A stretch of 44,515 nucleotides of DNA from a virus, in the UHGV virus genome UHGV-1858859, one strand, 5' to 3'. Every line of letters begins with the position of its first letter. Positions within the stretch are counted from its first letter, which is position 1. The notes beneath the pieces are model-generated. The model was given only the letters and a program-made list of their open reading frames with translations. It did not search any database and was not told the origin of the DNA. Below are positions 1 through 44,515 of this stretch, piece by piece. A program made the position numbers and the translations under genes.

Positions 1-459
1 ATCGCGGATTGTGTTGCTAACTTATCGACAGGGGTTATTTACGCAGGCGCCCCCGGCAGCGATATAGCAGAGCTTGGTAATGGTTGGTATCGATTTACAG
101 AAACGGTAGCTATACGCCAGGGTGGCGCGTCTTCTCTGCTTTTAGCGTCATGGGTGTACAACAACTCCGCCGTTGGTTCATTTGTCGGTGACGGGGTTAG
201 TGGTATATTAGTGTGCGCGATGCAAATAGAAAAATCACCGTTTGCCACATCGCCGATAGTAACCGACGCATCACCATCCGCACGCCCCGCGGCATCGGCA
301 AAAGTAGCCATGAATGGTGCGACAAGCATCGACATTACATACTCTGATGGTTCCACCGTAAACGTGCCCGCAGTAGATAACTACGCCACCATCCCCCAAG
401 CGGATTCGGCGTGGGGTAGTAAATATATCACCCGTATTGATTTTAATGTGGACGGTTAA
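1..459 (+). CDS. 3' portion of a tail-module protein (5' end lies outside the window)
   Basis: Frame 1 is open from position 1 to the stop at 457-459; sits directly upstream of the minor tail / tail tip genes. Confidence 0.5.
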   Translation: MADCVANLSTGVIYAGAPGSDIAELGNGWYRFTETVAIRQGGASSLLLASWVYNNSAVGSFVGDGVSGILVCAMQIEKSPFATSPIVTDASPSARPAASAKVAMNGATSIDITYSDGSTVNVPAVDNYATIPQADSAWGSKYITRIDFNVDG

Positions 460-462
460 CTT

Positions 463-978
463 ATGAGCCAGGAATCAGTAGAAGCAGCCTACCGCCGTAA
501 GCTGGCCTCAAACCCCGACGGCGAGATTGACTACACGACGCTGGAGATAGTGCATCCGCTTCTTTCGAAGCGGTATTTACTTGTGCGCGGAACTTCTGAC
601 CTGACGGCAACGTTAGAGACCGGAGAAGTAGTTACGTTTGAGGCCACACCAATGGAGGCTAAAGGGGCCGCCAACAATAACGACATGGACCAGCGAGCAT
701 CGTTCGCATTGCCCGATATTGGAAACCAGTTAGACGATGAGATGGATAGGATACCGCCCGATAATACCGTGTTGCCTAAGTTTATATTCCGCCGTTTTGT
801 TAGTACCGATTTGTCTTACCCGGCTGACGGGCCTGTTGTGTACGAGTTGCAGTCGATAAACCAGGAAAAGGGGCTATTTACCGCCGACGTTGGCGTTCCT
901 ATGTTGAACCAAAGGGCCACTGGTGAACTAATGACCCCTTCAGTAATCCCATTGTTACGGGGCGTTTTGTCCACATGA
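463..978 (+). CDS. minor tail protein (in the position of lambda gpL)
   Basis: 171-aa ORF, ATG 4 nt after the upstream stop, in a tightly packed tail-tip gene string; assignment by position and weak N-terminal resemblance only. Confidence 0.4.
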   Translation: MSQESVEAAYRRKLASNPDGEIDYTTLEIVHPLLSKRYLLVRGTSDLTATLETGEVVTFEATPMEAKGAANNNDMDQRASFALPDIGNQLDDEMDRIPPDNTVLPKFIFRRFVSTDLSYPADGPVVYELQSINQEKGLFTADVGVPMLNQRATGELMTPSVIPLLRGVLST

Positions 979-1340
979 ATATTAATTCTTATACAGGGTT
1001 GCCGTACGACTTTCGCCGTCGTAATTGCTGGCACCATGTCCGTAACGTTCGTGCGGATGTAGGCCTCTTTACGCCTGAGTTTAACGTCGCTTCGCCAACA
1101 CAGATTAACGACGCCTTCGAAGAAGGCCATAAAGATACTAAAGGCCTTGTACGCGTAGAAACTCCGCAAAACTTCGATGCCGTGCTGATGGCAACACGGC
1201 ACAGAAACCGTGTAATCTGGCACGCCGGAGTATACTATGACGGTATGGTTAGTCATTGCGAGCTGGCGAGTCGCCAGGTACGGTTAGACCGTCTGGAAGA
1301 CTTGCGCGAAACTTATGCGGAGATAGAATTTTGGCGCTGA
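975..1340 (+). CDS. tail assembly protein (in the position of lambda gpK)
   Basis: 121-aa ORF overlapping the upstream gene by 4 nt (ATGA junction); Cys/His-containing N-terminal region; positional assignment. Confidence 0.4.
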   Translation: MNINSYTGLPYDFRRRNCWHHVRNVRADVGLFTPEFNVASPTQINDAFEEGHKDTKGLVRVETPQNFDAVLMATRHRNRVIWHAGVYYDGMVSHCELASRQVRLDRLEDLRETYAEIEFWR

Positions 1341-1402
1341 CATTACATTACACCCGTAACGAAGACGGTACTTTCGACCGCGAACGGCACAACGTACCGC
1401 CG

Positions 1403-3886
1403 ATGGAATACGTCGTCGCTAACATCCCCGACGGGGTGCCTGTACGTATTTACCGTGGCGAGATCGGCGAGGACACGGAAGTAACTGAAGATTTCGAAGC
1501 GCTGAAAGAAGACGATGTTTTCCATATTATCGAAGGCGCTGGTGGCGGTGGCGGTTTTCTGGGTAAACTCCTGGACCCTTTGGGTGTGCTTAAATTTGTT
1601 ACCAAGTTGATTTCTCCGTCGCAGAAAACGCCTAAAACGAGTTTAGCGAACCAGCAGGCTGAGTCCCCCAACAACAGCCTGACGGACCGAAACAATAAAC
1701 CCCGTCCATATGAACGGTCGTATGATATTTGCGGCAGAGTCCAGACTATCCCTAATGACCTCATGACTACCTATAAAATATTCGATGAATCTGGTCGCAT
1801 TATTGAATACGGATACTACGATGCCGGTCGTGGGTATCTGGACATCAAGGCCGAAGATATTACCGACGGCGATACTAAGGTACAGGAGATTACGGGGACC
1901 TCTGTCGCGGTGTACGCACCGTTTACATCCCCCAACAATACAAATACCCCGCAGCTTCTGGTGGGGGAACCTATCAATCAGAATCTTTATATAACTATCG
2001 CGTCTAATGAAGTAGATGGAGCCGTTCTTAAAGCCCAGAACGATATTCGGGTCAACCCAAGCGACACGGGCCGCGTGAGATATGACTCTGCTACAAAAAT
2101 TGGATACCTGTATGACGACACGGGGGATTCTGGCTTCGCGGAAATATTATCGGTGGGCGATACCGCGTCGTTCAATAACTTCGACGTTCCGGACGTGACA
2201 AACACCAACGGCAACTTCCGCGTTCTTTATGTCGATAACTTCGAGCTACGAGTTGACACTGGCGGCGCGTCTAACTGGGCAGCTTTAGGTTCAACAACCT
2301 ATTCACTTTCCCAGAGAAGTGACACTTGGGTTGGGCCTGTCGATACATATGAAAGAACACTGACAGACTGGACCACCTTAAACCGCCTAGAAGTTGAGCG
2401 TGTAGTTGCTAACATTGCTGCCGCAAATGGTATGTACAAGGACAATGGTAGTAAATTGCGTACATCGGTAACTGTCGAGCTTCAATACCAACTACTCAAT
2501 GAAACCGGGGTCCCGTACGGTGGTATTTATTCAAAGCAGGCTGTTATATCGGGCCGGTCCGCCGATTACACTGGTGTTACTATTTACGCTGACTTGCCGT
2601 TGCGGTCGAAAGTTAGGGTACGTGCCCGTCGTGTTACCAACCTGGACCTTGATTTCGAGGGCACCGTGGTAGACGAGGTTTCCTATATCAACCTTTACGG
2701 TCAGGTCCGTGACACTACGCCACATTACGGCAATCGTACTACCGTACACTCGGCACGTAAGCAGACGCCGCGGGCCGCAGAGATTAAGCAACCACAGTTA
2801 CGTATGGTCGCCACAGAGATGGTGTACAAATACCTCGGTAATGGTGTATTCGACACCGTAATGACACCGAATACTCAGGCCATTCAATCATTAATACGTC
2901 TCGCCCGTGACCCAGTAGTAGGTAATCTCAACCTAACAACATCCAATATGGACAAGTTGTTAGCGACTCAGACCGAGATTGAGAATTATTTCGGTAACGT
3001 GGAGGCGGGTCAATTCTGCTACACTTTTGACGACTATAAAATGACCATGCAGGATATCATCAGCACAATAGCCGATGCTATTTTCTGCACTCCATATCGT
3101 AAAGGGCAAGACATATTACTGGATTTCGAGCGCCCGCGTATGGGGCCGGAAATGGTATTCACACATCGAAGTAAGACAACAGCTTCGGAAAAGTGGACGC
3201 GCACATTCAACGACGCTCAGGTATACGATAGTCTTAAGTTCTCCTACATCGACCCAGATACTAACGTAAAAGAGACCATCAGCATTCCCGCCGAGGGCGG
3301 TGTTAACACAGAAACGTATGACTCTAAAGGTATACGTAATTATCGTCAGGCGTACTGGGCGGCGTACCGTCGGTACCAGAAGAACCTGTTGAAGAAGGTG
3401 ACGGTATCATTCACGGCGACAGAAGAAGGGGTTTTTGTGCTTCCAGGACGGGCAATAAGCGTAGTTAAAGGCTCGCGAGTAGCACCTCAAGATGGTTATG
3501 TCGTTGCCGTTAATGGGCTTACCCTTACTCTTTCTCAGCCGGTTACGTTTACTCCGGGGGATGACCACTCACTGATTCTTAAGAAGAGAGACGGCGGAGT
3601 TCAAAGTGTTGCTGTTGTGCCTGGAGGCCACGACCGTGAAGTGGTTATGCTCTCTGCGCCTCAAGAGGCGATATACACAGGGAATAGCGCACTAAAAACT
3701 GAGTTTTCATTCGGTAACGAAGCAAGGCATAATGCTCAGATGATTCTTGTTTCTACAGTTGACCCCGGAGACGACAGAACGGTTAAGATTACCGGGATTA
3801 ACTATGAAGCAGATTTCTATAAATACGACGGCGTCGCGCCATACGGCAGCGGTTTCTCCGACGGATTCAGCGATGGTTTTAATTAA
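1403..3886 (+). CDS. tail tip / central fibre protein with gpI-like N-terminus
   Basis: Long ORF (track 1256-3886 from a TTG; first ATG at 1403). N-terminal region with a poly-Gly stretch (HIIEGAGGGGGFLGKLLDP) resembles lambda gpI; C-terminus ends in GFSDGFSDGFN repeats. Confidence 0.55.
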   Translation: MEYVVANIPDGVPVRIYRGEIGEDTEVTEDFEALKEDDVFHIIEGAGGGGGFLGKLLDPLGVLKFVTKLISPSQKTPKTSLANQQAESPNNSLTDRNNKPRPYERSYDICGRVQTIPNDLMTTYKIFDESGRIIEYGYYDAGRGYLDIKAEDITDGDTKVQEITGTSVAVYAPFTSPNNTNTPQLLVGEPINQNLYITIASNEVDGAVLKAQNDIRVNPSDTGRVRYDSATKIGYLYDDTGDSGFAEILSVGDTASFNNFDVPDVTNTNGNFRVLYVDNFELRVDTGGASNWAALGSTTYSLSQRSDTWVGPVDTYERTLTDWTTLNRLEVERVVANIAAANGMYKDNGSKLRTSVTVELQYQLLNETGVPYGGIYSKQAVISGRSADYTGVTIYADLPLRSKVRVRARRVTNLDLDFEGTVVDEVSYINLYGQVRDTTPHYGNRTTVHSARKQTPRAAEIKQPQLRMVATEMVYKYLGNGVFDTVMTPNTQAIQSLIRLARDPVVGNLNLTTSNMDKLLATQTEIENYFGNVEAGQFCYTFDDYKMTMQDIISTIADAIFCTPYRKGQDILLDFERPRMGPEMVFTHRSKTTASEKWTRTFNDAQVYDSLKFSYIDPDTNVKETISIPAEGGVNTETYDSKGIRNYRQAYWAAYRRYQKNLLKKVTVSFTATEEGVFVLPGRAISVVKGSRVAPQDGYVVAVNGLTLTLSQPVTFTPGDDHSLILKKRDGGVQSVAVVPGGHDREVVMLSAPQEAIYTGNSALKTEFSFGNEARHNAQMILVSTVDPGDDRTVKITGINYEADFYKYDGVAPYGSGFSDGFSDGFN

Positions 3887-3898
3887 AGAGGACTCTAT

Positions 3899-6136
3899 AT
3901 GTCAAGCGGATGCGGTGACGTTTTAAGCCTGGCGGATTTACAAACCGCCAAGAAGCACCAGATTTTCGAAGCTGAGGTTATCACCGGTAAATCCGGCGGT
4001 GTTGCTACGGGTGCTGATATCGATTACGCGACAAATCAGGTTACTGGGCAGACACAGAAGACGTCACCCGCCGTGTTGCGTGATGCTGGTTTTTCTCCTG
4101 TATCGTGGGATTTCTCCTCTGGCGGTACGTTAACAGTTAATGACCGCGACAAAGTGGTGTACGACCCTGTAAGTAAAACGTGGTACTCGTACGCGGGGAC
4201 GTTACCGGTTACAGTTCCCGCGAGTTTTAATCCCGTAGGTAACGCTAACTGGAGGCCACAGACCGATCCTAATTTACGTGGTGAGTTATCCATCATTGAA
4301 AACATAGCTGAGCTTATGTCTAAAACGCCAAACCCAGAACTCACGTACACCGTGAAAGGCTATGCCCCCGGTACGACTTTCGGCGGGGGCATTTTCTACT
4401 GGGACGCCGCCCTCCCTAAGTCACAACACAACGGCATCACTGTATTTAGTCCAACGGTGCCATGGGACGGAACCTACACCACTCTCGCGACCTTCTTAGC
4501 TGGCACAGGGGAAACCACCCCATCCGGCAGCGGATGCTGGGTCCGTATGCAGAACAGCCGCGACATGCTCGTTTCTTGGGGCGGCGTTGACATCACAGGG
4601 ACGAACGTTGCGGACGCCGCTGTAACCGCTGTTATTAAGTATGCTAATACGGTCAAGCGTTCTGTTAGATTTGACTCTGGTGCAAATATTAAATGGGGCT
4701 TCTCTACCCTTGTCCAGCACTTTGACAAGTTCAATCTTAATGCGCAATGTTCTGTTGTTCTGGAGAATATCAGCGGGATTAAGGTTTACGCGGAGAATGA
4801 CGTTGAGTTCAACACTGACCACCCTACTTATGCGGAGCGTGTTGTCTTTCGCCTTAAAAACTGTAGCGAAGTGGAATTCTCTGGATTCAACTTCAACTCC
4901 AATTTCACCGACTATTCGACGACGACATCGGACACTACGTACAAGCCCCAAGAATGGTGGCAGGGCTTCACAGCCGAAGGTTGTTCTAATCTAGAAATCA
5001 CTAAGCATCACGTTAATGCGTGCCAAGTATTTGTAAGGGCTGATTGTACAAACTTAGCAGCAAACCTTCATAACATAAATATTCATGTTACAGATAACAT
5101 GTTTAAGTATGTAACGAATTACTGCGTTATTTCCAGAAACATAAATCTGGTTGAATTCAGCCGCAACAAGGTTTCATTTAATGGGCGTAACTGGCACACA
5201 TTCGGAGAGGCGTTCGCCCCGACGACAGGCTCCCTTAATATAATTGCCAAAGATAACATTTTTACTAACCAAATTGCGCAGCAGTCGTGTATTACGTCAA
5301 CTCTGGGCGCTTCATCTGTAACTATTCAAGGTAATTATTGCCGTCGACATTATGGTATTTTTGTCGAACTCGGTAGTTCGAGCAATGTGTTAATTTCAGG
5401 TAACACATCAATAAGTACTGGCGAACGTGCGGATACACCACACATTCTTATGGTTGGAGAGGTAGACGGCAACACGGCGGGAGGTCTTTCAAACGTCAAC
5501 ATTACTGCAAACTATTTTGAGGGTGGTGGTTTTGCCGTTCAAGAATACAATACCGGGCCTGCATTGCGCAGGGCTTTCAGTATAACTAACAACCATATGG
5601 TTGACTGCAAGTTACCCGCCATAACCAACCAATCTTACATTGGCGTGACTGTTCGCGGTAACTATATGGAAGCACCCACTAACTTTCCTGATTTAGCTAT
5701 CGCAGGACAGAGGCCTGTTATAGACGGTAACATGTTTGTTGGTGTTAGGGTGCGTGCAAGAGATTTAGGGTATAGCGTAATAGCTCCTAAGGTAACCAAC
5801 AATGTATGGAGAGCAAACTCCCTGGGGGAATCATATCCAGCACTTATCGACTATACCGAATTCACCGCATTAGTGGCGGATGGCAACGACTCAACAGCAG
5901 CGGCGTACACGGACTTCATTGTCCACCCTTCAAATTGTAATAATGCAGGGTTCCGTAGGGTAGGCCCAACTGAAGGTTTTAGCGTTAGCCCTTCCGCTCG
6001 TTTCGGCGCTAAATTGACGGACGCGCATGTGGGCGATTTTGTGGCTAATTCATCTCCTACGGCATCGGGTACTTATGCGTGGGTATGTGTTAATCAAACA
6101 ACAAAAACATTCAGTTCTATCGCATTGAGTGCATAA
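3899..6136 (+). CDS. tailspike protein (right-handed parallel beta-helix, probable polysaccharide depolymerase)
   Basis: 745 aa; N-terminal particle-binding-like region followed by repetitive beta-helix-like segments (e.g. NIHVTDNMF, ISGNTSIS); last gene of the tail module, followed by a terminator. Confidence 0.65.
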   Translation: MSSGCGDVLSLADLQTAKKHQIFEAEVITGKSGGVATGADIDYATNQVTGQTQKTSPAVLRDAGFSPVSWDFSSGGTLTVNDRDKVVYDPVSKTWYSYAGTLPVTVPASFNPVGNANWRPQTDPNLRGELSIIENIAELMSKTPNPELTYTVKGYAPGTTFGGGIFYWDAALPKSQHNGITVFSPTVPWDGTYTTLATFLAGTGETTPSGSGCWVRMQNSRDMLVSWGGVDITGTNVADAAVTAVIKYANTVKRSVRFDSGANIKWGFSTLVQHFDKFNLNAQCSVVLENISGIKVYAENDVEFNTDHPTYAERVVFRLKNCSEVEFSGFNFNSNFTDYSTTTSDTTYKPQEWWQGFTAEGCSNLEITKHHVNACQVFVRADCTNLAANLHNINIHVTDNMFKYVTNYCVISRNINLVEFSRNKVSFNGRNWHTFGEAFAPTTGSLNIIAKDNIFTNQIAQQSCITSTLGASSVTIQGNYCRRHYGIFVELGSSSNVLISGNTSISTGERADTPHILMVGEVDGNTAGGLSNVNITANYFEGGGFAVQEYNTGPALRRAFSITNNHMVDCKLPAITNQSYIGVTVRGNYMEAPTNFPDLAIAGQRPVIDGNMFVGVRVRARDLGYSVIAPKVTNNVWRANSLGESYPALIDYTEFTALVADGNDSTAAAYTDFIVHPSNCNNAGFRRVGPTEGFSVSPSARFGAKLTDAHVGDFVANSSPTASGTYAWVCVNQTTKTFSSIALSA

Positions 6137-6140
6137 AACT

Positions 6141-6166
6141 AAGGCCCCAAACGGGGCCTTTTCTCT
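6141..6166 (+). terminator. rho-independent terminator (hairpin also usable from the minus strand)
   Basis: aaggcccc-aaac-ggggcctt stem-loop followed by ttctc; 5 nt after the tailspike stop. Confidence 0.6.
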
Positions 6167-6207
6167 ACTCTTCCGATAACTTCTCCAGTACAAACGCCAG
6201 TTGCGCA

Positions 6208-6702
6208 TTAGCGGCGTCTCTTGACGCCGTGGTTTTCATGAAATCCGTAAGCAGCTTCTGCGGCTTTACGAACGGCAACCGCCTCTTCTAATGCGCAAAA
6301 GAATCCAAGGTTAATGTGTTCGCCGTCAACACGAATAGTTGCGCGCCACTTCGATACATCCTTTCGCCAATACACGCCGGTGTATCCCGACTTATTATTA
6401 GTTAATAGCGCCCTGTTTCTGGAGTTACCTTTATTATTCGTTTTCCTTAAATTCTCTATCCTATCGTCCGCTCTGTTGTGATTGATGTGGTCTATTTGGT
6501 CGCCTTTATTTAATTTATCGGTTGGATTATGCATCTCCCATACGATATGACTAACTTTGTACTTTTTACCCAAACAGCTAACATATCGGTATCCGTTTTT
6601 GTTCACAGAACCTGCAACTATCCCCTCGGGCTTGTTCTTGCAAGGCTTATTAACCCAGTAAAGAACTCCTGAATCGTACCGGAAAACACTATACCAATTC
6701 AT
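6208..6702 (-). CDS. HNH homing endonuclease with AP2 DNA-binding domain
   Basis: HNH motif GDQIDHINHNRADDRIENLR, then AP2-like segment SGYTGVYWRKDVSKWRATIRVDGEHINLGFF. Confidence 0.8.
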   Translation of the reverse strand: MNWYSVFRYDSGVLYWVNKPCKNKPEGIVAGSVNKNGYRYVSCLGKKYKVSHIVWEMHNPTDKLNKGDQIDHINHNRADDRIENLRKTNNKGNSRNRALLTNNKSGYTGVYWRKDVSKWRATIRVDGEHINLGFFCALEEAVAVRKAAEAAYGFHENHGVKRRR

Positions 6703-6842
6703 TCCACTCCACCCGTTATGATTTCAACAAATATCTGTATCTGAGAGTTTGCACTGTCGAGTTGCTGCCGTAGGCGTAGAACCTCTTCTTCAAGTTCCTT
6801 GATACGTTTTTGCAATGCAGGAATCGGGGCTATGATGTTCAT
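6699..6842 (-). CDS. small coiled-coil protein (47 aa)
   Basis: ATG overlaps the helicase stop (ATGA) and its own stop overlaps the HNH start (ATGA); below the ORF-track length cutoff. Confidence 0.3.
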   Translation of the reverse strand: MNIIAPIPALQKRIKELEEEVLRLRQQLDSANSQIQIFVEIITGGVE

Positions 6843-8269
6843 TTCTTACCTCGTCTCTTCATATAATTAAGTAGTTCGTCCTGTACAGACCTTTTCTCGT
6901 CCGTACGCGCTGCGACAACTTCATCTAGAGTATCTCGGGCTATTATTTGATAAATGAATACAGACCGTTTGTACCCAGACTGCATCTGCCTCACCGGACC
7001 TATGCGCTCGATAACCTGCAAATAGTGTTCCAGGTTCCACCCCTGACTCATAAAGGCCATGTGATGTCCGCCGTGTTGTAGCGACAGCCCGTGGCCCGCG
7101 GAGGCTGGATGTATCAGGAGCATAGGTATTTCCCCGCGGTTCCACGCTTCCATCTGCTTATTACCCTTAGCTCCTTTGGCGAACGCCTGTGCCTGCGGGA
7201 ATCGCTTAAGAATTCGCTCCAGTTCGTGCTTGAACTGATAGGCTACCAGTAACGGAGCACCCTGCAACTCCTCAACAATGGACTCGAGCGCATCCAGTTT
7301 CGTGTCGTGCACTTTCTCCCAGTCTTTCGTTGCTTCTCCGTCCGGTCCCGATACATACACGGCACCAGATGCAATCTGCAAACACTTCGACGTCTTCGCC
7401 GCGGCGTTAGCAGCTTCAACTTCTCCGCTCTCCAGTTCCGCGAATAACTTCTCCTCCATATCGATGTACGCCTGACGTGCTTTCTTCGGCAGGTCAATTT
7501 CAACCGGAACAATAATCGGCGCTTCACACCCGAACCACTCAGCGGCGTCAATCGTGAGACTAATGTCCTTCATCTTCTGGTGAATCTCATTATCCGCCCC
7601 CGGGCGCGCATGATACTCTCGCGCCATCGCCGACTTACCTTTCTGGACAGAGTTAAACCATCGGTCGGTGAATGCCGTGTATGAAGAACCGAGGCGCTCG
7701 CCAGCGTCGATAAACCAGTTCTGGCCCCACAGGTCTTTGAGGCCATTTGGTGATGGCGTACCGGTAAGGTTGATGAAACGCTTAACCTTACCGAATGCCA
7801 CTTTACTAAGCGCCTTTGCCCGCTTGCTGCCACCTGAACGGCTACGGAAAGATTTCAGTTTCGTGCTTTCATCGGCAACAATAACCGTAAAAGGCCAGTC
7901 GTCTTTGCCGTAGTAGTCAATCAGCCACTCGATAACTTCGTAGTTAGTGCACACCACGTTAGCATCTGACTCCAGCGCCGCGATGCGGCGCTTCTCTGAA
8001 CCGGTCGCATCTACGACGCGCAGACACGGGAATCCCCACTTAGTTTGTTCTGATGGCCATGTGCCGGACGCAACACGCAGCGGGGCGAGGATTAACACTC
8101 GGTCGTCATCATTAAGTTGGCCGTTGCGGAACAGTCGGTTAAGCACCCACATCGTTGCGGAACTTTTGCCCGCGCCCATCGAAGCCCAAATATTACAGCG
8201 CGGATGTTGCAACATGAACGAAGTCATGAGCTTCTGGTACTCCCTGCGGGTAAATTTAGACATAATCAA
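6839..8269 (-). CDS. SNF2/DEAD-like superfamily 2 helicase
   Basis: Walker A MGAGKSS, DExx-type motif VADESTKLK, motif III LTGTP, C-terminal helicase motif HPASAGHGLSLQ. Confidence 0.8.
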   Translation of the reverse strand: MIMSKFTRREYQKLMTSFMLQHPRCNIWASMGAGKSSATMWVLNRLFRNGQLNDDDRVLILAPLRVASGTWPSEQTKWGFPCLRVVDATGSEKRRIAALESDANVVCTNYEVIEWLIDYYGKDDWPFTVIVADESTKLKSFRSRSGGSKRAKALSKVAFGKVKRFINLTGTPSPNGLKDLWGQNWFIDAGERLGSSYTAFTDRWFNSVQKGKSAMAREYHARPGADNEIHQKMKDISLTIDAAEWFGCEAPIIVPVEIDLPKKARQAYIDMEEKLFAELESGEVEAANAAAKTSKCLQIASGAVYVSGPDGEATKDWEKVHDTKLDALESIVEELQGAPLLVAYQFKHELERILKRFPQAQAFAKGAKGNKQMEAWNRGEIPMLLIHPASAGHGLSLQHGGHHMAFMSQGWNLEHYLQVIERIGPVRQMQSGYKRSVFIYQIIARDTLDEVVAARTDEKRSVQDELLNYMKRRGKK

Positions 8270-8460
8270 CCCTTAACGTAGAGTACCAGCTCTTTCCGCC
8301 CGAACGCCGTAACGTTACCAGTTACATCTTCGATAACCAGTTTACCGTTTGACTCGACGAACACAGTATCAACGGCAACAGGCTGGCGGGTCTTAACGTT
8401 GAAAATCATGTCGCCAGGTACGATGTCACGAGCTGGTTTTCGGTCATATTCGTGTTTCAT
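8266..8460 (-). CDS. hypothetical protein
   Basis: 64-aa ORF translationally coupled (ATGA) to the helicase start. Confidence 0.4.
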   Translation of the reverse strand: MKHEYDRKPARDIVPGDMIFNVKTRQPVAVDTVFVESNGKLVIEDVTGNVTAFGRKELVLYVKG

Positions 8461-8471
8461 TTCTCAATTCC

Positions 8472-8777
8472 TTATATTGTTGGTGTATGACTACTATAGT
8501 AGTTCGCTATTAGGTCGTCAACCTGTTTGAACGACCCGACGATAAAAACATTTGCACCACGTTTACGCATCCGCTCGTGCTCCCGTAGCTGGTGCGGGTC
8601 TGGCTTCGTGTTTTCGTCTTTCTTAACCTCGACAAACCAGACGATGCCGCCGGGGAGAATCACCAGCAGGTCGGGAGCGCCGGAACGTCCTTCGTAGGAA
8701 AGTTTACGAACGAGGCCGCCGAGGGCCTCGAATCGCTCTTTTGCATATTTCTGTATTTTGCCCTCAGGCGTACTCAT
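8472..8777 (-). CDS. VRR-NUC domain nuclease
   Basis: GAPDLLVILPGG ... VEVK pattern typical of VRR-NUC (PD-(D/E)XK fold). Confidence 0.65.
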   Translation of the reverse strand: MSTPEGKIQKYAKERFEALGGLVRKLSYEGRSGAPDLLVILPGGIVWFVEVKKDENTKPDPHQLREHERMRKRGANVFIVGSFKQVDDLIANYYSSHTPTI

Positions 8778-8858
8778 CTATACACCTCTCCCGTTTCGTA
8801 TGTTCAATCCCACAGCGCGGACAGATTCGGCAGTCTTCTTCATAGAACCAGTAAATTT

Positions 8859-8990
8859 TCATTCCAGCACCCACAGATAAATCGCGATGAACATACCTAA
8901 TACGGCGACCATCATGCCGTATTGGCCCTCGTGACAGTAGACACCGGCGGCAAATCCCGCCAGTACCGCGATAATCAGTTTACTTGGCAT
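8859..8990 (-). CDS. small hydrophobic protein (43 aa)
   Basis: MPSKLIIAVLAGFAAGVYCHEGQYGMMVAVLGMFIAIYLWVLE; its ATG overlaps the polymerase stop codon. Confidence 0.3.
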   Translation of the reverse strand: MPSKLIIAVLAGFAAGVYCHEGQYGMMVAVLGMFIAIYLWVLE

Positions 8991-11900
8991 AACGCTTCAT
9001 CTCCGCACCTTCCGCGACAAGAGGGAAGCCTTCTGCCCACTCAGGCAACGCGCACATTAATTTTTCCAGCTCAGGCACCGTGTAATCCGGCGTATCTGGA
9101 GTTTCACATACCAGTTCATCGTGTACCGAAAGCACGATGGGATACCCGCCACCCTCAACATTAATCATCGCATATGCGAGTAAATCACGGCACAGCGCCT
9201 GAACAATGTTTTCGCAGGCTTTGCCGCCGTGTGTGTACAGGGTAGTCCATTGGCGGGTTAACTGGTTTTCACCTTGGTACTTGATTCGCACATTCGTGTT
9301 TACCCGTCCGTCTTCGTCTGTTTCTTTTGTCACGCTAACGCCGATTCCTGGATACGAGAGGATACGGCCCGACGGCAACTCCATACACAACCACCAACCG
9401 GGAACCTTCCTGCCGGATGAATCGAATTCTACCGTACGCCATATGCGGATAGCCCTTTCCCTGTTCCTGCGCAAGTGTGCTCCCGCCCAAAATTCACGAC
9501 CAGGATTGCGAACAGCGGCTAAAATTCCGTCTTTAAGGTCGCGCCAGAACGCTACTGTTTCCGGGTGTGACTCACGCCACATACGCTTGATTGCGTCACA
9601 GGTACGCCATACTTTCTTATCAAGAATGTACGATGGTCTGTCATCCTTTTCACCAGGATGCGGTGGTCGCTTGGCTTCCTGAATACGCGCCCATTCATAA
9701 CCACGTGCAGTAGCCGCCCATATATGATCAGGGAAAGTACCGTCCATTGTTTTTGCCATCTCGATAAGGTCAAGACCTAAGTTTTTGGCGAACGTAACGA
9801 ACGCTCCGACGCCGCCCTCGTAGCCGAGACCGAGCTCGCAGTTATGCGCCACAAGAAAGCCAGAGTCGGAAGCTATGAGAAAACGGTTGCCGTCGTCCAC
9901 ATCAATCAGGTCGTAAACCGGCTCGCAGTAGGTTAATTTCCCGTTCAAGCTCAGCAATGCGGGCAACGGCAGCATCGTACTTTCGTTGAAGCTCAGGTAT
10001 CCGCCGTCTGTTACGGCAGTTTTCCGAACGGCTGACAAACCGAATGTTTCCAGGCTCGTAGTTACCGTCTGTGTCGATTCTGTCCATTTCGAGGTTTGGG
10101 TCATCCCAGCCTTCCAGAGTTTGAACATATCTAAGAAACGACCTTTTATCGGTCCTCCACTGGTCACACACCGTGATACCCCTTGCCCCATAGTTTTTAT
10201 AACCCTTATCTCTGGGGCTTGTTGTTCGCACGATTGCCGCCGACAACCGGTTGAGCAATCGCGTTCTGTGCGCGTCATCTGGCATTGCGTCTTCGTAGCA
10301 GAAATATTGTTTACGATATCTTTTTGTCGCTTCAAGCGCGCAGCGGTTGCATTGAGTGGTTTTACCCGCTCTGACATTGTCATAATAGACCCGCCCTGGC
10401 ATCTCCCCACAATCACATTGGGCGAGTAGTTGTCTTTGGCCTTGTCGTTTAGATAGCTCACGTAGGATAACCAGGCGACCCCACCTCTCCCCAGGGCGAG
10501 GCCCATCATATATTTGTTTGAAACGAGTTGCTTTGCCGCCTTCCAGGAATGCGTCAAGATTTTGTGGTCTTCGGTCATTAGAACCCCGTCCACATTTATC
10601 ACTGGTTTCCACCCCATAAGGTGCGCGCCTTTTGTATTCACCCATTTTTCGCCACTCCATACTTTATCTGTTGGTGTAACCGCCATAATATCCTTAAATC
10701 CGCCATCGGTCAAAACTTGGGTATGACGGTGAAGGCAAGCCTTACCTATCTGGCGTAAGTCTTTACGTTCTTTCTTAATATCGTCGGGGTCCATGCCAAA
10801 CATCTTGCCCGCGGTTACACAGTAAATATCCAGTCCGGCGCGGAACGTATCGAGCGCGGTTTCTTCACCTGCCAGCCAAGCAAGCCCGCGGCCTTCAACG
10901 TTAGAGTAATCGGCGACGACAAACTTACGCCCGGCTTCCGGTATTATGCAGCTACGCACAGTAGATGCCGTTAGTTTGGCTACATCAAAACGGCGATGGG
11001 CGCGGCCCTTAAGTAACGCCGAAATGCCTTTATCCAGCTCATAATCGTGATAGTAACCGCGTGCCAGGTTCTGCGGCTGGAAGCCTTTACCTGCCCATCG
11101 CAGAGTACGTTTTGCCCCACCGTACTGCAAGCAACCGCGACGGCGGTCGTCCGAAGAGCGGCCCAGCAGCAGCGGGTTATATTTCGTTGACGCGGTGGAC
11201 GCGGCCCCGAGGCGCATTTCGATAATTGTGCGTGCGTCGTCCGGTAAATCATCGTCCGCAAGCAAGTCATTCAGTGTCGACTTCTGCGCGTTGTGAATAC
11301 GGTGTGCAGGCGCAAGTTCACGCAGAATCGGAAGAAAGTCCTTACCAGTAAGCGAGCCGCCGTATTTGCGTTGGGCTTCCTCCTGTAACTGCGCTTTGTG
11401 TTTCTCCACGGCTTCAATAGCGGCTTCCGCCAGTGCAACGTCAACCTTAAACCCGCGGTCGTTGATTAACTGGTCCAGCTCCAGTACACGGTCTTCGAAC
11501 TCAGAGTTACCCCAACGCGGCAGCTTATGGAAGACTTCACGCATCGCAGTGATGTCGCTCACGGCGTACTTGATGAACAGCGCCCACTCGTCCGGGTGTG
11601 TTTCTGCGGTGTAGCGGCGGATTTTGTAATTCTTCGGTGTCGGTTTAGAGAAACGCTGAATCAGCGCCTTGCCGCGTTTATCTTTTGCGTTGTCTGCTGA
11701 CACGCCCAGCACTTCGCACAACGCATCGAGGGAACCCGGCAGCGCGTGACGAAACGCCCAAATCATCGTATCAATGGTGTTGCCTACAGGAATATCAAAG
11801 TCCCAGCAGTGTTTCATGATGAGCCTATCGAACATTGAGCCGTTGTGCCATACCATCTTAATACGACTGTTCGGCTTAACCAGGCGGCGCAGTGCGCGGT

Positions 11901-12078
11901 GCAAATCACCCGGCATGTCGCTGCCGTCGGTGCAATCCCATACCCGCACAGGCTCGTCGTCAAAAGCATATGTGCAGATAAGCACTTCGGTAGTCGGGTG
12001 TTCGGCGTAAGCGTAGGAGCCGACTTTCTTCAAATCGGCTTCGGAGAATGTTTCAAAGTCCAGGTATAAGTAGCTCAT
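8980..12078 (-). CDS. family A DNA polymerase (3'-5' exonuclease + polymerase) interrupted by an in-frame intein
   Basis: Exo I motif LDFETFS near the N-terminus, motif A DYSNVEGRGLAWLAGE, motif B split as RQIGKA / CELGLGYEGG around the intein, motif C LSVHDELV. Start set at ATG 12078 (MSYLYLDFETF) with an AAGGA RBS rather than the track start at 12132. Confidence 0.85.
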   Translation of the reverse strand: MSYLYLDFETFSEADLKKVGSYAYAEHPTTEVLICTYAFDDEPVRVWDCTDGSDMPGDLHRALRRLVKPNSRIKMVWHNGSMFDRLIMKHCWDFDIPVGNTIDTMIWAFRHALPGSLDALCEVLGVSADNAKDKRGKALIQRFSKPTPKNYKIRRYTAETHPDEWALFIKYAVSDITAMREVFHKLPRWGNSEFEDRVLELDQLINDRGFKVDVALAEAAIEAVEKHKAQLQEEAQRKYGGSLTGKDFLPILRELAPAHRIHNAQKSTLNDLLADDDLPDDARTIIEMRLGAASTASTKYNPLLLGRSSDDRRRGCLQYGGAKRTLRWAGKGFQPQNLARGYYHDYELDKGISALLKGRAHRRFDVAKLTASTVRSCIIPEAGRKFVVADYSNVEGRGLAWLAGEETALDTFRAGLDIYCVTAGKMFGMDPDDIKKERKDLRQIGKACLHRHTQVLTDGGFKDIMAVTPTDKVWSGEKWVNTKGAHLMGWKPVINVDGVLMTEDHKILTHSWKAAKQLVSNKYMMGLALGRGGVAWLSYVSYLNDKAKDNYSPNVIVGRCQGGSIMTMSERVKPLNATAARLKRQKDIVNNISATKTQCQMTRTERDCSTGCRRQSCEQQAPEIRVIKTMGQGVSRCVTSGGPIKGRFLDMFKLWKAGMTQTSKWTESTQTVTTSLETFGLSAVRKTAVTDGGYLSFNESTMLPLPALLSLNGKLTYCEPVYDLIDVDDGNRFLIASDSGFLVAHNCELGLGYEGGVGAFVTFAKNLGLDLIEMAKTMDGTFPDHIWAATARGYEWARIQEAKRPPHPGEKDDRPSYILDKKVWRTCDAIKRMWRESHPETVAFWRDLKDGILAAVRNPGREFWAGAHLRRNRERAIRIWRTVEFDSSGRKVPGWWLCMELPSGRILSYPGIGVSVTKETDEDGRVNTNVRIKYQGENQLTRQWTTLYTHGGKACENIVQALCRDLLAYAMINVEGGGYPIVLSVHDELVCETPDTPDYTVPELEKLMCALPEWAEGFPLVAEGAEMKRYAK
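9841..10737 (-). mobile_element. intein (299 codons) inserted in DNA polymerase motif B
   Basis: Block A CLHRHTQVLTDGG right after motif B Lys-Ala; block B GVLMTEDHKILT; blocks F/G VYDLIDVDDGNRFLIASDSGFLVAHN followed by Cys +1. Removing it restores RQIGKACELGLGYEGG. Confidence 0.7.
9902..10660 (-). CDS. HNH endonuclease encoded inside the intein in a different reading frame
   Basis: 252-codon ORF in another frame of the same strand; contains KGYKNYGARGITVCDQW ... EMDRIDTDGNYEPGNIRFVSRSEN, resembling free-standing phage HNH endonucleases. True start uncertain. Confidence 0.6.
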   Translation of the reverse strand: MEWRKMGEYKRRAPYGVETSDKCGRGSNDRRPQNLDAFLEGGKATRFKQIYDGPRPGERWGRLVILRELSKRQGQRQLLAQCDCGEMPGRVYYDNVRAGKTTQCNRCALEATKRYRKQYFCYEDAMPDDAHRTRLLNRLSAAIVRTTSPRDKGYKNYGARGITVCDQWRTDKRSFLRYVQTLEGWDDPNLEMDRIDTDGNYEPGNIRFVSRSENCRNRRRIPELQRKYDAAVARIAELEREINLLRAGLRPD

Positions 12079-12230
12079 TTCTTTTTCCTTAAATCCAGTG
12101 CCTTCGTTTCGCTGAGTCTTATTTTCATACAATCACGACAAATCCACACATGCCTGTACCCGGCGCGGTACTCATCCGCGTACCACGGAAGCGGTTTCAT
12201 ATATCGGTATACGTGCTTACAGAAAAACAT
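12075..12230 (-). CDS. small Cys-containing protein (51 aa)
   Basis: MFFCKHVYRYMKPLPWYADEYRAGYRHVWICRDCMKI...; stop overlaps the polymerase ATG (ATGA); below track cutoff. Confidence 0.3.
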   Translation of the reverse strand: MFFCKHVYRYMKPLPWYADEYRAGYRHVWICRDCMKIRLSETKALDLRKKK

Positions 12231-12250
12231 GATTTTCGACCCTTAGTAAA

Positions 12251-12270
12251 AAGGCCCAATGAAGGGCCTT
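12251..12270 (-). terminator. stem-loop downstream of the SSB-like gene, weak T-run
   Basis: aaggccc-aatgaa-gggcctt hairpin about 20 nt after the stop at 12290; only ttt follows on the minus strand, so probably partial termination. Confidence 0.4.
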
Positions 12271-12289
12271 AGTTAAATTGATTCAGATA

Positions 12290-12916
12290 TTAACGGCGGC
12301 GACGTTCGCGGCGCGGTGCTTCATCTTCTTCGTCGTCTTCCAGGTCATTGACGCTTGCGGCGACTTTAGAACCACCAAACGCTTTACCTTCGCCAACATA
12401 TTTAATTGCCAGCAGGTTAACGCCTAGAACTTTATATTTCTGGCTGAACCAGATTTCAACGCTTACATTAGCTACGCAGCCACTGTAAACCTGTTCACCT
12501 TCAATCTGTTCGCCGTCTACGTTGAAGTCCTGCTCTACCTGAGTCTCACCTTTTTTAGATGTTACAATCAGTGGCTGTTTCTGTGCCTTAGCTTTGAAGT
12601 AGAAGCCTTCCGGGAAGTCTTCAAACGGATTGTCGCGTTCAGCAATATCTTTAATTGCACATTTATCCATGTGCTTACCTTCGCCGTAGTTGGACTTCAT
12701 CCACTTCTCGGCAGCGGCTGCGCCTAACGCTTCTTCAACTACAGCGTAGACAGTGTCGTAGAGCGCGTCGATTTGCGCGTGGTCAGACGGCAGGATTATA
12801 GTCGCGCTGTACTGGCCTTTAGTGGTGGAGCCATCATCGTTTTCACGGTCTTTTTCGCGTTCGAATACGTTAACCCAGGCAGTGTTTACTTTACGCAGAT
12901 TCAGCTTAATACCCAT
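12290..12916 (-). CDS. ssDNA-binding-like protein with acidic C-terminal tail
   Basis: 208 aa ending in DLEDDEEDE...RRERRRR; sits between a Cas4-like nuclease and the polymerase, as in a conserved phage replication cassette; own promoter upstream. Confidence 0.5.
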   Translation of the reverse strand: MGIKLNLRKVNTAWVNVFEREKDRENDDGSTTKGQYSATIILPSDHAQIDALYDTVYAVVEEALGAAAAEKWMKSNYGEGKHMDKCAIKDIAERDNPFEDFPEGFYFKAKAQKQPLIVTSKKGETQVEQDFNVDGEQIEGEQVYSGCVANVSVEIWFSQKYKVLGVNLLAIKYVGEGKAFGGSKVAASVNDLEDDEEDEAPRRERRRR

Positions 12917-12971
12917 ATCTCGATTCCTCAGTTTTTAGTTTACTCCGGGAAGCTGCCCGGCCAGTGATTAG

Positions 12972-13000
12972 AACTATAATAGCCAACTATTCAGGTGTCA
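12972..13000 (-). promoter_or_regulatory. sigma70-like promoter TTGACA-N17-TATAGT with embedded palindrome
   Basis: Minus-strand reading ttgaca cctgaatagttggctat tatagt; contains ATAATAG-ccaa-CTATTCA (plus strand 12975-12992). Confidence 0.6.
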
Positions 13001-13005
13001 ACACT

Positions 13006-14247
13006 TTATTCCAAATCTTCTTCACTAACCTGATTCCACTCAGGCCGTTTGTCGTCTGCCGTTGTGATGCATGGGGCACCTGGTTTACGTGTGATGAAGT
13101 CTTTCAGTTCTTCTTCCGGCACAACTTTAACCGCTTCGGTCGGCGTCATGAGCACTTCTTTAGTCAGCTTGTCGCCGTAGAGTTCTGTTACTTTCTCCGC
13201 GTCTTTCCACGCACGATTGCCCATCTTACCTTCAACCAGCTTGTACCCAGGAACTTTCTTACCGGAATGCAACGCGGCAGCCATAGCTTTCTCAACCTTG
13301 TCGATGTGCTGGCGCAACAACGGCAACTTCTCGTACTCAGCTACGAGTTCCTCCGGCGTAAGTTCCAGCGCAAAGTCGTCCTCCAGTTCTTCCGCCAGCA
13401 CCGCGTTGACGGTTTTTGTACGCGCGGCGCACTGCTCTGAGAAACGGCACCATTGGCAACCGTCGACAGACGGCCTGAAGTCCGACGCTTTCAGGTTCTT
13501 TTTACCACGGAAATACGCATCAAGAGCTAACAGCGCCCGTTTCTGCGCAAACTTAGCGAACAGTTCCAGACCTTCAACCGAGATGTCCCACTCCGACGCG
13601 CCGCCAGCGTATGGCTGAAAGATGACCAGACGAACGGTTGTTATGTTATAACGTCTCTTGAGTCGGCGATAAACACCTAGAGCGTAGAGCATAAGCTGCT
13701 TGTTTTCTTTCGCTTCGACACGATGCCGTCCTGTTTTCAGGTCGCCGATGATAAGCATGTGCCCGTCAGTGTTAGCCAGTTCCTGAACGGCAACAAGGTC
13801 AGCGGTTCCGAACGTCTCAACGCCTTCATACCCAGGATGCAATACCTCAGTAAGATTGACGCGCATTTCCAGCTTGGCGTAAGTTGCTACATCGATAATC
13901 GGTTTGCAGTAGTCGGTGTACTTTCGCACCTGCTCAATCATGTCCGCCGTAATCAGTACCGCGCCTTTCATCGGGCTGATTAGCGCCTTAATCTGGCCTT
14001 TACCCTCATCCAGCACGTAAGCGCCAACTTCACGCTCTAACGGCAACGCAGTGCAGCGGATATAGGCGTTGAGATGGACTTCAGCTATGGTGTGGCACGC
14101 TGTCCCCGTAACGGCGGATTTACCCGACGTGTTAGGAATATCTTTTTCACAGGCCAGTGATGCAGCGCATGACAGCCATTTTTTAGCACCTGACGGCGAA
14201 AGTAAGGCGTGAACATCGTTATTGCCGCCGCGTTCTTTTAGAATCAT
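13006..14247 (-). CDS. PD-(D/E)XK nuclease, Cas4-like with Cys cluster
   Basis: IIGDLKTG motif, N-terminal LSCAASLAC and C-terminal CQWCRFSEQC cysteines consistent with a Cas4/RecB-like Fe-S nuclease. Confidence 0.65.
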   Translation of the reverse strand: MILKERGGNNDVHALLSPSGAKKWLSCAASLACEKDIPNTSGKSAVTGTACHTIAEVHLNAYIRCTALPLEREVGAYVLDEGKGQIKALISPMKGAVLITADMIEQVRKYTDYCKPIIDVATYAKLEMRVNLTEVLHPGYEGVETFGTADLVAVQELANTDGHMLIIGDLKTGRHRVEAKENKQLMLYALGVYRRLKRRYNITTVRLVIFQPYAGGASEWDISVEGLELFAKFAQKRALLALDAYFRGKKNLKASDFRPSVDGCQWCRFSEQCAARTKTVNAVLAEELEDDFALELTPEELVAEYEKLPLLRQHIDKVEKAMAAALHSGKKVPGYKLVEGKMGNRAWKDAEKVTELYGDKLTKEVLMTPTEAVKVVPEEELKDFITRKPGAPCITTADDKRPEWNQVSEEDLE

Positions 14248-14606
14248 CGTAAACTCTCCAAATACAAGTTTAATGCCTGTAGCTGTTCTTCTGAGGGGGT
14301 GAAAGAATCATCGCGATGTAAGTCGCTTAACTGTTGCAACATTCCTGCGAACTGACGTCTTGCGTCAACAGCGGCCATGTGATGCTTTTCACTTTTGTAT
14401 ATTAATGTTTTCGGGTAATCCTCAAGCCTACCAGAAGATTTATTCACGCGGAGCGCCCGGGCTTCATGCGCAATGTGGATGTACTTTTTGCCGTTTTGTA
14501 ACACAGTAGCTACGCCGCTGTTCTTTCTGCGGTCACCGACGGTGTAAACCTTGTCACCGCTGCGCAAATTAAGCCACCATTTATCCGTCATACCCTGCTC
14601 TCCCAC
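14244..14606 (-). CDS. hypothetical protein
   Basis: 120-aa ORF in the leftward early operon, overlapping neighbours by a few nt. Confidence 0.5.
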   Translation of the reverse strand: MGEQGMTDKWWLNLRSGDKVYTVGDRRKNSGVATVLQNGKKYIHIAHEARALRVNKSSGRLEDYPKTLIYKSEKHHMAAVDARRQFAGMLQQLSDLHRDDSFTPSEEQLQALNLYLESLR

Positions 14607-14860
14607 TGGTCAATTAAATGTCTGGTCTGGTGCTGGCAATGCATGGCCCATCCATACATCGACTCGAAGACATAAAAGTCAGGCTTGGCAAAAGTCGTGC
14701 GCTTAATCTGCGACACATGACGGCCTATATCTTTAGCCCGCGGTACTTTGCCTAAGTACGCCATCTCTTCCATCTGGTGCGCACCTGACGGCGCACGCAA
14801 CAGCCACAACGCCTCTGTGTTATCCCGCCTGTCAACGGCGCGGTAGAGTTGGTAAATCAT
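14588..14860 (-). CDS. hypothetical protein
   Basis: 90-aa ORF in the leftward early operon. Confidence 0.45.
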   Translation of the reverse strand: MIYQLYRAVDRRDNTEALWLLRAPSGAHQMEEMAYLGKVPRAKDIGRHVSQIKRTTFAKPDFYVFESMYGWAMHCQHQTRHLIDQWESRV

Positions 14861-14903
14861 AATTACGACCCTCAGTTAAAGCGGCCCGAAGGCCGCGAGA
14901 TAA

Positions 14904-15404
14904 TTATTCTTCTTCGAAATACTTGTTCTTGATTGCTGTCAGGCGTTCCAGGTACTCGGCCAGGTCTTCGTCTTTAATCGCGGCAATCTTCATCTTCTTA
15001 CCGGTGAACTCTTCCAGCAGTTCATCAGAATCGTCGCACGCGGCATCGCTCGGACCTTCGTTAATTGCATCGTCGATAGCCTGAATCTGGTCACGAAGAG
15101 ACTGGTAATCGACCTCTTCTTTCTCTTCTTCTGGTTCTGGCGTCGACTCCTCTACTTTAGCTTTACGCGGCTTACGTTTTGGCTTCTCTTCTTCTGCCGG
15201 TTTAGTGTCGACGATGTCTTCACCTTCAACCGGGATTTCTTTTGTTTCTTCTTTAATACTTTCAGAGAACTGCTCAATTTTATGAGCGGCTACTGCGGCA
15301 GCCTCTTTGGCAGTAGTTGGCGCGAACTGTTTCGCACTATTCGCAGCAATCAGTTCATGTGCAACTACGAAACGTTCCAGTAATACTAAGAATTTCTCTA
15401 ACAT
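14904..15404 (-). CDS. acidic early protein
   Basis: 166 aa, Glu/Asp/Lys-rich; first gene downstream of the leftward promoter; RBS GAGGAGAG 6 nt before the ATG. Confidence 0.55.
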   Translation of the reverse strand: MLEKFLVLLERFVVAHELIAANSAKQFAPTTAKEAAAVAAHKIEQFSESIKEETKEIPVEGEDIVDTKPAEEEKPKRKPRKAKVEESTPEPEEEKEEVDYQSLRDQIQAIDDAINEGPSDAACDDSDELLEEFTGKKMKIAAIKDEDLAEYLERLTAIKNKYFEEE

Positions 15405-15435
15405 TTGTTTCTCTCCTCTCGTTTGGTATGGGCTA

Positions 15436-15464
15436 ACTATAATAGTGAACTATTCACATGTCAA
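15436..15464 (-). promoter_or_regulatory. sigma70-like promoter TTGACA-N17-TATAGT with embedded palindrome
   Basis: Minus-strand reading ttgaca tgtgaatagttcactat tatagt; contains ATAATAG-tgaa-CTATTCA (plus strand 15439-15456). Confidence 0.6.
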
Positions 15465-15468
15465 TGGG

Positions 15469-15497
15469 CTTTTCTAAAATAATTAATATGGTACTAT
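15469..15497 (+). promoter_or_regulatory. candidate rightward extended -10 promoter with degenerate motif copy
   Basis: tggTACTAT (TG-n-TACTAT) at 15489-15497 with a poor -35 (cttttc); CTATTCA half-site at 15494-15500; about 30 nt upstream of the HTH gene. Confidence 0.35.
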
Positions 15498-15528
15498 TCA
15501 CATATCAACTAACTAAGGAGTAATTGTC

Positions 15529-15744
15529 ATGCAACCATCTGAACTAGGCATCCGTGTAGAAAAACGCCGTAAAGAACTCGGCATCTCCCAGCGCCGTCTG
15601 GCGGTGCTGACCGGGGTTTCCCAGGGCGCAATTAACCAGCTGGCACTTGGGGTAACCCAGGACGTCCGCCCGGCAACGCTGTTTAAACTGGCGGAAGTGC
15701 TGGAGGTAGACGCCAAGTGGCTGGCGCTAGGTGAAGGGGCTTAA
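15529..15744 (+). CDS. XRE/Cro-type helix-turn-helix transcriptional regulator
   Basis: 71 aa; HTH signature ISQRRLAVLTGVSQGAINQLALG; AAGGAG RBS; divergent from the leftward operon. Confidence 0.8.
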   Translation: MQPSELGIRVEKRRKELGISQRRLAVLTGVSQGAINQLALGVTQDVRPATLFKLAEVLEVDAKWLALGEGA

Positions 15745-15760
15745 TGCCCCTTTCTTTTTA
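15734..15760 (+). terminator. rho-independent terminator
   Basis: aaggggc-ttaat-gcccctt hairpin spanning the stop codon, followed by tttcttttt. Confidence 0.6.
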
Positions 15761-15761
15761 C

Positions 15762-18002
15762 CTACTCCAAATCCTCCTCTGTCACCACCAGCATTTCATT
15801 CGGTTCGTATATTGTCTTCGGTCTTAATCTGTCGCCCATCTTTTCCGGTATCCTGTATGTGCCCGGTATAACTTCACCGTTAACATCGCACCCTAGCATC
15901 AACTCACCATCTTTCAGCATCTTCTCGAGATGGTGGTTGGTGATGGCGTGGTCGCCTGAGTTCACCACTATCTGCCGTTGGGTAAAACCGCGTCCGGTGT
16001 CGTCAGCCTGCTGCAGGTCTTCCAGCGCGGCGAGTATTGATTCCTTACGCCCTTCATCCTTCCCGCGTTTTACAGCATTCTTTACGTTTTCTTTACCTTC
16101 TTTCGTCAGCCCTTCTTCCCGCTCTTTCTCCTCGTCAGTTTTGAACGGCTCGAAGCCCCACGGCATCAACACAAGTGCCTTATGTGGTTCTGGCAGGTCG
16201 AGGTTTACGATTGTGCCGTATTCCTCTGTGCTACCCAGGAACTCAACCGCACGGTACTCTTTCGGCGGCGGGGCTTCACGGAACTGTACCGACTCCAGCA
16301 CCATACCAACCGTCTTCTGTTGAGGCCCGTGCTTAAATTTAGAGTGGTATACATTTATCTGACGGTCGGTTGCGCGTTCAATTGTCAGTTCCACATCGAC
16401 GCCTGCGTACAGCGCGCCACTACCACGGGCTTTCTTTCCACCCTTCGGGGTATGGTGGACGACGCCTACCGCGGCTTTAGTTGTGTCGCGTACTTCTTTC
16501 ATGATTGCGATAACTTTACCCATACCGATTGCCGTTGATGAACTGTTCTCGTCGAACTTATCGATCGTCAGGGCCAGCGTCTGGTTGAGGGTGTCAAACG
16601 CAACCATGCCAATAGGTTCATCCCCCGCAGTTTCGCGCATTAACTTAATCAGGCTTTTCAGTTTTCCGACTTCGCCCATGTCGATGACATGTACATAATC
16701 TTTACCTTCCTCGCCGTATTTAGCCGCGAGTGCGTCAATACGTGTGCGTGTAGCCGCGCCACCCTCACCGTCGATATAGAAGTGATGGCAACGCTGGGTG
16801 TCCGCCCCGGCGAACCGGTATCCGGCGGCGCTAAGATACATCATCCCCAGCGTATAGAACGATTTGTATGTGCCCGACTCCCCGACGATATCCCAGATGC
16901 AGTCTGACGGCATATAACCTTCAACGACGAAATCAGCCTTTACCGGTTCCGGTAGCTCGTCCTCCTCTGAGCCATCATCGTCTTCCAGGTCGTCCAGGCT
17001 GCATGAAACAGATTCACGCGCACCCCATCCGATAGCCTCGGCAACTTCACTGAACGGCAGCCCGGTCGCATCACACGCATACTTCCACACCTCTTTCGGC
17101 GACATGCCTTCGGTTGCCGTAATGTCAGTGTCGTGGATCATGGTTACGTTCGGCGCTTCGTAGCCCTCGCGCGGGAAGCACAGCAGGAAGTCGTCCGGGC
17201 GCGGCGTAGGGTCGCTGTAATTTTCTGCATGTTCCGGCGTAGCTGGCATCTTAAGGCCGCGGGGCGTCATAACACCGCCGTACTCAAACGCCAGTGCCTC
17301 AAACGCATCAGTAAACGCGGTACGCAGTTCTTCTGGTATCTGGTAGTCAGATGCGCTGCTCACCTCGTAATCCGGGATGCCTTCCAGTAACTCTTCCGGG
17401 TCAATCAGGTCGTTTCGGCGCGACCAGATAACGGTAGAGCCAACCGGCGGCAGGTACATAGGCTGCGACAGAGTGAAACCGCTGCGGTCCGCGCCCATGC
17501 CTTTGAAGAAGTGTTCCAGCAATCCATGGCGAACACGGATGATGTCTCCGCCTTCAACCGGGCGGCCCAGCGGCATGACGACGCGAAAGCGTGGTGACTC
17601 ATCGGTATGGGATGCCGTGGTGTAGAGGCACATAGCCTGGCGGCTGCGCTTAACCAGGAGCACAGCTTCCTGATACTCTTCCGGTGTTGCGCTGTCGAAG
17701 TCAAGATACGCCAGCGACGATTTGCTTACAGACGCATCGCAGCGATAGAAGAAGCCTTTGCGTGCTTGCTTAAAGTCTCCAGTTTCCGGGTCTTTTACAG
17801 TGCTGTGCGTCGAGTCGCACGCGGCAGTGATATAACCAGGCGCGGTCTTCGGGTTAACCCCGTCACGAACAGCATCGAGCGGCCGGAGTAGCTCTTTCAG
17901 GTCGTCCAGTGTTGCCGCATGTGTTGTTCTGACGTTTATATCCTTTTTCTCAGCCCGCGCGTTGCGGCGGGACCACGAGTAGGATAAAATTACATCGGAC
18001 AT
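15762..18002 (-). CDS. DNA primase/helicase (primase-polymerase-like N-terminus, P-loop NTPase C-terminus)
   Basis: 746 aa; DFD and SHTD motifs in the N-terminal half; P-loop-like VGESGTYKS and Walker B-like MVAFDTL in the C-terminal half. Confidence 0.6.
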   Translation of the reverse strand: MSDVILSYSWSRRNARAEKKDINVRTTHAATLDDLKELLRPLDAVRDGVNPKTAPGYITAACDSTHSTVKDPETGDFKQARKGFFYRCDASVSKSSLAYLDFDSATPEEYQEAVLLVKRSRQAMCLYTTASHTDESPRFRVVMPLGRPVEGGDIIRVRHGLLEHFFKGMGADRSGFTLSQPMYLPPVGSTVIWSRRNDLIDPEELLEGIPDYEVSSASDYQIPEELRTAFTDAFEALAFEYGGVMTPRGLKMPATPEHAENYSDPTPRPDDFLLCFPREGYEAPNVTMIHDTDITATEGMSPKEVWKYACDATGLPFSEVAEAIGWGARESVSCSLDDLEDDDGSEEDELPEPVKADFVVEGYMPSDCIWDIVGESGTYKSFYTLGMMYLSAAGYRFAGADTQRCHHFYIDGEGGAATRTRIDALAAKYGEEGKDYVHVIDMGEVGKLKSLIKLMRETAGDEPIGMVAFDTLNQTLALTIDKFDENSSSTAIGMGKVIAIMKEVRDTTKAAVGVVHHTPKGGKKARGSGALYAGVDVELTIERATDRQINVYHSKFKHGPQQKTVGMVLESVQFREAPPPKEYRAVEFLGSTEEYGTIVNLDLPEPHKALVLMPWGFEPFKTDEEKEREEGLTKEGKENVKNAVKRGKDEGRKESILAALEDLQQADDTGRGFTQRQIVVNSGDHAITNHHLEKMLKDGELMLGCDVNGEVIPGTYRIPEKMGDRLRPKTIYEPNEMLVVTEEDLE

Positions 18003-18059
18003 GTTGTATTTCCTTCAGCAAGTAATTTGGCCTCGGCGCTCTAACGTCGGGGCTTTCTT

Positions 18060-18293
18060 TTATTCCAGGTCTTCTAAAGTAGCGGTCATTCCGCGAACTT
18101 CAGCAATGGCACTATATTTCCCGCCGACATTTTTCACGACACCGGATTTAACCAGCACCTTCAACGACCCTTCAATAATGGCGGAACTATAGTACCTAAA
18201 ATAACTGCGGCGCAAGTCCATAACGCTGCACGAACCTTTTTTACGTGTTAAGGAAACTACCGCCGTAAATACGCGTGACTGGAACTCGGTCAT
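18060..18293 (-). CDS. hypothetical protein
   Basis: 77-aa ORF; its ATG overlaps the stop of the upstream HTH gene (ATGA). Confidence 0.5.
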   Translation of the reverse strand: MTEFQSRVFTAVVSLTRKKGSCSVMDLRRSYFRYYSSAIIEGSLKVLVKSGVVKNVGGKYSAIAEVRGMTATLEDLE

Positions 18294-18460
18294 TTTACAT
18301 TCTCCTTAATCCACGCTTCCACTTTCTCCGGGTCAAACGTGCCAGGCTGGCGACGGCCCATAATGCGGATACAACAATCCGGGAACTTCCCGCTCTTTAA
18401 CCAGTTATTCAGCGTGCGACGGGTAACCCCGATACGCTCAGCCACCTCATTCTGTGTCAT
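18290..18460 (-). CDS. AlpA/Xis-like HTH DNA-binding protein (56 aa)
   Basis: MTQNEVAERIGVTRRTLNNWLKSGKFPD... matches the AlpA/excisionase-like HTH pattern; GAGGG RBS; below track cutoff. Confidence 0.5.
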   Translation of the reverse strand: MTQNEVAERIGVTRRTLNNWLKSGKFPDCCIRIMGRRQPGTFDPEKVEAWIKENVK

Positions 18461-18492
18461 TCTTAAACCCTCATTATCAGTTAACGAAACCG

Positions 18493-18521
18493 AGTATACA
18501 TTGCGAATAATGGGAAATCAA
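18493..18521 (-). promoter_or_regulatory. candidate sigma70-like promoter TTGATT-N17-TATACT
   Basis: Minus-strand reading ttgatt tcccattattcgcaatg tatact, about 30 nt upstream of the AlpA-like gene. Confidence 0.4.
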
Positions 18522-18892
18522 ACATAATTGCACCTATTGACATTATGAAAATCTTCGTTTAAGGTGCTTCTATATCTTAGTTACTTTGATTCCTGTTCAC
18601 CTTGTAAGAATGCTTAACCCGTGCGTTAAGCAAAGGGTTAAGCAGCAGGCTTACTGAACACGAGAATTATTGTAACTTTCCTTCCTAAGTATCTCCGGTT
18701 GCCCTGGGCAAGCTCTATTCTCATCGGCGGCATATCTCTTAAGTATCTGATTTTCTTAATGTGCCGTAGATTCGCAACCGTAAAAATGTAACGATTATTG
18801 GGCAGGCTTAGGGCCTGCCCTTTAGTTACCAAGTAATAAGAATAAAGGCACAACTCTACCTGAAGAATCACAACGGCAACGTAACTATTTTC

Positions 18893-18921
18893 TTGCACAC
18901 CCCAACATAATAGGATACTAT
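18893..18921 (+). promoter_or_regulatory. sigma70-like promoter TTGCAC-N17-TACTAT with embedded palindrome
   Basis: ttgcac accccaacataatagga tactat; motif ATAATAG-gata-CTATTCA at 18907-18924; a 36-bp block is repeated as an exact inverted copy at 40388-40423. Confidence 0.65.
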
Positions 18922-18946
18922 TCACTTATCGAAACGAGACAGATGA

Positions 18947-19147
18947 GTGAGGGTTATGTTTAAGAAGGGTCAGTTGGTGAAAACGATGTACGGTAGCTTA
19001 GGTATTATTGAAAAGAAATCGACAGTGTACCGAAGTTCTTATGTCGTTAGCTTACTCAGGGAGCACGGGTTAAGTTCCACGGCGTATTACCGAGAGTATG
19101 AAATGAAGCTCATCGGCAACAATTTTAAATTCAAAGGGGCGAAGTGA
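18947..19147 (+). CDS. hypothetical early protein
   Basis: First ORF downstream of the rightward promoter; start ambiguous (GTG 18947 or ATG 18956). Confidence 0.4.
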   Translation: MRVMFKKGQLVKTMYGSLGIIEKKSTVYRSSYVVSLLREHGLSSTAYYREYEMKLIGNNFKFKGAK

Positions 19148-19398
19148 TGGAAGAATTAATTTGTATTGAGTCTAAAGCAGAAATGGGCGGTTGGTTTATA
19201 AAAGGCAACGAGTATTCGTTGAAAGTACACTACGACGGTCGTCTCTACGTTTTAGACGAGGAAGGTGATGAGTGGGATTTAGAGCAATCACATGGTGAAG
19301 CCTTTACCGTGAATGCCCTGGGCACACCGGCGGTAACATTCAGAACGGCATCGAATCATGATGCTCGTGCCGACGACTCTGAGGGAGGTTGCCGTTAA
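19144..19398 (+). CDS. hypothetical early protein
   Basis: 84-aa ORF with ATGA overlap to the upstream gene. Confidence 0.45.
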   Translation: MMEELICIESKAEMGGWFIKGNEYSLKVHYDGRLYVLDEEGDEWDLEQSHGEAFTVNALGTPAVTFRTASNHDARADDSEGGCR

Positions 19399-19589
19399 TG
19401 AGAATTCGAATAATTGATGTCGATTATGTGCTGCCGCCGAGGTATGGTGACCATTCTTTGCGCCACTTTGGTGTTTCGATAGGCGATGAGTTTGATATTA
19501 CTTACCGCAACGACTACGGGTATCTTGTAGAAAAGGATGGTGAAGAACTGTTTATTCGTAACAGAGAGGCGGAGATTATCTATGAATAA
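19389..19589 (+). CDS. hypothetical early protein (paralog A)
   Basis: 66 aa, MPLMRIRIIDVDYV...GVSIGDEF...; overlaps the upstream gene. Confidence 0.45.
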   Translation: MPLMRIRIIDVDYVLPPRYGDHSLRHFGVSIGDEFDITYRNDYGYLVEKDGEELFIRNREAEIIYE

Positions 19590-19649
19590 TTACCCGTTCA
19601 TTTTAATCATCAGCGCCGTTTATGTGGCGCACGCGTTGCGGGGGTTGGT

Positions 19650-19805
19650 ATGAGAATCCGTATAACTGACCGCAGGCTTGTAGATTTCGGTATCTCGGTA
19701 GGTGATGTTTTTATGGCGTTCAGCAGCAACCATTATGGTTTTATGATTGAGTACAAAGGGTCGTTATTGTTCGTGTATCGGGATGAATGCGAGGTTCTGG
19801 TATGA
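19650..19805 (+). CDS. hypothetical early protein (paralog B)
   Basis: 51 aa, MRIRITDRRLVDFGISVGDVF...; same MRIRI...G(V/I)SVGD pattern as 19389-19589; below track cutoff. Confidence 0.35.
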   Translation: MRIRITDRRLVDFGISVGDVFMAFSSNHYGFMIEYKGSLLFVYRDECEVLV

Positions 19806-19963
19806 GAGAAGCATTCGAACGGTGGGCCGTCGTCGAGGGTCTGCCGGTTAACAAGGGGCCAAAGAAAGAGTACCTGAACGTTAAGACGCGTCTCGCGTGG
19901 CGGGCGTGGAAAGCTGGTGCGAATGTAATGGCTGGTGCATTCGAAAAGAGAGGTGATTTATGA
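19802..19963 (+). CDS. hypothetical early protein (53 aa)
   Basis: ATGA-coupled at both ends between neighbouring ORFs; below track cutoff. Confidence 0.3.
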   Translation: MREAFERWAVVEGLPVNKGPKKEYLNVKTRLAWRAWKAGANVMAGAFEKRGDL

Positions 19964-20160
19964 GCGAGTGGATTAAGTGTAGTGAGATGCTACCAGGTAA
20001 CGGAAGTACTGATAAAGAGTTCCTGGCGTATGAAACGTTGAATAACGCAGTTCAGCACGACTATTACATCGTTCCTGATGACGGGAGAAAGCCGTTCTGG
20101 AATCACTATGATAAGTACGTGACACACTGGATGCCGTTACCAGAGCCGCCAGAAGTGTGA
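19960..20160 (+). CDS. DUF551-like protein
   Basis: C-terminal VTHWMPLPEPPEV recalls the conserved DUF551 C-terminus (from memory). Confidence 0.5.
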   Translation: MSEWIKCSEMLPGNGSTDKEFLAYETLNNAVQHDYYIVPDDGRKPFWNHYDKYVTHWMPLPEPPEV

Positions 20161-20193
20161 TGTTCAATAGTTTGGGATTTTACTGAGTGACTT

Positions 20194-20226
20194 ACGCTGC
20201 TACACGGCAGCGTATCATTTTTCTCA
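20194..20226 (+). terminator. rho-independent terminator
   Basis: acgctgc-tacacg-gcagcgt hairpin followed by atcatttttctcattttt. Confidence 0.5.
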
Positions 20227-20284
20227 TTTTTGTTCTATTTAACCAAACGCAACAATCGAAGCGACTATTGCAGGAGATGCAACA

Positions 20285-20455
20285 ATGAAACTGAATGACA
20301 TCGTAACCTGGACTGGTAGAAACGGAGAAAAGCGATTCGGGCTTATTGTTGCGTCAGACGGCAACAAGTACCGTGTTATGCGATGGCGTCAGTGGGCGAG
20401 ACGCCCGAGGTACTACTGGATTCGCGGTGAACAATTATCGTTAAAACACCAATAA
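20285..20455 (+). CDS. small basic protein (56 aa)
   Basis: ATG preceded by GCAGGAG RBS; Arg/Trp-rich; below track cutoff; no obvious promoter of its own. Confidence 0.3.
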   Translation: MKLNDIVTWTGRNGEKRFGLIVASDGNKYRVMRWRQWARRPRYYWIRGEQLSLKHQ

Positions 20456-20462
20456 AATTTAC

Positions 20463-20491
20463 TTGCACACTTGGATAGAATAGGCTACTAT
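20463..20491 (+). promoter_or_regulatory. sigma70-like promoter TTGCAC-N17-TACTAT with motif copy
   Basis: ttgcac acttggatagaataggc tactat; CTATTCA at 20488-20494; followed by leader cgaacgagaggagagacagaag-ATG. Confidence 0.65.
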
Positions 20492-20522
20492 TCATTTACA
20501 CGAACGAGAGGAGAGACAGAAG

Positions 20523-20672
20523 ATGGTTACTTTGATGGTTATGGAGTTTGAGAACAGCACCGCAACTTACCGCGAGATGACTATGGCGCAGGCGTATCAC
20601 CTGGCCTCAAACGGCAACTTCTACAAAGCGCAAATCATCAATGAGTTCGGGGTGATTGACTATGAATTTTAA
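20523..20672 (+). CDS. small early protein (49 aa)
   Basis: ATG 7 nt after a GAGGAGAGA RBS; below track cutoff. Confidence 0.4.
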   Translation: MVTLMVMEFENSTATYREMTMAQAYHLASNGNFYKAQIINEFGVIDYEF

Positions 20673-20934
20673 CAGCTACACCGTTACCGTTTATTTTGAG
20701 GGGCTGGAATTGCCCCTACCTAACAACTACCGATATATCTCACGCGATCGTAACGGGTTTATTCAGGGGTGGAGGAACAAACCGACAGACACTGAGTTTG
20801 GGATGTCGGGCGGAGAAGAGATGCCGATCACTTTCGGGCATCAGAGCAGCCACGAAGAACTTAAAACGGTGATTCGTAAGTATCGCCGCCGAGGTAACCC
20901 CGGGCTTATCGCGATAACAGGTGCTGTTGAATAG
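20662..20934 (+). CDS. hypothetical early protein
   Basis: ATG at 20662 (MNFNSYT), ATGA-type overlap with the upstream ORF; track start at 20656 is a TTG. Confidence 0.45.
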   Translation: MNFNSYTVTVYFEGLELPLPNNYRYISRDRNGFIQGWRNKPTDTEFGMSGGEEMPITFGHQSSHEELKTVIRKYRRRGNPGLIAITGAVE

Positions 20935-20952
20935 ACGAGAGGGGAGACAGAG

Positions 20953-21432
20953 ATGAGTAACAAAAACGAAGTATTCGAGTACCTGATTGACCAGCTACGG
21001 CAGCAGGTAAATAACAACCAGTGCGAAGACTTGGCACATGAGGTGCAGTCACTTAAGAATCAGTTACGTGATGCTTCGGCGCAGATTAAGGAGTTGCATC
21101 TGGCGTTGGTTAAAGCTACCGGTGACATAGGCGCTTATATAGCAGCAGAGCAATCTGGTTGCCGTAAGGAAGATACTCAGTACAACGCCTGGAGGCCGCA
21201 TTATGGTGCACGACAACCTGTGCCGGATGGGACTATGGTATTTATCCGGTATCGCAACGGGGAGGAGCCGAAACACAGTGTAGCAGCAGAAAAGCGGTCG
21301 TGGATTTGGGATGGAACATACGCAGACATAGTGGAATACAAGATTGACACACAGGAATGCGAGCATGACTATCGTTTGGTTCTGTGGTGTAGCGACTTAC
21401 AGCAGTGCTCTAAATGCGGGGTGATCAAATGA
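20953..21432 (+). CDS. hypothetical early protein with C-terminal Cys motif
   Basis: 159 aa; preceded by leader gacgagaggggagacagag-ATG; C-terminal CEHDYRLVLWCSDLQQCSKCG. Confidence 0.5.
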   Translation: MSNKNEVFEYLIDQLRQQVNNNQCEDLAHEVQSLKNQLRDASAQIKELHLALVKATGDIGAYIAAEQSGCRKEDTQYNAWRPHYGARQPVPDGTMVFIRYRNGEEPKHSVAAEKRSWIWDGTYADIVEYKIDTQECEHDYRLVLWCSDLQQCSKCGVIK

Positions 21433-21632
21433 CCAGCATATTATTTATCTGGGTACTGTCCGCAGGCCAGTTACAACTTGCGGCATCAGAAACGTTTTAC
21501 TCGATGGAGGCGTGCCAGTCAGCGGCACGCGCCGCAGAGAACGCGCACTTCCTGTTTCAGGGCGACAAGCCCAACGATTCAGAGGTACGCGCTATCTGCT
21601 CACCTAAGCGACTTGGTAAACAGGAGAAATAA
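21429..21632 (+). CDS. small protein with hydrophobic N-terminus (possible signal peptide)
   Basis: MTSILFIWVLSAGQLQLAASE...; ATGA overlap with the upstream gene. Confidence 0.4.
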   Translation: MTSILFIWVLSAGQLQLAASETFYSMEACQSAARAAENAHFLFQGDKPNDSEVRAICSPKRLGKQEK

Positions 21633-21634
21633 TT

Positions 21635-21889
21635 ATGGTACAGAGATATTTATTACAAGGTGGTTTAATAGGACCGCACGACGATGGTGACTGGGTTGGT
21701 TATGACAGCTACAAGGAACTGGACGACAGTTTCCAGGACTACATAACCACTACGGACATGGAGATAGAAGGGCTTGTGTCAAGACTGGCAGAAGTAAACG
21801 CCGAGTTACAGAAATACAAAGACCAGTTCCCTGATTACGTCGAGTGCGCGAACTGTGGGTCAGTTACACATGTGGAAGGGGTAGAGTGA
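21635..21889 (+). CDS. hypothetical early protein
   Basis: 84 aa; begins MVQRY like the next ORF; C-terminal CANCG motif. Confidence 0.45.
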   Translation: MVQRYLLQGGLIGPHDDGDWVGYDSYKELDDSFQDYITTTDMEIEGLVSRLAEVNAELQKYKDQFPDYVECANCGSVTHVEGVE

Positions 21890-22083
21890 TGGTACAGAGG
21901 TATGAGGTGGAAAAATGGGGCCTGCCAGAGCCTGAGATGGCTGAGTACGCATACGGCGATTATGTAGAATACGACGCTTATCTTAAACTGGAAGCAAAGT
22001 TACGTGAATTCGCTGAACAGGTAATGTACGAACCTTGTTCGAAAGTTACAGAAGAAATGGCCCGCGAGATTCTCGGAATATGA
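21889..22083 (+). CDS. hypothetical early protein
   Basis: ATG overlaps the upstream stop (GTGATGG); begins MVQRYEVEKWG. Confidence 0.4.
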   Translation: MVQRYEVEKWGLPEPEMAEYAYGDYVEYDAYLKLEAKLREFAEQVMYEPCSKVTEEMAREILGI

Positions 22084-22373
22084 GCCTTGCAACTGACATC
22101 CTGAAACGAAGCGGCCTTGCGCCGCTGTCACCGAGAACGAACACCCGAATATACAAGCGCCGCCGTAACGCGCTGTACCCTGAGATTCAAGCCAGACGCA
22201 AAGCAGTCCGCGCCTGCGGATTCCAGAACGGGAAGGCCGTGAATCTCGGTGAGTTTAAAACAAAGGAACGTGCAGCAATCGCTAATCGGTTATTTAATTA
22301 CTGGAAATCGCTGGGGTACGATGATATTCCGACGAAGCCACAGAGACGACAATACATCTGGAGACACAAATAA
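22080..22373 (+). CDS. hypothetical basic protein
   Basis: ATGA-coupled start; 97 aa, Arg/Lys-rich. Confidence 0.4.
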   Translation: MSLATDILKRSGLAPLSPRTNTRIYKRRRNALYPEIQARRKAVRACGFQNGKAVNLGEFKTKERAAIANRLFNYWKSLGYDDIPTKPQRRQYIWRHK

Positions 22374-22448
22374 ACCGTTATTAGGATAATTCCTACCCGT
22401 GGTATCCTCCAGTTACTGCATACTTAATACGCACCTGGAGGATTCATC

Positions 22449-22757
22449 TTGGATAAATTTACTGAAACAGTGACAGGCTGGCTTCTCGCTGCCGCGCTAG
22501 CCGGAGGGGTAATCGGACTACGGCAACATAAGTCCGCTATTTCCGGCCCTATCGACGGATTCTGCTTTATCGCAACTGGCTTCACTTGCGCTGTATTTGG
22601 CGCACCTCTTGCCGCTCAATGGTTTGGCATCACAGGCGACCGTGAAATCGCCGGGTTGGGCTTCATTATCGCTATTCTCTGGATGCCTATCTATTCCCGC
22701 CTTTCTGGCATCGTCGCCGGAGAATACATTGCACGTCGAGGAGGTCCAGATGAATGA
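22449..22757 (+). CDS. holin-like membrane protein
   Basis: TTG start with strong GGAGGA RBS; several hydrophobic segments; immediately upstream of the endolysin. Confidence 0.5.
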   Translation: MDKFTETVTGWLLAAALAGGVIGLRQHKSAISGPIDGFCFIATGFTCAVFGAPLAAQWFGITGDREIAGLGFIIAILWMPIYSRLSGIVAGEYIARRGGPDE

Positions 22758-23022
22758 GTTATTCTGGTTCGGCGGTATGCTGGCAATCGGCGGCACATCG
22801 CTGTTTAATGTGTATCATCCCAGCGTGGACGACGGGTTATTCGGTCGGGTGCTCTATATCCTGACAGCTATCGTCTGCGCAGCCGGATGTATCCACCTGT
22901 TGCAGGGCAGCATGTCACCAACGCTGCCTGAGACATTAATCACATTAGTTGCGCTGCGCCAGATTCGTCAGGCGTGGCTGTCATACGGAGGACATAAGCG
23001 TGTCTCGAAACATTTCAGATAA
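22750..23022 (+). CDS. second small membrane protein of the lysis cassette (holin or antiholin candidate)
   Basis: ATG with AGGAGG RBS; two hydrophobic segments (FWFGGMLAIGGTSLF, LYILTAIVCAAGCIHLL). Confidence 0.45.
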   Translation: MNELFWFGGMLAIGGTSLFNVYHPSVDDGLFGRVLYILTAIVCAAGCIHLLQGSMSPTLPETLITLVALRQIRQAWLSYGGHKRVSKHFR

Positions 23023-23488
23023 TGGATTGCATTTTACCGCTGCGTTCGAGGGCTTCCGGGGAACCGCGTACCTCGCTACGCCGGATGAGAAGTACCTGAC
23101 TATAGGCTACGGGCATTATGGGCCTGACGTAACCCCGGGCAAGACCATCACGCCGGGGCAGGGTCTCCTGCTACTGAATCGCGATATGGCTAAGGCCGTA
23201 GCTGCGGTTGACGCTGCGGCGCACCATTCACTGACACAGGCGCAGTTCGACGCAGTGTGCGACCTGGTCTACAACGCAGGTGCTGGCGTGATTGCGGCTA
23301 CTACCGGCACGGGCAAGGCACTGCGTTCTGGTGATATTGTAACTCTGCGGGGTAAGCTGGCGCTGTTCATCAACCAGAACGGCAAACCATTACTCGGCCT
23401 GCGTCGCCGTACTGCGGGCCGTCTGGCCCTGTTCGACGGCAAACCGTGGCAGGAGGCAGAGGCTATCGGGCGCGCGGTGAAAGGTTGA
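23000..23488 (+). CDS. endolysin, GH24 (T4/lambda-type) lysozyme
   Basis: FEGFRGTAYLATPDEKYLTIGYGH catalytic Glu/Asp/Thr spacing; QFDAVCDLVYNAG; in-frame GTG with GGAGGA RBS. Confidence 0.75.
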   Translation: MSRNISDNGLHFTAAFEGFRGTAYLATPDEKYLTIGYGHYGPDVTPGKTITPGQGLLLLNRDMAKAVAAVDAAAHHSLTQAQFDAVCDLVYNAGAGVIAATTGTGKALRSGDIVTLRGKLALFINQNGKPLLGLRRRTAGRLALFDGKPWQEAEAIGRAVKG

Positions 23489-23544
23489 CACCTGAGACTA
23501 ATCCGACGATACTTAAATCACCTCCTGTTCCATCCCTCTGCTCT

Positions 23545-23580
23545 CCAGTTTTATCCCGGCCCTGACCCAGCCGGGATTTT
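23545..23580 (+). terminator. rho-independent terminator after the lysis genes
   Basis: cccggc-cctgaccca-gccggg hairpin followed by atttttatctatttt. Confidence 0.55.
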
Positions 23581-23666
23581 TATCTATTTTCTGCAATGAC
23601 TAGTTGACTATTACCTTAGACCCTATTATATTTACTCCATCAACAACGAGAACGGAGTAGAGAGAA

Positions 23667-23855
23667 ATGATGACTAAGATTAAACATACCGATGACTGGG
23701 GTGATTTCATGGAGATAGAGAAGTGCAGGGATGGTTCATTACTTATAACTTGCACCGACGGTGATAGTGACGAATGGGCTAATGTTAATGTGAGCCTGGA
23801 CGATTTTGAGATTATTGTTGAGCAGGTTATGGCGTTTTATGGAGATGTTAAATGA
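23667..23855 (+). CDS. hypothetical protein
   Basis: 62-aa acidic ORF with GGAG RBS. Confidence 0.4.
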   Translation: MMTKIKHTDDWGDFMEIEKCRDGSLLITCTDGDSDEWANVNVSLDDFEIIVEQVMAFYGDVK

Positions 23856-24001
23856 AAATCACAGATATCGAAGCATTCGAAGACGCACAACTGATGGCAC
23901 GCATTGCCGTTAGTAACCTAGGCGGAAGCATTCCTGCGGACGCGTTCTGGTCCGCAGGAATGCAGGCACTGAAAGCAGCTTATGCAGGAGATAAGAAATG
24001 A
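23852..24001 (+). CDS. hypothetical protein (49 aa)
   Basis: ATGA-coupled; below track cutoff. Confidence 0.3.
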   Translation: MKITDIEAFEDAQLMARIAVSNLGGSIPADAFWSAGMQALKAAYAGDKK

Positions 24002-24153
24002 GCGAACAAGGTCAAGTAAGTCAACCCTTACGAGTAGGCCGTAAAGTCAGTCACACCCCGTTCCCGACACGCGAGGAATTGATGAAACGTAACAGTTTCC
24101 CAGGGCCGGACAAGAACAAGTATCTCAATCGCATGTGGGGAGAGCAGAAATGA
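23998..24153 (+). CDS. hypothetical protein (51 aa)
   Basis: ATGA-coupled at both ends; below track cutoff. Confidence 0.3.
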   Translation: MSEQGQVSQPLRVGRKVSHTPFPTREELMKRNSFPGPDKNKYLNRMWGEQK

Positions 24154-24338
24154 CTGATCGTGAATACGAAAAGATGATGGTGGACGCTGCAAATGGAAAA
24201 ACGCAGAATGCTAAAGCTGAAATAGGGATACTCGATAAGCGGATAGAAGAACAGGCTCGATACCTTGACCGCCTTATGGAACGCCGCCGTGAACTGATTA
24301 ATCGCTTCAACCTGAACAAAGGTGACGCCAATGCCTAA
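24150..24338 (+). CDS. hypothetical coiled-coil protein
   Basis: ATG at 24150 (MTDREYEK) overlapping the upstream stop. Confidence 0.4.
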   Translation: MTDREYEKMMVDAANGKTQNAKAEIGILDKRIEEQARYLDRLMERRRELINRFNLNKGDANA

Positions 24339-24570
24339 AATAACAATCGCATCACTTGAGCGCCGTATCCTGGTACTTGAGTCAGAGAAACAGACGTTAG
24401 GTGGGCAACTGTCGATTAACGGTGAGTTTCAACTGGAGGCGTTTAAGTTGTTACTTGATAAGTTGAAAGCGGACGAAAAGCCTTGCGCGCATGACTACTA
24501 CATGCATTTAGTTGATGGGGTACATCGGGTTACATGCATTAAATGCGGTAAAGCGTATGGAGTCGCCTAA
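24331..24570 (+). CDS. hypothetical protein with C-terminal zinc-ribbon-like motif
   Basis: CAHDYYMHLVDGVHRVTCIKCG; start overlaps the upstream gene. Confidence 0.4.
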   Translation: MPKITIASLERRILVLESEKQTLGGQLSINGEFQLEAFKLLLDKLKADEKPCAHDYYMHLVDGVHRVTCIKCGKAYGVA

Positions 24571-24739
24571 ACCAGTAGTTATAGATGGCGTCCTGTGGAA
24601 ACCCTACTCGGTTAACCACATCGACGCCGACGGGAAGAAGTTCAGCTTCTACATTTTTGCAATTAGCCGCGAACACGCCGCCTGTGTGGTCGATGATATA
24701 CGAGAAACGGCGTGGCTTGGCGATGAGGTAGTGGGGTGA
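24557..24739 (+). CDS. hypothetical protein
   Basis: ATG at 24557 (MESPKPVV), overlapping the upstream gene. Confidence 0.4.
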   Translation: MESPKPVVIDGVLWKPYSVNHIDADGKKFSFYIFAISREHAACVVDDIRETAWLGDEVVG

Positions 24740-24741
24740 TT

Positions 24742-24912
24742 ATGTTCAGTGACATCAACGCAGCAATCGAAGAAGCAATATGGCGGCGCTATAACGGCGA
24801 GCAACAGCGGCACTTTTGCCTCGTGCAACGCGGTAACATGATTGCCGTAGTGCAGGACCGCGATAACAAATATCCGAATGCAATGTGGACGACGAGGAAT
24901 TTCGTAGGATGA
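24742..24912 (+). CDS. hypothetical protein (56 aa)
   Basis: ATG 3 nt after the upstream stop; stop overlaps the next ATG (ATGA). Confidence 0.3.
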   Translation: MFSDINAAIEEAIWRRYNGEQQRHFCLVQRGNMIAVVQDRDNKYPNAMWTTRNFVG

Positions 24913-25145
24913 TTACCAGCATTCCGAACCTGATTAAAGAATACGGCACGATGGCGGAGACGTGCCGACGGACCGGCATCAACGAAATGACGATTGCAAA
25001 GTACAGCAAAGACGTTAACTGCGAGCGCCACGTAATTTATAACAACCGTCTTATGACGCATGTTAAGACAAGCCCGGTGTTATTCACTCGCCGCGGTATC
25101 ACTAAAACTGAGCAACGCATTGCTAAAGAGGAGAGTGAGGAGTGA
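24909..25145 (+). CDS. putative small DNA-binding protein
   Basis: HTH-like segment AETCRRTGINEMTIAKYS. Confidence 0.35.
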   Translation: MITSIPNLIKEYGTMAETCRRTGINEMTIAKYSKDVNCERHVIYNNRLMTHVKTSPVLFTRRGITKTEQRIAKEESEE

Positions 25146-25307
25146 AAAAGTTAACTGTCTACCGGAAAACCGGCGCTACGTCAGAACTCGATGTTTTCAG
25201 TGTAACGCAGTGTGAGAAGTTCTGGTGCGCAGAAACATTCAACGGAGAAGTGAGAATACCAATCGCACTGGCAGACGGCGGCGATATAACCGAATAGTCA
25301 CACCACA

Positions 25308-25331
25308 AGCCCTCTACGGAGGGCTTTTCTG
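25308..25331 (+). terminator. rho-independent terminator closing the early region
   Basis: agccctc-tacg-gagggct hairpin followed by tttct. Confidence 0.55.
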
Positions 25332-25424
25332 TACATCCTGCCTAATCCCCTTATATAATCCCTTTAGACGCGTAGGGCGCGTCTGGTGCGCTCTGATGGT
25401 CAGACGCATATGCAAGGGGATTCT

Positions 25425-25970
25425 ATGAAGCTGAAACTCAAGCAGCCATCGCCAGAGGTGGTGCAAGCTGCACATGAAGAAGCCGTTAGCGCAAACCGTC
25501 GCCGTAAACGACCGCGCGGTAAACAGAGCATTTATCAATCATCCCGTAATTCCGCCGCGTTGTGGGACCCGGACTATTGCGATGCATTGATTCGTTTCTT
25601 CGACCGCACGTCATGGGAGCTTGTACCTACGTCTAAGGGTGACGAACGCCCGCTGATTCAGGACAAACCGCCGTCACTGGCCCGCTTTGCCTTACGCATC
25701 GGCGTCACTATCCCGATTATTAAGCTGTGGCTGCGCGAGATTCCCGCATTCGCAGAAGCATGGGAGACAGCGCAGGCATTGGAAGAGGCATACTTCACTG
25801 AGACAGGGGCCGCAGGTATCTCTGCTACGTTTGCCGCTGCGAAACTTGGCCTTGGCAAAGAGAAACCAGTTGAATCCGCCGAAGAAACGGCACCGACTGA
25901 GATTATTTTCAGTGTTGCGGAGCCTGTAGGTAAAATTGTAACAACGAACATGGGTGAGGTAGAGGAATGA
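25425..25970 (+). CDS. terS: terminase small subunit
   Basis: Immediately upstream of and overlapping terL; basic N-terminus and HTH-like segment; start chosen at ATG 25425 with AAGGGG RBS. Confidence 0.55.
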   Translation: MKLKLKQPSPEVVQAAHEEAVSANRRRKRPRGKQSIYQSSRNSAALWDPDYCDALIRFFDRTSWELVPTSKGDERPLIQDKPPSLARFALRIGVTIPIIKLWLREIPAFAEAWETAQALEEAYFTETGAAGISATFAAAKLGLGKEKPVESAEETAPTEIIFSVAEPVGKIVTTNMGEVEE

Positions 25971-27217
25971 GTATTCAGCTATCCGCGCCGCAGGCACTGT
26001 TCCTGAATTGTGACAACAAATACAAGGCCTACGTAGGCGGCTTCGGTAGTGGCAAGACGTTTGTCGGCTGCCTTGACCTGCTTACGTTTATGCTTAAGCA
26101 CCCCGGTACGCGCCTTGGTTACTTCGGCCCGACCTACCCGGCTATCCGCGACATCTTCTACCCGACATTCGAGGAAGCTGCTAACCTCCTGGGCCTTGAT
26201 GTGCTGGTTAAATCCGGCGACAAAGAGGTCGTCGTTACGAGAGGTAAGACAGTAATCGGTACAGTAATCTGCCGTTCGATGGATAACCCAGGCTCTATCG
26301 TCGGTTTCAAAATAGCCGCGGCGGTCGTTGATGAACTGGACGTTCTGAGCCGCGAGAAAGCGGAACTGGCGTGGAACAAAATCGTAGCCCGTATGCGTCT
26401 GGTTATCCCTGGAGTGGTAAACCACATCTCCGTTACCACGACACCGGAGGGATTCAAGTTCGTCTACGCCAAGTTCAAAGAGAACCCGACACCGAGTTAC
26501 TCAATGGTGCAGGCTTCCACCCACGAGAACGCGCGATTCCTGCCGCCTGACTACATTAGCTCGCTGACCGAGACTTACCCAGCGCAACTGATTAACGCGT
26601 ACCTGAATGGGGAGTTCGTTAACCTGACATCCGGCAGCGTCTACTACGCCTACGACCGACGTAAGCATCGCAGCAAAGAGACAATCCAACCGGGCGACAC
26701 GCTGTACATCGGGCAGGACTTCAACGTTACGAAGAACGCCAGCGCCGTGTATGTGCAACGTAAAGACGGCTGGCACGCGGTAGCAGAACTGAAGGGCCTG
26801 TTCGATACGCCAGATACCGTGCGTGTGATTACCGAGAAGTGGAAGTCGCAAGGCCACCGCATCGTCGTTTACCCGGACGCCAGCGGCAAGAACCGCAAAA
26901 CCAACTCGGCGTCAATCTCCGATATCGCCTTACTACAGCAGGCCGGTTTTGATGTTCGCGCTAAATCCGCCAACCCACCGGTTAAAGACCGTGTTTTAGC
27001 CGTGAATACCGCGCTGGAAAAAGGTAAGCTGTGGGTTAACGACCACTTATGCCCTGAGATAGCGAAGACGCTGGAGCAGCAGGCATATGATGATAACGGA
27101 GAGCCTGCTAAAGACGGCGTCATTGACCATATGGCGGATGCTCTCGGCTATCCTGTAGTTTATGAGATGCCGGTGGTTAAACCAGTAATCAACATCCCGG
27201 TGACTTTCGCACTTTAA
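25967..27217 (+). CDS. terL: terminase large subunit
   Basis: Walker A GGFGSGKT, Walker B AAVVDELD, C-terminal nuclease-like acidic motifs (GQDFN, DASG, DHMADALG). Confidence 0.85.
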   Translation: MSIQLSAPQALFLNCDNKYKAYVGGFGSGKTFVGCLDLLTFMLKHPGTRLGYFGPTYPAIRDIFYPTFEEAANLLGLDVLVKSGDKEVVVTRGKTVIGTVICRSMDNPGSIVGFKIAAAVVDELDVLSREKAELAWNKIVARMRLVIPGVVNHISVTTTPEGFKFVYAKFKENPTPSYSMVQASTHENARFLPPDYISSLTETYPAQLINAYLNGEFVNLTSGSVYYAYDRRKHRSKETIQPGDTLYIGQDFNVTKNASAVYVQRKDGWHAVAELKGLFDTPDTVRVITEKWKSQGHRIVVYPDASGKNRKTNSASISDIALLQQAGFDVRAKSANPPVKDRVLAVNTALEKGKLWVNDHLCPEIAKTLEQQAYDDNGEPAKDGVIDHMADALGYPVVYEMPVVKPVINIPVTFAL

Positions 27218-27229
27218 GAGGATTATTCA

Positions 27230-28711
27230 ATGTTAACTATGAACGGTCAGAATCAGGGTGTTAAGACAAAACACCGGGAATGGCTGCATCACTTCAATAA
27301 ATGGCAGAAGGTGCGCCACGCGCTGGAAGGCGACCTCATCCGTTACCTGCGCAATGTCGGGAAGAACGAGCCTGACCCGACCTATGCGGCACAGCGCCAG
27401 GAAGAATACGAGAACGGCGCTATCTGCTACAACTTCACTAAACGTACCCTGGCGGGGATGGTCGGCAGTGTTATGCGTAAAGACCCTGAGCAGATTATCC
27501 CGCCTGAACTTGAGTACCTGTTACGCAACGCTGACGGTTCGGGCGTCGGGCTATGGCAGCACGCGCAGGATACTTTGATGGAAATTGACTCGGTAGGTCG
27601 TGGCGGGTTGCTGGTTGATGCACCAGAGACCGCCGCAGCAACGGCAGCCGAACAGAACGCAGGATTATTAAACCCGGTCATCGCATTCTACACCGCGGAG
27701 AACATCATCAACTGGAGACTGACCCGCGTCGGTTCAGTTAACCGCGTGACAATGGTCGTGTTGCGCGAAGTATGGGAATACTCTGAACCCGGTGCAGAGT
27801 TCGAAACAAAGTTCGGTGAGCAGTATCGCGTTCTCGATTTGATTGACGGGCGCTACCGCCAGCGCATTTACCGCTTCGATGCCGAAGGTGGTGTTCATGG
27901 TGAAGTAATCGAAATATTCCCGGAACTTGGCGAACAGTTACGCGGCAAAATCCCGTTCACGTTCATCGGGGCAAGCAACAACGATGCCGCCATCGACGAC
28001 GCACCTTTGCTACCGTTAGCTGAGCTGAATATCGGGCATTTCCGTAACAGCGCGGACAATGAAGAGTCCAGTTTCGTTGTAGGCCAGCCCACTCTGTTCA
28101 TCGCCCCGGGCGAGAACATGAGCATGGAACAGTGGAAAGAGGCCAACCCACACGGCGTGCGCATGGGGTCTCGTTCAGGCCATAACATCGGGTACGGCGG
28201 CAACGCGTTTCTGGTTCAGGCAGGGGAGAACAACCTGGCTAAGCAGAACATGCTGGATAAAGAGAATCAGGCCATCCAGATTGGCGCGCAGCTTATCACC
28301 CCGACGCAGCAAATAACCGCTGAATCGGCCCGCCTGCAACGTGGTGCGGATACGTCTGTTATGGCGACAATCGCACGTAACGTAAGCATGGCGTACACCG
28401 ATTCGTTGCGCTGGGTGGCTGCGATGCTAGGGTTGCGTGAAGGCACAGAGATTGAGTTCAAACTTAACATGGAGTTCTTCCTGCAACCGATGACCGCTCA
28501 GGACCGCGCTCAGTGGATGGCGGACATTAATGCCGGTCTGCTGCCAGCGACCGCTTACTACGCCGCGTTGCGTAAAGCAGGGGTGACTGACTGGACCGAC
28601 GAGGATATTCAGAACGCTATTGAGGACGCACCTCTGCCGTTAGGTGCTGTTACTCAGGTGGCAGGAGAGATTCCGCAGTCGGCGCAGCAACAAGATGTCA
28701 CTCAGCAGTAA
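27230..28711 (+). CDS. portal protein
   Basis: 493 aa immediately after terL; size and position typical of portal. Confidence 0.7.
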   Translation: MLTMNGQNQGVKTKHREWLHHFNKWQKVRHALEGDLIRYLRNVGKNEPDPTYAAQRQEEYENGAICYNFTKRTLAGMVGSVMRKDPEQIIPPELEYLLRNADGSGVGLWQHAQDTLMEIDSVGRGGLLVDAPETAAATAAEQNAGLLNPVIAFYTAENIINWRLTRVGSVNRVTMVVLREVWEYSEPGAEFETKFGEQYRVLDLIDGRYRQRIYRFDAEGGVHGEVIEIFPELGEQLRGKIPFTFIGASNNDAAIDDAPLLPLAELNIGHFRNSADNEESSFVVGQPTLFIAPGENMSMEQWKEANPHGVRMGSRSGHNIGYGGNAFLVQAGENNLAKQNMLDKENQAIQIGAQLITPTQQITAESARLQRGADTSVMATIARNVSMAYTDSLRWVAAMLGLREGTEIEFKLNMEFFLQPMTAQDRAQWMADINAGLLPATAYYAALRKAGVTDWTDEDIQNAIEDAPLPLGAVTQVAGEIPQSAQQQDVTQQ

Positions 28712-28721
28712 GTTCACATAT

Positions 28722-28744
28722 AGCCCCGAAAGGGGCTTTCTTAT
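28722..28744 (+). terminator. stem-loop / partial terminator after the portal gene
   Basis: agcccc-gaaa-ggggct hairpin followed by ttcttat. Confidence 0.45.
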
Positions 28745-28780
28745 AGTATGCTATTAACTTTAGCGCCACAGGGTTTATCT

Positions 28781-29824
28781 ATGAGCTTACTTACATCTCT
28801 AATCAGCCACCAGATATGGCTGCAACGCACTGCATCCGGTGAGGTGAAAGACCTCGCGCCGTTCATTAAGGAGATGCGGGACGAAATAAAACGGCAGGTG
28901 CTGTTATTCGGTGACGACGGGCGGAGCACTGCGCGACTGAATAAGCTGTTACTCGACCTTGAAGAAGCACTGACGGGGCTTACAGGCGACTGGCAAACAA
29001 AGCTGACAGAAGACCTTAAGGAACTGGCCGCATATGAGGCTGAGTGGAACGTAAAAACACTGACCGCCAACGTTGACGCGGAATTTGTTACGCCTACCGC
29101 CGAACAGGTGTGGGCTGCTGCCGAGTTTCAGCCGCTGTCGTTAAGCGACAAGCCCGTCGATTTCACTAAGCTGATGGCAGGCTGGGGTGAAACGGAGGCC
29201 GCGCGCCTCGTAACCGGCGTTAAGATGGGGTTTGTTCAGGGCCAAACCACACGGCAGATTGTTAAAAATGTCGTAGGCGCTGGTGGGCTGGCGGACATCT
29301 CTGAACGCAACGCGGCTACGGTAATCCGCACCGCGCTGTCTCACGTATCCAACGAAGCCCGCAACGAGACATACCGCCAGAACGACGACATCATCGAGAA
29401 ATACGAATGGGTGTCAACGCTGGACAGCCGTACCAGTACGATTTGCAGGGCCAGAGACGGGATGACGTGGGAAATCGGTAAAGGTCCGATGCCCCCCGCC
29501 CATTTTGGATGTCGAAGTACCACTGCACCGGTAATAAGTTCGGAGTTCGACTTCCTAGATAAAGGTGCAAAACGCGCGGCTAATGGTGCGGACGGCGGTA
29601 TGCAGGTAAGCGCAGACACCACCTATTACGAGTTCCTGAAACAGCAACCGGCATGGTTCGTGGATGAAGCACTCGGACCTACCCGCGGTGCTATATTCAG
29701 GAATAGTGGGATATCCCCAGAGGAATTCCGGGTAATATCCGTCGACGCTTTTGGTAGACCTTTAACCTTGAAGGAGATGGCGGCGTTAGATAACAGGGTT
29801 GCTGAATATCTTAGGTCGGTATAA
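28781..29824 (+). CDS. head morphogenesis protein (Mu gpF / SPP1 gp7-like)
   Basis: Conserved C-terminal motif STLDSRTSTICRARDGMTWEIGKGPMPPAHFGCRST; start chosen at ATG 28781 downstream of the hairpin. Confidence 0.65.
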   Translation: MSLLTSLISHQIWLQRTASGEVKDLAPFIKEMRDEIKRQVLLFGDDGRSTARLNKLLLDLEEALTGLTGDWQTKLTEDLKELAAYEAEWNVKTLTANVDAEFVTPTAEQVWAAAEFQPLSLSDKPVDFTKLMAGWGETEAARLVTGVKMGFVQGQTTRQIVKNVVGAGGLADISERNAATVIRTALSHVSNEARNETYRQNDDIIEKYEWVSTLDSRTSTICRARDGMTWEIGKGPMPPAHFGCRSTTAPVISSEFDFLDKGAKRAANGADGGMQVSADTTYYEFLKQQPAWFVDEALGPTRGAIFRNSGISPEEFRVISVDAFGRPLTLKEMAALDNRVAEYLRSV

Positions 29825-29882
29825 AGTATATCTAGTAGCTAGCTTTGGTCGGTGAACTACTAAAAATAGAGAAAGAATATAA

Positions 29883-29938
29883 CCCCATGAAGGTATGCCT
29901 ATCTCTGGCATCGACCAATCTTCATGGGGTTTTCTTAT
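29883..29938 (+). terminator. long stem-loop with T-run
   Basis: ccccatgaag ... cttcatgggg 10-bp arms with a 27-nt loop, followed by ttttcttat; encloses the ATG at 29895 used by the track. Confidence 0.4.
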
Positions 29939-29948
29939 AGGGTTTAAT

Positions 29949-30518
29949 ATGGGAATTGTTTTTGGTGTGGGTATTAACGATGTTTCACCAATAAGTTGCG
30001 GAGGGGTGCATATAGCGTCCTACGCCGTATGGAAGAACATGTTAAAGAGGTGCTACGACAAGAAATGGCAGCAAAGAAACAGAACTTATATAGGTTGCCG
30101 TGTGTCGGACGATTGGTTGGTGTCCAGTAATTTCAAGGTCTGGTCTGATGATTTTTATGTACCTGGGTGGCAGATAGATAAGGATTTACTTAACCCGGGA
30201 AATAAGGTTTACGATGCTTCTAACTGTGTTTTCATCCCTAAATCCCTCAATACTTTCCTAACAGCCCACGACGCTCTTCGAGGCGAACACCCACTCGGCG
30301 TACATTTCCATAAACAAAAGAAAAGATTCATCGCTCAAGTATCCGTGGATGGCGTATCTGAACAAATAGGCGCTTACGAAACCGCTCAAGAGGCACACGT
30401 AGCATGGTTTCATAGAAAAATTGAATTAGCATATGAATACAAAGGTCTTTGCGATAGCATAGACCCACGCCTTTTCGAAGGCGTCTTACGTAAGATTAAC
30501 TCAATGAAAGAGGTTTAG
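29949..30518 (+). CDS. HNH-family homing endonuclease with C-terminal AP2 domain
   Basis: N-terminal WKNMLKRCY ... WQIDKDLLNPGNKVYDASNCVFIP nuclease-like region; AP2-like HKQKKRFIAQVSVDGVSEQIGAYETAQEAHVAW. Start uncertain (ATG 29949 chosen). Confidence 0.55.
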   Translation: MGIVFGVGINDVSPISCGGVHIASYAVWKNMLKRCYDKKWQQRNRTYIGCRVSDDWLVSSNFKVWSDDFYVPGWQIDKDLLNPGNKVYDASNCVFIPKSLNTFLTAHDALRGEHPLGVHFHKQKKRFIAQVSVDGVSEQIGAYETAQEAHVAWFHRKIELAYEYKGLCDSIDPRLFEGVLRKINSMKEV

Positions 30519-30521
30519 TTT

Positions 30522-30980
30522 ATGGGCTTTTTTAAAGTAACTGATGTGCCGTCGCGTCGCGTAGTCCAGTACGCCCGTGTATCCGGTTCTGGTGAGAACG
30601 TAACCTACGTTGAAGATGAAAGTGTACTAGGTACACCTGTAGACGAGATGCCGTATGCGGACAAGACCGGTATCGCACTCTCTGCTGCTGGTATGCTTTA
30701 TGAGATTCCGTATCTGGCAGATGCTGGTGATGTGTATTTCTCTGTGCAACCGAAAGACACCGAGCTGGTCGACGGTAGCGCCACCATCACTGTCGAAGTT
30801 AAGGCGGGTAAAGCGCCGTATGTACTGACCTGGTACAAAGACGGGAAGGAAGTGGTGAACGCCCCGGAAGAGGCTCTGTCTCTGACTGTTAATGCGGCTG
30901 GTGAATACTTCGTTAAAGTTACTGATGCCGATGGTGCGGAGGCCGTAAGCAAAGCGGCGAAGGTCTCTAAACCAGGATGA
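30522..30980 (+). CDS. Ig-like domain protein (possible capsid decoration)
   Basis: PYVLTWYKDGKEV ... EYFVKVTDADG pattern of an Ig-like fold. Confidence 0.45.
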   Translation: MGFFKVTDVPSRRVVQYARVSGSGENVTYVEDESVLGTPVDEMPYADKTGIALSAAGMLYEIPYLADAGDVYFSVQPKDTELVDGSATITVEVKAGKAPYVLTWYKDGKEVVNAPEEALSLTVNAAGEYFVKVTDADGAEAVSKAAKVSKPG

Positions 30981-30983
30981 TAA

Positions 30984-31014
30984 AAGGCCCCATAATGGGG
31001 CCTTAGTTTTATTT
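30984..31014. terminator. bidirectional rho-independent terminator
   Basis: aaggcccc-ataat-ggggcctt hairpin with T-runs on both strands (agttttattt on plus, ttttatcatc on minus); lies between convergent genes. Confidence 0.6.
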
Positions 31015-31530
31015 AAATCGCGCAGGCATTAACACCATAAAGGCCGTGTTTGAAAATTGTATTTTGCATCCTCTGGTTTGGTCCTGGAAATCGAAACGAG
31101 CAATTTCATTTTTGTATGCCTTAGAAATCTTGTACGCGTCTGCCAAATAGCGCAGAGTGAACCCTATACTGTCGACAACACCCGGTGTGATGTGCGCCAC
31201 GCGTCTCCAGTCAGGAAAGTTTCCTTCTACAACATCTACCGGAAGTGTACATATAAGCGCACGATTATCGTCATAGAAAGATACACTGCCGTTGTCGTGG
31301 TTTACCTCTGCGTAGTTAAATTTAGAAGGCTCTCTCCCTTTGATGTCTATGAGAGTCCCTTTCTCAACGTTGGTCTTCACATTGTCGCAGAACAATCTAT
31401 GACCGTCCGTAGACACTATCAATCCTTCAGGGTCTATGTAAAAAGCGTTCAAATAGTAGCGAACATCATTTTTAGCCCTGCATATTTTCGCCCCTACATA
31501 CGCAGGGAAAGTAATTACTGTAGTAACCAT
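31009..31530 (-). CDS. truncated DnaN (DNA polymerase III beta sliding clamp)-like protein
   Basis: DVRYYLNAFYIDPEGLIVSTDGHRLF, VVEGNFPDWRRV and C-terminal AFMVLMPARF match E. coli DnaN segments (DVRYYLNGMLFE...ATDGHRLAV, VDGRFPDYRRV, AYVVMPMRL) recalled from memory; only 173 aa against 366; AGGAG RBS and own promoter. Confidence 0.6.
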   Translation of the reverse strand: MVTTVITFPAYVGAKICRAKNDVRYYLNAFYIDPEGLIVSTDGHRLFCDNVKTNVEKGTLIDIKGREPSKFNYAEVNHDNGSVSFYDDNRALICTLPVDVVEGNFPDWRRVAHITPGVVDSIGFTLRYLADAYKISKAYKNEIARFDFQDQTRGCKIQFSNTAFMVLMPARFK

Positions 31531-31556
31531 TTCTCATCTCCTGTTTAAGTTAACTG

Positions 31557-31585
31557 AATAGTACCCTATTATGTTGGTGCGCGCA
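31557..31585 (-). promoter_or_regulatory. sigma70-like promoter TTGCGC-N17-TACTAT with embedded palindrome
   Basis: Minus-strand reading ttgcgc gcaccaacataataggg tactat, with ATAATAG-ggta-CTATTCA. Confidence 0.6.
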
Positions 31586-31861
31586 AACTATTTATTTACG
31601 TATTCCAGTTATTCCACTCAATTGTAAACGTTGGAATAAACTATTCGAATAGTTGACTTTTCACTGAAAATATGATAAGCTCCACCTGAGCTTGTGAAGT
31701 ATGAGCAAGCGACCGCGGCGCGGGCAGGTAACGGAGCGGGACGTAAGTCCTGAGTGTAGTTACGCTGACGCGTTCGGAAGGGCCATACTCTATTGCTTGT
31801 GTAAAAAGTAACTGGTTTACTGAGATTACGCCGTTTCTATGTTTAAATGATAAGGACTAGC

Positions 31862-31888
31862 GCCCCGCTTTAAGGCGGGGCTTTACTT
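31862..31888 (+). terminator. stem-loop with short T-run just upstream of the Rz-like gene
   Basis: gccccgc-tttaag-gcggggc followed by tttactt; function unclear (terminator or attenuator-like). Confidence 0.35.
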
Positions 31889-31905
31889 ATTGAGAAAGGG
31901 GAAAC

Positions 31906-32292
31906 ATGAATCTTAAAGCAACTGTCGTAGCCGGAGCATGTTTCGTCGTCCTAGCCTACGCACACGGCATCTATCAATACCGCAGCGGCTGGGGTGAAGG
32001 CCGTGCTAATCTCGTTTCGCAGCAACAGCAGAAAGCACAGGCTGAGCTGACGAAGAAAACACAACGGCAGCAGCAGGATGAATCAAAGGCCGCCGCCGCT
32101 GACAACGAAGGCAAGACGAAATCAGAGGTGATTACCCGTGAAGTCGTTAAGTACATTAAAACGCCTGGCCGCAGCGTGTGCACTTTCGACGATGCTCGCG
32201 TCCTGCTCAAGTCCCACGCCGTTGCCAACGCCAATTCCATCCCCGGATACGACGATGATGCAGCCGCCGTGCAAACTGGCACCGCCAAGTAG
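31906..32292 (+). CDS. i-spanin (Rz-like)
   Basis: N-terminal transmembrane segment (ATVVAGACFVVLAYA), Gln/Lys-rich coiled-coil region, overlapping lipoprotein ORF in another frame; AAGGGGA RBS. Confidence 0.6.
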   Translation: MNLKATVVAGACFVVLAYAHGIYQYRSGWGEGRANLVSQQQQKAQAELTKKTQRQQQDESKAAAADNEGKTKSEVITREVVKYIKTPGRSVCTFDDARVLLKSHAVANANSIPGYDDDAAAVQTGTAK

Positions 32293-32401
32293 CGACGCTG
32301 ACGAGGATTTAGCTATCGACGTTCAGAACGCCGAATGTGTACGGCAACTGAGACTGAAAGTGTTCATGTTGCAGGATTACGTGAGGAATATTCTGGAATA
32401 G
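32138..32401 (+). CDS. o-spanin (Rz1-like lipoprotein), overlapping the i-spanin in another frame
   Basis: Lipoprotein signal with lipobox LASC, followed by Pro-rich mature region; begins inside the Rz-like gene and extends past its end. Confidence 0.6.
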   Translation: MKSLSTLKRLAAACALSTMLASCSSPTPLPTPIPSPDTTMMQPPCKLAPPSSDADEDLAIDVQNAECVRQLRLKVFMLQDYVRNILE

Positions 32402-32483
32402 TTGCCTTGTATGTTGGAATAATTTATTCTTGACATGTAAATCCGGGAGGCCCGGATTCCAACGTCCAGGGGACATACTGACT

Positions 32484-33185
32484 ATGAATCGTTTTTTACA
32501 CTATCCGTTCCAGGAAGAAGCTGGGGCAGAAGATAAATCTGGCGGTGGCGACGCTCCAAAAATGTTCACCGCTGAAGAAGTTCAGGCGCTGATTGAGAAA
32601 GAAGTTGCCGGGCTTAAGGCTAACCAGGAAGCATTGCTGGCTGAGAAGAAAGAAGCCGCTCGTAAAGCAAGAGAGGCCGAAGAGGAACGTCAGCGCGCGC
32701 ACCAGGAGGCGCTAAAAGCCGCCGGTAAGATGGACGAGTTCGAAAAGACGATTCGTAGCCAGTATGACCCGGTGTTAGCCGAGAAAGATGGTCGCATCAC
32801 CAAAATGGCTGAGCGCATCCTCGGCAGCGAACGTAAAGCGGTGTTAGGCTCTTTCGCAGGTGACTTTATTACCCCGGAAGCAGTAGACATTCTTGCTCCG
32901 TTCGTTAAGACTGAGTTCGAAGGTGATGATGTGGTTACTAAGTTTGTTGGGCCAGACGGCGGTGTAATCACGACTGACCCTGAACAGTTCCGCAAATACC
33001 TGCGCGAACACAAAGCGTTTTCGCATTTGATTAAAGCAAATGCAGCTTCCGGCGGCGGGGCTTCCGGTGGTAAAGGCGGCGGGGCCGCACCAGCGTTTAA
33101 AGACATGAGTGAAGCGGAGCGTTTAGCTCTGTATAAATCGAACCCTGCCGAATTTGAACGGCAACTTAAAGCCCTGAGGAAATAA
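32484..33185 (+). CDS. scaffolding protein
   Basis: Charged, alpha-helical, Ala/Glu/Lys-rich protein immediately upstream of the major capsid gene; ATG at 32484 chosen. Confidence 0.55.
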   Translation: MNRFLHYPFQEEAGAEDKSGGGDAPKMFTAEEVQALIEKEVAGLKANQEALLAEKKEAARKAREAEEERQRAHQEALKAAGKMDEFEKTIRSQYDPVLAEKDGRITKMAERILGSERKAVLGSFAGDFITPEAVDILAPFVKTEFEGDDVVTKFVGPDGGVITTDPEQFRKYLREHKAFSHLIKANAASGGGASGGKGGGAAPAFKDMSEAERLALYKSNPAEFERQLKALRK

Positions 33186-33187
33186 TA

Positions 33188-34237
33188 ATGGCAATTACCA
33201 CTATCGGCGATATCGTAACTGGCAACATCCCGGTCCTGGCGTCTTATATGACCGAGGACCCGGTAGAAAAAACCGCGTTCTTTCAGTCTGGTATTCTGAC
33301 CCCGACCCCATACGCTGCCGAGATTGCCCGCGGCCCGTCCAACGTCGCTAATATTCCGTTCTGGAAAGCGATTGATACTTCTATCGAGCCTAACTACTCG
33401 AACGATGTATACCAGGACATCGCCACCCCGCGTAACGTGCAAACCGGCGAGATGATGGCCCGCGTTGCGTACCTGAACGAAGGTTTCGGCCAGGCGGATT
33501 TGACCGTTGAACTGACCAGCCAGAACCCGCTGCAATCTGTGGCTTCTCGCCTGGATAACTTCTGGCAGCGCCAGGCACAACGCCGTCTGATTGCTACCGC
33601 GCTCGGTCTGTACAATGACAACGTAGCCGCTACCGACGCATACCACGAGCGGAACGACATGGTAATTGACGTGTCCTCTACTCTGGGCTTCGATGCAGGC
33701 GCGTTCATCGACGCCACCCAGACTATGGGCGACGCGCTGATTGGCAACGGCGGTGAAGTGCTGGGTGCTATCGCGATGCACAGCTTTGTTTACGCGCAGG
33801 CCCGTAAGCAGCAGCTCATCGACTTCGTGCGTGACGCGGACAACAACACCATGTTCGCCACCTACCAGGGCTACCGTGTGATTGTTGATGACAGCATGAC
33901 CGTAGTCGGTACTGGTAATGACCGCAAGTTCATCAGCATCATCTTCGGCAACGGCGCTATCGGTTACGGCGAAGGGTCTCCGTCCAACCCGTTGGAATAC
34001 GAGCGCGAAGCGTCTCGCGGCAACGGCGGTGGCGTTGAAACCCTGTGGACCCGTAAGACCTGGTTGCTGCACCCACTGGGCTACAGCTTTACCAGCGCAG
34101 TAATCACCGGTAACGGCACCGAGACCGTCGCACGTTCTGCTTCCTGGCAGGACCTGGCGAACGCTTCCAACTGGAATCGTGTGGTTGACCGTAAGCACGT
34201 ACCTATTGCCTTCCTGGTAACTGGTGTCGGGGCTTAA
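33188..34237 (+). CDS. major capsid protein
   Basis: 349 aa directly after the scaffold gene and before a terminator; size and position typical. Confidence 0.75.
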   Translation: MAITTIGDIVTGNIPVLASYMTEDPVEKTAFFQSGILTPTPYAAEIARGPSNVANIPFWKAIDTSIEPNYSNDVYQDIATPRNVQTGEMMARVAYLNEGFGQADLTVELTSQNPLQSVASRLDNFWQRQAQRRLIATALGLYNDNVAATDAYHERNDMVIDVSSTLGFDAGAFIDATQTMGDALIGNGGEVLGAIAMHSFVYAQARKQQLIDFVRDADNNTMFATYQGYRVIVDDSMTVVGTGNDRKFISIIFGNGAIGYGEGSPSNPLEYEREASRGNGGGVETLWTRKTWLLHPLGYSFTSAVITGNGTETVARSASWQDLANASNWNRVVDRKHVPIAFLVTGVGA

Positions 34238-34252
34238 GGTTAAGATATAATC

Positions 34253-34281
34253 GAGAGGGACTTCGGTCCCTCTTTTCATTT
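34253..34281 (+). terminator. rho-independent terminator after the major capsid gene
   Basis: gagaggga-cttcg-gtccctct hairpin followed by tttcattt. Confidence 0.5.
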
Positions 34282-34296
34282 ACTAAGAGGTAAATT

Positions 34297-34596
34297 ATGG
34301 CTAAGACCGGAAAAGGCTTGCCGCGCAGCCTTCAGAATGTCGACTTCGGCGACTTTGATATCCCAGTCACGCCTGCTACTACCAGCGTAGTTGGTGGCGT
34401 TAAAAAGTCGGCTACTGTAGCCGCACCTGCGGCCATTACTGCTGCTGCCGGAGTTCAGGCCGTCGCAGTCCCGACTAAGGCAGAGTTTGATGCGCTTGTA
34501 GCGGAGTACAACAAACTCCGAACCGATGTTACCGCGCTGCGCACTACCGTAGCAAATTTGTTGACTGCGCTTAAAAACGCAGGAACCGTAAGCTAA
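34297..34596 (+). CDS. hypothetical head-associated protein
   Basis: 99 aa, Ala/Thr/Val-rich with C-terminal helical segment; AAGAGG RBS. Confidence 0.45.
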   Translation: MAKTGKGLPRSLQNVDFGDFDIPVTPATTSVVGGVKKSATVAAPAAITAAAGVQAVAVPTKAEFDALVAEYNKLRTDVTALRTTVANLLTALKNAGTVS

Positions 34597-34608
34597 AGGA
34601 GCTTAAAA

Positions 34609-34959
34609 ATGGTTGATGTAATTAAACGTCGCATTACTGGTGTCTCCGACGACTCCCCGGCCGATGGTCAGGTAGAAATTGACATGGAGAATATTTCTCC
34701 GGCGTCTTTCTTTACCGCACTTGCGGCCACCACCGCAGTTACGGCAGGACAGACCATTACGCTGACCGTAGCAGTAACCGGAGGGGCCGAACCGTATTCA
34801 TACCAGTGGTACAAAGATAACAACGCTATCGCTGGCGCAAACGCTGCTTCCTATGCTAAAGCGTCAACCACTACCGCAGATTCGGGCACGTATAAAGTGG
34901 TTGTTCACGATGTGTATGGTAATATTATCTCCAGCAGCACCGTAGCAACGGTATCTTAA
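34609..34959 (+). CDS. Ig-like domain protein
   Basis: PYSYQWYKDNNAI ... SGTYKVVVHDVYG pattern; second Ig-like protein in the head module. Confidence 0.5.
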   Translation: MVDVIKRRITGVSDDSPADGQVEIDMENISPASFFTALAATTAVTAGQTITLTVAVTGGAEPYSYQWYKDNNAIAGANAASYAKASTTTADSGTYKVVVHDVYGNIISSSTVATVS

Positions 34960-34995
34960 TACGGCGGCCCTTCGGGGCCGTAATAAGGAAAGGTC

Positions 34996-35175
34996 ATGGC
35001 AGATAATTACGTAATCCGCGAAAAGTACACCCACGTTGATATTGTTGACGGTCAGGTAATGCCGGTTCGCGGTGTTGTAGAAGCGGATGAACTGGTTGCG
35101 ACTCAACCGGACAACGAAGAAGCGCACAACAACGGCGGTGGTACTAAGCGTCGTCGCCGTAAGTCAGAGGAATAA
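34996..35175 (+). CDS. small acidic protein with basic C-terminus (59 aa)
   Basis: AAGGAAAGG RBS; ends KRRRRKSEE; below track cutoff. Confidence 0.35.
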   Translation: MADNYVIREKYTHVDIVDGQVMPVRGVVEADELVATQPDNEEAHNNGGGTKRRRRKSEE

Positions 35176-35178
35176 TTT

Positions 35179-35691
35179 ATGCCGCTAATCGTGGAAACTG
35201 GGGTGATCGTCCCAAATGCCGACAGTTACATTAGTCTGGCTGACGCCCGCGCGTTAGCGGCTAATTATGGCCTTGAGCTGCCGGAAGACGATACCGCAGC
35301 AGAGGTGGCCTTACGCAACGGTGCTACTTATGTAGGGCTTGCAGAACCGCAGATGTGCGGTCGTCGAGTATCCGCCGAACAGTCTCTTGCATACCCCCGC
35401 ACCGGCGTTACGTTAAACGGGTTCCCGGTGGCCAACAACGCCATTCCGAAACAGGTGATTCTTGCGCAGGTAATCGCTGCCGCTACATATGGCGAGGGCA
35501 CCGAAGTCCGGGCTAACTCAGACGGCCGCGCCGTGCAGACTGAGCGTGTCGAGGGTGCGGTAACAGTGACCTACTTCAACAATGGCAACAGTGGCGCTAC
35601 GACCGCGATTACCGCTGCTGACGACGCTTTACGCCCGTTATTGTGTGGTGGTCTTAACAATGGTTTCTCGTTTAACGTGTACCGGGGTTAA
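35179..35691 (+). CDS. head-tail connector/adaptor protein
   Basis: Position between head and neck genes; assignment by synteny. Confidence 0.4.
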   Translation: MPLIVETGVIVPNADSYISLADARALAANYGLELPEDDTAAEVALRNGATYVGLAEPQMCGRRVSAEQSLAYPRTGVTLNGFPVANNAIPKQVILAQVIAAATYGEGTEVRANSDGRAVQTERVEGAVTVTYFNNGNSGATTAITAADDALRPLLCGGLNNGFSFNVYRG

Positions 35692-35693
35692 AA

Positions 35694-36308
35694 ATGGCGA
35701 AGACTAAATCAGAGATATTCACGCTAATCGGTTCCGAGCTACCGGACAACACGACCGGACTTATTACGCCTGCGAAGTTGCGCGGGGTATTAACCCAGAT
35801 GGCTGACTCACCTATTTACGCCACTCCGGGTGTTAAAGAGGTTGAAGTTCTCCGCGCTGCGTCGACAGTAGCGCAAGCGCCTACCGCAGTAGATACGGCG
35901 TTGCAGGTATCGTTCGGCTCTGCTCAGGGTAGTGCATCTGACCTGGTAATGATTAATGCTGCGGGGTTGGTTACGTTCAACACCGCGGGTAACTACGCCG
36001 TTCGCATCAAGTTACAGGCAGGCCGCACTGGTGCTAGCGGAACCTCTATCTTGCTATCGTGCATTCTGGTTAATGGCGCACAATACGGCTCGCCAGCCGC
36101 TACGAAACTGGTAAGCGCGGATACTACAATTCCTATTGAGTCTCGTGTTGCTATTAACCCGACCGCAGGCCCGACGTTTGCCGTTGAGATTATGCGGGAT
36201 AGCACCGGGAGTAACTTCGGCGGCGTATACCCACAAGCCGCTACGGTAACCGCATGGGGTACCGCCCCGTCGGCACTACTGGTTATTTCGAGACTGGAGG
36301 CCGCTTGA
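35694..36308 (+). CDS. hypothetical structural protein
   Basis: 204-aa ORF starting 3 nt after the upstream stop. Confidence 0.45.
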   Translation: MAKTKSEIFTLIGSELPDNTTGLITPAKLRGVLTQMADSPIYATPGVKEVEVLRAASTVAQAPTAVDTALQVSFGSAQGSASDLVMINAAGLVTFNTAGNYAVRIKLQAGRTGASGTSILLSCILVNGAQYGSPAATKLVSADTTIPIESRVAINPTAGPTFAVEIMRDSTGSNFGGVYPQAATVTAWGTAPSALLVISRLEAA

Positions 36309-36402
36309 TGAATAAGTTCACATGTGGTGTAGTTTTTGGTTTTCTTACCGCGGTAGTCTTGCACAGTTACGGTGTTCTTTTGACGCTGCAAGAGGTGCTA
36401 AA

Positions 36403-36762
36403 ATGAGCACCGCTTTCAGTAAACGTATGCAAGGCGTGGGTACACGCCTGCTAACCAAATTCGGTAGCACGGTATCTCTGGTTCGCGCTGGCTCGAAAGT
36501 GTGGGATGAAGTTCTCGGTGAGTATGTCCGGTCCGCGGATGAAGTGCTGCCGTTGAAAGCTGTTCCGGTTCCGGTAAACGCGGGACTGGTGAACGGTACG
36601 ACGATTCAGGCGGGAGACGTGATTGTTAAAGCCGATTGCAGCGTCGTACCGAATATGGAAGACAAGGTGCAATTCGGCGGCGAGCAATGGTCCGTCGTAG
36701 CCATTGAGAAGAAGATGGTTAACGATGATGTCGTGGCCTACTTTATTCAGGTGAGAAAATGA
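36403..36762 (+). CDS. head closure / neck protein
   Basis: ATG at 36403 (MSTAFSKR); positional assignment. Confidence 0.4.
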   Translation: MSTAFSKRMQGVGTRLLTKFGSTVSLVRAGSKVWDEVLGEYVRSADEVLPLKAVPVPVNAGLVNGTTIQAGDVIVKADCSVVPNMEDKVQFGGEQWSVVAIEKKMVNDDVVAYFIQVRK

Positions 36763-37154
36763 GTTTCGCGCTGGACGTCTCTAAGTTTGTGGAAAAGGCG
36801 AAGAAGAATCCTGAGAAGGTGATGCGTCAGGTGTCTATCAAGCTGTTTTCCGCTATCATAAAGGCTAGTCCAGTGGACACCGGCCGCTTTCGTATGAACT
36901 GGATGGCGTCTGGTGGTACTTCTGCTTCCGGGATTACGGACGCCACCGATAAATCAGGAAACACGGCAACCGGAAACGCTACAAGTTTCGTACTGAAAGC
37001 CACCGACTGGCACGAGTTCACGCTAACAAATAATCTGCCGTATGCTCAACGGCTGGAGTATGGTTGGTCGCAGCAAGCGCCGCAGGGCATGGTCAGGACT
37101 AACGTGTCTCGCTTCCAGCAACTCATTAACGAAGAAGCCAACAAGGTGAAATGA
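36759..37154 (+). CDS. neck / tail completion protein
   Basis: ATGA overlap with the upstream gene; positional assignment. Confidence 0.4.
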   Translation: MSFALDVSKFVEKAKKNPEKVMRQVSIKLFSAIIKASPVDTGRFRMNWMASGGTSASGITDATDKSGNTATGNATSFVLKATDWHEFTLTNNLPYAQRLEYGWSQQAPQGMVRTNVSRFQQLINEEANKVK

Positions 37155-37567
37155 TGGGCTACTTTGAGGACTTAACCAAAGCATTTGATGTGCCGCTGGT
37201 AGCCTTCGGAACAACCAACGGCATCAAGGTCTCGCTTGAAAACATCGACGCGCCGACGTCAACCGATACGCCGTATCTGGCAAGTTACATGTTACTTGCG
37301 GATACAGAACAGGCGGATTTGTTCTTCACAGAACAACGCTCAGGTGTTTATCAGGTCGACATTAACTACGCATCGGTGAAAGGTAGCGCGCCAATCAATA
37401 AAATGGCAGACTTACTTAACACGGCATTTAAAGCAGGTAAGTCATTTTCACGTAACGACATCTGCGCCGAGGTTCAATCGGTAAGCCTGGGGCCGCTGAT
37501 TGTAGAAAACGGATGGGCCAAACGACCATTGTCAATTAACTTTATTGCATTCACCAAGAGGCTGTAA
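37151..37567 (+). CDS. tail terminator-like protein
   Basis: ATGA overlap; immediately upstream of the major tail gene. Confidence 0.4.
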   Translation: MMGYFEDLTKAFDVPLVAFGTTNGIKVSLENIDAPTSTDTPYLASYMLLADTEQADLFFTEQRSGVYQVDINYASVKGSAPINKMADLLNTAFKAGKSFSRNDICAEVQSVSLGPLIVENGWAKRPLSINFIAFTKRL

Positions 37568-37569
37568 AT

Positions 37570-38736
37570 ATGGCTACAACTCCTTTTAAGGGCGCGAATA
37601 CAGCGCAATTCTATGTGGCGGAAGTGACCCCGGGCGTAACCCCAGACAACCCTGTCTGGTCGCCGCTGCGCAATACGGGCGGTGTTCCTGCGGTAACCCG
37701 CGATGCGCTGACCTCCAACGAACTCGACGGCAGCCGAGAAACTACATCCATCCGAACCGGCAACAAACAGGTTAGCGGGGAGTACGCCATCGAACTTAGC
37801 TCCCGTAGCCAGGATGATTTCCTCGCGGGTGCTATGACTTCTACGTGGCAAGCTGGGGTAGAGATTACGGGTGCAGAAATTACGGTCGCTCCAGCAGGTA
37901 AAACATTCACCCGCGCTGCTGGTAGCTTCATTACTGACGGTGTAGAAGTTGGCGACCTGATTGCGTTCACCGGCTTAACCAGCGACAACGCAAAACCGTT
38001 TATCGTGACCGAGGTTTCTGCTCTTGTAGTTACGGGTTCTGGCATTCAACACACGCTGACAGCAGAGACTGTAACCACCGGCGCTAAAACAGGCGATAAA
38101 TTGGAAACCGGTAACGCATGTAAGACGTTCTCCATCCTGACATGGTTCAAAGGACAGTGCGGGAACCCTGACGCGTACATGCTGACCAAAGGCGTGGAAA
38201 TCTCCGGTTTCACCATTGAACAGGCCGTAAACGCGATGGTGACAGGCAGCTTCCCGTTCATCGGTCTGAGTCAGGAAATTCTTTCTGCACGGCCAGCAGG
38301 TTCTGATTTCTCTCAGGTGACGTTTACCGATGAGCCGTTCTCATCCGTAGATGTGTCTGTGTTCGACGGTTCTACGCCGTTGCGTTGCGATACTCTGACC
38401 ATCACCAACGACAACGGTGCTTCCGCACAGTTCGAACTCGGCAACAGTAGTGTTGCGTTCGTGGAACGTGGCCGCGCAGCTAACACATTCTCCATCTCTG
38501 GTAAGCTGTACGACATGGCGATGATTCAGAAGTTTATCAACGAACAGCAGGTAGAGATTAACTCTATTCTGGCGGGGGTAAACGGGGCTATGTCTTTCAG
38601 CCTGAAACGTGCCGAGTTGACCGCAGTTACGCCAGAAATATCTGGCCCAGAATCAATCACCCAGAGCATAGAGGGACAGTCCACCGGCAATCAGTACCAG
38701 TCATCTATCGTAATTCAACGTATCACCTACGCATAA
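37570..38736 (+). CDS. major tail protein
   Basis: 388 aa, Thr/Gly/Val-rich, followed by a strong terminator and located before the chaperone and tape measure genes. Confidence 0.6.
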   Translation: MATTPFKGANTAQFYVAEVTPGVTPDNPVWSPLRNTGGVPAVTRDALTSNELDGSRETTSIRTGNKQVSGEYAIELSSRSQDDFLAGAMTSTWQAGVEITGAEITVAPAGKTFTRAAGSFITDGVEVGDLIAFTGLTSDNAKPFIVTEVSALVVTGSGIQHTLTAETVTTGAKTGDKLETGNACKTFSILTWFKGQCGNPDAYMLTKGVEISGFTIEQAVNAMVTGSFPFIGLSQEILSARPAGSDFSQVTFTDEPFSSVDVSVFDGSTPLRCDTLTITNDNGASAQFELGNSSVAFVERGRAANTFSISGKLYDMAMIQKFINEQQVEINSILAGVNGAMSFSLKRAELTAVTPEISGPESITQSIEGQSTGNQYQSSIVIQRITYA

Positions 38737-38740
38737 AACT

Positions 38741-38766
38741 AAGGCCCCTTTCGGGGCCTTTTTCTT
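38741..38766. terminator. rho-independent terminator (near-identical copy of the one at 6141)
   Basis: aaggcccc-tttc-ggggcctt followed by tttctt; also terminates the convergent minus-strand cassette. Confidence 0.6.
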
Positions 38767-38995
38767 ACTCATCAATATTACTTCGGTACTCCCGTAACTT
38801 CTCCAGACTTTCTATTGCTTCCGCTAAGTCGGTTCCGGTGTCCTTGTGCCCGCGAAGGCCCATACACAGAAGTTTCTTCAACGCGTGCTGTAGTGCCGGG
38901 TCGCGGATGTCGAAGGCGCGTAGCACATCATAAACGTCTACTGTCATTGTGCTGCCGTGAGTATTTGTCATTGTGCGGTTGTATTTTGAAGTCAT
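38765..38995 (-). CDS. hypothetical protein
   Basis: 76-aa ORF, last gene of the minus-strand cassette. Confidence 0.45.
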   Translation of the reverse strand: MTSKYNRTMTNTHGSTMTVDVYDVLRAFDIRDPALQHALKKLLCMGLRGHKDTGTDLAEAIESLEKLREYRSNIDE

Positions 38996-40122
38996 CCCAG
39001 CATCTCCGGTGAAATAGTTAAACGTGCCACCTCCCCATATTCGGCGCTATAAGTTATCACGTTAGCACTACGACCGGACATCCAGCCCCCTCGCGATGCG
39101 TAAGCATCTTTCGCGGCCAGGGTTCGGTGTTGTTCGACTACCATATTGCGGCTTTCTACTAATTTCTGATGATGTAGATGCCCTACATGAGCGTAGCTGT
39201 ATGTGCTTTCTCCAAAAGCCTTACGGAATTTAGAAATCATTACTGACTCTATGGCGTCGAATCTCGCACGGTGTCCATGATGCATGAATAGCGTAGTTTT
39301 CCCGTGCTGGACCATCTTGTATACGTCGGGGGAGGTGTCCACAAATACGCGAGGTTCGTTATCGTACAATGTACAGAACATTTCGGCGAGCCATACAGAG
39401 CCTACAGGGTCGTGGTTACCTTGAACTATTAAGAGTTTGACTGTGTGATGTTTAACAAGCGCCATATCGACAACACGACGCACCATACGAATCATGTAGC
39501 GAACTAGTTTCTGATAGCGAGTATCGGCGTCTAACACATGACGCGACTCAGGGGTAACGGCATCAAGACTATCGAAGTGCGCGAAGTCTCCTAGCAGGTT
39601 AATAACTCCTGTTCCCGCGTCTGGTGCTTTCTGGAACGCTGCGTCAAACCAACGGGAGAACAGGTCTTCCGCAATCTTCATGTCCCAGTCGTCGCCGCTC
39701 TCGTCAGCCCAGGCCAGCATACCGAGATGGAAATCAGACACAGTGTAAAGATTGAGTAGTTTATCGTCGCGTTTGGCGCGAACGGCTTTAACAGGAGCAA
39801 CGGGGGTAATCTCCGACTTCATGCCTTCGATTACGGCCTTCATTAACTCGACCTGACGTTCTGCGTCAGTGTCGGTCTTAACCCATTGCAGTTTAGTGTT
39901 GCCGAACTCGTCCACCAGAGACGACGTACCTTTAATCTTGTAGCCGTCAGGCACAAGGTGACTAACGTCGCGACCGTGGCCTACACCTTTCTTAGCCAGC
40001 TTCGCTTTACGGATACGGATAACGCGGTCTGAGATTCCGTACTTACGTGCGATATCAATAATTTTTGTTCCGGCGTTCAATTCTTCCCGTAACTGTTCGT
40101 CGGTTATTTTCTTATGAGCCAT
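38992..40122 (-). CDS. calcineurin-like metallophosphoesterase with N-terminal HTH
   Basis: Metallophosphatase motifs GDFAHFD, GNHD, GHLHH; N-terminal HTH-like segment KIIDIARKYGISDRVIRIRKAK. Confidence 0.7.
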   Translation of the reverse strand: MAHKKITDEQLREELNAGTKIIDIARKYGISDRVIRIRKAKLAKKGVGHGRDVSHLVPDGYKIKGTSSLVDEFGNTKLQWVKTDTDAERQVELMKAVIEGMKSEITPVAPVKAVRAKRDDKLLNLYTVSDFHLGMLAWADESGDDWDMKIAEDLFSRWFDAAFQKAPDAGTGVINLLGDFAHFDSLDAVTPESRHVLDADTRYQKLVRYMIRMVRRVVDMALVKHHTVKLLIVQGNHDPVGSVWLAEMFCTLYDNEPRVFVDTSPDVYKMVQHGKTTLFMHHGHRARFDAIESVMISKFRKAFGESTYSYAHVGHLHHQKLVESRNMVVEQHRTLAAKDAYASRGGWMSGRSANVITYSAEYGEVARLTISPEMLG

Positions 40123-40161
40123 GCTTTACTTCCTCGTGTTTAGGATTTGTCCTATACTAGC

Positions 40162-40353
40162 TCACTTCTCTTTGACATTCGAGTTGCACGCCCAGATTAA
40201 AATAAATACCCACGGCAGCAGAACCCAACCGAGAAACAGATTAGCCATGAATATCGCTAATTTAGCTTTATGGTTGCGCATATGCGCCACGAGAAATGGG
40301 ATAAAATAAACTAAAACGATAATGATTAAGAAGAACATAGTAATACCTGTCAT
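40162..40353 (-). CDS. superinfection-immunity-like small membrane protein
   Basis: YFIPFLVAHMRNHKAKLAIFMANLFLGWVLLPWVFILIWA resembles the Imm_superinfect family signature (from memory); AGGAG RBS. Confidence 0.5.
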   Translation of the reverse strand: MTGITMFFLIIIVLVYFIPFLVAHMRNHKAKLAIFMANLFLGWVLLPWVFILIWACNSNVKEK

Positions 40354-40394
40354 GGGGTAGCTCCTGTTTGAGTTAACATTGTTGGTGTAAGTGA

Positions 40395-40423
40395 ATAGTA
40401 TCCTATTATGTTGGGGTGTGCAA
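40395..40423 (-). promoter_or_regulatory. sigma70-like promoter TTGCAC-N17-TACTAT, exact inverted copy of the 18893 promoter block
   Basis: Minus-strand reading cttgcacaccccaacataataggatactattcactt is identical over 36 nt to plus strand 18892-18927. Confidence 0.65.
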
Positions 40424-40530
40424 GTAATGTGTTAGAATTATTTTGCGCCTAGTGTCGCACACGAAAAGCGGGTGGTTCCCGTCTGGCGCATTAACCTTAA
40501 CCAGTAACCTCTTAACCAAAGGATTAAAGA

Positions 40531-40947
40531 ATGAAACTTTCTGATTTTTATTACGAAGCTGAGGCAGAAAAAGGCGCCCGTATGCCAATACCACTGAAAG
40601 ACGGCACCGATTCAGGGGAGTGGCTGAACGTTGTTTCACCGGAGGCAGACGTTGCCGTTAAAGCTATGAGGGCGTTTACACTTGCGTACCGCGCGGCATT
40701 AGGTAAATTGAAACCGCTTCGTGATAAATGCGAGGAACTGAAAGATTTCTCGGAATACAATATTAAGATGGAAGACGCCGCGACGGACCTTAACCGCCAG
40801 TTAGCACTTGAACTGGTTAACGGTTGGAGTCTCGACGATGAATTTAATAAAGAGAACCTGAACACTCTTTTCTCACAATATAAACGCCTCGCTGAACACG
40901 TTGTTGTTTTCCACAACGAACAGCTTCACCAATTGCAGGAAAAGTAG
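40531..40947 (+). CDS. tail assembly chaperone (G-like)
   Basis: 138-aa acidic protein immediately upstream of the tape measure gene; -1 frame ORF continues past its stop. Confidence 0.55.
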   Translation: MKLSDFYYEAEAEKGARMPIPLKDGTDSGEWLNVVSPEADVAVKAMRAFTLAYRAALGKLKPLRDKCEELKDFSEYNIKMEDAATDLNRQLALELVNGWSLDDEFNKENLNTLFSQYKRLAEHVVVFHNEQLHQLQEK

Positions 40948-41312
40948 ACGCGTTGCTCCAGTTTGCCCGTTGGAACTTCATAACCCGCCACAAACGGCGG
41001 GAGTTTGACAGCATTGCCGACGGACATAAAGCCGCGCTAATTGCTATGGGGGTTATGCAAGACGCGCCGGAAGCAACGCAGGATACCGGGCCAGAATGCC
41101 CCCCTGAGCTATTAACCACCTTCGAGAAGTACCGGGAAATCAAATTTACCCGCCGAGTGGATGACGACGGCATCAAGATGTACCCGCGCGAACAGTTAAG
41201 ATGGTCGGATTTAGTGGCATACAGCACCGTTTCGGGCCAGAATATAGACATGTTTGAATCTGACATCATCATGAGCTTAGACGCTATTTTCGAGGGCAGA
41301 AACGATGGCTGA
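40531..41312 (+). CDS. tail assembly chaperone frameshift product (GT-like), inferred
   Basis: Join of the G frame to the -1 frame ORF 40953-41312 via slip near 40938-40944; conserved arrangement upstream of tape measure genes. Confidence 0.4.
40938..40944 (+). other. candidate -1 programmed frameshift site (GGAAAAG) for a G-T fusion chaperone
   Basis: Heptamer sits 1 codon before the G stop; the -1 frame is open from here to 41312 (GKVDALLQFARWNF...). Confidence 0.45.
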
Positions 41313-43641
41313 TGTAGCTAGTTTAGTTGTAAAAGTATCAGAGCAAGGCGCGAAAGCTACCTCAGACCGTCTTGATAACCTTTCCAAGTCCGCAAAGGTA
41401 GCCGGGGCCGCGGTAGCGGGCCTCGCTTCCATCGTCGCTGCTACCGCGTACAAGGCCGCACAGGAACTGGTAGACTCCCAACGGCAACTGGACAAGATGT
41501 CCGCCAGCCTGAAAACACTAACCGGAAGCACGCAGGGGGCAAGACAGGCATTAAGCATCCTGCAAGACTTCGCGCGCGACACTCCGTATGGTCTTGAACA
41601 GGCAGTAGAGGGATTCCGTAAACTTGTGGCGCTTGGTCTTACACCATCAGAAGAAGCGTTGCGCTCCTATGGCAACACTGCCGCTGCTATGGGTAAAGAC
41701 CTAAATCAGATGATTGAGGCCGTTGCGGACGCCAGTACGTTTGAATTTGAGCGCCTTAAAGAATTCGGCATCAAGGCTAAGCAGAACAAAGACGATGTTG
41801 AATTTACATTCCAGGGCACTACTACGGTGGTTAAGAAGAGCGCTGCCGATATCGAGCAATACCTGCTCAACATTGGTAACGTAAACTTCGCTGGGGCTAT
41901 GGCGGACCAGGCTAACACACTTAACGGGGCCATAGCCAGTGCCAGCGACTCATGGTCGCAGTTAAAAATGACACTGGCTACCAGTCTTGATGTTGGTGCG
42001 CTCGCCGAACCTATCCGATACATCGATGATTTAATCCAGGAACTTAACGCACAGGTTGCATCCGGTGAACTTGCCGCAGAGATGCGTATGTGGGGTGACA
42101 TCGCGTCGGAAGTAGGAAGCGCGATAGAGATGTCGTTCGACGCGGCATTTGGTTTTGTAGGTGACGCGATAAATGGACTGAATGAACTTTGGGATTTTAG
42201 CAGTAAAAGTATCACCGACAGCGGCGAACAAACGGCGACAACCATCGCGGAATCAGCAGCCGATGCGCTCGATTTCATCGCGGAAGAATTTACCGCGATG
42301 GAGCGCTTCTTTGAAGATATGGTTAAAGGGGCGCAGGACGCTGGCCGGTTGGTGAAAGCAGCCTTCACACCAGGGGAATCTGTAGACGTAGCAAAAAACA
42401 TTAACTTCCAGCTAGGGATGGCACTGGATACTCAGCGCGATGTTGCGGACCTGACCCGTAAAAGTTTCCGCGAACAGGTGGAGGCTCAGCAAAATATCGT
42501 CGCGCTTAAACGCGCGGCATATGACATCGACAAAGAAGCCGCTAAGGAAGAAGGGCTTAGTAAATTTAAGGTAACTGGTACTGGTGGCGGGTCCGAAGAT
42601 GATAATGCTGGTGCAAAAGCCGCCAAGAAAGCTGCGGACGCGTTCGAGCGCCAGAAGAAAGCCGCGGAGGATTTCTACTACCAGTCGATTCATCTCAATG
42701 ACGACGTATTCCAGAAAATAGAAGCTAATCAGGAGCAACAGTTAACCAAGCTACAAGAGTTTTACGGCAACCAGCTTCTTAGCGACCAGCAATACGAGAA
42801 CGCCAAAACTCAAATTATGCTGGAGGCGGACACCGCACGTCAGGAAGAACTCGCCAAGCGGGAGAAAGAACGGCAGGAGAAGAACCAGAAAGGCGAGGAC
42901 TTCATGGCTCAGATTATGGGCCAGAATGCTGCCGAGCTTGAGCTTCTGGAGATTCAGGAACAACAAAAACTGGACGTTGCTGATAGATACCGTGAACAGA
43001 ATCTGATTAACGAGGAGCAGTACCAGGCAGCGGTTAACGCGATAAACGACCAGTACGCATTGAAACGTGCCAACGCTACCGGTAACGCTTTTGGCATGAT
43101 GGCGGACAACATTAAGTCATCGCTAGGCGAGGCGTCCTCCGCGTATAAAGCATTCGCTATCGCTCAGGCCACAATAGCCACATACACATCCGCCATCGAG
43201 GCTTATAAATCTGCGTCCGCGATTCCTATTGTCGGTTGGGTACTTGGTCCGGTGGCTGCCGCCGCGGCGGTAGCCGCAGGTCTGGCTAACATCGGCAAGA
43301 TTCGTTCGGCCCGTGAGCAGGGCGGTAACTTAGCTGCAGGTCAGTTATCTACTATCGCGGAACGTAACAAGCCAGAAGTTATTATGCCTGCAGGGGCGTC
43401 ACGCGTACGTACCGCGGAACAGATGCGCCAGATTATGGGCGAGAACGGCAACAAGTCAGGCGGTGACAGCGTTACAATCGTCAACAACACCACCGGACGA
43501 GTTGATTCCGCCGTTACAGAGCGTGACGACGAAGGGCGGTTACGTGTTATTATCAGCGAAACAGTATCGGCGGCGTTGCAGGACAGCAACAGTGCGATCT
43601 CCAAGTCCCGCCGTGCTACACGAAACCAGCCGGGGTATTAA
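41305..43641 (+). CDS. tail tape measure protein
   Basis: 778 aa, Ala/Gln/Glu-rich helical protein with a Gly/Ala-rich hydrophobic segment near the C-terminus (VGWVLGPVAAAAAVAAGLANIG). Confidence 0.8.
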   Translation: MADVASLVVKVSEQGAKATSDRLDNLSKSAKVAGAAVAGLASIVAATAYKAAQELVDSQRQLDKMSASLKTLTGSTQGARQALSILQDFARDTPYGLEQAVEGFRKLVALGLTPSEEALRSYGNTAAAMGKDLNQMIEAVADASTFEFERLKEFGIKAKQNKDDVEFTFQGTTTVVKKSAADIEQYLLNIGNVNFAGAMADQANTLNGAIASASDSWSQLKMTLATSLDVGALAEPIRYIDDLIQELNAQVASGELAAEMRMWGDIASEVGSAIEMSFDAAFGFVGDAINGLNELWDFSSKSITDSGEQTATTIAESAADALDFIAEEFTAMERFFEDMVKGAQDAGRLVKAAFTPGESVDVAKNINFQLGMALDTQRDVADLTRKSFREQVEAQQNIVALKRAAYDIDKEAAKEEGLSKFKVTGTGGGSEDDNAGAKAAKKAADAFERQKKAAEDFYYQSIHLNDDVFQKIEANQEQQLTKLQEFYGNQLLSDQQYENAKTQIMLEADTARQEELAKREKERQEKNQKGEDFMAQIMGQNAAELELLEIQEQQKLDVADRYREQNLINEEQYQAAVNAINDQYALKRANATGNAFGMMADNIKSSLGEASSAYKAFAIAQATIATYTSAIEAYKSASAIPIVGWVLGPVAAAAAVAAGLANIGKIRSAREQGGNLAAGQLSTIAERNKPEVIMPAGASRVRTAEQMRQIMGENGNKSGGDSVTIVNNTTGRVDSAVTERDDEGRLRVIISETVSAALQDSNSAISKSRRATRNQPGY

Positions 43642-43644
43642 CCA

Positions 43645-44515
43645 ATGAGTGATTTGAGATTCCCTATGTCCCTTCGACCAATAGTGTCGAAAGGATACTC
43701 CCAAACGAGAGGGAGTAATATCTGGCGTACAGAAGTTCAGGGCGGTGTGCCTCGTCAGGGGCGTGATACATACTTTGAGCCAGTGCCGATTAGCGTTACG
43801 CTCGTCGTATCGTCGCTCGGGCGACAGGCGTTCTATAGCTTCCTGAACAACATAGACGGCGGTGCGTCTTCATTTATCATGCCGCACGATACGGGTTTAG
43901 GTCTCGAAGACCACCAGGTACTTATTACGTCGGACATTAGCGACAGCACCGACGATGGTAAAAACTGGGTAATTACTTTCACAGCAACCGCGGAGCGGAC
44001 TGCGATTCAGGAAGATACCTGCCTTACGAAGAATCTACCGGATTTGTATGGTTGCTACGGGGATTGTCTGGGTAGTTTCCTGAAAATATACGCGAACTAC
44101 GAAACTACGTTCCCGCGCATCTGGAGCAATGAAGGGCCTGCCGGGTATCCACCGATTAACCTTCTGGCGTCGACTCTTGATAGCCGCATTGTTTACGACG
44201 GGCCGCAGGTTTATTACATCAACCGCAACGGCAATCTTGTGCAGTCCGCCGCTAATGAATGGCCTCTTACGTTTATTGATGGGGTTGCTGTTGGACGTGT
44301 TCCGCCGGAATCCGCGTCCAGTAATATCCTGATTAAATCGTCGAAATTATCTGACGCATCGTGGACTAAAACTAGAGCAACAGTGTCGGATGCAGTTGAC
44401 GGATTTCTAAACGGTGGTACGTTCTCGCTAGTCCCGAACCAGACAAACGACAGCCATCTCGTATATCAATCGGTGTCTTCCGCTTTTGCGGAGGGTGATG
44501 TATACACTCTCAGTT
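43645..44515 (+). CDS. distal/minor tail protein, gpM-like N-terminus (3' end outside window)
   Basis: ATG 4 nt after the tape measure stop; frame open to the window end; N-terminal GYSQTRG ... ISVTLVVSS ... FYSFL loosely resembles lambda gpM. Confidence 0.5.
   Translation, partial: MSDLRFPMSLRPIVSKGYSQTRGSNIWRTEVQGGVPRQGRDTYFEPVPISVTLVVSSLGRQAFYSFLNNIDGGASSFIMPHDTGLGLEDHQVLITSDISDSTDDGKNWVITFTATAERTAIQEDTCLTKNLPDLYGCYGDCLGSFLKIYANYETTFPRIWSNEGPAGYPPINLLASTLDSRIVYDGPQVYYINRNGNLVQSAANEWPLTFIDGVAVGRVPPESASSNILIKSSKLSDASWTKTRATVSDAVDGFLNGGTFSLVPNQTNDSHLVYQSVSSAFAEGDVYTLS

What the first reader, a model, noticed from the sequence alone, without database searches (positions are those of the whole stretch)
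19389..19805. Adjacent paralogous small early genes
The proteins from 19389-19589 (MPLMRIRIIDVDYV...HFGVSIGDEFDI...) and 19650-19805 (MRIRITDRRLVDFGISVGDVFMA...) share an N-terminal MRIRI...FG(V/I)S(I/V)GD pattern, consistent with tandem duplication and divergence. Early phage genes of this kind are frequent host-takeover or anti-defence candidates.
Basis: seen in the sequence. Interest (0 to 1): 0.35.

Follow-up and report, generated by a model that had tools for sequence, protein, structure and literature searches.

The report
Two stacked alleles of phage mini-barrel gene
Two neighbouring tiny genes in this E. coli phage really are related and encode small SH3-like barrel proteins of unknown function, but they look like two alternative versions of one accessory gene joined by recombination, not a local duplication.

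Summary
The 63-aa ORF (true start ATG 19398, not TTG 19389) and the 51-aa ORF (19650-19805) are homologous: BLASTP E=5e-11, and 0 of 20,000 shuffles reach the score. Both fold with high AlphaFold confidence (pLDDT 93 and 95) into a five-stranded SH3/Sm-like barrel.

The window is a Kagunavirus, 98.7% identical to vB_VIPECOTPH05A. Most relatives carry only one family member in this slot. It is either the nearly invariant short "S" form or one of at least five divergent, strongly acidic long "L" forms.

The window's S has no synonymous difference from S genes of single-copy phages, whereas L versus S is saturated (pS 0.80). Two-copy genomes use two different junctions. In the window, L and S are joined through a conserved ~70-nt element that precedes various cassettes in other phages, and a 10-nt direct repeat brackets S.

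"Tandem duplication and divergence" is therefore poorly supported. Recombinational stacking of two alleles in a cassette-shuffling region fits better.

Function is unknown. The FeoA label used by one GenBank record is sub-threshold. Early expression is plausible, since the operon has a repeated promoter motif and a terminator, but it is untested. The finding is real but of ordinary interest.

The parts
18893..18921 (+). Promoter-like motif TTGCAC-N17-TACTAT, placed immediately upstream of the small-gene operon that contains L and S
   Evidence: The motif occurs 3 times in the window (18893+, 20463+, 40395-) against 0.01 expected. The sequence was read. It is below the generic sigma-70 scan threshold, so its function is inferred, not shown.
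19147..19398 (+). Upstream gene (about 84 aa). Its conserved 3' end ...GAGGGAGGTTGCCGTTAATG forms the left border of the slot and supplies the ribosome-binding site for L
   Evidence: ORF list. The 3' end is conserved across relatives and the product carries the conserved tail TASNHDARADDSEGGCR.
19398..19589 (+). L gene (allele class L1): 63 aa, net charge -6, SH3-like beta-barrel
   Evidence: phrog_10916 E=2.9e-12. AF2 pLDDT 93.4. Foldseek finds SH3 domains at TM about 0.6. Homologues.
19582..19653 (+). Conserved junction element of about 70 nt. It can be read as a 23-codon ORF, MNNYPFILIISAVYVAHALRGLV, whose start overlaps the L stop and whose stop overlaps the S start
   Evidence: 90% DNA identity across 11 copies that sit in three different upstream and five different downstream contexts. 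No significant RNA fold, z=-0.65. Coding status is inconclusive.
19646..19655 (+). Left copy of the 10-nt direct repeat TGGTATGAGA (ribosome-binding-site/start junction) that brackets S
   Evidence: Only two copies in the window, 0.03 expected.
19650..19805 (+). S gene (allele class S): 51 aa, net charge -1, the same barrel but without the 11-12-residue loop of L
   Evidence: phrog_30395 E=2.7e-39. AF2 pLDDT 95.2. Foldseek finds Hfq, SH3 and integrase C-terminal domain barrels, all E>0.1. Nearly invariant DNA across phages.
19798..19807 (+). Right copy of the 10-nt direct repeat TGGTATGAGA
19802..19963 (+). Downstream gene (53 aa, MREAFERW...), the right border of the slot in all relatives
   Evidence: phrog_15836 E=2.8e-30. 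Homologues at the same position carry precomputed PF26207 Phage_phiTE_015 hits. My own Pfam scan of the window protein gave no hit.
19960..20160 (+). DUF551 gene, the last gene of the operon
   Evidence: PF04448 E=1.4e-11
20193..20214 (+). Terminator-like hairpin followed by a T-run, closing the operon
   Evidence: The next copy of the promoter motif lies at 20463.

Best explanation
L (19398-19589) and S (19650-19805) are two divergent versions ('alleles') of one small accessory gene family. The family is found in Kagunavirus phages, and a relative occurs in E. coli prophages.

Each gene encodes a free-standing SH3/Sm-like five-stranded beta-barrel of 50-65 aa. The ends and core are conserved: MRIRIT, L..FG(V/I)SVGDEF, ECEVL. 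The loops are variable.

Normally one version sits in a fixed slot, in a short operon (promoter motif 18893, terminator 20193) beside the replication module. In the window's lineage, a phage carrying 'L1 - junction element - some other gene' recombined within the shared ~70-nt element with a phage carrying 'junction element - S'. That placed the two versions side by side. The cassettes in this region all meet at near-identical ribosome-binding-site/ATGAG joints, and these joints serve as the recombination points.

Inferred and not shown: the proteins are dispensable, host-directed binding modules. The acidic L forms and the near-neutral S form would recognise different partners, so carrying both broadens what the phage can handle.
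For: Shown:
- Homology.
- Confident barrel models for both proteins, with SH3, Hfq and integrase C-terminal domain as nearest folds.
- A single slot with identical flanks in single-copy phages.
- Allele classes S and L1-L5.
- Within-class omega of 0.07-0.3.
- Window S vs single-copy S: 98.7% nucleotide identity, 0/32.5 synonymous differences.
- Window L vs S: pS 0.80.
- Between the window and fEg-Eco19, L has pS 0.43, S has pS 0.00, and the downstream gene has pS 0.19.
- Two junction types exist: L1-element-S in the window and PQ429079, and L2-TATGAGA-S in fEg-Eco19 and BUCT825.
- L1-element is followed by unrelated genes in L021 and L022. The element precedes S, L2, L4 and other genes elsewhere.
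- A 10-nt direct repeat brackets S.
- Operon signals.

Supporting the functional inference:
- L alleles have net charge -5 to -15, against -1 for S.
- Variability is concentrated in loop columns.
- The gene shows presence/absence and copy-number polymorphism.
- In-frame 24-nt repeat expansion occurs in K1G-type S.
Against: - No experiment or characterised homologue ties the family to any partner or phenotype. All database names are 'hypothetical' except one sub-threshold 'FeoA' label.
- The direction of events cannot be strictly polarised. An old L-S pair with repeated loss through the same joints, plus a recent sweep of S, would give similar patterns.
- In both junction types L lies upstream of S, which a single old arrangement would also predict.
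- Early timing is not demonstrated.
- The promoter motif is weak against the sigma-70 consensus.
Confidence: 0.6

Rival explanations
1. In-situ tandem duplication of one gene in this lineage, followed by divergence of the two copies.
For: The copies are adjacent, on the same strand, and clearly homologous.
Against: - S is nearly identical in DNA to S of single-copy phages, yet saturated against L.
- L1 occurs without S in other phages, followed by the same element.
- Two different L-S junctions exist.
- Adjacent genes show synonymous divergence that differs at least 40-fold between the same two genomes.
Confidence: 0.07
2. An ancient L-S pair was ancestral to Kagunavirus. Most lineages lost one copy by recombination between the conserved 5' ends or ATGAG joints, and S was later homogenised by a horizontal sweep.
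For: - L is upstream of S in both two-copy configurations.
- Some single-copy S genes carry an L-like 5' end (ATGA[A/G]AATTCGAATAACTGA in L015 and L019), as expected from L/S 5'-end recombination.
- The direct repeats would allow precise loss.
Against: - It needs many independent losses plus a separate sweep of S.
- The two-copy genomes use different junctions and different L classes (L1 vs L2).
- Only 3 of about 63 records keep both copies.
Confidence: 0.18
3. The proteins are FeoA-family members that mimic host FeoA and act on the FeoB ferrous-iron transporter.
For: - One GenBank record calls the S homologue 'FeoA family protein'.
- L hits Pfam FeoA at E=0.015, and 5 of 24 members hit with best E=0.0012.
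- The alignment is topologically sensible.
- The FeoA-like domain of ScaR appears among the fold hits.
Against: - All scores are below the Pfam cut-off (15.8 vs 23 bits).
- S and most alleles give no hit.
- hhalign probability is 0.8%.
- No solved FeoA structure appears in the top 50 fold hits.
- There is no feoB linkage.
Confidence: 0.05
4. The proteins are nucleic-acid binders: an Sm/Hfq-like RNA chaperone, or an AbrB/MazE-like DNA-binding regulator.
For: - The S model's top PDB hits are Hfq proteins, TM about 0.55.
- The LGVSVGD motif resembles the GD-box of AbrB-type and double-psi barrels.
- One member hits MazE at E=0.12.
Against: - All hits are non-significant.
- L alleles are strongly acidic.
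- There is no N-terminal Sm helix and no Sm2 motif.
- AF2 predicts a closed monomeric barrel rather than a swapped-hairpin half.
Confidence: 0.06
5. The acidic L alleles are DNA mimics that block restriction enzymes or other DNA-binding defences.
For: Net charge is -5 to -15 over 63 residues, and the genes sit in a probable early operon.
Against: BASEL Kagunaviruses, including Bas71, Bas72 and Bas74 which carry L5 alleles, show high sensitivity to RM systems (PMC11990801). S is not acidic.
Confidence: 0.04

Closest known systems
PHROG families phrog_10916 and phrog_30395 (unknown function)
   Same: L and S are members of these families (E=2.9e-12 and 2.7e-39). The members are the same Kagunavirus genes.
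   Different: PHROGs keeps them as two separate families. Here they are shown to be one family with reciprocal cross-hits and one shared fold.
FeoA / DtxR C-terminal SH3-like domain (Pfam PF04023)
   Same: Both are small SH3-like barrels with a short helix followed by an L-x-x-x-G-hydrophobic-x-x-G motif before strand 2. There is a weak sequence resemblance.
   Different: The match is below the family threshold and absent for most alleles. There is no feoB or metal-regulator context. The family lacks the conserved APLGDP segment that is invariant in the four-sequence FeoA alignment built here.
T4 GoF / MotB.1 / Frd.2 family of LSm/SH3-like small early proteins (PMC12152347)
   Different: No sequence relationship was tested or seen. 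The T4 proteins are larger (N-terminal domains of 82-91 aa plus extensions) and come from a different phage group.
Mosaic accessory-gene regions of phages (nin-type regions of lambdoid phages; T4-type hyperplastic regions with mobile promoter/stem-loop cassettes), recalled from the literature and not tested here
   Same: Small dispensable genes are exchanged as cassettes at short conserved boundary sequences. An E. coli prophage relative of the family lies in just such a region, between a DUF551 protein and small terminase.
   Different: Here the joints are ribosome-binding-site/ATGAG junctions and a ~70-nt element. The element has no promoter match and no significant stem-loop.

Membership tests
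FeoA (Pfam PF04023) | Score at or above the Pfam gathering threshold (23 bits) | tested here: not met
   L scores 15.8 bits, E=0.015, and S has no hit. 5 of 24 members give sub-threshold hits, best E=0.0012. Divergent alleles score 12.5 bits or less.
FeoA (Pfam PF04023) | Profile-profile similarity to FeoA proteins | tested here: inconclusive
   hhalign of the family alignment against four FeoA sequences from the PDB gives probability 0.8%, E=0.069, 44 columns. The FeoA profile was shallow.
FeoA (Pfam PF04023) | Genomic association with feoB or fusion to a DtxR-type regulator | tested here: not met
   The neighbours are small phage ORFs, a DUF551 gene and the replication module.
SH3-like small beta-barrel fold | Five-stranded, strongly bent antiparallel barrel of about 50-65 residues | tested here: met
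   AF2 pLDDT is 93.4 and 95.2, with five strands each. Foldseek gives probability 0.96-1.0 to SH3 domains at TM 0.6-0.64, but E>=0.06.
Sm/Hfq | N-terminal alpha-helix followed by five strands, Sm1/Sm2 motifs, ring oligomer | tested here: not met
   The models start with a strand, not a helix. Hfq hits have TM about 0.55 and E>0.1. Oligomeric state could not be tested.
AbrB/MazE swapped-hairpin barrel | Pfam PF04014 match and a half-barrel monomer that needs a dimer to close | tested here: not met
   Only one member hits, at E=0.12. AF2 gives a closed monomeric barrel.
PHROG phrog_10916 / phrog_30395 | Significant HMM match | tested here: met
   E=2.9e-12 for L and E=2.7e-39 for S.
In-situ tandem gene duplication | The two copies in one genome are closer to each other than to copies in other genomes | tested here: not met
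   L vs S is 50% nucleotide identity with pS 0.80. S vs foreign single-copy S is 98.7% with pS 0.00. L vs foreign L1 is 94.7%.
In-situ tandem gene duplication | One shared duplication junction in all two-copy genomes | tested here: not met
   There are two junction types, one through the element and one through TATGAGA.
Early phage gene | Transcript peaks early after infection | not testable with these tools
   Only positional evidence is available. The Kagunavirus K1B4 time course names only the HTH gene among its 4 early genes.
Known anti-defence protein | Homology to a characterised inhibitor, or a demonstrated phenotype | not tested
   No anti-defence library was available. Pfam, NCBIfam, PDB and BFVD gave no characterised match.

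The most novel reading that the evidence does not exclude
L and S are specificity variants of a host-protein-binding mini-barrel, for example a counter-defence or takeover factor. Its loop sequences evolve in an arms race, and phages broaden their range by stacking alternative alleles through recombination at ribosome-binding-site/start-codon joints. The intervening 23-codon hydrophobic ORF is a real membrane micro-protein that sometimes fuses to the barrel and tethers it to the membrane.
Probability: 0.15. Interest if true: 0.55.

Novelty: new member of a known kind. Interest (0 to 1): 0.3.

Why it matters
The finding links two "unknown" PHROG families into one SH3-like barrel family. The family has a clear allelic series, a fixed genomic slot, and a relative in E. 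coli prophages and plasmids.

It gives a clean, small example of how phage accessory cassettes are exchanged and stacked at conserved translation-start joints.

Kagunaviruses are used as compact synthetic-biology and therapy chassis. Knowing that this slot is polymorphic and probably dispensable is practically useful, and the L/S series is a tractable test set for finding the host partner.

None of this overturns current understanding.

Tried and rejected
- **Distant homology searches.** The exhaustive profile search of 1.84 billion representatives found only 17 hits. The real ones are all tiny MRIRIT... proteins. Large repeat proteins (P0028, P0029, P0033, P0036-38) were judged spurious low-complexity matches after reading two of them, P0029 and P0038.
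- **PDB sequence search.** It gave only non-significant GD-box hits to designed double-psi barrels and VraS.
- **NCBIfam.** Nothing found.
- **FeoA membership.** Tested three ways and not established.
- **Junction element as a structured RNA.** The fold is no better than shuffles, z=-0.65.
- **Junction element as a coding ORF.** Variable sites fall about 8/3/6 on codon positions 1/2/3, by hand count on alignment A5. That is not a coding signature. It contrasts with the conserved start codon and ribosome-binding site in three contexts and with an in-frame 6-nt deletion, so the question is left open.
- **CR01's neighbouring 63-aa gene** looked like a possible second L copy, but the family HMM does not match it.
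- **The generic sigma-70 scan** missed the operon promoter. A phage-specific repeated motif was found instead.
- **The Kagunavirus RNA-seq paper** does not name the relevant genes.
- **One dN/dS comparison** (window L vs L022) was discarded because an indel misaligned the codons.

Full report
**What the window is.** The 1.4-kb region around the finding is 98.7% identical to Escherichia phage vB_VIPECOTPH05A and matches about 150 other Kagunavirus/Guernseyvirinae records. In that relative's annotation the region lies between the helicase-primase/HTH module, which is transcribed the other way, and a run of about 20 small ORFs that leads to the lysis genes.

**Checking the observation.** Both ORFs are present on the + strand.
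- BLASTP of the products gives 38% identity over 47 residues, E=5e-11.
- The local alignment score of 91 compares with 22.8 +/- 4.5 for 20,000 shuffles, and none reaches it.
- L belongs to phrog_10916 and S to phrog_30395, and each cross-hits the other's family.
- In alignment, L equals S plus an 11-12-residue insertion after MRIRI(T/I).
- The first gene most likely starts at ATG 19398 rather than TTG 19389. The upstream gene's stop overlaps that ATG, the GGAGG is 9 nt upstream of it, every homologue starts M(R/K)IRI, and the closest record annotates it that way.
- That same record leaves S unannotated.

**What the proteins look like.** With an 18-sequence alignment, AlphaFold2 gives pLDDT 93.4 for L and 95.2 for S. 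Each model has strand 1 (RIRI), a short helix just before FG(V/I)S(V/I)GD, and four further strands.
- Foldseek against the PDB returns eukaryotic SH3 domains for L (TM 0.60-0.64). For S it returns Hfq, retroviral integrase C-terminal domains and SH3 domains.
- All of these have E>=0.06, so only the general small-barrel class is established.
- Against predicted viral structures, only uncharacterised phage proteins match.
- Pfam gives a sub-threshold FeoA hit for L (15.8 bits vs cut-off 23) and nothing for S. Five of 24 family members hit FeoA, with best E=0.0012.
- hhalign against a small FeoA alignment gives a sensible register but 0.8% probability.
- The "FeoA family protein" label on the S homologue of phage G AB-2017 is therefore not established.
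- NCBIfam and PDB sequence searches add nothing.

**Distribution.**
- Single-sequence searches find only close relatives on contigs of about 40-45 kb.
- An exhaustive profile search of 1.84 billion representatives finds 17 hits. The credible ones are all 45-77-aa MRIRIT... proteins.
- A broadened profile finds 119 proteins.
- One of these is a 73-aa member in E. coli prophages. It lies between a DUF551-containing protein and small terminase, downstream of lambda-P/DnaT-type replication genes.
- That member is present in 29 of 5,426 complete E. coli genomes, 16 times on chromosomes and 13 times on plasmids. It is annotated "hypothetical protein" or left unannotated.

**One slot, many alleles.** I extracted the locus from 30-odd relatives and scanned all ORFs with a family HMM.
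- The family member always sits between the conserved tail of the upstream gene (...GAGGGAGGTTGCCGTTAATG) and the MREAFERW gene (ATGAGAGAAGC...).
- The classes are S (51 aa), L1 (window type, ...REAEIIYE), L2 (590B, fEg-Eco19, RP180), L3 (Sciku), L4 (fFiEco03, CR01) and L5 (Bas71, Bas74, SZH-1, ULINTec2, HSE2).
- The N-terminus MRIRIT(D), the L..(F/W)G(V/I)(S/A)VGDEF segment and the C-terminal ECEVLED are conserved. Variability concentrates in the loop after strand 1 and in the hairpin turns.
- L alleles are strongly acidic (net -5 to -15), while S is near neutral at -1.
- Within classes, omega is about 0.07-0.3, so these are real genes under purifying selection.

**Duplication or stacking?** Several lines of evidence bear on this.
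- Among GenBank phages, about 33 records carry an L-type gene and 34 an S-type gene. Only three distinct phages carry both: vB_VIPECOTPH05A, fEg-Eco19 and BUCT825.
- The window's S differs from S of single-copy phages L016 and L017 at 1.3% of nucleotides, with no synonymous change (0/32.5). Its L is 94.7% identical to L1 of L021. L versus S within the window is 50% identical with pS 0.80.
- Between the window and fEg-Eco19, which are both two-copy genomes, L has pS 0.43, S has pS 0.00 and the next gene has pS 0.19. Adjacent genes therefore have very different histories.
- The junctions differ. In fEg-Eco19 and BUCT825, L2 is joined to S at ...ACTAAGTTATGAGA|ATCC. This is the 7-nt TATGAGA shared by the normal L-to-next-gene joint and the S start.
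- In the window, L1 is joined to S through a ~70-nt element.
- In other phages that element follows L1 and precedes unrelated genes (L021, L022/23). It also follows the upstream gene and precedes a single S (L016, L017, L024), L2 (L008, L012), L4 (L037) or another gene (L039, L040). It is 90% conserved in DNA across these contexts.
- A crossover inside this shared element between an "L1-element-X" genome and an "element-S" genome yields exactly the window's arrangement.
- S is bracketed in the window by a perfect 10-nt direct repeat, TGGTATGAGA, found nowhere else in the window (0.03 expected).
- The cassettes in this stretch all begin ATGAG and end in a near-identical ribosome-binding-site segment.

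I conclude that the two genes are alleles stacked by recombination, not products of a local duplication. An old pair with repeated loss and a recent sweep of S cannot be fully excluded. In both junction types L is upstream of S, and some single-copy S genes carry an L-like 5' end.

**Expression context.**
- The motif TTGCAC-N17-TACTAT occurs three times in the window (0.01 expected). It lies at 18893 just before the operon, at 20463 after the terminator-like hairpin at 20193-20214, and at 40395 on the other strand before a small hydrophobic ORF and a 376-aa gene.
- L and S therefore lie in a compact operon, 18947-20160, with its own promoter-like and terminator-like signals.
- This fits early or middle expression, but I could not test it.
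- The only Kagunavirus time course I found lists 4 of 57 genes as early. It names only the divergently transcribed HTH gene, and it used a sparse annotation of this region (PMC12645636).

**Function.** Nothing characterised matches.
- My best inference is a dispensable protein-binding module. The barrel is small and stable, the core is conserved, the loops are variable, the alleles differ in charge, and the slot is polymorphic and recombination-prone.
- An anti-restriction DNA-mimic role for the acidic L alleles is disfavoured. BASEL Kagunaviruses, several of which carry L5 alleles, are highly sensitive to RM systems. Their sensitivity to Old varies, which is a lead (PMC11990801).
- The nearest published analogue in kind is the T4 GoF/MotB.1/Frd.2 set of LSm/SH3-like small proteins, whose roles are also unknown (PMC12152347).

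**Verdict.** The evolutionary interpretation is corrected to allele stacking. The functional interpretation is still open. This is a real but ordinary feature of a mosaic accessory region.

Noticed in passing
window 19582-19653: A conserved ~70-nt junction element can be read as a 23-codon hydrophobic ORF, MNNYPFILIISAVYVAHALRGLV. An ATG or GTG start plus a ribosome-binding site is present in three different upstream contexts, and the stop overlaps the next gene's ATG. One copy has an in-frame 6-nt deletion (L017). One copy has lost the stop (L012) and one has a +1 shift that fuses it to S (P0024/L024). The substitution pattern is not clearly coding, and the RNA fold is not significant.
   Followed up: partly
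window 19646-19655 and 19798-19807: A perfect 10-nt direct repeat, TGGTATGAGA, brackets the S gene. These are the only two copies in the window (0.03 expected). Both S and the micro-ORF end ...(L)V* with the same nucleotides.
   Followed up: yes
L006 1153-1226 (phage K1G); also L013 and L014 (K1H): The S gene carries a perfect in-frame 24-nt tandem repeat. There are 3.1 copies in K1G and K1H and about 2 in L013. The repeat gives MRIRITDRRLI(RITDRRLI)n at the N-terminus.
   Followed up: partly
window 18893-18921 (+), 20463-20491 (+), 40395-40423 (-): Three copies of TTGCAC-N17-TACTAT occur (0.01 expected). Two of them are identical over all 29 matched bases. Each sits ahead of a run of small genes, so this is probably a phage-specific promoter class. 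The generic sigma-70 scan missed it.
   Followed up: partly
L041-L044 6001-6222 (E. coli chromosomes); P0106: A 73-aa family member occurs in E. coli prophages, next to a DUF551-containing protein and upstream of small terminase. It is found in 29 of 5,426 complete E. coli genomes, and 13 of those copies are on plasmids, possibly phage-plasmids.
   Followed up: partly
P0122; L002 1917-2159 (phage G gene G_46); L024 1501-1734: Fusion and read-through variants occur at the cassette joints. P0122 is another cassette gene (MSPYN...) fused in frame to S. G_46 is annotated as starting inside a shortened copy of the junction element. P0024 is the micro-ORF fused to S.
   Followed up: no
window 19650-19805 vs PQ429079 6971-7123; K1G, K1H, K1ind2/3, HSE2: The S or L gene is not annotated in several GenBank relatives, including the nearest one. 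Neighbouring tiny ORFs carry implausible names in some records, such as valyl-tRNA synthetase, glycosyl hydrolase, dextransucrase and lactocepin.
   Followed up: no
window 19147-19398 and homologues: The upstream gene keeps a conserved C-terminal tail, TASNHDARADDSEGGCR, on quite different N-terminal bodies in different phages. This suggests another mosaic joint inside that gene.
   Followed up: no
window 18800-18820: A strong 9-bp GC-rich hairpin with a T-rich tail lies on the + strand in the divergent intergenic region, about 70 nt upstream of the operon promoter motif.
   Followed up: no
window 40162-40353 (-): A 63-aa ORF with a hydrophobic N-terminus (MTGITMFFLIIIVLVYFI...) lies directly downstream of the third promoter-motif copy and ahead of a 376-aa gene.
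   Followed up: no

Follow-up and report, generated by a model that had tools for sequence, protein, structure and literature searches.

A probable complete lysis system split over two loci in the Kagunavirus genome UHGV-1858859

Two lysis loci in the genome

The window analyzed here, the whole 44,515-nt stretch of UHGV-1858859, is an E. coli siphophage genome belonging to Kagunavirus (Guernseyvirinae). As shown in Table 1, its five lysis genes all lie on the + strand. Two holin-like genes and an endolysin gene form one locus, and an i-spanin and an o-spanin gene form another, directly 5′ of the scaffold and capsid genes. Between the stop of the endolysin gene and the start of the i-spanin gene lie 8418 nt; the initial annotation, which had placed the spanins inside the head module, just upstream of scaffold and capsid and about 8.4 kb from the other lysis genes, was thus borne out by the coordinates. 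All the genes were found at or near the positions it gave, except that two start later than the open reading frames it had listed, holin 2 at an ATG (22750, not 22597) and the endolysin at a GTG (23000, not 22949).

Table 1. Positions of the lysis genes and of neighboring features in the window
Feature	Position	Strand	Basis
Holin-family membrane protein 1	22449..22757	+	phrog_2359 holin, E = 1e-29; hydropathy; RBS
Holin-family membrane protein 2	22750..23022	+	phrog_2508 holin, E = 1.9e-33; hydropathy
Soluble GH24 (T4/P22-lysozyme type) endolysin	23000..23488	+	PF00959; PDB 8HP8
Terminator-like hairpin	23553..23583	+	ATCCCGGC-9 nt-GCCGGGAT, then TTTTATCT; read from sequence
Hoc-like Ig-domain head decoration protein	30522..30980	+	phrog_3945, E = 3.6e-84
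Accessory beta-clamp-like gene	31009..31530	-	phrog_3007/947; PF02767 weak
TATTCC/GGAATA repeat array with palindrome GAATA-N3-TATTC	31601..31646	+	just 5′ of the promoter-like site
Promoter-like site, TTGACT-17 nt-TGaTAAGCT (extended -10)	31653..31681	+	sequence; predicted
Putative structured non-coding leader/sRNA (conserved core 31709-31787)	31682..31861	+	conservation, covariation
GC-rich hairpin, GCCCCGC-TTTAA-GGCGGGGC plus TTTACTTATT	31862..31890	+	terminator scan
i-spanin (Rz-like)	31906..32292	+	phrog_2536 Rz-like spanin, E = 2.1e-54; hydropathy
o-spanin (Rz1-like outer-membrane lipoprotein)	32138..32401	+	phrog_5672, 4.7e-30; phrog_1267, 2.3e-18; lipoprotein patterns
Second GGAATA repeat cluster, palindrome GAATAATTTATTC abutting TTGACA	32385..32436	+	between o-spanin and scaffold
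Scaffolding protein	32484..33185	+	annotations in Ivi, Snoke; sequence
Major capsid protein	33188..34237	+	annotation

The holin and endolysin genes

Holin 1 (102 aa) starts at a TTG codon with GGAGGA 7 nt upstream and has three hydrophobic segments by hydropathy. Phages fFiEco03 and Bas71, in which the holin and endolysin are annotated, carry the holin 1 annotation at identical coordinates. Holin 2 (90 aa) is preceded by an AGGAGG ribosome-binding site; its segment 28–55 is strongly hydrophobic, others are weaker, and the C-terminus is basic, with the tail HKRVSKHFR. Each gene lies directly 5′ of the next one and overlaps it. Both products fit the holin pattern of a small, endolysin-adjacent protein with one or more transmembrane segments and a charged C-terminal end, and fall into PHROG holin families, in agreement with their first description as holin-like; no Pfam or NCBIfam model matched either of them. 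Holin 2 is a candidate holin or antiholin partner. The Schulenberg paper named the two membrane proteins a holin/antiholin pair, and class I/II holin labels disagree among database records.

The GH24 lysozyme assignment was also upheld. The endolysin (162 aa) matched PF00959 at 7.2e-26 and 91.4 bits (curated cut-off 22.3) and aligned full length (residues 1–161) with PDB 8HP8, ‘Endolysin mtEC340M’, at E = 2.8e-95; the two differ by few substitutions, and 8HP8 likewise starts VSRNIS. Hydropathy analysis revealed no hydrophobic segment over the full protein length, N-terminus included. Judged by its sequence, the endolysin is of the canonical cytoplasmic, holin-dependent type, without a SAR N-terminal membrane domain. 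The terminator-like hairpin downstream may close the holin/endolysin unit; a loop of 9 nt probably explains why the consensus terminator scan missed it. The locus is part of a block of small unknown ORFs on one strand, just 5′ of terS, and this block is 3′ of repeated sigma70-like promoters (at ~18.9 and 20.5 kb). The early region to which the initial annotation assigned the locus is a possible placement.

The spanin pair

The i-spanin (128 aa) has a lone N-terminal hydrophobic segment at about residues 3–23 (Kyte-Doolittle segment 1–23), consistent with the Rz-like identity proposed for it. Hydrophobic segments were thus present in all three proteins encoded within 22449–23022 and 31906–32292, as the initial annotation had expected. 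An N-terminal transmembrane segment would leave the bulk of the i-spanin, including Cys92, in the periplasm, and the Snoke record gives a TMHMM N-in/C-out topology for a protein 97% identical to it. The sole Pfam/NCBIfam match of the i-spanin was a sub-threshold DUF2514, and a search for a solved homologue returned none.

The o-spanin (87 aa) starts at a GTG with GAGG upstream. Its signal, MKSLSTLKRLAAACALSTMLAS|C, ends in the lipobox LASC with Cys23, and the core patterns G+LPPv2 and PS51257 both matched; 10 of the 64 residues of the mature part are Pro. The Pro-rich, Rz1-like lipoprotein that had been predicted is supported by the patterns and by the PHROG matches; no Pfam or NCBIfam model matched. 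Position +2 is Ser, and across 27 relatives it is S, Q, N or R, never Asp, the inner-membrane retention signal. With its start within the i-spanin gene, the o-spanin gene is read in the +1 frame, shares 155 nt with its neighbor and ends 109 nt beyond the i-spanin stop, which confirms the nested but overrunning arrangement first described. It is the sole Shine-Dalgarno-preceded ORF with a lipoprotein signal in the 44.5-kb window.

Both frames are open in all 27 distinct pairs from relatives, and none of these pairs lacks the lipobox Cys23, Cys45 or Cys67 of the o-spanin or Cys92 of the i-spanin. Cys45, Cys67 and Cys92 are predicted to be periplasmic and available for intermolecular disulfides. 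In the non-overlapping parts of the two genes, third codon positions vary about three times as much as positions 1–2, which fits coding. The signals of the spanin pair exceed chance. The literature examined contained neither a complementation nor a knockout experiment on a Jersey-family spanin.

A putative leader RNA upstream of the spanin genes

Between the beta-clamp-like gene and the i-spanin lie a repeat array, a promoter-like site, a leader and a hairpin. The array is a candidate regulator-binding site; its palindrome GAATA-N3-TATTC occurs twice in the whole window, and the array is kept in Kagunavirus, Jerseyvirus and L038-type upstream regions. All copies of the RNA module, paralogous ones included, keep the promoter architecture. 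Of 181 phage records, 147 carried the leader at 95–99% identity, with the flanking genes more divergent. Our leader model (R1) found a single copy in the window, and in some genomes a paralog of it, behind a promoter of the same architecture, lies at a second locus. Rfam 15 gave no match over the window at gathering thresholds and none at E ≤ 1 in 31500–31950, and a tRNA/tmRNA search gave none for the leader.

Three helices of the leader are preserved by five sequence variants that use different base pairs. Paired cells made up 88–94% in the leader vs. 28–48% in slid controls, pairs with double-sided changes numbered 9–12 vs. 1–5, and covariation scores reached 0.147 and 0.266 (A1 and A3) vs. 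at most 0.075, in both covariation tests with structures derived from, or fitted to, those same sequences. G-U pairs are frequent and compatible with the + strand only. The single-sequence fold z-score was unremarkable (-1.58). Covariation thus supports the prediction that the spanins are preceded by a structured RNA of ~200 nt and a hairpin.

The hairpin sits 25 nt 5′ of the i-spanin ATG with a dG of about -16 kcal/mol, and relatives carry compensatory changes in it (C-G to G-C and U-A). A moderate U-tract follows it in Kagunavirus (TTTACTTATT) and a poor one in Jerseyvirus (TTAGCGTAT), and we regard the hairpin as a candidate terminator-like or RNA-stabilizing element. As a terminator-like hairpin at this distance, it would make spanin expression require read-through, processing or antitermination. 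Downstream of the pair, the intergenic stretch between o-spanin and scaffold is 96–100% conserved in kagunaviruses and 81–91% in more distant relatives, and a stem-loop with compensatory changes follows the second GGAATA cluster. The scaffold probably starts at ATG 32484 rather than TTG 32430. The terminator scan detected nothing between o-spanin and scaffold/capsid; the next terminator follows the capsid gene, at 34253.

The lysis slot in related phages

Using the capsid protein as a query, we fetched 80 related loci. A spanin pair was present 0.8–1.9 kb 5′ of the capsid gene in about 50 of the 84 compared loci, in architectures that varied between overlaps of 155, 143 or 4–8 nt and embedded genes. 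In relatives resembling Serratia phage Eta, the same slot holds a holin, an endolysin and an embedded Rz/Rz1. Throughout the wider phage group, the interval from the decoration gene to the scaffold gene is a conserved slot for lysis genes, with the Hoc-like gene as its upstream border. A bidirectional terminator-like hairpin (30984–31004) lies 3′ of the decoration gene. The beta-clamp-like gene, preceded by an early-type promoter repeat, was found in 11 of the 84 loci. The leader element moves with the neighboring decoration gene between lineages (L043, L059, L082).

The split layout is not new; it has already been annotated and published for the Kagunavirus group. At the nucleotide level, the spanin region matches phage fPoEco01 with 99.8% identity and records annotated with i-/o-spanin with 94–99.8%. 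Both genes are annotated in GenBank records of near-identical phages and, at the equivalent place, in phages Snoke, Ivi and Schulenburg, the i-spanin itself in Snoke and Ivi. The Schulenberg genome announcement described the spanins as genetically separate from holin and endolysin.

Interpretation of the split layout

The genes themselves, their membrane and lipoprotein signals, their families, their conservation and the synteny of the slot were all observed, and we consider it very probable that these genes make up a complete canonical three-step Gram-negative lysis system, split over two loci. Nothing but the unusual position of the spanins would suggest that the split arose by recent rearrangement of UHGV-1858859 or through faulty assembly, and comparative gene order refutes this: the same split order is shared by more than 100 independent Kagunavirus/Jerseyvirus records and dozens of metagenomic contigs, leaving such an origin next to no probability. 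The pair at 31906–32401 might instead serve superinfection exclusion or receptor masking, like T5 Llp or Cor lipoproteins, and be expressed with the virion genes. Its separation from holin and endolysin and the lack of a match to any curated Pfam or NCBIfam spanin model would fit that role, yet the overlapped transmembrane and lipoprotein genes, the Pro-rich o-spanin and the invariant periplasmic cysteines make up a spanin signature, the PHROG Rz-like matches are strong, and these phages belong to the curated Jersey spanin families. Moreover, the genome holds no second spanin candidate, and in the Eta-like slot a classical embedded Rz/Rz1 directly follows holin and endolysin. We therefore regard an exclusion or masking role as very unlikely.

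The region 31653–31890 leaves more room for doubt. It could consist of nothing more than a promoter, untranslated spacer sequence and an ordinary terminator, or else contain the 36-aa ORF annotated in Snoke, with its conservation due to recent spread by recombination and not to an RNA function. The unremarkable fold z-score, the travel of the element with the decoration gene and the origin of the tested structures in the tested sequences all agree with this. In a 34-sequence alignment, the ORF is broken by 1-nt indels in the rows L010, L012 and L013, and its ATG is missing in the Jersey-type rows. Against a plain spacer speak the helices held through different base pairs, the pairing and covariation above slid controls, the strand-specific G-U pairs, and the paralogous copy with the same promoter. 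A spacer or ORF is thus possible but the less likely account, and a structured leader RNA is the reading we favor.

The biochemical function, topology and timing that we infer for the lysis proteins would follow lambda. By analogy with S/R, the holin or holin/antiholin pair would time lysis by permeabilizing the inner membrane, and the cytoplasmic GH24 muramidase could then reach the murein. By analogy with Rz/Rz1, the i-spanin and o-spanin would join across the periplasm and, once the murein has been degraded but not before, destroy the outer membrane. As spanins are thought to be inert before murein degradation, their genes need no linkage or co-timing with the holin. In this phage group the spanin genes may come first in the transcription unit of scaffold and capsid.

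Comparison with known systems

Lambda pR′-6S RNA-tR′ and the HK022 put RNAs are promoter-proximal elements that govern read-through into lysis and late genes. The window resembles the former in its order of promoter, ~200-nt non-coding transcript (predicted here) and terminator-like hairpin before lysis and head genes, and the second leader copy behind another promoter in some genomes recalls putL/putR. However, no sequence or Rfam relationship to either was found, no Q-like factor was identified, and the Jerseyvirus hairpin, unlike tR′, is without a good U-tract.

The pair itself is like lambda Rz/Rz1 in combining an inner-membrane type II protein with a small Pro-rich outer-membrane lipoprotein in the +1 frame, presumed to disrupt the outer membrane once murein is degraded. 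In lambda, Rz1 lies wholly within Rz and both come straight after S and R, whereas here the o-spanin passes the end of the i-spanin gene and 8.4 kb separate the two from holin and endolysin; the Pfam Rz/Rz1 models showed no significant similarity to the window spanins. Scattered lysis genes are also found in T4, where e, t and pseT.3/pseT.2 are unlinked, and in T7, where 3.5 is far from 17.5 and 18.5/18.7. These phages share with the window spanins set apart from the endolysin, but their spanin genes are separated (T4) or embedded (T7) and their genome types are unrelated.

Serratia phage Eta (2014, Virol J 11:6) uses the identical slot, from Hoc-like decoration to scaffold/capsid, with a capsid protein ~85–89% identical and with divergent promoters and an opposite-strand moron upstream. 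Its slot holds a whole lambdoid-type cassette, whereas that of the window holds only an unrelated Jersey-type pair, with holins and endolysin elsewhere. The closest counterparts are the ‘Jersey’ spanin families of Kongari et al. (2018, BMC Bioinformatics 19:326), which include Jersey, SETP3, K1G, K1H and K1ind1-3, K1ind2 and K1G being listed among the members, and for which constant o-spanin cysteines were noted. An FSL_SP-031-type variant with an 8-bp overlap is also present among the relatives. The window shares with the Jersey families the phage group, the 155-bp overlap, Cys45/Cys67 and the lengths of 128 and 87 aa; there is no material difference, and the window pair is another member.

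Two Separate Lysis Loci in a Kagunavirus Genome

Sequence comparison identified the window as essentially a whole Kagunavirus genome (Guernseyvirinae), that of an E. coli siphophage. Positions 19000–43900 showed ~90% identity to phage Ivi across 86% of length, and looser matches were found in ~500 Kagunavirus and Jerseyvirus records. The lysis-cassette region was matched by 131 records and the spanin region by 278, the top match of the latter being phage fPoEco01 (99.8% identical).

All five genes proposed in the initial annotation, i.e., two holin-like proteins, a GH24 lysozyme, an Rz-like i-spanin and an Rz1-like lipoprotein, exist, and each product matched a PHROG lysis family (E from 1e-18 to 1e-54); Pfam and NCBIfam models gave no match for either holin or the o-spanin. 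The proposed coordinates were correct for holin 1 and both spanins, but not for the starts of holin 2 and the endolysin, which lie at later positions, in agreement with the relatives' annotation and, for the endolysin, also with the solved homologue 8HP8, whose first residues are VSRNIS. The distance between the loci, put at ~8.4 kb, was measured as 8418 nt. As claimed, the spanin genes lie just 5′ of the scaffold and capsid genes, and GenBank entries of Snoke, Schulenburg, Sciku, Shashou, and Ivi have an i-spanin and an o-spanin at just the same place, directly 5′ of the genes for the scaffold and the major capsid protein. Gene-order comparison showed that the split layout is common to more than 100 records, which excludes an assembly artefact or a recent rearrangement.

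Coordinates of features in the window and in related loci
Feature	Position	Strand	Description
Promoter-like consensus TTGCAC...CAACATAATAGGATACTATTCA	18887-18939, 20457-20509, ~15484-15500		copies
Promoter-like consensus TTGCAC...CAACATAATAGGATACTATTCA	~40388-40424	-	copy
Holin-like protein 1	22449-22757	+	TTG start, GGAGGA ribosome-binding site, 102 aa, three hydrophobic segments
Holin-like protein 2	22750-23022	+	ATG 22750 as true start, 90 aa
Endolysin	23000-23488	+	GTG 23000 as true start, 162 aa
Promoter-like site	within 23485-23632		TTGACA-17 nt-GATACT, directly 3′ of endolysin stop
Terminator-like hairpin	23553-23583		between two promoter-like sites, downstream of endolysin
Second promoter-like site	23604-23632		after the 23553-23583 hairpin
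Beta-clamp-like protein	31009-31530	-	173 aa; PHROGs label "RusA-like resolvase", Snoke label "DNA polymerase III sliding clamp"
Early-type promoter repeat (TTGCAC...CAACATAATAGGATACTATTCA copy)	31551-31601	-	aimed at clamp-like gene
TATTCC/GGAATA repeat cluster	31601-31646		array with palindrome GAATAAACTATTC
Promoter-like site	31653-31681	+	TTGACT-17 nt-TGaTAAGCT (extended -10)
GC-rich stretch			~200 nt, between promoter-like site and hairpin
Strong hairpin, then TTTACTTATT	31862-31881		25 nt 5′ of i-spanin ATG
i-spanin	31906-32292	+	128 aa, single N-terminal hydrophobic segment
o-spanin	32138-32401	+	GTG start, 87 aa, signal MKSLSTLKRLAAACALSTMLAS followed by C, Ser at +2, ten prolines, Cys45 and Cys67
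TATTCC/GGAATA repeat cluster	32385-32436		
Second module copy	L086 1195-1460 (fFiEco03 36794-37059)		also in loci L130, L134, L138, L105
Complete lysis cassettes	L052 2662-3876; L066 3019-4229; L085 (Serratia phage Eta) 25533-26741		capsid proteins 85-89% identical

The endolysin matched PF00959 well over threshold and lacks a hydrophobic N-terminus, so it is predicted to be a canonical holin-dependent GH24 muramidase. The holin/endolysin unit is part of a block of small, unknown plus-strand ORFs; this block opens with a 53-nt promoter-bearing repeat in two copies (18887 and 20457) and extends into terS. Given the promoter-like sites and hairpin at 23485–23632, the holin and endolysin genes look like a separately bounded unit. 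The layout of the block is compatible with, though no proof of, early or middle transcription. Published work on transcription in the Guernseyvirinae was searched, and no transcriptome came up. The observation of the initial annotation was confirmed and its interpretation supported, apart from the label "early" and the two gene starts. The long promoter-like consensus TTGCAC...CAACATAATAGGATACTATTCA recurs at several block boundaries, and one copy inside the head module points at the clamp-like gene on the opposite strand.

The Overlapping Spanin Genes and Their Role in Lysis

The start of the o-spanin gene falls within the i-spanin gene, in the +1 frame; the two genes share 155 nt, and the o-spanin gene continues for 109 nt past the i-spanin stop, in agreement with the arrangement first described. 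The predicted lipoprotein signal of the o-spanin and the hydrophobic segments of holin 1 and the i-spanin were likewise found. When every ORF of at least 35 aa on both strands was scanned, none besides the o-spanin combined a lipoprotein signal with a Shine-Dalgarno sequence, and 31906–32401 is therefore the one spanin candidate of the genome. The only Pfam/NCBIfam match of the i-spanin was to DUF2514, below threshold, and a PDB sequence search with it returned no match. To test for coding we took 27 distinct spanin pairs, each of 496 nt, from related loci. Every pair has both frames open; the lipobox Cys, Cys45, and Cys67 of the o-spanin and Cys92 of the i-spanin are invariant, and none has Asp at o-spanin position +2. 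Outside the overlap, variability at third codon positions was ~3 times that at the first two (0.197 vs. 0.07; 0.212 vs. 0.03–0.065), and the overlap segment showed the periodicity of the i-spanin frame. Two genuine genes that overlap would be expected to vary in this way.

Most likely, the five proteins would act in the standard three-step lysis pathway. A holin, with or without an antiholin, would trigger lysis; the soluble endolysin would gain access to the murein and degrade it; and the i-/o-spanin complex, pre-assembled across the periplasm, would destroy the outer membrane. Intact murein blocks spanin action in lambda, the paradigm, from which we infer by analogy that spanin genes would need neither to lie near the holin gene nor to be expressed at the same time. 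A non-lysis role of the pair, such as superinfection exclusion, is unlikely: it is disfavored by the spanin signature and family assignment, by a genome without any other spanin, and by the Eta-type lysis cassettes that occupy the same slot. No terminator was found between the o-spanin gene and those for scaffold and capsid, the next terminator-like site being 3′ of the capsid gene, so that the spanins are probably co-produced with the late head proteins. Records differ in the start of the scaffold gene (TTG 32430 in Snoke, ATG 32484 in Ivi); a conserved promoter-like site and stem-loop at 32431–32460 favor ATG 32484.

A Conserved Promoter-Like Site, Putative Structured RNA, and Hairpin Upstream of the i-Spanin Gene

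In 147 of 181 records the 375-nt intergenic region 5′ of the i-spanin gene shows 95–99% identity; among them are Salmonella phages with spanin genes that are just 60–80% identical. Within the region, the stretch 31653–31890, with a putative RNA core at 31709–31787, is conserved above the level of the flanking genes. The search pattern GAATA-N(1-5)-TATTC was specific, giving two sites in the genome, 31634 and 32417, both of the form GAATA-N3-TATTC. Each lies just 5′ of a TTGAC hexamer, and the two flank the spanin genes; the site at 32417 abuts TTGACA between the o-spanin and scaffold genes. Together with the TATTCC/GGAATA clusters, these palindromes are candidate binding sites of a transcription regulator. 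A looser motif, TGTTGGAATAA with mismatches, matched no more often than by chance and was discarded.

The putative structured, non-coding RNA of ~200 nt comprises three covarying helices round a conserved GAGC/GAGUGUAG internal loop, with conserved flanks GCGACCGCGG and UUCGGAAGGGCC. In the alignment of the whole leader (A1, 34 sequences), 93.9% of cells were paired vs. 35–43% in slid controls, with 12 pairs showing double-sided change (controls 2–5) and a covariation score of 0.147 (controls ~0.025). For the 79-nt core (A3, 20 distinct sequences) the values were 88% vs. 28–48%, 9 pairs (controls 1–4), and 0.266 (controls 0.016–0.075); the structures in both alignments were derived from or fitted to the very sequences tested, which represent few lineages. 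Frequent G-U pairs are consistent with the + strand only. The single-sequence fold of the leader reached a z-score of only -1.58, hence the case for its structure rests on covariation. No Rfam family matched the window at gathering thresholds, nor did any match 31500–31950 at E ≤ 1, and ARAGORN found no tRNA or tmRNA. The 36-aa ORF of the Snoke annotation (31701–31811) is probably not real, as single-nucleotide indels break its frame in three relatives and Jersey-type sequences lack it.

A covariance model of the core (R1) found exactly one copy in the window. It did not recognize Eta-like or L038/L051-type leaders, apart from one fragmentary match, GCGACCGC...CGGAAGGGCC (E = 0.36); homology of these leaders is thus suggested by eye only. 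Scanning genome contigs with a 16-mer of the core gave scattered matches in unrelated taxa only, which we took as chance given the size of the collection. Some kagunaviruses carry a second, divergent RNA copy with the same promoter, between a helix-turn-helix regulator gene and the early plus-strand block; here stems B and C are changed in sequence with pairing kept. The corresponding site in the window, 18461–18862, is occupied by an unrelated non-coding sequence of ~400 nt, which closes with a strong terminator (GGGCAGGCTTAGGGCCTGCCC TTTAGTT, 18800–18820) and may be a different small RNA gene.

Two explanations of the upstream region were weighed. We tentatively propose, at somewhat below even odds, that promoter, operator-like palindromes, ~200-nt RNA, and hairpin form an undescribed cis-acting module controlling the spanin/late-head transcription unit of Guernseyvirinae. 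It could also be that the region is a promoter, a spacer, and an ordinary terminator, its conservation being due to recent recombinational spread; we regard this as rather unlikely. The RNA could be a put-like or tR'-like antitermination/attenuation leader, a stabilizing 5′ domain, or a stand-alone phage sRNA. Should read-through toward the spanin genes depend on it, spanin and capsid expression would both depend on it as well. If functional, it would be a new phage regulatory RNA, in a group much employed in therapy and biocontrol.

The Decoration-Scaffold Slot in Related Phages

For comparison, 80 related loci were fetched with the capsid protein, and 84 loci in all were compared. In ~50 of the 84, a transmembrane-protein/lipoprotein pair lies 0.8–1.9 kb 5′ of the capsid gene. 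The spanin architectures in this slot include the 155-nt overlap of the window, overlaps of 143 nt and of 4–8 nt, and fully embedded, lambda-like Rz/Rz1 pairs with no detectable similarity to the spanins of the window. In L052, L066, and Serratia phage Eta, which make up the embedded group, the spanins come directly after a holin and an endolysin gene, so that the interval from the Hoc-like decoration gene to the scaffold gene contains a complete lysis cassette. Judged by eye, the L066 endolysin has an N-terminus like a SAR (signal-anchor-release) domain. Kagunavirus and Jerseyvirus have only the spanins in the slot, and their holin and endolysin genes lie near terS.

A terminator 3′ of the decoration gene marks the border of the slot, the variable contents of which include an opposite-strand moron, promoters, and a tRNA-Met (L052 2166–2243). 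Of the 84 loci, just 11 have the clamp-like gene, so it is considered an accessory moron. On the 5′ side of the decoration gene, a free-standing HNH homing-endonuclease ORF (29895–30518; phrog_953, E = 5e-77) follows the Mu F-like head morphogenesis gene; Snoke has an intein inside that gene instead.

From these comparisons we infer that the decoration-scaffold interval is a recombination-prone lysis slot. Lysis genes are conserved at this place, supplied by spanin cassettes that are not homologous to one another or, in Eta-like phages, by an entire lysis cassette. The comparison offers an evolutionary rationale for the split as well as an example of positional conservation via cassette replacement, and is of modest value.

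Relation to Known Lysis Systems

The split itself is of little import, and routine two-locus annotation (holins, endolysin, i-/o-spanin) applies to UHGV-1858859. It adds another case of spanin genes unlinked to the holin-endolysin pair, which fits the view that intact murein, not expression timing, restrains spanins. Dispersed lysis genes are likewise familiar from T4 and T7. For this phage group the layout is ordinary and already published, the same split being described in the fBC-Eco01 paper. The placement of the Eta lysis cassette was termed "unique" by Denyes et al., yet it is the same slot as that of the Guernseyvirinae spanins. Kongari et al. (2018) defined the "Jersey" i- and o-spanin families with 27 members, including K1G, K1H, and K1ind1-3, a 155-bp overlap (8 bp in the FSL_SP-031 variant), and constant Cys45/Cys67; the pair of the window is one further member of these families.

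Follow-up and report, generated by a model that had tools for sequence, protein, structure and literature searches.

A conserved two-hairpin leader RNA is predicted to open the terminase transcript of Guernseyvirinae and related siphophages

Introduction

In headful-packaging phages, pac sites lie in or just upstream of the terminase small subunit gene, terS: they are found inside the gene in P22 and P1 and at its 5′ end in SPP1, where pac overlaps the terS promoters. The known sites of this kind (P22 gene 3, SPP1 pacL-pacC-pacR and P1) are asymmetric double-stranded DNA or direct repeats that are bound by TerS. Other described systems act as RNA. In phage Mu, the Com protein opens a hairpin that hides the Shine-Dalgarno sequence (SD) of mom. 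In the nut sites of lambda and P22, boxA is combined with boxB, a short RNA stem-loop near the promoter whose loop is conserved and which is bound by N; boxB has a GNRA-like pentaloop on a 5-bp stem. The ompA leader, which is 133 nt long, places two hairpins between the transcription start and the SD, the first at the 5′ terminus and the second beside the ribosome-binding site. Stem-loops at the 5′ terminus stabilize Escherichia coli mRNAs, according to work of Emory, Bouvet and Belasco that is listed in PMC3997798. Finally, put of phage HK022 is a cis-acting RNA whose two stem-loops lie 2-3 nt into a sigma70 early transcript, and for which host RNA polymerase (RNAP) suffices (PMC9378689).

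Structured promoter-proximal leaders are thus a well-known kind of element. Here, we describe a member of this kind that appears to head the packaging operon in groups of siphophages infecting E. coli, Salmonella, Serratia and Edwardsiella, many of which serve in therapy, in biocontrol or as synthetic-biology chassis. The motif has strong support from covariation, is absent from Rfam 15 and is not described in the papers found by our literature search. With ~45 nt and two conserved loops, it is a compact, testable object for studying packaging-gene control in virulent siphophages.

Results

Inverted repeats upstream of terS form two hairpins

The window, by which we mean the whole 44.5-kb stretch of viral DNA that we analysed, is by its sequence a Kagunavirus-like E. 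coli siphophage (Guernseyvirinae); over positions 25100-26000 it shares 86-96% identity with genomes of Kagunavirus, among them fEg-Eco19, Ivi and those of K1-dependent coliphages. On the plus strand, terS (25425..25970) encodes a 181-aa protein that matches PHROG 3064 ('terminase', E 1e-71) and, weakly at the profile level, Sf6 gp1; its N-terminus is basic and rich in Arg and Lys (NRRRKRPRGK). Downstream follow terL (25967-27217, with Terminase_6N/6C domains) and then the portal gene, while the region 5′ of terS holds lysis genes and a series of small ORFs, one of them NinH-like. Same-strand intrinsic terminators lie further downstream of terS at 28722-28737 and 30984-31004, and separate promoters, at ~31555 and ~40392, serve the later structural genes. 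The terS region is best explained as the start of a packaging/head transcription unit.

The initial annotation had described nested inverted repeats upstream of terS as a candidate packaging or regulatory site, built from three alternating copies of the heptamer CAGACGC/GCGTCTG. Sequence reading and a repeat finder both located inverted repeats at 25366-25409, including the inner palindrome TCTGA-TGG-TCAGA (25392-25404). Two heptamer copies (25379-25385 and 25401-25407) are exact, and they pair with each other as GCGTCTG and CAGACGC in 7/7 positions; the first copy is the hexamer AGACGC after a T, which matches CAGACGC in only 6/7 positions. AGACGCG (25366-25372) pairs with CGCGTCT (25378-25384), also in 7/7 positions. 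The TATAAT hexamer occupies 25354-25359, within the segment 25351-25359 that had been quoted for it. Further out, AATCCCCTT (25344-25352) and AAGGGGATT (25414-25422) form another inverted repeat that takes in the SD; it had been missed, as had a second sequence complementary to the SD (anti-SD), a terminator hairpin and the hexamer TGTACA.

Folding of the region is stronger than expected by chance: a 91-nt segment has a minimum free energy of -35.6 kcal/mol against -24.3 ± 3.0 in shuffles (z -3.8; 0/200 as good), and the window has a single AGACGC-N3-9-GCGTCT where 0.03 would be expected. The only match of a two-hairpin covariance model in the window is the locus itself (25364-25411, plus strand, 79 bits), and pattern and covariance-model searches revealed no second copy elsewhere in the genome. 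The first hairpin, H1 (25365..25385), pairs AGACGCGU (25366-25373) with GCGCGUCU (25377-25384) around the loop AGG (25374-25376), and U25365.G25385 adds a pair that closes its base. The second hairpin, H2 (25386..25409), is bulged. Its lower stem joins GUGCG (25386-25390) to CGCAU (25405-25409), C25391 is bulged, and its upper stem joins UCUGA (25392-25396) to UCAGA (25400-25404) around the loop UGG (25397-25399), which gives an apex of GAUGGUC.

The hairpins, rather than the heptamer, are by comparison of sequences the conserved units. In Jerseyvirus, Cornellvirus and phage phiEap-2, the third heptamer changes from CAGACGC to CATACGC, and a compensating change (C to A; TCTGA to TATGA) is found in the partner arm of H2 and not in the other heptamers. 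The Jerseyvirus and Cornellvirus sequences therefore rule out a three-heptamer repeat model. We also rejected the pairing of GCGTCTG (25379-25385) with CAGACGC (25401-25407) as an alternative-pairing switch, because it is kept in Kagunavirus only.

Covariation indicates selection on sense-strand RNA

To compare the leader across phages, we drew on 50 IMG/VR contigs recovered via TerS, GenBank phages, and further viral and metagenome contigs, which together gave 48 distinct leaders. MAFFT alignments misplaced the stems in distant lineages, so covariation was counted on an ungapped composite alignment of 20 distinct stem sets held by a constant anchor; covariance-model alignments with junk minus-strand rows were left out of the counting. 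On this alignment, 97.2% of 360 cells were paired, against 67.7 ± 1.9 in shuffles (0/500 as high). The register of the H2 lower stem was the one that maximizes pairs, which inflates the paired fraction of that stem, and cell counts overstate the number of independent events because members of a genus are close relatives. When the partners were slid by 1-3 columns, pairing fell to 19-56%. Changes on both sides were seen at 16/18 pairs (8/8 in H1 and 8/10 in H2), with 35 further pair types; the G-C and A-U pairs of the apex never vary. Furthermore, RNAalifold run on an independent MAFFT alignment found H1 and the upper stem of H2 de novo.

The arms of the hairpins differ widely between lineages. 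In H1 they read AGAUGGC/GCCGUCU in Dhillonvirus, GGCGGGCC/GGUCCGCC in eiAU, AAGGCCC/GGGCUUU in Tsm2 and ACGGGGG/CCCCCGU in contig L196, and the upper stem of H2 occurs as UCUGA/UCAGA, UAUGA/UCAUA, GCCGA/UCGGC and UGGA/UCCA. The loops are nearly constant. The apex GAUGGUC is present in 47/48 unique leaders, the exception (L008) reading GAUGAUC, and the H1 loop is A/UGG in all sequences but one (GGG). The covariation is also strand-specific: pairing reaches 97.2% on the plus strand (the terS sense strand) and 88.3% on the minus strand, with 34 G.U cells vs 2 A.C cells, or 12 vs 2 when distinct position/type events are counted. This one-sided wobble, together with a fixed distance from the -10 hexamer, points to a transcript rather than to a cruciform or to a duplex DNA site for a protein. 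We conclude that the hairpins are very probably a selected RNA structure of the sense strand. A search of Rfam 15 returned no family over the element, either in the window (E <= 10) or at seven related loci (E <= 1).

A terminator and a putative promoter precede the leader

The hairpins are immediately preceded by what looks like a promoter. A -35 element, TGTACA (25330..25335, plus strand), has 4/6 consensus matches and is separated by an 18-nt spacer from a -10 element, TATAAT (25354..25359, plus strand), which emerged from both a promoter scan and cross-lineage conservation. The combined TGTACA-18-TATAAT (25330-25359) has 10/12 matches and is the sole plus-strand sequence in the late region to do so; TGTACA-N17-19-TANAAT occurs once in the 44.5-kb window vs 0.06 expected. 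By the usual spacing rule of thumb, transcription is predicted to start at A25366 on the plus strand, 7 nt past the -10. Our literature search found no mapped transcription start site for Kagunavirus or Jerseyvirus, and the RNA-seq paper on a Kagunavirus reports at the gene level only.

Among 43 Kagunavirus and Jerseyvirus sequences, diversity was 0.0 in the -35 hexamer and 0.04 in the -10 hexamer, against 0.208 in the promoter spacer and 0.186 in the discriminator; it was 0.049 in H1, 0.047 in H2, and 0.049, 0.040 and 0.29 at codon positions 1, 2 and 3 of terS. The hexamers are thus constrained like codon positions 1 and 2, while the spacer drifts almost like third positions. Across 35 leaders from ~9 lineages, T1, A2, A4 and T6 of the -10 are unchanged and variation is restricted to positions 3 and 5 (TACAAT, TATACT), which is the pattern expected of a working -10. 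In other genera the -35 is TTGCCT or TTGCCA at 17 nt, and an extended -10 TG is present in jat, L195 and L196, the three lineages whose -35 is poorest. These patterns indicate that a sigma70 promoter of host type is likely to precede terS.

Just upstream of the -35 is an intrinsic terminator (25307..25329, plus strand), which is predicted from its sequence to close the upstream small-ORF unit. Its stem, AAGCCCTC/GAGGGCTT, encloses the loop TACG and is followed by a T-rich tail; the repeat finder reported the hairpin at 25307-25326 as an 8-bp stem with 100% complementarity. A simple terminator scanner did not return 25307-25329 under its T-run rule, as the U run overlaps the stem. The stem shows a compensatory change to AAGCCCGC/GCGGGCTT in Jerseyvirus, the homologous hairpin in phage Shashou carries the annotation 'terminator', and diversity of the terminator was 0.072 in the same 43 sequences. 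In most lineages, a terminator precedes the -10/hairpin module.

The module is shared across genera and follows the phage backbone

We found the module in Kagunavirus, Jerseyvirus, Cornellvirus FSL SP-031, TS6, Enterobacter phage phiEap-2 and Serratia phage Tsm2, as well as in Dhillonvirus (jat and relatives), Edwardsiella phage eiAU-183 and the uncultured contigs L195, L196, L200 and L260. Its order is constant: TATAAT is followed after 5-8 nt by H1 (7-8 bp with an A/UGG triloop) and after a further 0-2 nt by H2, which consists of a lower stem of 3-5 bp, a bulge or small internal loop, and an upper stem NNNGA/UCNNN with a UGG triloop. The SD lies 3-13 nt past H2 and is followed by the ATG; the distance from the -10 to the ATG is 74-82 nt.

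The leader and TerS do not vary together. TerS of phiEap-2 and Cornellvirus is Dhillonvirus-like, being 29% identical to that of the window over 119 residues and different from it in the putative recognition helix; the leaders of these phages are nonetheless 76-79% identical to that of the window, and their H2 is closest to that of Jerseyvirus. Conversely, Citrobacter phage K1M has a related TerS without an intergenic leader, and the motif was absent from 11 environmental contigs with distant TerS relatives even when model filters were off. On these sequence comparisons, the element tracks the phage backbone and not the specificity of TerS. The element sequence was absent from 5,426 E. coli genomes that were searched for a host origin, and a scan of viral contigs with the 14-mer GGCTTTTCTGTACA returned mostly chance matches and no new contexts.

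Several other candidates were set aside. An upstream ORF starting at the conserved AUG of the apex varies in length and stop position between lineages. Resemblances to a CsrA site (GGA), the RfaH ops element, a hammerhead core (CUGAUGA), a T7 primase site (TGGTC) or Chi are likewise not conserved across lineages.

The terS ribosome-binding site may be masked in read-through RNA

Both the sequence and the pattern of codon changes place the terS start at ATG 25425-25427, behind the SD AAGGGGA (25414-25420; both features on the plus strand). The repeat finder identified two plus-strand anti-SD copies, AAUCCCCUU (25344-25352) and AAUCCCUUU (25357-25365), which lie across parts of the promoter, namely its spacer, -10 hexamer and discriminator. 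By their position, they would occur only in RNA reading through from upstream. The computed pairing probability of the SD was 0.96 in read-through RNA vs 0.48 in RNA from the predicted start. Pairing of SD and anti-SD was better than in shuffles for three leaders, those of the window (p = 0.02), Dhillonvirus jat (0.018) and L196 (0.0025), while 6/9 lineages showed no excess. With significance in 3/9 lineages only, we rejected the SD/anti-SD stem as a universal feature and regard it as lineage-specific.

Discussion

Of the two functions proposed in the initial annotation, the regulatory one gained support from the sigma70 -10 and the two conserved leader hairpins, and the packaging one is not supported. 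We lean towards a leader that acts in cis on the stability of the mRNA or on its translation, whether or not a factor binds it. In this model, the terminator would end the upstream unit and the sigma70 promoter directly after it would start a transcript that opens with H1 and H2 within ~2 nt of its start, followed by a short linker to the terS ribosome-binding site. As sense-strand RNA, the hairpins would affect in cis how terS and the genes that follow it are expressed. The base-paired 5′ end may shield the long mRNA from 5′-end-dependent decay (RppH/RNase E) in the manner of ompA, and the paired leader may keep the surroundings of the ribosome-binding site open and defined. A conserved factor, most likely from the host, would probably be contacted by the conserved loops. 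In read-through RNA of this Kagunavirus-like phage, the anti-SD would pair with the terS SD and translation would be poor. The transcription start, the functional effects and any trans-acting factor are all inferred.

The conservative reading is a leader like the ompA 5′ untranslated region. Both leaders have two hairpins between the transcription start, which is predicted here, and the SD. H1 lies at the predicted 5′ end or no more than ~2 nt from it, as a hairpin must to block 5′-end-dependent decay (PMC3997798). H1 begins 5-8 nt past the -10 in all lineages and would be 5′-terminal only if transcription starts 7 ± 1 nt past the -10. The two leaders differ in that they have no sequence relationship and the present one, at ~60 nt, is much shorter. 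They differ further in that the present loops are conserved across genera, which is not required of a passive stabilizer; fixed GAUGGUC and WGG loops, which a purely protective hairpin does not need, suggest a specific partner. Phage proteins differ between lineages and the loops do not, which makes RNAP, the ribosome or an RNase of the host a likelier partner than a phage protein.

If the partner were RNAP, the leader might instead direct processive antitermination, with a nascent two-hairpin RNA modifying RNAP either directly, as put does, or with a small phage protein, as nut does with N. We consider this unlikely, though it has several points in its favour. The nearest precedent for a leader that binds RNAP is putL of HK022. 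As in put, two adjacent stem-loops lie just past a sigma70 promoter, H1 and H2 from ~+1 and putL from +3 of PL (PMC9378689); fixed loops amid diverging phage proteins would fit a conserved host partner such as RNAP; and the same-strand terminators at 28722-28737 and 30984-31004 are potential targets. Against it, the element is ~45 nt long with short, regular stems, whereas putL spans ~70 nt with bulged stems and a minor-groove triplex (PMC9378689), and the two are not known to be similar in sequence. Compared by description, neither these features nor the -10-like pause element of putL is conserved here, TATGAT being present in some genera only. What the leader shares with nut is a small RNA hairpin close to the promoter whose loop is conserved, but the loops here are A/UGG and UGG triloops rather than GNRA-like pentaloops, we identified no N-like protein, and a boxA-like CGCUCUGA is confined to Kagunavirus. 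There is also no Rfam match for the leader, and there would be small need for long-range read-through, as the structural genes have promoters of their own.

A broader proposal, that the leader represents a new class of promoter-proximal RNA that binds host RNAP in a put-like manner or binds another conserved host factor, is one we hold with similar reserve. If true, it would be common to Guernseyvirinae, Dhillonvirus and Eiauvirus, and a leader that binds a host factor would alter how the packaging operon is transcribed or how its RNA decays, with no phage protein involved. Should the loops bind RNAP or an RNase, HK022 put would have been the only earlier kind of phage leader RNA that works independently of factors.

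Repression or activation of terS translation by a phage protein acting on the H1 and H2 loops, either TerS through its Arg-rich N-terminus or a Com-like activator, is about as doubtful as antitermination. This translational operator would be a special case of cis-acting control of stability or translation, and its modest probability is counted within that of the general model, as it shares the same basis in RNA structure and differs only in the effector. It fits the conserved loops on variable stems 3-13 nt directly 5′ of the SD, the Arg/Lys-rich N-termini of TerS (NRRRKRPRGK in the window) and the masking of the SD in longer RNA. As in Mu mom, the SD can be sequestered by upstream sequence, and hairpins 5′ of it offer a possible protein site; masking in these phages is, however, lineage-specific and needs RNA that was started before the promoter. 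The loops are constant despite strong divergence of the candidate phage proteins, and we identified neither a Com-like protein nor an RNA-binding protein candidate among the neighbouring ORFs.

It is improbable that the inverted repeats are bound by TerS as DNA and mark a pac site at which headful packaging series begin. Such a role would suit an element that adjoins terS, as known pac sites do, in a phage group that packages by headful (PMC10783031, PMC6776780). TerS, moreover, combines a basic N-terminus with resemblance to Sf6 gp1, and a scan of synonymous diversity along terS showed no sharp valley (minimum 0.17) and so gave no strongly conserved, better candidate embedded in the gene, which led us to reject a pac site within terS itself. 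The initial annotation had based this role on repeats recognized by TerS, a premise that the comparative data disfavour: it is the hairpin and not the heptamer that is under selection, and the element does not track the TerS type. Covariation preserves the pairing and not the sequence, the third heptamer is not conserved as a heptamer, the arms vary while the loops are fixed, and wobble pairs occur on one strand only. Stem covariation, fixed loops and sense-strand wobble are the signature of a folded RNA and not of double-stranded DNA read by a helix-turn-helix, and covarying hairpins are unlike the asymmetric DNA or direct repeats of known pac sites. Furthermore, identity of the element is ~77% where that of TerS is 29%, K1M and environmental phages lack the element although their TerS is related, and its position is fixed relative to the -10 hexamer.

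PhageTerm analyses published for this group found no terminus; the genomes are reported as permuted and redundant with ends at random, or are classed as 'pac' with no position given (PMC9409062 Table 2, PMC9825357, PMC10783031, PMC6776780), and our literature search found no mapped pac site in Kagunavirus or Jerseyvirus. The Shashou record (PhageTerm 'pac') starts in the H1 loop, which we rejected as a physical end because the record was opened at an annotated 'RBS' (1..3) that belongs to the over-long terS call; GenBank records that start at -39 or -10 likewise reflect annotation conventions. The locus is a caution that inverted repeats beside terS need not be pac sites.

A still less probable role for the palindromes is that of DNA operators, in which a repressor dimer on the symmetric sequences from +1 to +44 would keep the terS promoter shut early in infection. 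Two palindromes just past a near-consensus promoter with no other visible control would suit this role, and an operator-like motif family is present at the other promoters of the phage, but this motif of the genome's own is absent from the terS leader. In addition, half-site sequences vary and pairing alone is conserved, the conserved parts are the centres (loops) and not the arms, and an asymmetry of the G.U type has no meaning for double-stranded DNA.

Finally, the chance that H2 is merely coding sequence, with terS starting at GTG 25386 and encoding 194 aa as in many GenBank records, is very slight: the frame is open from 25386, gene callers choose this GTG and the matching codon is ATG or GTG in all Guernseyvirinae examined, but every codon difference between Kagunavirus and Jerseyvirus in the 13-codon extension is non-synonymous while the first codons past ATG 25425 show synonymous changes between genera, a strong SD precedes 25425 and none precedes 25386, the upstream ATG of Dhillonvirus is out of frame, and the A/G variation at 25386 is accounted for by pairing with U25409. 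The public records contain a widespread annotation error, in which terS is given at least 13 surplus codons and genome records start within the element.

Misplaced terS starts and the AUG in the leader

The terS gene is commonly annotated as beginning at a GTG or ATG at least 39 nt 5' of its real start (window 25386-25424, and the GenBank relatives L051, L172 and L175), so that the annotated gene takes in H2, the second of the two RNA hairpins in the terS leader. Several genome records also begin either at this false upstream start or, as with Shashou (positions 1..3), at a false 'RBS' that is the loop of the first hairpin, H1. The conserved H2 apex, GAUGGUC, itself contains an AUG (window 25396-25428). 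In the window phage, the frame opened by this AUG spans 10 codons (MVRRICKGIL) and its UGA overlaps the terS AUG (AUGA); the Cornellvirus frame likewise ends in a UGA overlapping the terS AUG, but elsewhere among the lineages examined the stop codon of the frame falls either 4-17 nt before the terS AUG or past it. The apex-AUG frame is unlikely to be a conserved upstream ORF.

On the minus strand of the window (8890-8925), downstream of a 1050-aa minus-strand gene, an 8-bp hairpin (AATACGGC...GCCGTATT) carries a second GATGGTC in its loop. This hairpin looks like a terminator and probably has no connection with the leader motif.

Variant leaders in related phages

The uncultured phage L196 (IMGVR_UViG_3300045988_050407) carries two tandem GAUGGUC units at 472-549, CGAUGGUCG followed by GCCGAUGGUCGGC, with an extended -10 of TGaTATACT; in this phage the conserved apex has undergone a natural duplication. 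The L093 / L036 leader (IMGVR_UViG_641201315_000001) is mosaic, combining a Jerseyvirus-type terminator and hairpins with a Kagunavirus-type promoter spacer, and this mixture shows recombination within the 130-bp module. In Salmonella phage PSP2-22 (ON886116; a circular record flagged 'UNVERIFIED_ORG'), the terS promoter and leader lie directly 3' of a terL gene end with no terminator between them, which suggests either misassembly or rearrangement at the packaging module.

Repeated motifs elsewhere in the window

A 20-bp motif, TGAATAGTAnCCTATTATGT, occurs in seven copies, on the minus strand at 12974-12993, 15437-15456, 15481-15500, 18905-18924 and 20475-20494 and on the plus strand at 31555-31574 and 40392-40411; this count was reached in 0 of 100 shuffles. 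Within the motif is the inverted repeat AATAG..CTATT. The motif also provides sigma70-like promoters with their -10 (TATTAT or TATAGT), and several of these promoters have a TTGACA -35. One paper labels it a 'phage RNA polymerase promoter'; despite this label, no phage RNA polymerase gene is apparent. The copies probably belong to one family of operator-promoters used by a phage regulator. The terS promoter lacks the motif.

A bidirectional terminator hairpin, AAGGCCCC-loop-GGGGCCTT, is present in three near-identical copies (6141-6160, 30984-31004 and 38741-38760). The latter two adjoin genes that interrupt the structural region on the minus strand (31009-31530 and 38992-40122), a placement that suggests cassette-like insertions.

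Follow-up and report, generated by a model that had tools for sequence, protein, structure and literature searches.

The window analysed here, a stretch of 44.5 kb that represents a complete or nearly complete genome of a Kagunavirus (Guernseyvirinae; E. coli siphophage), carries within its head module a small antisense gene whose product, hereafter the mini-clamp, is supported as a stand-alone, truncated derivative of the bacterial beta clamp, DnaN. It is not itself a DnaN: three features that define DnaN were tested, and none was found. Judged from its sequence, it would work like the binding face of beta, and we favor, with a confidence that falls a little short of even, the view that it is a soluble receptor, to which clamp-binding motifs would dock without any encircling of DNA.

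The 2 kb around the gene are 99% identical to phage Ivi, and 93 to 98% identical to several named Kagunavirus phages. Named after the Ivi annotation, the genes succeed each other in the order terminase, portal, Mu-F-like head-morphogenesis, HNH, Ig-like decoration, mini-clamp (antisense), spanins, scaffold and major capsid. The HNH gene of the window is not found in Ivi. As proposed in a preliminary description made from the sequence, the minus strand encodes a 173-aa protein from an ATG start (positions 31009 to 31530, stop codon included), and the flanking head and lysis genes are on the other strand.

Similarity to DnaN is clear both from profile searches and from structure. Among PDB sequences searched with phmmer, beta clamps were the only matches: residues 16 to 116 of the mini-clamp aligned with residues 144 to 252 of E. 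coli beta (E 4e-5), and a second, weak stretch with residues 312 to 365. A profile of the family (43 members) scored 85.8 bits against E. coli DnaN (PDB 2POL/1MMI). The AlphaFold2 model of the mini-clamp is confident (pLDDT 95, pTM 0.90) and has the repeated beta-alpha-beta-beta-beta motif of the clamp fold, and its structural neighbors are clamps, not resolvases. Phmmer, profile score and AlphaFold2 fold thus agree on a likeness to DnaN, on which the preliminary description had made its proposal depend, and its central claim of a truncated, stand-alone beta-clamp-like protein is upheld by the phmmer matches, the structural neighbors and the residue map given below. As to the features of DnaN that are missing, the central domain PF02767 was matched at 17.2 bits, under the Pfam cut-off of 27, with no match to the N-terminal (PF00712) or C-terminal (PF02768) domain; the score against the dnaN equivalog TIGR00663 was 20.3 bits, for a cut-off of 137.65; and the chain does not have the three domains and approximately 366 aa of DnaN.

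Residues 3 to 116 of the mini-clamp map to DnaN 127 to 252, and residues 117 to 172 to DnaN 312 to 366, so that neither domain I (DnaN 1 to 126) nor the first half of domain III (DnaN 253 to 311) has a counterpart. The preliminary description had proposed that domain II was kept together with only the last strands of domain III. We retain from it the presence of domain II and of the C-terminal part of domain III, as well as the absence of domain I, but the kept part of domain III comprises the last helix in addition to the three last strands, and domain II is without its second helix: only two long helices, 8 to 17 and 126 to 138, are present in the model. All four residues that stabilize the beta dimer, I78, F106, I272 and L273 (PMC11139829), fall within the deleted regions, and the head-to-tail interface is therefore missing. 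The earlier statement that such a fragment forms no normal ring is thus right as far as the canonical head-to-tail dimer is concerned. A distant relative of 195 aa (P0057, pLDDT 87.5) still has the second helix of domain II, at residues 67 to 76, which makes the Kagunavirus type the most reduced form. In the longer relatives (up to 309 aa), the additional residues form unrelated tails, and do not correspond to the missing parts of the clamp.

What was kept is above all the pocket for clamp-binding motifs, which in DnaN lies between domains II and III, and which sequence comparison also places there in the mini-clamp. It is made of 18 residues in two subsites, listed in PMC11139829. Fifteen of the 18 are identical between the mini-clamp and E. 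coli beta, as against 29 of the 142 other aligned positions (Fisher p = 2e-7), and in the 43-member alignment identity to E. coli amounts to 0.79 at the pocket and 0.21 elsewhere. In subsite I, to which the L-F dipeptide and the L73/F74 plug of delta are anchored (PMC11139829), all 12 positions are identical; subsite II, the Gln site, is identical at five out of eight (the differences being N320T, V344T and M364A). Nearly all invariant columns of the family belong to the pocket motifs (TDGHR, PDWRRV, Y128 and MPxR), and the three stretches that had been singled out earlier as matching DnaN (DVRYYLN...TDGHRLF, FPDWRRV and MPARF) coincide exactly with the pocket walls. Any homologue that can be detected should show some of this enrichment, because conservation in DnaN generally is highest at the pocket residues, and their retention could in part stem from fold stability or from the way in which homology is detected. 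Two other invariant residues, W108 and K134 (the latter nearly invariant), are specific to the family. According to a review, the affinity of delta for a monomeric variant of beta exceeds that for the dimer approximately 50-fold (PMC11139829), and a pocket module that is not part of a ring could therefore bind strongly.

The gene has signals of its own. An AGGAG ribosome-binding site is read at positions 31542 to 31538 of the minus strand, 7 nt 5' of the ATG. Upstream, direct reading gives a predicted promoter (31558 to 31586, minus strand) made of TTGCGC (31586 to 31581), a 17-nt spacer and TACTAT (31563 to 31558), from which the leftward transcript would start near 31551. A generic sigma-70 scan was silent on this promoter because only 7 of the 12 consensus positions match. 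Overlapping its spacer and -10 is an operator-like palindrome, AATAGTACCCTATTAT (31557 to 31572), which occurs seven times in the window for 0.2 occurrences expected, and which none of 100 shuffles contained seven times. The seven sites fall into two classes. Four of them (18907, 20477, 31557 and 40394) have the architecture TTGCAC/TTGCGC-N17-TACTAT with an almost identical spacer, so that the promoter with a shared palindrome suggested in the preliminary description is found here and at three other places, each with a ribosome-binding site and a start codon next downstream. At the other three (12976, 15439 and 15483), the palindrome is within the spacer of TTGACA/TTGATA-N17 promoters, the -10 being TATAGT at 12976 and 15439, and a poorer TAATTA at 15483. 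Apart from the mini-clamp, the promoters bearing AATAGTACCCTATTAT are those of ssb, of a leftward early operon beside an HTH_3 (Cro/CI-type) regulator gene (15529 to 15744), of two rightward operons of small genes and of a superinfection-immunity/phosphoesterase operon; none directly precedes a structural gene. Its control region thus suggests that the mini-clamp belongs with early and DNA-metabolism genes in spite of its address in the head module. The same consensus as AATAGTACCCTATTAT is given in the PHIRE list of 'phage promoters' of the fBC-Eco01 paper. No transcript data on the mini-clamp were found in the literature, the Kagunavirus RNA-seq paper (PMC12645636) being silent on this gene.

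On its 3' side, the gene shares a hairpin terminator (30984 to 31004) with the head-decoration gene that converges on it from the plus strand. The 9-bp, G+C-rich stem has a folding energy of -17.7 kcal/mol on the plus strand and -15.8 kcal/mol on the minus strand (z -3.4 and -3.2), and a terminator scan found a good U-tract on the plus strand and a weaker one on the minus strand. With promoter, ribosome-binding site and terminator read from the DNA, and with the same cassette present as a unit elsewhere, the mini-clamp gene is supported as an independent leftward transcription unit within the head module, its transcription being predicted.

The whole cassette, from terminator to promoter/operator (30982 to 31601, minus strand), moves as a unit. 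It is 97% identical over 622 bp to a unit of phage fBC-Eco01, where it is located between the portal and head-morphogenesis genes, whereas in the window it is located between the decoration and spanin genes. Both boundary sequences, terminator and promoter/operator, occur twice in fBC-Eco01, and the second pair flanks a different antisense cassette at the site occupied by the mini-clamp in the window. These shared boundary sequences are probably points of recombination. Phage Bas73 has yet another antisense gene, of 67 aa, at this site. The mini-clamp is absent from the close relatives Bas73 and phiEc3, and hence dispensable there. With a predicted promoter and a terminator of its own, and a presence and position that vary among close relatives, the cassette has the attributes of an autonomous, 'moron'-like element.

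Homologues are widespread. Using tblastn, we found them in 223 phage records, with hosts including Escherichia, Salmonella, Klebsiella, Proteus, Burkholderia and Vibrio. In a library of 1.8 billion proteins, 7,207 cluster representatives were retrieved at E<=1e-10 and 25,679 at E<=1e-3, but both sets mix mini-clamps with true clamps, and cannot serve as a family size because a real DnaN itself scores approximately 86 bits; only the best 150 clearly belong to the family. These 150 representatives are 141 to 309 aa long, nearly all of them matching the profile from end to end, and none is long enough to contain two copies. The possibility raised earlier, that the gene is part of a larger one in related genomes, is not borne out by these short relatives. 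In BFVD, many phage proteins of 160 to 240 aa share the same truncated fold (for example, from Serratia phage Rovert, Pantoea phages LIET2/PSKM and BcepNazgul). A search for plasmid-borne copies with a distant relative gave, among the matches listed, almost exclusively dnaN genes of megaplasmids or of chromosomes filed as plasmids.

The genomic context of the gene follows two trends. In Kagunavirus, Cornellvirus, Dhillonvirus, Burkholderia phage Bcep43 and one metagenomic contig, it is found antisense between the head-morphogenesis and scaffold/capsid genes. In other phages, it belongs to early or replication operons, with neighbors such as primase-dUTPase-methylase, DUF932, Pol A, ParB-HTH, Nmad5 or radical-SAM genes. 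No constant neighbor or conserved phage partner gene was present across the loci examined, and such changing neighbors fit with a ligand supplied by the host. The proteins of the phage itself do not point to a partner either. No clamp-binding motif stands out among them: with the regular expression Q-phi-x-[LM]-[FLI] and a six-residue form applied to 81 ORF products, seven matches were obtained in five proteins, for some six to seven expected by chance (a rough hand estimate), with the polymerase, helicase, primase and SSB all free of matches. No tails of the clamp-binding kind were seen at the ends of the window's replication proteins. A QVLLF motif in the head-morphogenesis protein was rejected as a clue, being equally conserved in Bas73, which is without the mini-clamp, and absent from Bcep43 gp16.

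Given that the ring elements are lost, that the pocket is kept almost intact among phages that replicate in very different ways, and that no phage partner is constant, the mini-clamp would most simply act by binding the clamp-binding motifs of host proteins. Once produced from its predicted early/middle-type promoter, it would present the II/III cleft, where motifs of the Q-L-x-L-F type dock, on a protein that has shed the ring elements and one channel helix. Its ligands would be host proteins that dock on beta, for example the delta wrench of the clamp loader, the alpha and epsilon subunits of Pol III, Hda, MutS/MutL, and Pol II, IV and V. The mini-clamp might then either compete with host beta for these partners, or bridge them to the replication or recombination machinery of the phage. 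From the conserved pocket and the variable neighborhoods, we infer docking of clamp-binding motifs in the pocket, a ligand of host origin, and competition or recruitment as the consequence. Delta is an attractive candidate because subsite I is perfectly conserved and because of its tighter binding to monomeric beta, although naming it as the ligand is speculation.

The preliminary description had proposed a decoy for host replication, or an adaptor for the phage polymerase. Its general idea, that the mini-clamp binds what beta binds, is supported by the retention of the pocket. However, a role dedicated to the phage polymerase is argued against by the homologues present in Vibrio phage pYD38-A and E. 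coli phage C130_2, in whose complete genomes no DNA polymerase was found by annotation and tblastn. The same phages, which need host Pol III, also speak against the general role being to shut this enzyme off bluntly; a general Pol III decoy should harm them, and the competitor version would therefore require selectivity or tight dosing. As for the adaptor version, it would need a second interface, and none was identified on the mini-clamp. A broader proposal, which we regard as possible but on the whole doubtful, is that many phage genera carry such a 'pocket-only' clamp of 1.5 domains, whose sole conserved function would be to offer the cleft away from DNA and so rewire the host clamp network, for instance by trapping the delta wrench, or by detaching Pol III, Hda or mismatch-repair proteins from host clamps. 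At its boldest, this proposal would have four subunits make a six-domain ring, a symmetry never seen in sliding clamps.

In a first rival scenario, the mini-clamp would be a genuine sliding clamp of novel quaternary structure, four subunits of 1.5 domains (three beta-alpha-beta-beta-beta motifs each) forming a processivity ring in which half-domains and domain II edges pair across two-fold axes. Clamp-fold arithmetic and pseudo-symmetry would permit it (4 x 1.5 = 6 domains), a half-domain on its own is unusual and might call for a partner, distant relatives of 190 to 220 aa keep three helices per subunit, that is 12 per tetramer, and the nearly invariant K134 belongs to the helix that in beta forms part of the channel lining. 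There may even be a precedent in E. coli with beta*, a UV-inducible shorter product of dnaN made from an internal start, which Skaliter, Paz-Elizur and Livneh are said to have described in 1996 as a two-domain clamp in a non-dimeric assembly. Like the mini-clamp, beta* is without domain I, yet reportedly functional, which would make it an example of an active clamp fragment that assembles differently; it keeps domains II and III complete, however, while the mini-clamp has 1.5 domains and is encoded by a separate, diverged gene. We nevertheless consider the ring unlikely: the 173-aa subtype has lost one channel helix, no clamp loader gene is encoded in the window, the pockets would face both sides, unlike in any clamp that known loaders handle, no two-copy protein occurs among the best 150 representatives (141 to 309 aa), and the proteins are not consistently basic (pI 8.3 for the mini-clamp, with a family median of 7.0 and a wide spread, so that net charge is uninformative as a sign of DNA binding). 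The last point also weighs on a second scenario, by analogy with herpesviruses, in which the protein, without forming a ring, would tether the family-A polymerase of the phage or make it processive. UL42 and UL44 share the clamp fold but form no ring around DNA, and they grip the polymerase by way of the corresponding cleft; together with PF-8 and BMRF1, they consist of two full domains with a basic DNA-binding face, and are always paired with a viral polymerase. The mildly basic pI of the mini-clamp would suit such a function, Pol A is encoded by Kagunavirus and Dhillonvirus (62% identity between the two by annotation and tblastn), and in metagenomic contig L016 the homologue is located two genes downstream of Pol A. 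But this obligate pairing is not respected in the phage family, given the carriers pYD38-A and C130_2, and close relatives that retain Pol A are without the mini-clamp; moreover, no clamp-binding motif is present in the Pol A of the window, whose C-terminus does not resemble the known clamp-binding tails. This scenario is accordingly quite unlikely in our opinion.

The neighborhoods could also be taken to mean that the mini-clamp is an accessory of DNA-modification or DNA-handling modules (Nmad5, ParB-like proteins, Dam/Dcm methylases), linking these enzymes to DNA under replication or to the host partners of the clamp, and that it might thereby affect the escape from host defence or its triggering. 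Nmad5 (PF18757, E 1e-54) is encoded directly upstream of the homologue, in the same operon, in Dhillonvirus 101114BS4, a ParB-HTH protein is encoded upstream in Vibrio phage pYD38-A and Klebsiella 6991, Dam methylases flank the homologue of C130_2, and a radical-SAM gene is located downstream in metagenomic contig L015. Nmad5 is in addition the locus of Dhillonvirus mutations that escape the Tmn defence, but the corresponding paper does not mention the clamp-like gene (PMC11846954). Such partners change from phage to phage, the mini-clamp genes of the window and of TheodorHerzl are monocistronic and devoid of any such neighbor, and no family of the PADLOC-DB defence models was matched at E up to 1, so that we hold this explanation for improbable. 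Hardly credible, finally, are the readings that the gene is a decaying, functionless fragment of a captured dnaN, as the label 'DNA Pol III b subunit fragment' of Bcep43 gp15 might suggest, or a RusA-like Holliday junction resolvase, as PHROG 3007 is named, to which residues 13 to 172 of the 173 match with E 3.6e-36. Both are contradicted by the confident fold, the clamps found as structural neighbors and the intact, full-length and stand-alone homologues of the 223 phage records, the best 150 representatives being all short and stand-alone and the invariant motifs showing purifying selection. Since no RusA Pfam match was obtained at E up to 10 and the structural neighbors are clamps, the name of PHROG 3007 is an annotation error for this family.

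Returning to the mini-clamp as a receptor for the partners of the host clamp, its relation to known systems can be specified. With E. coli DnaN, it shares the homology and the pocket described above, but DnaN has 366 aa, domains I to III and a dimer interface, whereas the mini-clamp is without these ring parts, and is phage-borne, accessory and placed on a movable cassette. The short clamp-like proteins of other phages (Bcep43/Bcep781 gp15, Dhillonvirus gp07, members of PHROG 3007, BFVD entries) belong to the same family, have the same 1.5-domain core and often occupy the same antisense site; the protein of the window is the most reduced subtype, some relatives having extra tails or residing in replication or early operons. 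Other phages are known to use the host clamp network or to interfere with it: Gp168 of phage Twort (PDB 7EVP) blocks clamp loading (PMC11139829), and MuC of phage Mu reportedly recruits the beta clamp for late transcription (PMC12867686, a paper in which a clamp-binding motif is discussed). Gp168 and MuC bind the clamp, whereas the mini-clamp appears to imitate the binding site of the clamp, and would therefore act on the partners of the clamp rather than on the clamp.

The pocket of beta is the hub around which a dozen or more proteins of bacterial replication and repair are organized, and it serves as a target for antibiotics as well. A natural, widespread protein of 170 to 220 aa that is reduced to this pocket would represent a new class of phage factors for host takeover or replisome recruitment, would provide a ready, minimal scaffold for studying or inhibiting the interactions between the clamp and its partners, and would allow the limits to which the clamp fold can be pared down to be examined. 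The question can be addressed directly, because the cassette is small and accessory, and because Bas73 and phiEc3 are natural knock-out relatives. A literature search covering few subscription journals found no functional or structural study of any member of the family, which is already annotated as clamp-like. Its likeness to DnaN is indeed public, and not new. Many phage genomes mislabel the family 'RusA-like resolvase', a name passed on from PHROG 3007 (the PHROG/Pharokka label), and others 'sliding clamp', a function that it cannot fulfill as a canonical dimer. In the fBC-Eco01 paper the homologous protein is just 'the clamp', and GenBank labels include, besides that of Bcep43 gp15, 'DNA polymerase III sliding clamp' and 'beta clamp domain-containing protein'.

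The palindrome AATAGTnnnCTATTAT occurs seven times in the window, at 12976-12991, 15439-15454, 15483-15498, 18907-18922, 20477-20492, 31557-31572 and 40394-40409. The copies sit within two promoter architectures, TTGACA-N17-TATAGT and TTGCAC-N17-TACTAT, and on this sequence pattern we regard the seven promoters as a candidate regulon. Two of the seven copies adjoin a gene encoding an HTH_3 (Cro/CI-type) regulator (15529..15744), whose product is the obvious candidate for binding the palindrome. In the fBC-Eco01 paper the AATAGTnnnCTATTAT sites are listed as promoters that a 'phage RNA polymerase' would use, yet no RNA polymerase gene is present among the annotations of Ivi, a 99%-related phage.

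Facing the mini-clamp gene, the opposite strand carries a 163-aa ORF with a TTG start (31057..31548, plus strand), which we treat as a shadow ORF because it is the minus strand that encodes a conserved protein family. Two residues set this family apart from E. coli beta in our alignment of the phage mini-clamps (numbered as in the 173-aa protein of the window): W108, which is invariant and corresponds to Y244 in beta, and K134, which is at least 90% conserved, corresponds to N329, and is located on a helix that in beta lines the channel. W108 and K134 may belong to a second interaction surface that is specific to the family.

The site between decoration gene and spanin genes, which in the window is occupied by the mini-clamp cassette, is a hot spot that harbors differing small antisense cassettes: a two-gene antisense cassette in fBC-Eco01 (positions 813-1402 of the compared segment, L001), and a 67-aa antisense gene in Bas73 (2005-2208 of L007). 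The promoter and terminator sequences that bound the mini-clamp cassette are also common to these two cassettes.

In the Dhillonvirus vB_EcoS-101114BS4, an Nmad5 gene (PF18757, E 1e-54; 1646-2410 of the compared segment, L011) is located directly upstream of the mini-clamp gene, and the two form one operon. The cloned Nmad5 gene of a Dhillonvirus is toxic, and Nmad5 is also where Dhillonvirus mutates to escape the Tmn defence system (PMC11846954); the same paper makes no mention of a clamp-like gene beside Nmad5.

The window's family-A DNA polymerase ORF (8980..12132, minus strand) encodes 1050 aa, versus 746 aa in Ivi, with about 293 aa inserted in frame at residues ~468-760. Inteins have a C-terminal splice junction signature of His-Asn followed by Cys. 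Because the insertion closes with His-Asn and the next residue is Cys ('...FLVAHN|C'), it is probably an intein. Between the head-morphogenesis and decoration genes, a 207-aa ORF (29895..30518, plus strand) has no counterpart at the same place in Ivi; given that the corresponding spot carries an HNH homing endonuclease gene in the annotation of related records, the ORF probably represents a mobile insertion encoding a putative homing endonuclease.

Follow-up and report, generated by a model that had tools for sequence, protein, structure and literature searches.

Introduction

What lies between the end of the upstream genes and the spanins of a Kagunavirus-like (Guernseyvirinae) siphophage, and what does it do? 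The genome under study (UHGV-1858859, 44,515 nucleotides, analyzed at full length and called the window below) carries there a stretch, 31590-31905, that a sequence-only reading had labeled a palindrome-rich spacer. Two thirds of this stretch consist instead of a promoter and a structured RNA. That reading had overlooked both the promoter next to the palindrome and the RNA, supported by covariation, that occupies 31688-31890. We put at about 60% the probability that 31601-31905 is one conserved Guernseyvirinae expression cassette composed of an operator array, a promoter, and a leader RNA. Guernseyviruses (Jersey-, K1G-, and SP-031-like) rank high among phages in how often they are isolated for use against Salmonella and E. 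coli in therapy and biocontrol. How they regulate their genes has hardly been studied, and the literature that we found on the Guernseyvirinae held no transcript mapping, transcription start site data, or report of a noncoding RNA.

Results

A conserved half-site array upstream of the spanin genes

The loci compared, 38 of the Kaguna type and 9 of the Jersey type, were collected via the spanin protein and are therefore not motif selected. The distal part of the putative operator is a direct repeat, TATTCC-AGT-TATTCC (31601-31615, or -87 to -73 from the inferred start site). TATTCC-N3-TATTCC is exact in 34 to 36 of the Kaguna-type loci and in 9 of 9 Jersey-type loci, Cornell-type loci carry it too, and in phages lacking the upstream gene the conserved module starts exactly at this repeat (31601). 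The proximal part is an inverted repeat, GGAATA-AAC-TATTC(G) (31633-31647, centered at about -48), which takes the form GGAATA-CTT-TATTC in the Jersey type and, in the Cornell type, GGAATA-AAT-TATTC (SP-031) or GGAATA-AAT-TATTCC (other variants). Exact copies of GGAATANNNTATTC occur in the window only at 31633 and 32416, and with at most one mismatch there are 8 matches versus 0.62 expected.

The perfect 14-bp palindrome to which attention had been drawn, ACTATTCGAATAGT, is present at 31640-31653 and extends to a perfect 16-bp palindrome, AACTATTCGAATAGTT (31639-31654; arms AACTATTC and GAATAGTT, center at -41.5), that covers the first two bases of the -35 hexamer. The window contains 3 perfect 14-bp palindromes versus 3.25 ± 1.7 expected from Markov simulations, so the palindrome alone is not above chance. 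The 16-bp form is specific to the Kaguna type. Its right arm, GAATAG, is not conserved in Jerseyvirus or Cornellvirus, where AAAAAG takes its place in each of the 9 Jersey-type loci and SP-031, and CAAAAG in the other Cornell variants. The conserved units are TATTCC-N3-TATTCC and GGAATA-N3-TATTC rather than the 14-bp palindrome. A nearby inverted repeat that had also been described, TTATTCCA/TGGAATAA, exists at 31609-31616 and 31632-31639, its first arm having been placed one base off. As a separate observation, the A-rich right arm of the Jersey and Cornell types resembles the proximal subsite of an A-tract UP element.

Related elements had been noticed ahead of the scaffold gene, and GGAATA/TATTC elements are indeed found there at 32385-32429. 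They belong to a second putative operator region (32385-32458, plus strand; GGAATA at 32385, 32395, and 32416) in which an inverted repeat, GGAATA-ATT-TATTC (32416-32429), is followed by TTGACA (32430-32435) and a hairpin, AATCCGGG/CCCGGATT (32440-32458). The window, Jersey, and FSL SP-031 all retain this region, the flanks of its hairpin covary, and in each of the three genera the scaffold gene has a GGAATA-N3-TATTC copy ahead of it.

The sequence-only reading had tied the palindrome to a "promoter motif," the 22-bp GAATAGTAYCCTATTATGTTGG (31556-31577, plus strand). Exact-pattern copies of GAATAGTAYCCTATTATGTTGG number 4 in the window (18902, minus strand; 31556, 32396, and 40393, plus strand) versus 0.01 expected. 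In Kagunavirus fBC-Eco01, this same consensus, given as tgAATAGTa-ccTATTat-T, was reported as a PHIRE "phage promoter" (PMC9825357). A scan with GAATAGTNNCCTNNTATGTTGG allowing up to 3 mismatches returned 4 copies only, none of them at 31640-31653; the copy at 31556-31577 is a true member. The GAATAG/CTATT hexamers are common to palindrome and motif, but the palindrome does not match the motif: the PHIRE half-sites face inward across a 4- to 6-bp spacer, while those of the palindrome face outward and abut, and the nearest motif copy lies 60 bp upstream. Because half-site spacing and orientation differ, control of both by the same regulator is unproven. The upstream motif copy occurs only in phages with a divergent moron gene upstream, and the motif is absent upstream of the module in four loci (L014 and L023 to L025) and in Jersey-type loci. 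The label of phage RNA polymerase promoter (PMC9825357) is itself doubtful, since the full annotation of Snoke, a close relative, lists no phage RNA polymerase, nor does it list Q or N.

Half-sites repeated in both orientations with A/T-rich spacers might also be read as iterons of a replication origin or as a packaging (pac) site, roles that had been suggested earlier. We give them almost no credence. In every lineage the array stands in fixed register with the -35 element, the terminase and replication genes lie 6 kb or more away, and the cumulative GC skew has its minimum at about 18 kb and rises monotonically with no inflection at 31.6 kb. A protein-binding role, also proposed earlier, is plausible for the TATTC/GAATA elements, which occupy -87 to -36 of a conserved promoter, and we regard them as putative regulator-binding sites. 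One locus (L112) carries the TATTCC array without promoter or RNA; the array may thus have an independent role.

The array abuts an extended -10 promoter

Directly following the array and adjoining the palindrome is a predicted σ70 extended -10 promoter (31653-31681, plus strand), consisting of a -35 element TTGACT (31653-31658), a 17-bp spacer, TG (31673-31674), and a -10 element TAAGCT (31676-31681), from which transcription would start at about 31688. Its -35 element is close to TTGACA, its 17-bp spacer falls within the 16 to 18 bp usual for this promoter class, and TGn directly precedes a -10 element with T-12, A-11, and T-7. Only 3 of the 6 positions in the -10 hexamer agree with the consensus, which is why a strict promoter scan misses it.

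None of the 38 Kaguna-type loci departs from TG or TAAGCT, while the spacer and the n of TGn vary; the -35 hexamer is identical in 37 of the 38. Jersey-type loci have TAGACT or TTGACT followed by TGnTACGCT; Cornell-type loci have TGGACT, TGGATT, or TTGATT followed by TGaTAMCCT. Across the 47 loci that were not motif selected and the Cornell variants, the -10 region is described by TG(a/c/g/t)TA(A/C)nCT, with the TG, TA, and T positions invariant. In the window, TTGAC-N17-19-TAAGNT occurs 3 times versus 0.27 expected, and one of the other occurrences is the early promoter at 18537. Judged by its sequence, the module promoter is of the host RNA polymerase type, like the early promoter of this phage. 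As an independent prediction of this promoter, the GenBank record of fBC-Eco01 annotates "Host promoter1" on exactly the 29-mer of 31653-31681. A "Host promoter2" in the same record, equivalent to about 31814-31842 in the tail described below, was rejected: inspection of the Kaguna/Jersey alignment revealed no conserved -10 element with A-11 and T-7.

The module is more conserved than its neighbors and has a second copy in some phages

The module is present, at 80% or more of its length, in about 179 Kaguna-type and about 268 Jersey-type phage records, with Cornell-type variants besides. At the nucleotide level, the 305-bp module is better conserved than the genes on either side; pairwise identity averages 95.3% for the module versus 89.6% for the i-spanin gene, and in 87% of pairs the module has the higher value. 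Within the module, conservation is lowest in the spacers that separate the half-sites and in the one between the -35 and -10 elements, as expected for an operator and promoter. Three features exceed chance: the half-site array, the conservation of that array in three genera, and the conservation of the 305-bp module.

A paralogous copy B, with the same promoter and no TATTCC array, heads the early operon in Snoke (37717-37821), in locus L135, and in about 25 other records. It occupies the site where the record of phage Jersey annotates a σ70-like promoter upstream of the first early genes. At this location, transcripts from copy B would have to continue into genes. In a further locus (L109), the RNA precedes early-type small open reading frames (ORFs) and not spanins.

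A covarying RNA fold on the plus strand

Downstream of the promoter, the module encodes a structured plus-strand RNA of about 200 nt (about 31688-31890) that ends in a hairpin at 31862-31881. Its 5' domain (31688-31782) begins with a hairpin, P0 (31690-31694/31706-31710), and continues with an irregular stack of P1 (31713-31715 and 31717-31722/31769-31777), P2 (31725-31732/31759-31763 and 31765-31767), P2b (31736-31737/31754-31755), and P3 (31738-31742/31747-31751, loop GUAA). It closes with single-stranded AAGGG (31778-31782), part of CGGAAGGG (31775-31782).

Single-sequence minimum free energy (MFE) folds of Kaguna, locus L026, Jersey, and both Cornell types yield the same architecture from differing helix sequences, and the architecture was seen in at least five sequence-divergent variants. 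We describe covariation on a covariance-model alignment (model R1, alignment A3, 36 distinct sequences) in place of plain MAFFT alignments. From the MAFFT alignment of Kaguna and Jersey sequences, RNAalifold retrieved no more than P1, a portion of P3, and the terminal hairpin; for the Cornell group it returned a meaningless consensus, because helices of different sequence and length were misaligned. In A3, 97.4% of pair cells are paired versus 25 to 42% in slid-partner controls. Of 29 pairs, 17 show two-sided, compensatory changes, with a covariation score of 0.286 versus at most 0.047 in controls; these counts rest on a model-fitted alignment, which leans toward the structure. A single P1 pair is found as C-G, U-A, and A-U. 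Many G-U pairs and a plus-strand fold 20 kcal/mol stabler than that of the minus strand fix the RNA strand. Model R2 did not match the Cornell-1 variants; homology of the Cornell-1 RNA is argued from synteny, from its promoter and operator, and from how the single sequence folds.

The RNA belongs to no family that we could name. Rfam 15 at gathering thresholds gave no match in the whole window, and the best scores for 31500-32000 were 13.6 to 19.5 bits versus thresholds of 35 to 70. ARAGORN found no tRNA or tmRNA, and the "tRNA-Ser" annotated in phage horsemountain is a false positive, lying on the other strand over the Hoc terminator. Likenesses to an SRP 4.5S-like GGAA tetraloop, boxA, a DnaA box, and IHF and TyrR sites were also discarded, as none fits on inspection and none has Rfam support.

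The sequence-only reading proposed protein-binding sites for a regulator of late or spanin expression. Taken as purely DNA-level control, the region would contain operators and no functional RNA, and the apparent RNA structure would be incidental. Conserved half-site arrays that recur before the scaffold gene and the locus that carries an array without RNA are in keeping with it, but compensatory changes in 17 of 29 pairs across lineages, the strand asymmetry, conservation that reaches 230 bp past the operators, and a paralogous RNA that lacks the array together make such a control region very improbable.

The module does not encode a conserved protein

Several records annotate a small gene here: 36 amino acids in Snoke, 38 in fBC-Eco01, and 63 in Jersey (gp08), the last of which matches phrog_14923. 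That the module is a small protein-coding gene is nonetheless scarcely credible. One-nucleotide indels frameshift the 36-amino-acid ORF in four loci (L003, L006, L011, and L023), frame and start differ across lineages, Jersey-type loci have other ORFs, and two Cornell-type loci (L084 and L094) have no ORF of at least 20 amino acids in the module. Codon 30 specifies L, V, G, P, or F, base-pair covariation accounts for the apparent synonymous changes, and the 36-amino-acid peptide has no PHROG match. The module is noncoding, and PHROG family 14923 appears to have been built on it. Inspection also led us to dismiss two kinds of mini-ORF, those of 3 to 8 codons within the tail and one that starts with TTG downstream of GGAAGGG; they lack a Shine-Dalgarno sequence and are not conserved across genera.

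An AU-rich tail and a hairpin lead into the spanin genes

The 5' domain is followed by an AU-rich, mostly unpaired 3' tail (31783-31861), for which no consensus structure was predicted. Column conservation in the tail, which includes the conserved TTACGCCGTTTCTATGTTTAAATGATAAGG, is 0.96 to 0.996 among 35 Kaguna-type loci. The motif GATT(A)CGCCGT is common to the tail and the Jersey-type RNA, and copy B has the variant GATTTGCCGT.

Next comes a GC-rich, terminator-like hairpin (31862-31869/31874-31881, plus strand), with UUUACUUAUU after it and the region extending to 31891. A GC hairpin with a T run had been pointed out here, and both the stem (31862-31881) and TTTACTTATT directly after it were found. 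The 8-bp stem has 7 GC pairs, shows compensatory changes (C-G to G-C, C-G to U-A, and G-C to A-U), and ends 25 nt before the i-spanin ATG; the distance to the start codon is 25 to 28 nt in three genera. A Shine-Dalgarno sequence, AAGGGG (31896-31901), then leads into the i-spanin gene (31906-32292) and the embedded o-spanin gene (32138-32401), plus-strand genes that are the first downstream of the RNA. The Kaguna-type UUUACUUAUU passes a 5-of-8 U-tract criterion, and the fBC-Eco01 record has an ARNold terminator call on the corresponding hairpin. Jersey UUAGCGUAU, Cornell UGUUACGAU, and L135 copy B ACUGCGUUG fall short of it, and without a U tract these hairpins are expected to be read through. 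For every member of the family, start site, 3' end, and read-through are what we infer from these elements.

These data bear on whether the RNA is released as a regulator. A stand-alone, trans-acting small RNA (sRNA) of about 200 nt, ending at the 31862-31881 terminator and using its tail or CGGAAGGG to pair with or sequester a host or phage target while downstream genes use other promoters, is a possibility that we on balance doubt. It would fit the terminator-grade hairpin and UUUACUUAUU of the Kaguna type with the ARNold call in a relative, the 96 to 99.6% conservation of an unstructured AU-rich tail, as in an sRNA seed region, and the exchange of the module independently of the spanin allele (in L037, the spanin is 69% identical and the module 99.5% identical). 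StxS, transcribed from a lambdoid PR', is a precedent for a leader-derived sRNA. Against it, the Jersey, Cornell, and L135 copy B hairpins lack a U tract, the short UUU run makes a poor Hfq-type 3' end, and copy B, at an annotated early promoter site, is most simply a leader. An RNAduplex scan of the tail against the whole window found, besides its own antisense, no phage target above background (best z about -3.9).

A riboswitch-like attenuator was also considered, in which 31735-31751 (P2b/P3) pairs with 31853-31869, sequestering the 5' arm of the terminator, so that a factor opening the 5' domain would turn on spanin and late transcription. The two 17-nt arms are 82% complementary, and their duplex (ΔG of -27.6 kcal/mol versus -15.2 ± 2.7 for shuffled tails) was equaled in 0 of 500 shuffles. 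Yet the alternative fold lies 7.7 kcal/mol above the MFE fold, its probability in the ensemble is negligible, P3 changes in L006 and L026 (and at G38 in L023, L024, and L001) are uncompensated in the distal arm, and whole-domain duplex scores are not significant in L006, L023, and the Jersey and Cornell lineages (z of -0.9 to +1.2). We consider attenuation of this kind improbable.

Discussion

A cis-acting leader is the reading that we favor, and it is drawn from the early-operon copy B, the L109 context, and the hairpins lacking a U tract. Under the cassette model, the half-site array (-87 to -42) would bind a DNA-binding protein, candidates for which in close relatives are Cro-like, HTH_17, and NinH-like proteins, and would time the promoter; the lineage-specific palindrome centered at -41.5 would be a Kaguna-type addition to the array. 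Transcription from about 31688 would produce the 5'-terminal hairpin, the irregular P1-P2-P2b-P3 stack, CGGAAGGG, the AU-rich tail, and the GC hairpin. The RNA would then act mainly in cis, as the leader of a transcript running into the spanin genes and on into scaffold and capsid genes, and would set how much RNA polymerase or mRNA passes the hairpin. It might do so through 5'-end- or structure-mediated stabilization, through put-like modification of the transcribing polymerase, or through both.

Stabilization has a model in the 5' untranslated region of E. coli ompA, where a single-stranded AU-rich segment connects a 5'-terminal hairpin to another hairpin beside the ribosome-binding site. 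By analogy, the module has a hairpin at +1/+2, an AU-rich linker, and a hairpin before the start codon. Neither the extra 65-nt P1-P3 domain nor the linker's strong sequence conservation is explained by the ompA model.

Kaguna-type anatomy also recalls the lambdoid PR'-6S RNA-tR' late leader, in that a strong σ70 promoter is followed by an untranslated RNA of about 200 nt, a terminator-like hairpin, and, beyond it, genes for lysis (spanin) and the head. In contrast to that leader, the module has its protein sites upstream of the -35 element and not between -35 and -10, and no Q-family gene is annotated in Snoke. To our knowledge, the lambda 6S leader is not known for a conserved fold; the module RNA has one.

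HK022 putL and putR are cis-acting antiterminator RNAs of about 70 nt, V-shaped, that head two operons and let RNA polymerase pass terminators without a protein factor, an activity that requires its β' zinc-binding domain (PMC9378689). Like put, the module RNA is promoter proximal and structured, beginning at +2 (P0), within a few bases of +1; its stem-loop elements with bulges (P0 and then P1-P3) may be likened to the two of put, hairpins and terminators lie downstream, some genomes carry two paralogous copies on two operons (A late and B early), and the annotation of Snoke includes no N- or Q-like protein. Unlike put, its domain is about 90 nt and differently shaped, its phage is a virulent siphophage and not lambdoid, and several Guernseyvirinae lineages have no real terminator after the RNA. 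Model R2 found no match at an E value of ≤10 in the whole HK022 genome and hence no sequence or structure homology to put. That the P0/P1-P3 RNA represents a new put-like class, protein independent and cis acting, that modifies E. coli or Salmonella RNA polymerase or blocks Rho, is a speculative and rather unlikely extension of the leader model.

Roughly 450 or more deposited genomes carry the cassette, which they leave blank or annotate as a hypothetical protein. Identification of the operator, promoter, and RNA corrects these annotations and gives Rfam a candidate for a new RNA family. The two operator sites, together with a modular early/late leader, offer a handle on how early and late expression is timed in phages without an RNA polymerase, N, or Q of their own. 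If the RNA acts on RNA polymerase, RNA-only antitermination would extend beyond the lambdoid phages. Should a put-like class exist, the Guernseyvirinae would drive their operons through hairpins and terminators without an N- or Q-type protein, and the TATTCC/GGAATA array would be the temporal switch for the copy in the structural-gene region.

A palindrome within a conserved intergenic module

The window holds the essentially complete genome of a siphophage that resembles Kagunavirus (subfamily Guernseyvirinae). Over 701 bases around the palindrome region it is 98.9% identical to Escherichia phage vB_VIPECOTPH05A and 97 to 98% identical to phages Snoke, Ivi, and fEg-Eco19. The region is a 375-bp gap between a minus-strand moron ORF (31009-31530) and the plus-strand i-spanin gene (31906-32292), in which the o-spanin gene is embedded (32138-32401, plus strand); the scaffold and major capsid genes come next. 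The sequence-only reading had proposed the palindrome ACTATTCGAATAGT (31640-31653) as a regulator-binding, origin, or packaging site. The palindrome is present and extends to a perfect 16-mer (31639-31654). The inverted repeats TTATTCCA and TGGAATAA reported beside it both exist, at 31609-31616 and 31632-31639, the first having been placed one base off, and a terminator scan recovered the GC hairpin with its T-run (31862-31881, with TTTACTTATT). Taken alone, the palindrome is not unusual: the window holds 3 perfect 14-bp palindromes, versus 3.25 ± 1.7 expected from first-order Markov simulations. We found no support for an origin or packaging (pac) site. Genome-wide, GAATAG (25 versus 18.4) and TATTCC (26 versus 19.2) are only mildly enriched; both are sharply clustered, with three TATTCC copies in 31601-31638 and three in 32385-32421.

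Homologous loci were gathered from an IMG/VR search with the spanin protein (48 loci, unselected for the motif), from scanning IMG/VR, metagenomes, and GTDB genomes for sequence patterns, and from a phage collection. The conserved unit begins exactly at TATTCC (31601) and extends to the spanin ATG; in phages without the divergent upstream gene, it is joined directly to the terminator of a Hoc-like decoration gene. The Kagunavirus (Kaguna-type) version occurs in about 179 phage records over at least 80% of its length, mostly at 95 to 99% identity, and the Jerseyvirus (Jersey-type) version in about 268; still more divergent versions occur in Cornellvirus FSL SP-031 and metagenomic relatives. Among 35 Kaguna-type loci, mean pairwise identity was 95.3% in the module, falling to 89.6% in the i-spanin gene and 83.2% over the following 900 bp, with the module more conserved than the i-spanin gene in 87% of pairs. 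One homologous locus, L037, has a 99.5% identical module although its spanin is only 69% identical. The sole match among 185,579 reference genomes, a 738-nt contig of a Bacteroidota assembly (Taishania pollutisoli, NZ_JACVEL010000048.1), is most likely phage contamination, since its module clusters at 93% identity with Jersey-type sequences.

The gene at the position of the 173-aa moron ORF varies among otherwise near-identical phages. Records label this ORF beta-clamp-like ("DNA polymerase III sliding clamp") or RusA-like ("RusA-like Holliday junction resolvase"), and it matches both phrog_3007 (RusA-like label, 3.6e-36) and a processivity-factor family (3.7e-9). An additional 207-aa ORF at 29895-30518 (plus strand), between the head-morphogenesis and Hoc-like genes, may be a free-standing insertion of the homing-endonuclease type; in its place, Snoke has an intein within the morphogenesis gene.

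Operator-like array and extended -10 promoter

Three elements are invariant in three genera: TATTCC-N3-TATTCC (31601-31615), the inverted repeat GGAATA-N3-TATTC (31633-31646), and a -35-like hexamer 7 bp beyond the inverted repeat, which is perfect (GGAATA-AAT-TATTCC) in several Cornellvirus (Cornell-type) variants. The right arm of the palindrome is GAATAG in the Kaguna type, AAAAAG in the Jersey type and SP-031, and CAAAAG in other Cornell variants. The palindrome exists because the Kaguna type carries GAATAG where the Jersey type carries AAAAAG; its symmetry is therefore lineage specific, and the conserved unit lies 6 to 7 bp further left. The A-tract of the Jersey and Cornell versions resembles the proximal subsite of an UP element. 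The palindrome thus amounts to a small detail, specific to one lineage, within a larger feature that is unannotated.

The array is followed on the plus strand by TTGACT (31653-31658), a 17-bp spacer with TG at 31673-31674, and TAAGCT (31676-31681). In 47 loci unselected for the motif, TG never varies, nor do the T, A, and last T of the -10 element. Any of the four bases can stand between TG and the -10 hexamer, and few parts of the module are less conserved than the -35/-10 spacer. This pattern is the signature of a working extended -10 promoter. Counted from a predicted start at 31688, the half-sites fall at -87/-82, -78/-73, -55/-50, and -46/-42, and the palindrome is centered at -41.5. The comparison across loci shows the array to be operator-like and in fixed register with the conserved promoter, which reads TAGACT...TGnTACGCT in the Jersey type and TGGAYT...TGaTAMCCT in the Cornell type. 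The pattern TTGAC-N17-19-TAAGNT occurs 3 times in the window (0.27 expected), and the same promoter type (TTGACA-17-TAAGGT, 18537-18565) lies 390 nt ahead of the first early gene. The depositors of the fBC-Eco01 record annotated "Host promoter1" on exactly the same 29-mer and an ARNold terminator on the hairpin. A stricter promoter scan misses the promoter at 31653-31681, its -10 element matching at only 3 of 6 positions.

Exact GGAATANNNTATTC occurs in the window only at 31633 and 32416, and 8 matches are found with one mismatch (0.62 expected). Site 32416 sits ahead of the scaffold gene in a block conserved in the window, Jersey, and SP-031, which contains three GGAATA copies, TTGACA, this same inverted repeat, and a hairpin with flanks that covary. 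This second conserved inverted repeat favors the proposal that one regulator also serves the structural-gene region. The 22-bp "promoter motif" is a different element. That motif, GAATAGTAYCCTATTATGTTGG, has 4 copies in the window (0.01 expected), at 18902-18923 (minus strand) and 31556-31577, 32396-32417, and 40393-40414 (plus strand). The palindrome, which the sequence-only reading described as made from its half-sites, does not match it, and the half-site geometry differs. Copies are found where the late and tail operons begin, and the one in the early region is on the opposite strand, with 35 nt between it and the first early gene. The motif was described by PHIRE in fBC-Eco01 and called a promoter for a "phage-encoded RNA polymerase" (PMC9825357); the annotation of the close relative Snoke lists no RNA polymerase gene. 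The motif is quasi-palindromic, offers a -10-like hexamer in either orientation, and may act as a late promoter with an activator site or as an operator.

Two further operator-like sites were seen. A third copy of the operator inverted repeat, with one mismatch (GGAATAATTTATGC, 35169-35182), overlaps the head-to-tail connector gene at its start codon (35179). In contig L112 (ERZ1026892.157, 8521-8566), a TATTCC/GGAATA array lacks the promoter and RNA and is followed by unrelated DNA; its neighbors are a minus-strand membrane-protein moron and a terminator, then an HTH-phosphoesterase ORF. This lone array may be a recombination scar or a sign that arrays function independently. The longest scaffold ORF starts at a TTG (32430), used in the Snoke annotation, while Jersey uses an ATG equivalent to 32484. 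The stretch 32430-32483 is conserved at the nucleotide level in three genera and contains a hairpin (32440-32458) with covarying flanks; the TTG start is probably a misannotation.

A structured, noncoding RNA

The sequence downstream of the promoter is GC rich and folds, with a minimum free energy (MFE) of -71.5 kcal/mol on the plus strand (z = -2.05) and -51.5 on the minus strand. Single-sequence folds of the Kaguna, Jersey, Cornell-1, and Cornell-2 types and of the type of homologous locus L026 share one architecture built from different helix sequences. A 5'-terminal hairpin, P0 (GCTTG/CAAGC, ACGCT/AGCGT, or CGTTC/GAACG), and 1 to 2 unpaired bases precede the outer helix P1, which contains a bulge (CCG[C]GGYGCG/CGCRTTCGG in Kaguna and Jersey types). 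P2 (CAGGTAAC/GTTACgCTG, CGCG/CGCG, CCCG/CGGG, or CGTAAC/GTTACG), the 2-bp P2b, and P3 (GGGAC/GTCCT, GGTGC/GCACT, GGGCG/CGCCC, GTGCC/GGCAC, or GCC/GGC) complete the stack, 3' of which CGGAAGGG is single stranded.

A covariance model, R1, built from 14 Kaguna-type sequences and the P0-P3 structure, retrieves Jersey-type RNAs (E values of about 1e-7 to 1e-8) and, marginally, Cornell-2 RNAs (E = 0.73). In the R1 alignment of 36 distinct sequences, which is fitted to R1 itself and so biased toward the structure, 97.4% of pair cells are standard, versus 25 to 42% with partners slid by 1 to 3 columns, and 17 of 29 pairs show two-sided changes. The covariation score from this alignment is 0.286; slid controls give at most 0.047 and shuffles at most 0.104, so that none of 500 shuffles attains 0.286. 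Independent lineages have one P1 pair as C-G, U-A, or A-U. G-U pairs are frequent and place the RNA on the plus strand, and covariation supports this plus-strand fold.

Several records annotate a hypothetical protein of 36 to 63 aa over this stretch, and Jersey gp08 matches phrog_14923. The evidence speaks against a coding gene. Single-nucleotide indels frameshift the ORF in four natural variants (L003, L006, L011, and L023); its start, frame, and length differ among the three genera; two Cornell-type loci (L084 and L094) lack any ORF of at least 20 aa; and one codon is variously L, V, G, P, or F. A GCG>GCA change that looks synonymous is half of the covarying P1 pair. Comparison of variants thus shows the stretch to be noncoding. 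Rfam 15 gave no match in the module at gathering thresholds or at E ≤ 10, and ARAGORN found no tRNA or tmRNA at the locus and no tRNA in six related loci (four Jersey type, two Kaguna type). The record of phage horsemountain (MT074482.1, 535-612, minus strand) places a "tRNA-Ser," also listed for the SGP009 match, across the Hoc-like gene's end and terminator; this is probably a false positive.

The AU-rich tail after CGGAAGGG is largely unpaired and 96 to 99.6% conserved within the Kaguna type. The GC hairpin that follows (31862-31881) shows compensatory changes and is kept 25 to 28 nt ahead of the spanin start in all three genera. A passable U tract occurs in the Kaguna type alone (UUUACUUAUU); Jersey (UUAGCGUAU) and Cornell (UGUUACGAU) lack one. 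At best, then, the hairpin terminates leakily, and it may be conserved for a different role. A riboswitch-like pairing of 31735-31751 with 31853-31869 stands out in the window (ΔG of -27.6, 0 of 500 shuffles as good), but it was not adopted because its energy lies 7.7 kcal/mol above the MFE and other variants do not conserve it.

A second copy heads the early operon in some relatives

R1 finds a second copy of the RNA, copy B, in Snoke (MK931441.1) at 37717-37821 (E = 1e-11; region 37680-38040) and in metagenomic contig L135 (660-1040). It has the same TTGACT-17-TAAGCT promoter without the TATTCC array, lies in the divergent early region, and is followed by a GC hairpin, with the first early gene about 220 nt past the modeled domain. 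About 25 Kagunavirus records have copy B at the head of their early operon; a search with the filter off shows that the window lacks it. In Snoke, a 35-aa "hypothetical protein" (CPT_Snoke_056) is annotated across copy B on the opposite strand. Contig L109 (2140-2332, minus strand) carries the array, the promoter, and a B-type RNA ahead of early-type small ORFs rather than spanins. These varied contexts show the RNA domain to be a modular promoter-proximal leader element able to head different operons. At the position of copy B, the Jersey record carries a sigma-70-like promoter upstream of the first early genes; should this be the early promoter, transcription at copy B must run on into the genes.

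The window has a different long structured early leader (18566-18956) with its own GC hairpin plus UUUAGUUA. The early rightward promoter (18537) heads this untranslated leader of about 390 nt, and the first early gene starts at an ATG at 18957. A terminator-like hairpin (18800-18820) is followed by TTTAGTTACC. The 3' 100 nt are common to the copy B leaders of Snoke and L135, and the 5' part is unrelated.

Proposed function

Confidence in the anatomy of the module is high, and in a cis-acting leader it is moderate. A phage DNA-binding protein, with Cro-like, HTH_17, or NinH-like proteins as candidates, would bind the array and time the promoter. The RNA would serve chiefly as a cis-acting leader for spanin transcripts and possibly also for those of scaffold and capsid. 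A terminated sRNA acting in trans is the main rival; the high conservation of the unstructured tail favors it, and a target search within the phage found none. How a cis-acting leader would work is our most uncertain point: it could stabilize the transcript through its 5'-terminal hairpin and structured domain, protect a long untranslated leader from Rho, or modify RNA polymerase in the manner of put. The likeness to put of HK022 lies in a pair of stem-loop elements at the extreme 5' end, in two paralogous copies that serve different operons, and in the lack of an N or Q gene (PMC9378689). It is an analogy only, because a second model, R2, finds nothing in HK022.

Parts of this were already known: the promoter and hairpin had been predicted automatically in one GenBank record, and the 22-bp motif had been published (PMC9825357). 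We found no literature description of the operator array, the RNA, or any Guernseyvirinae transcript map, and Rfam holds no model for the RNA. The larger feature, which about 450 or more phage genomes carry, is a structured leader or sRNA of a new family and has a regulated promoter of its own.
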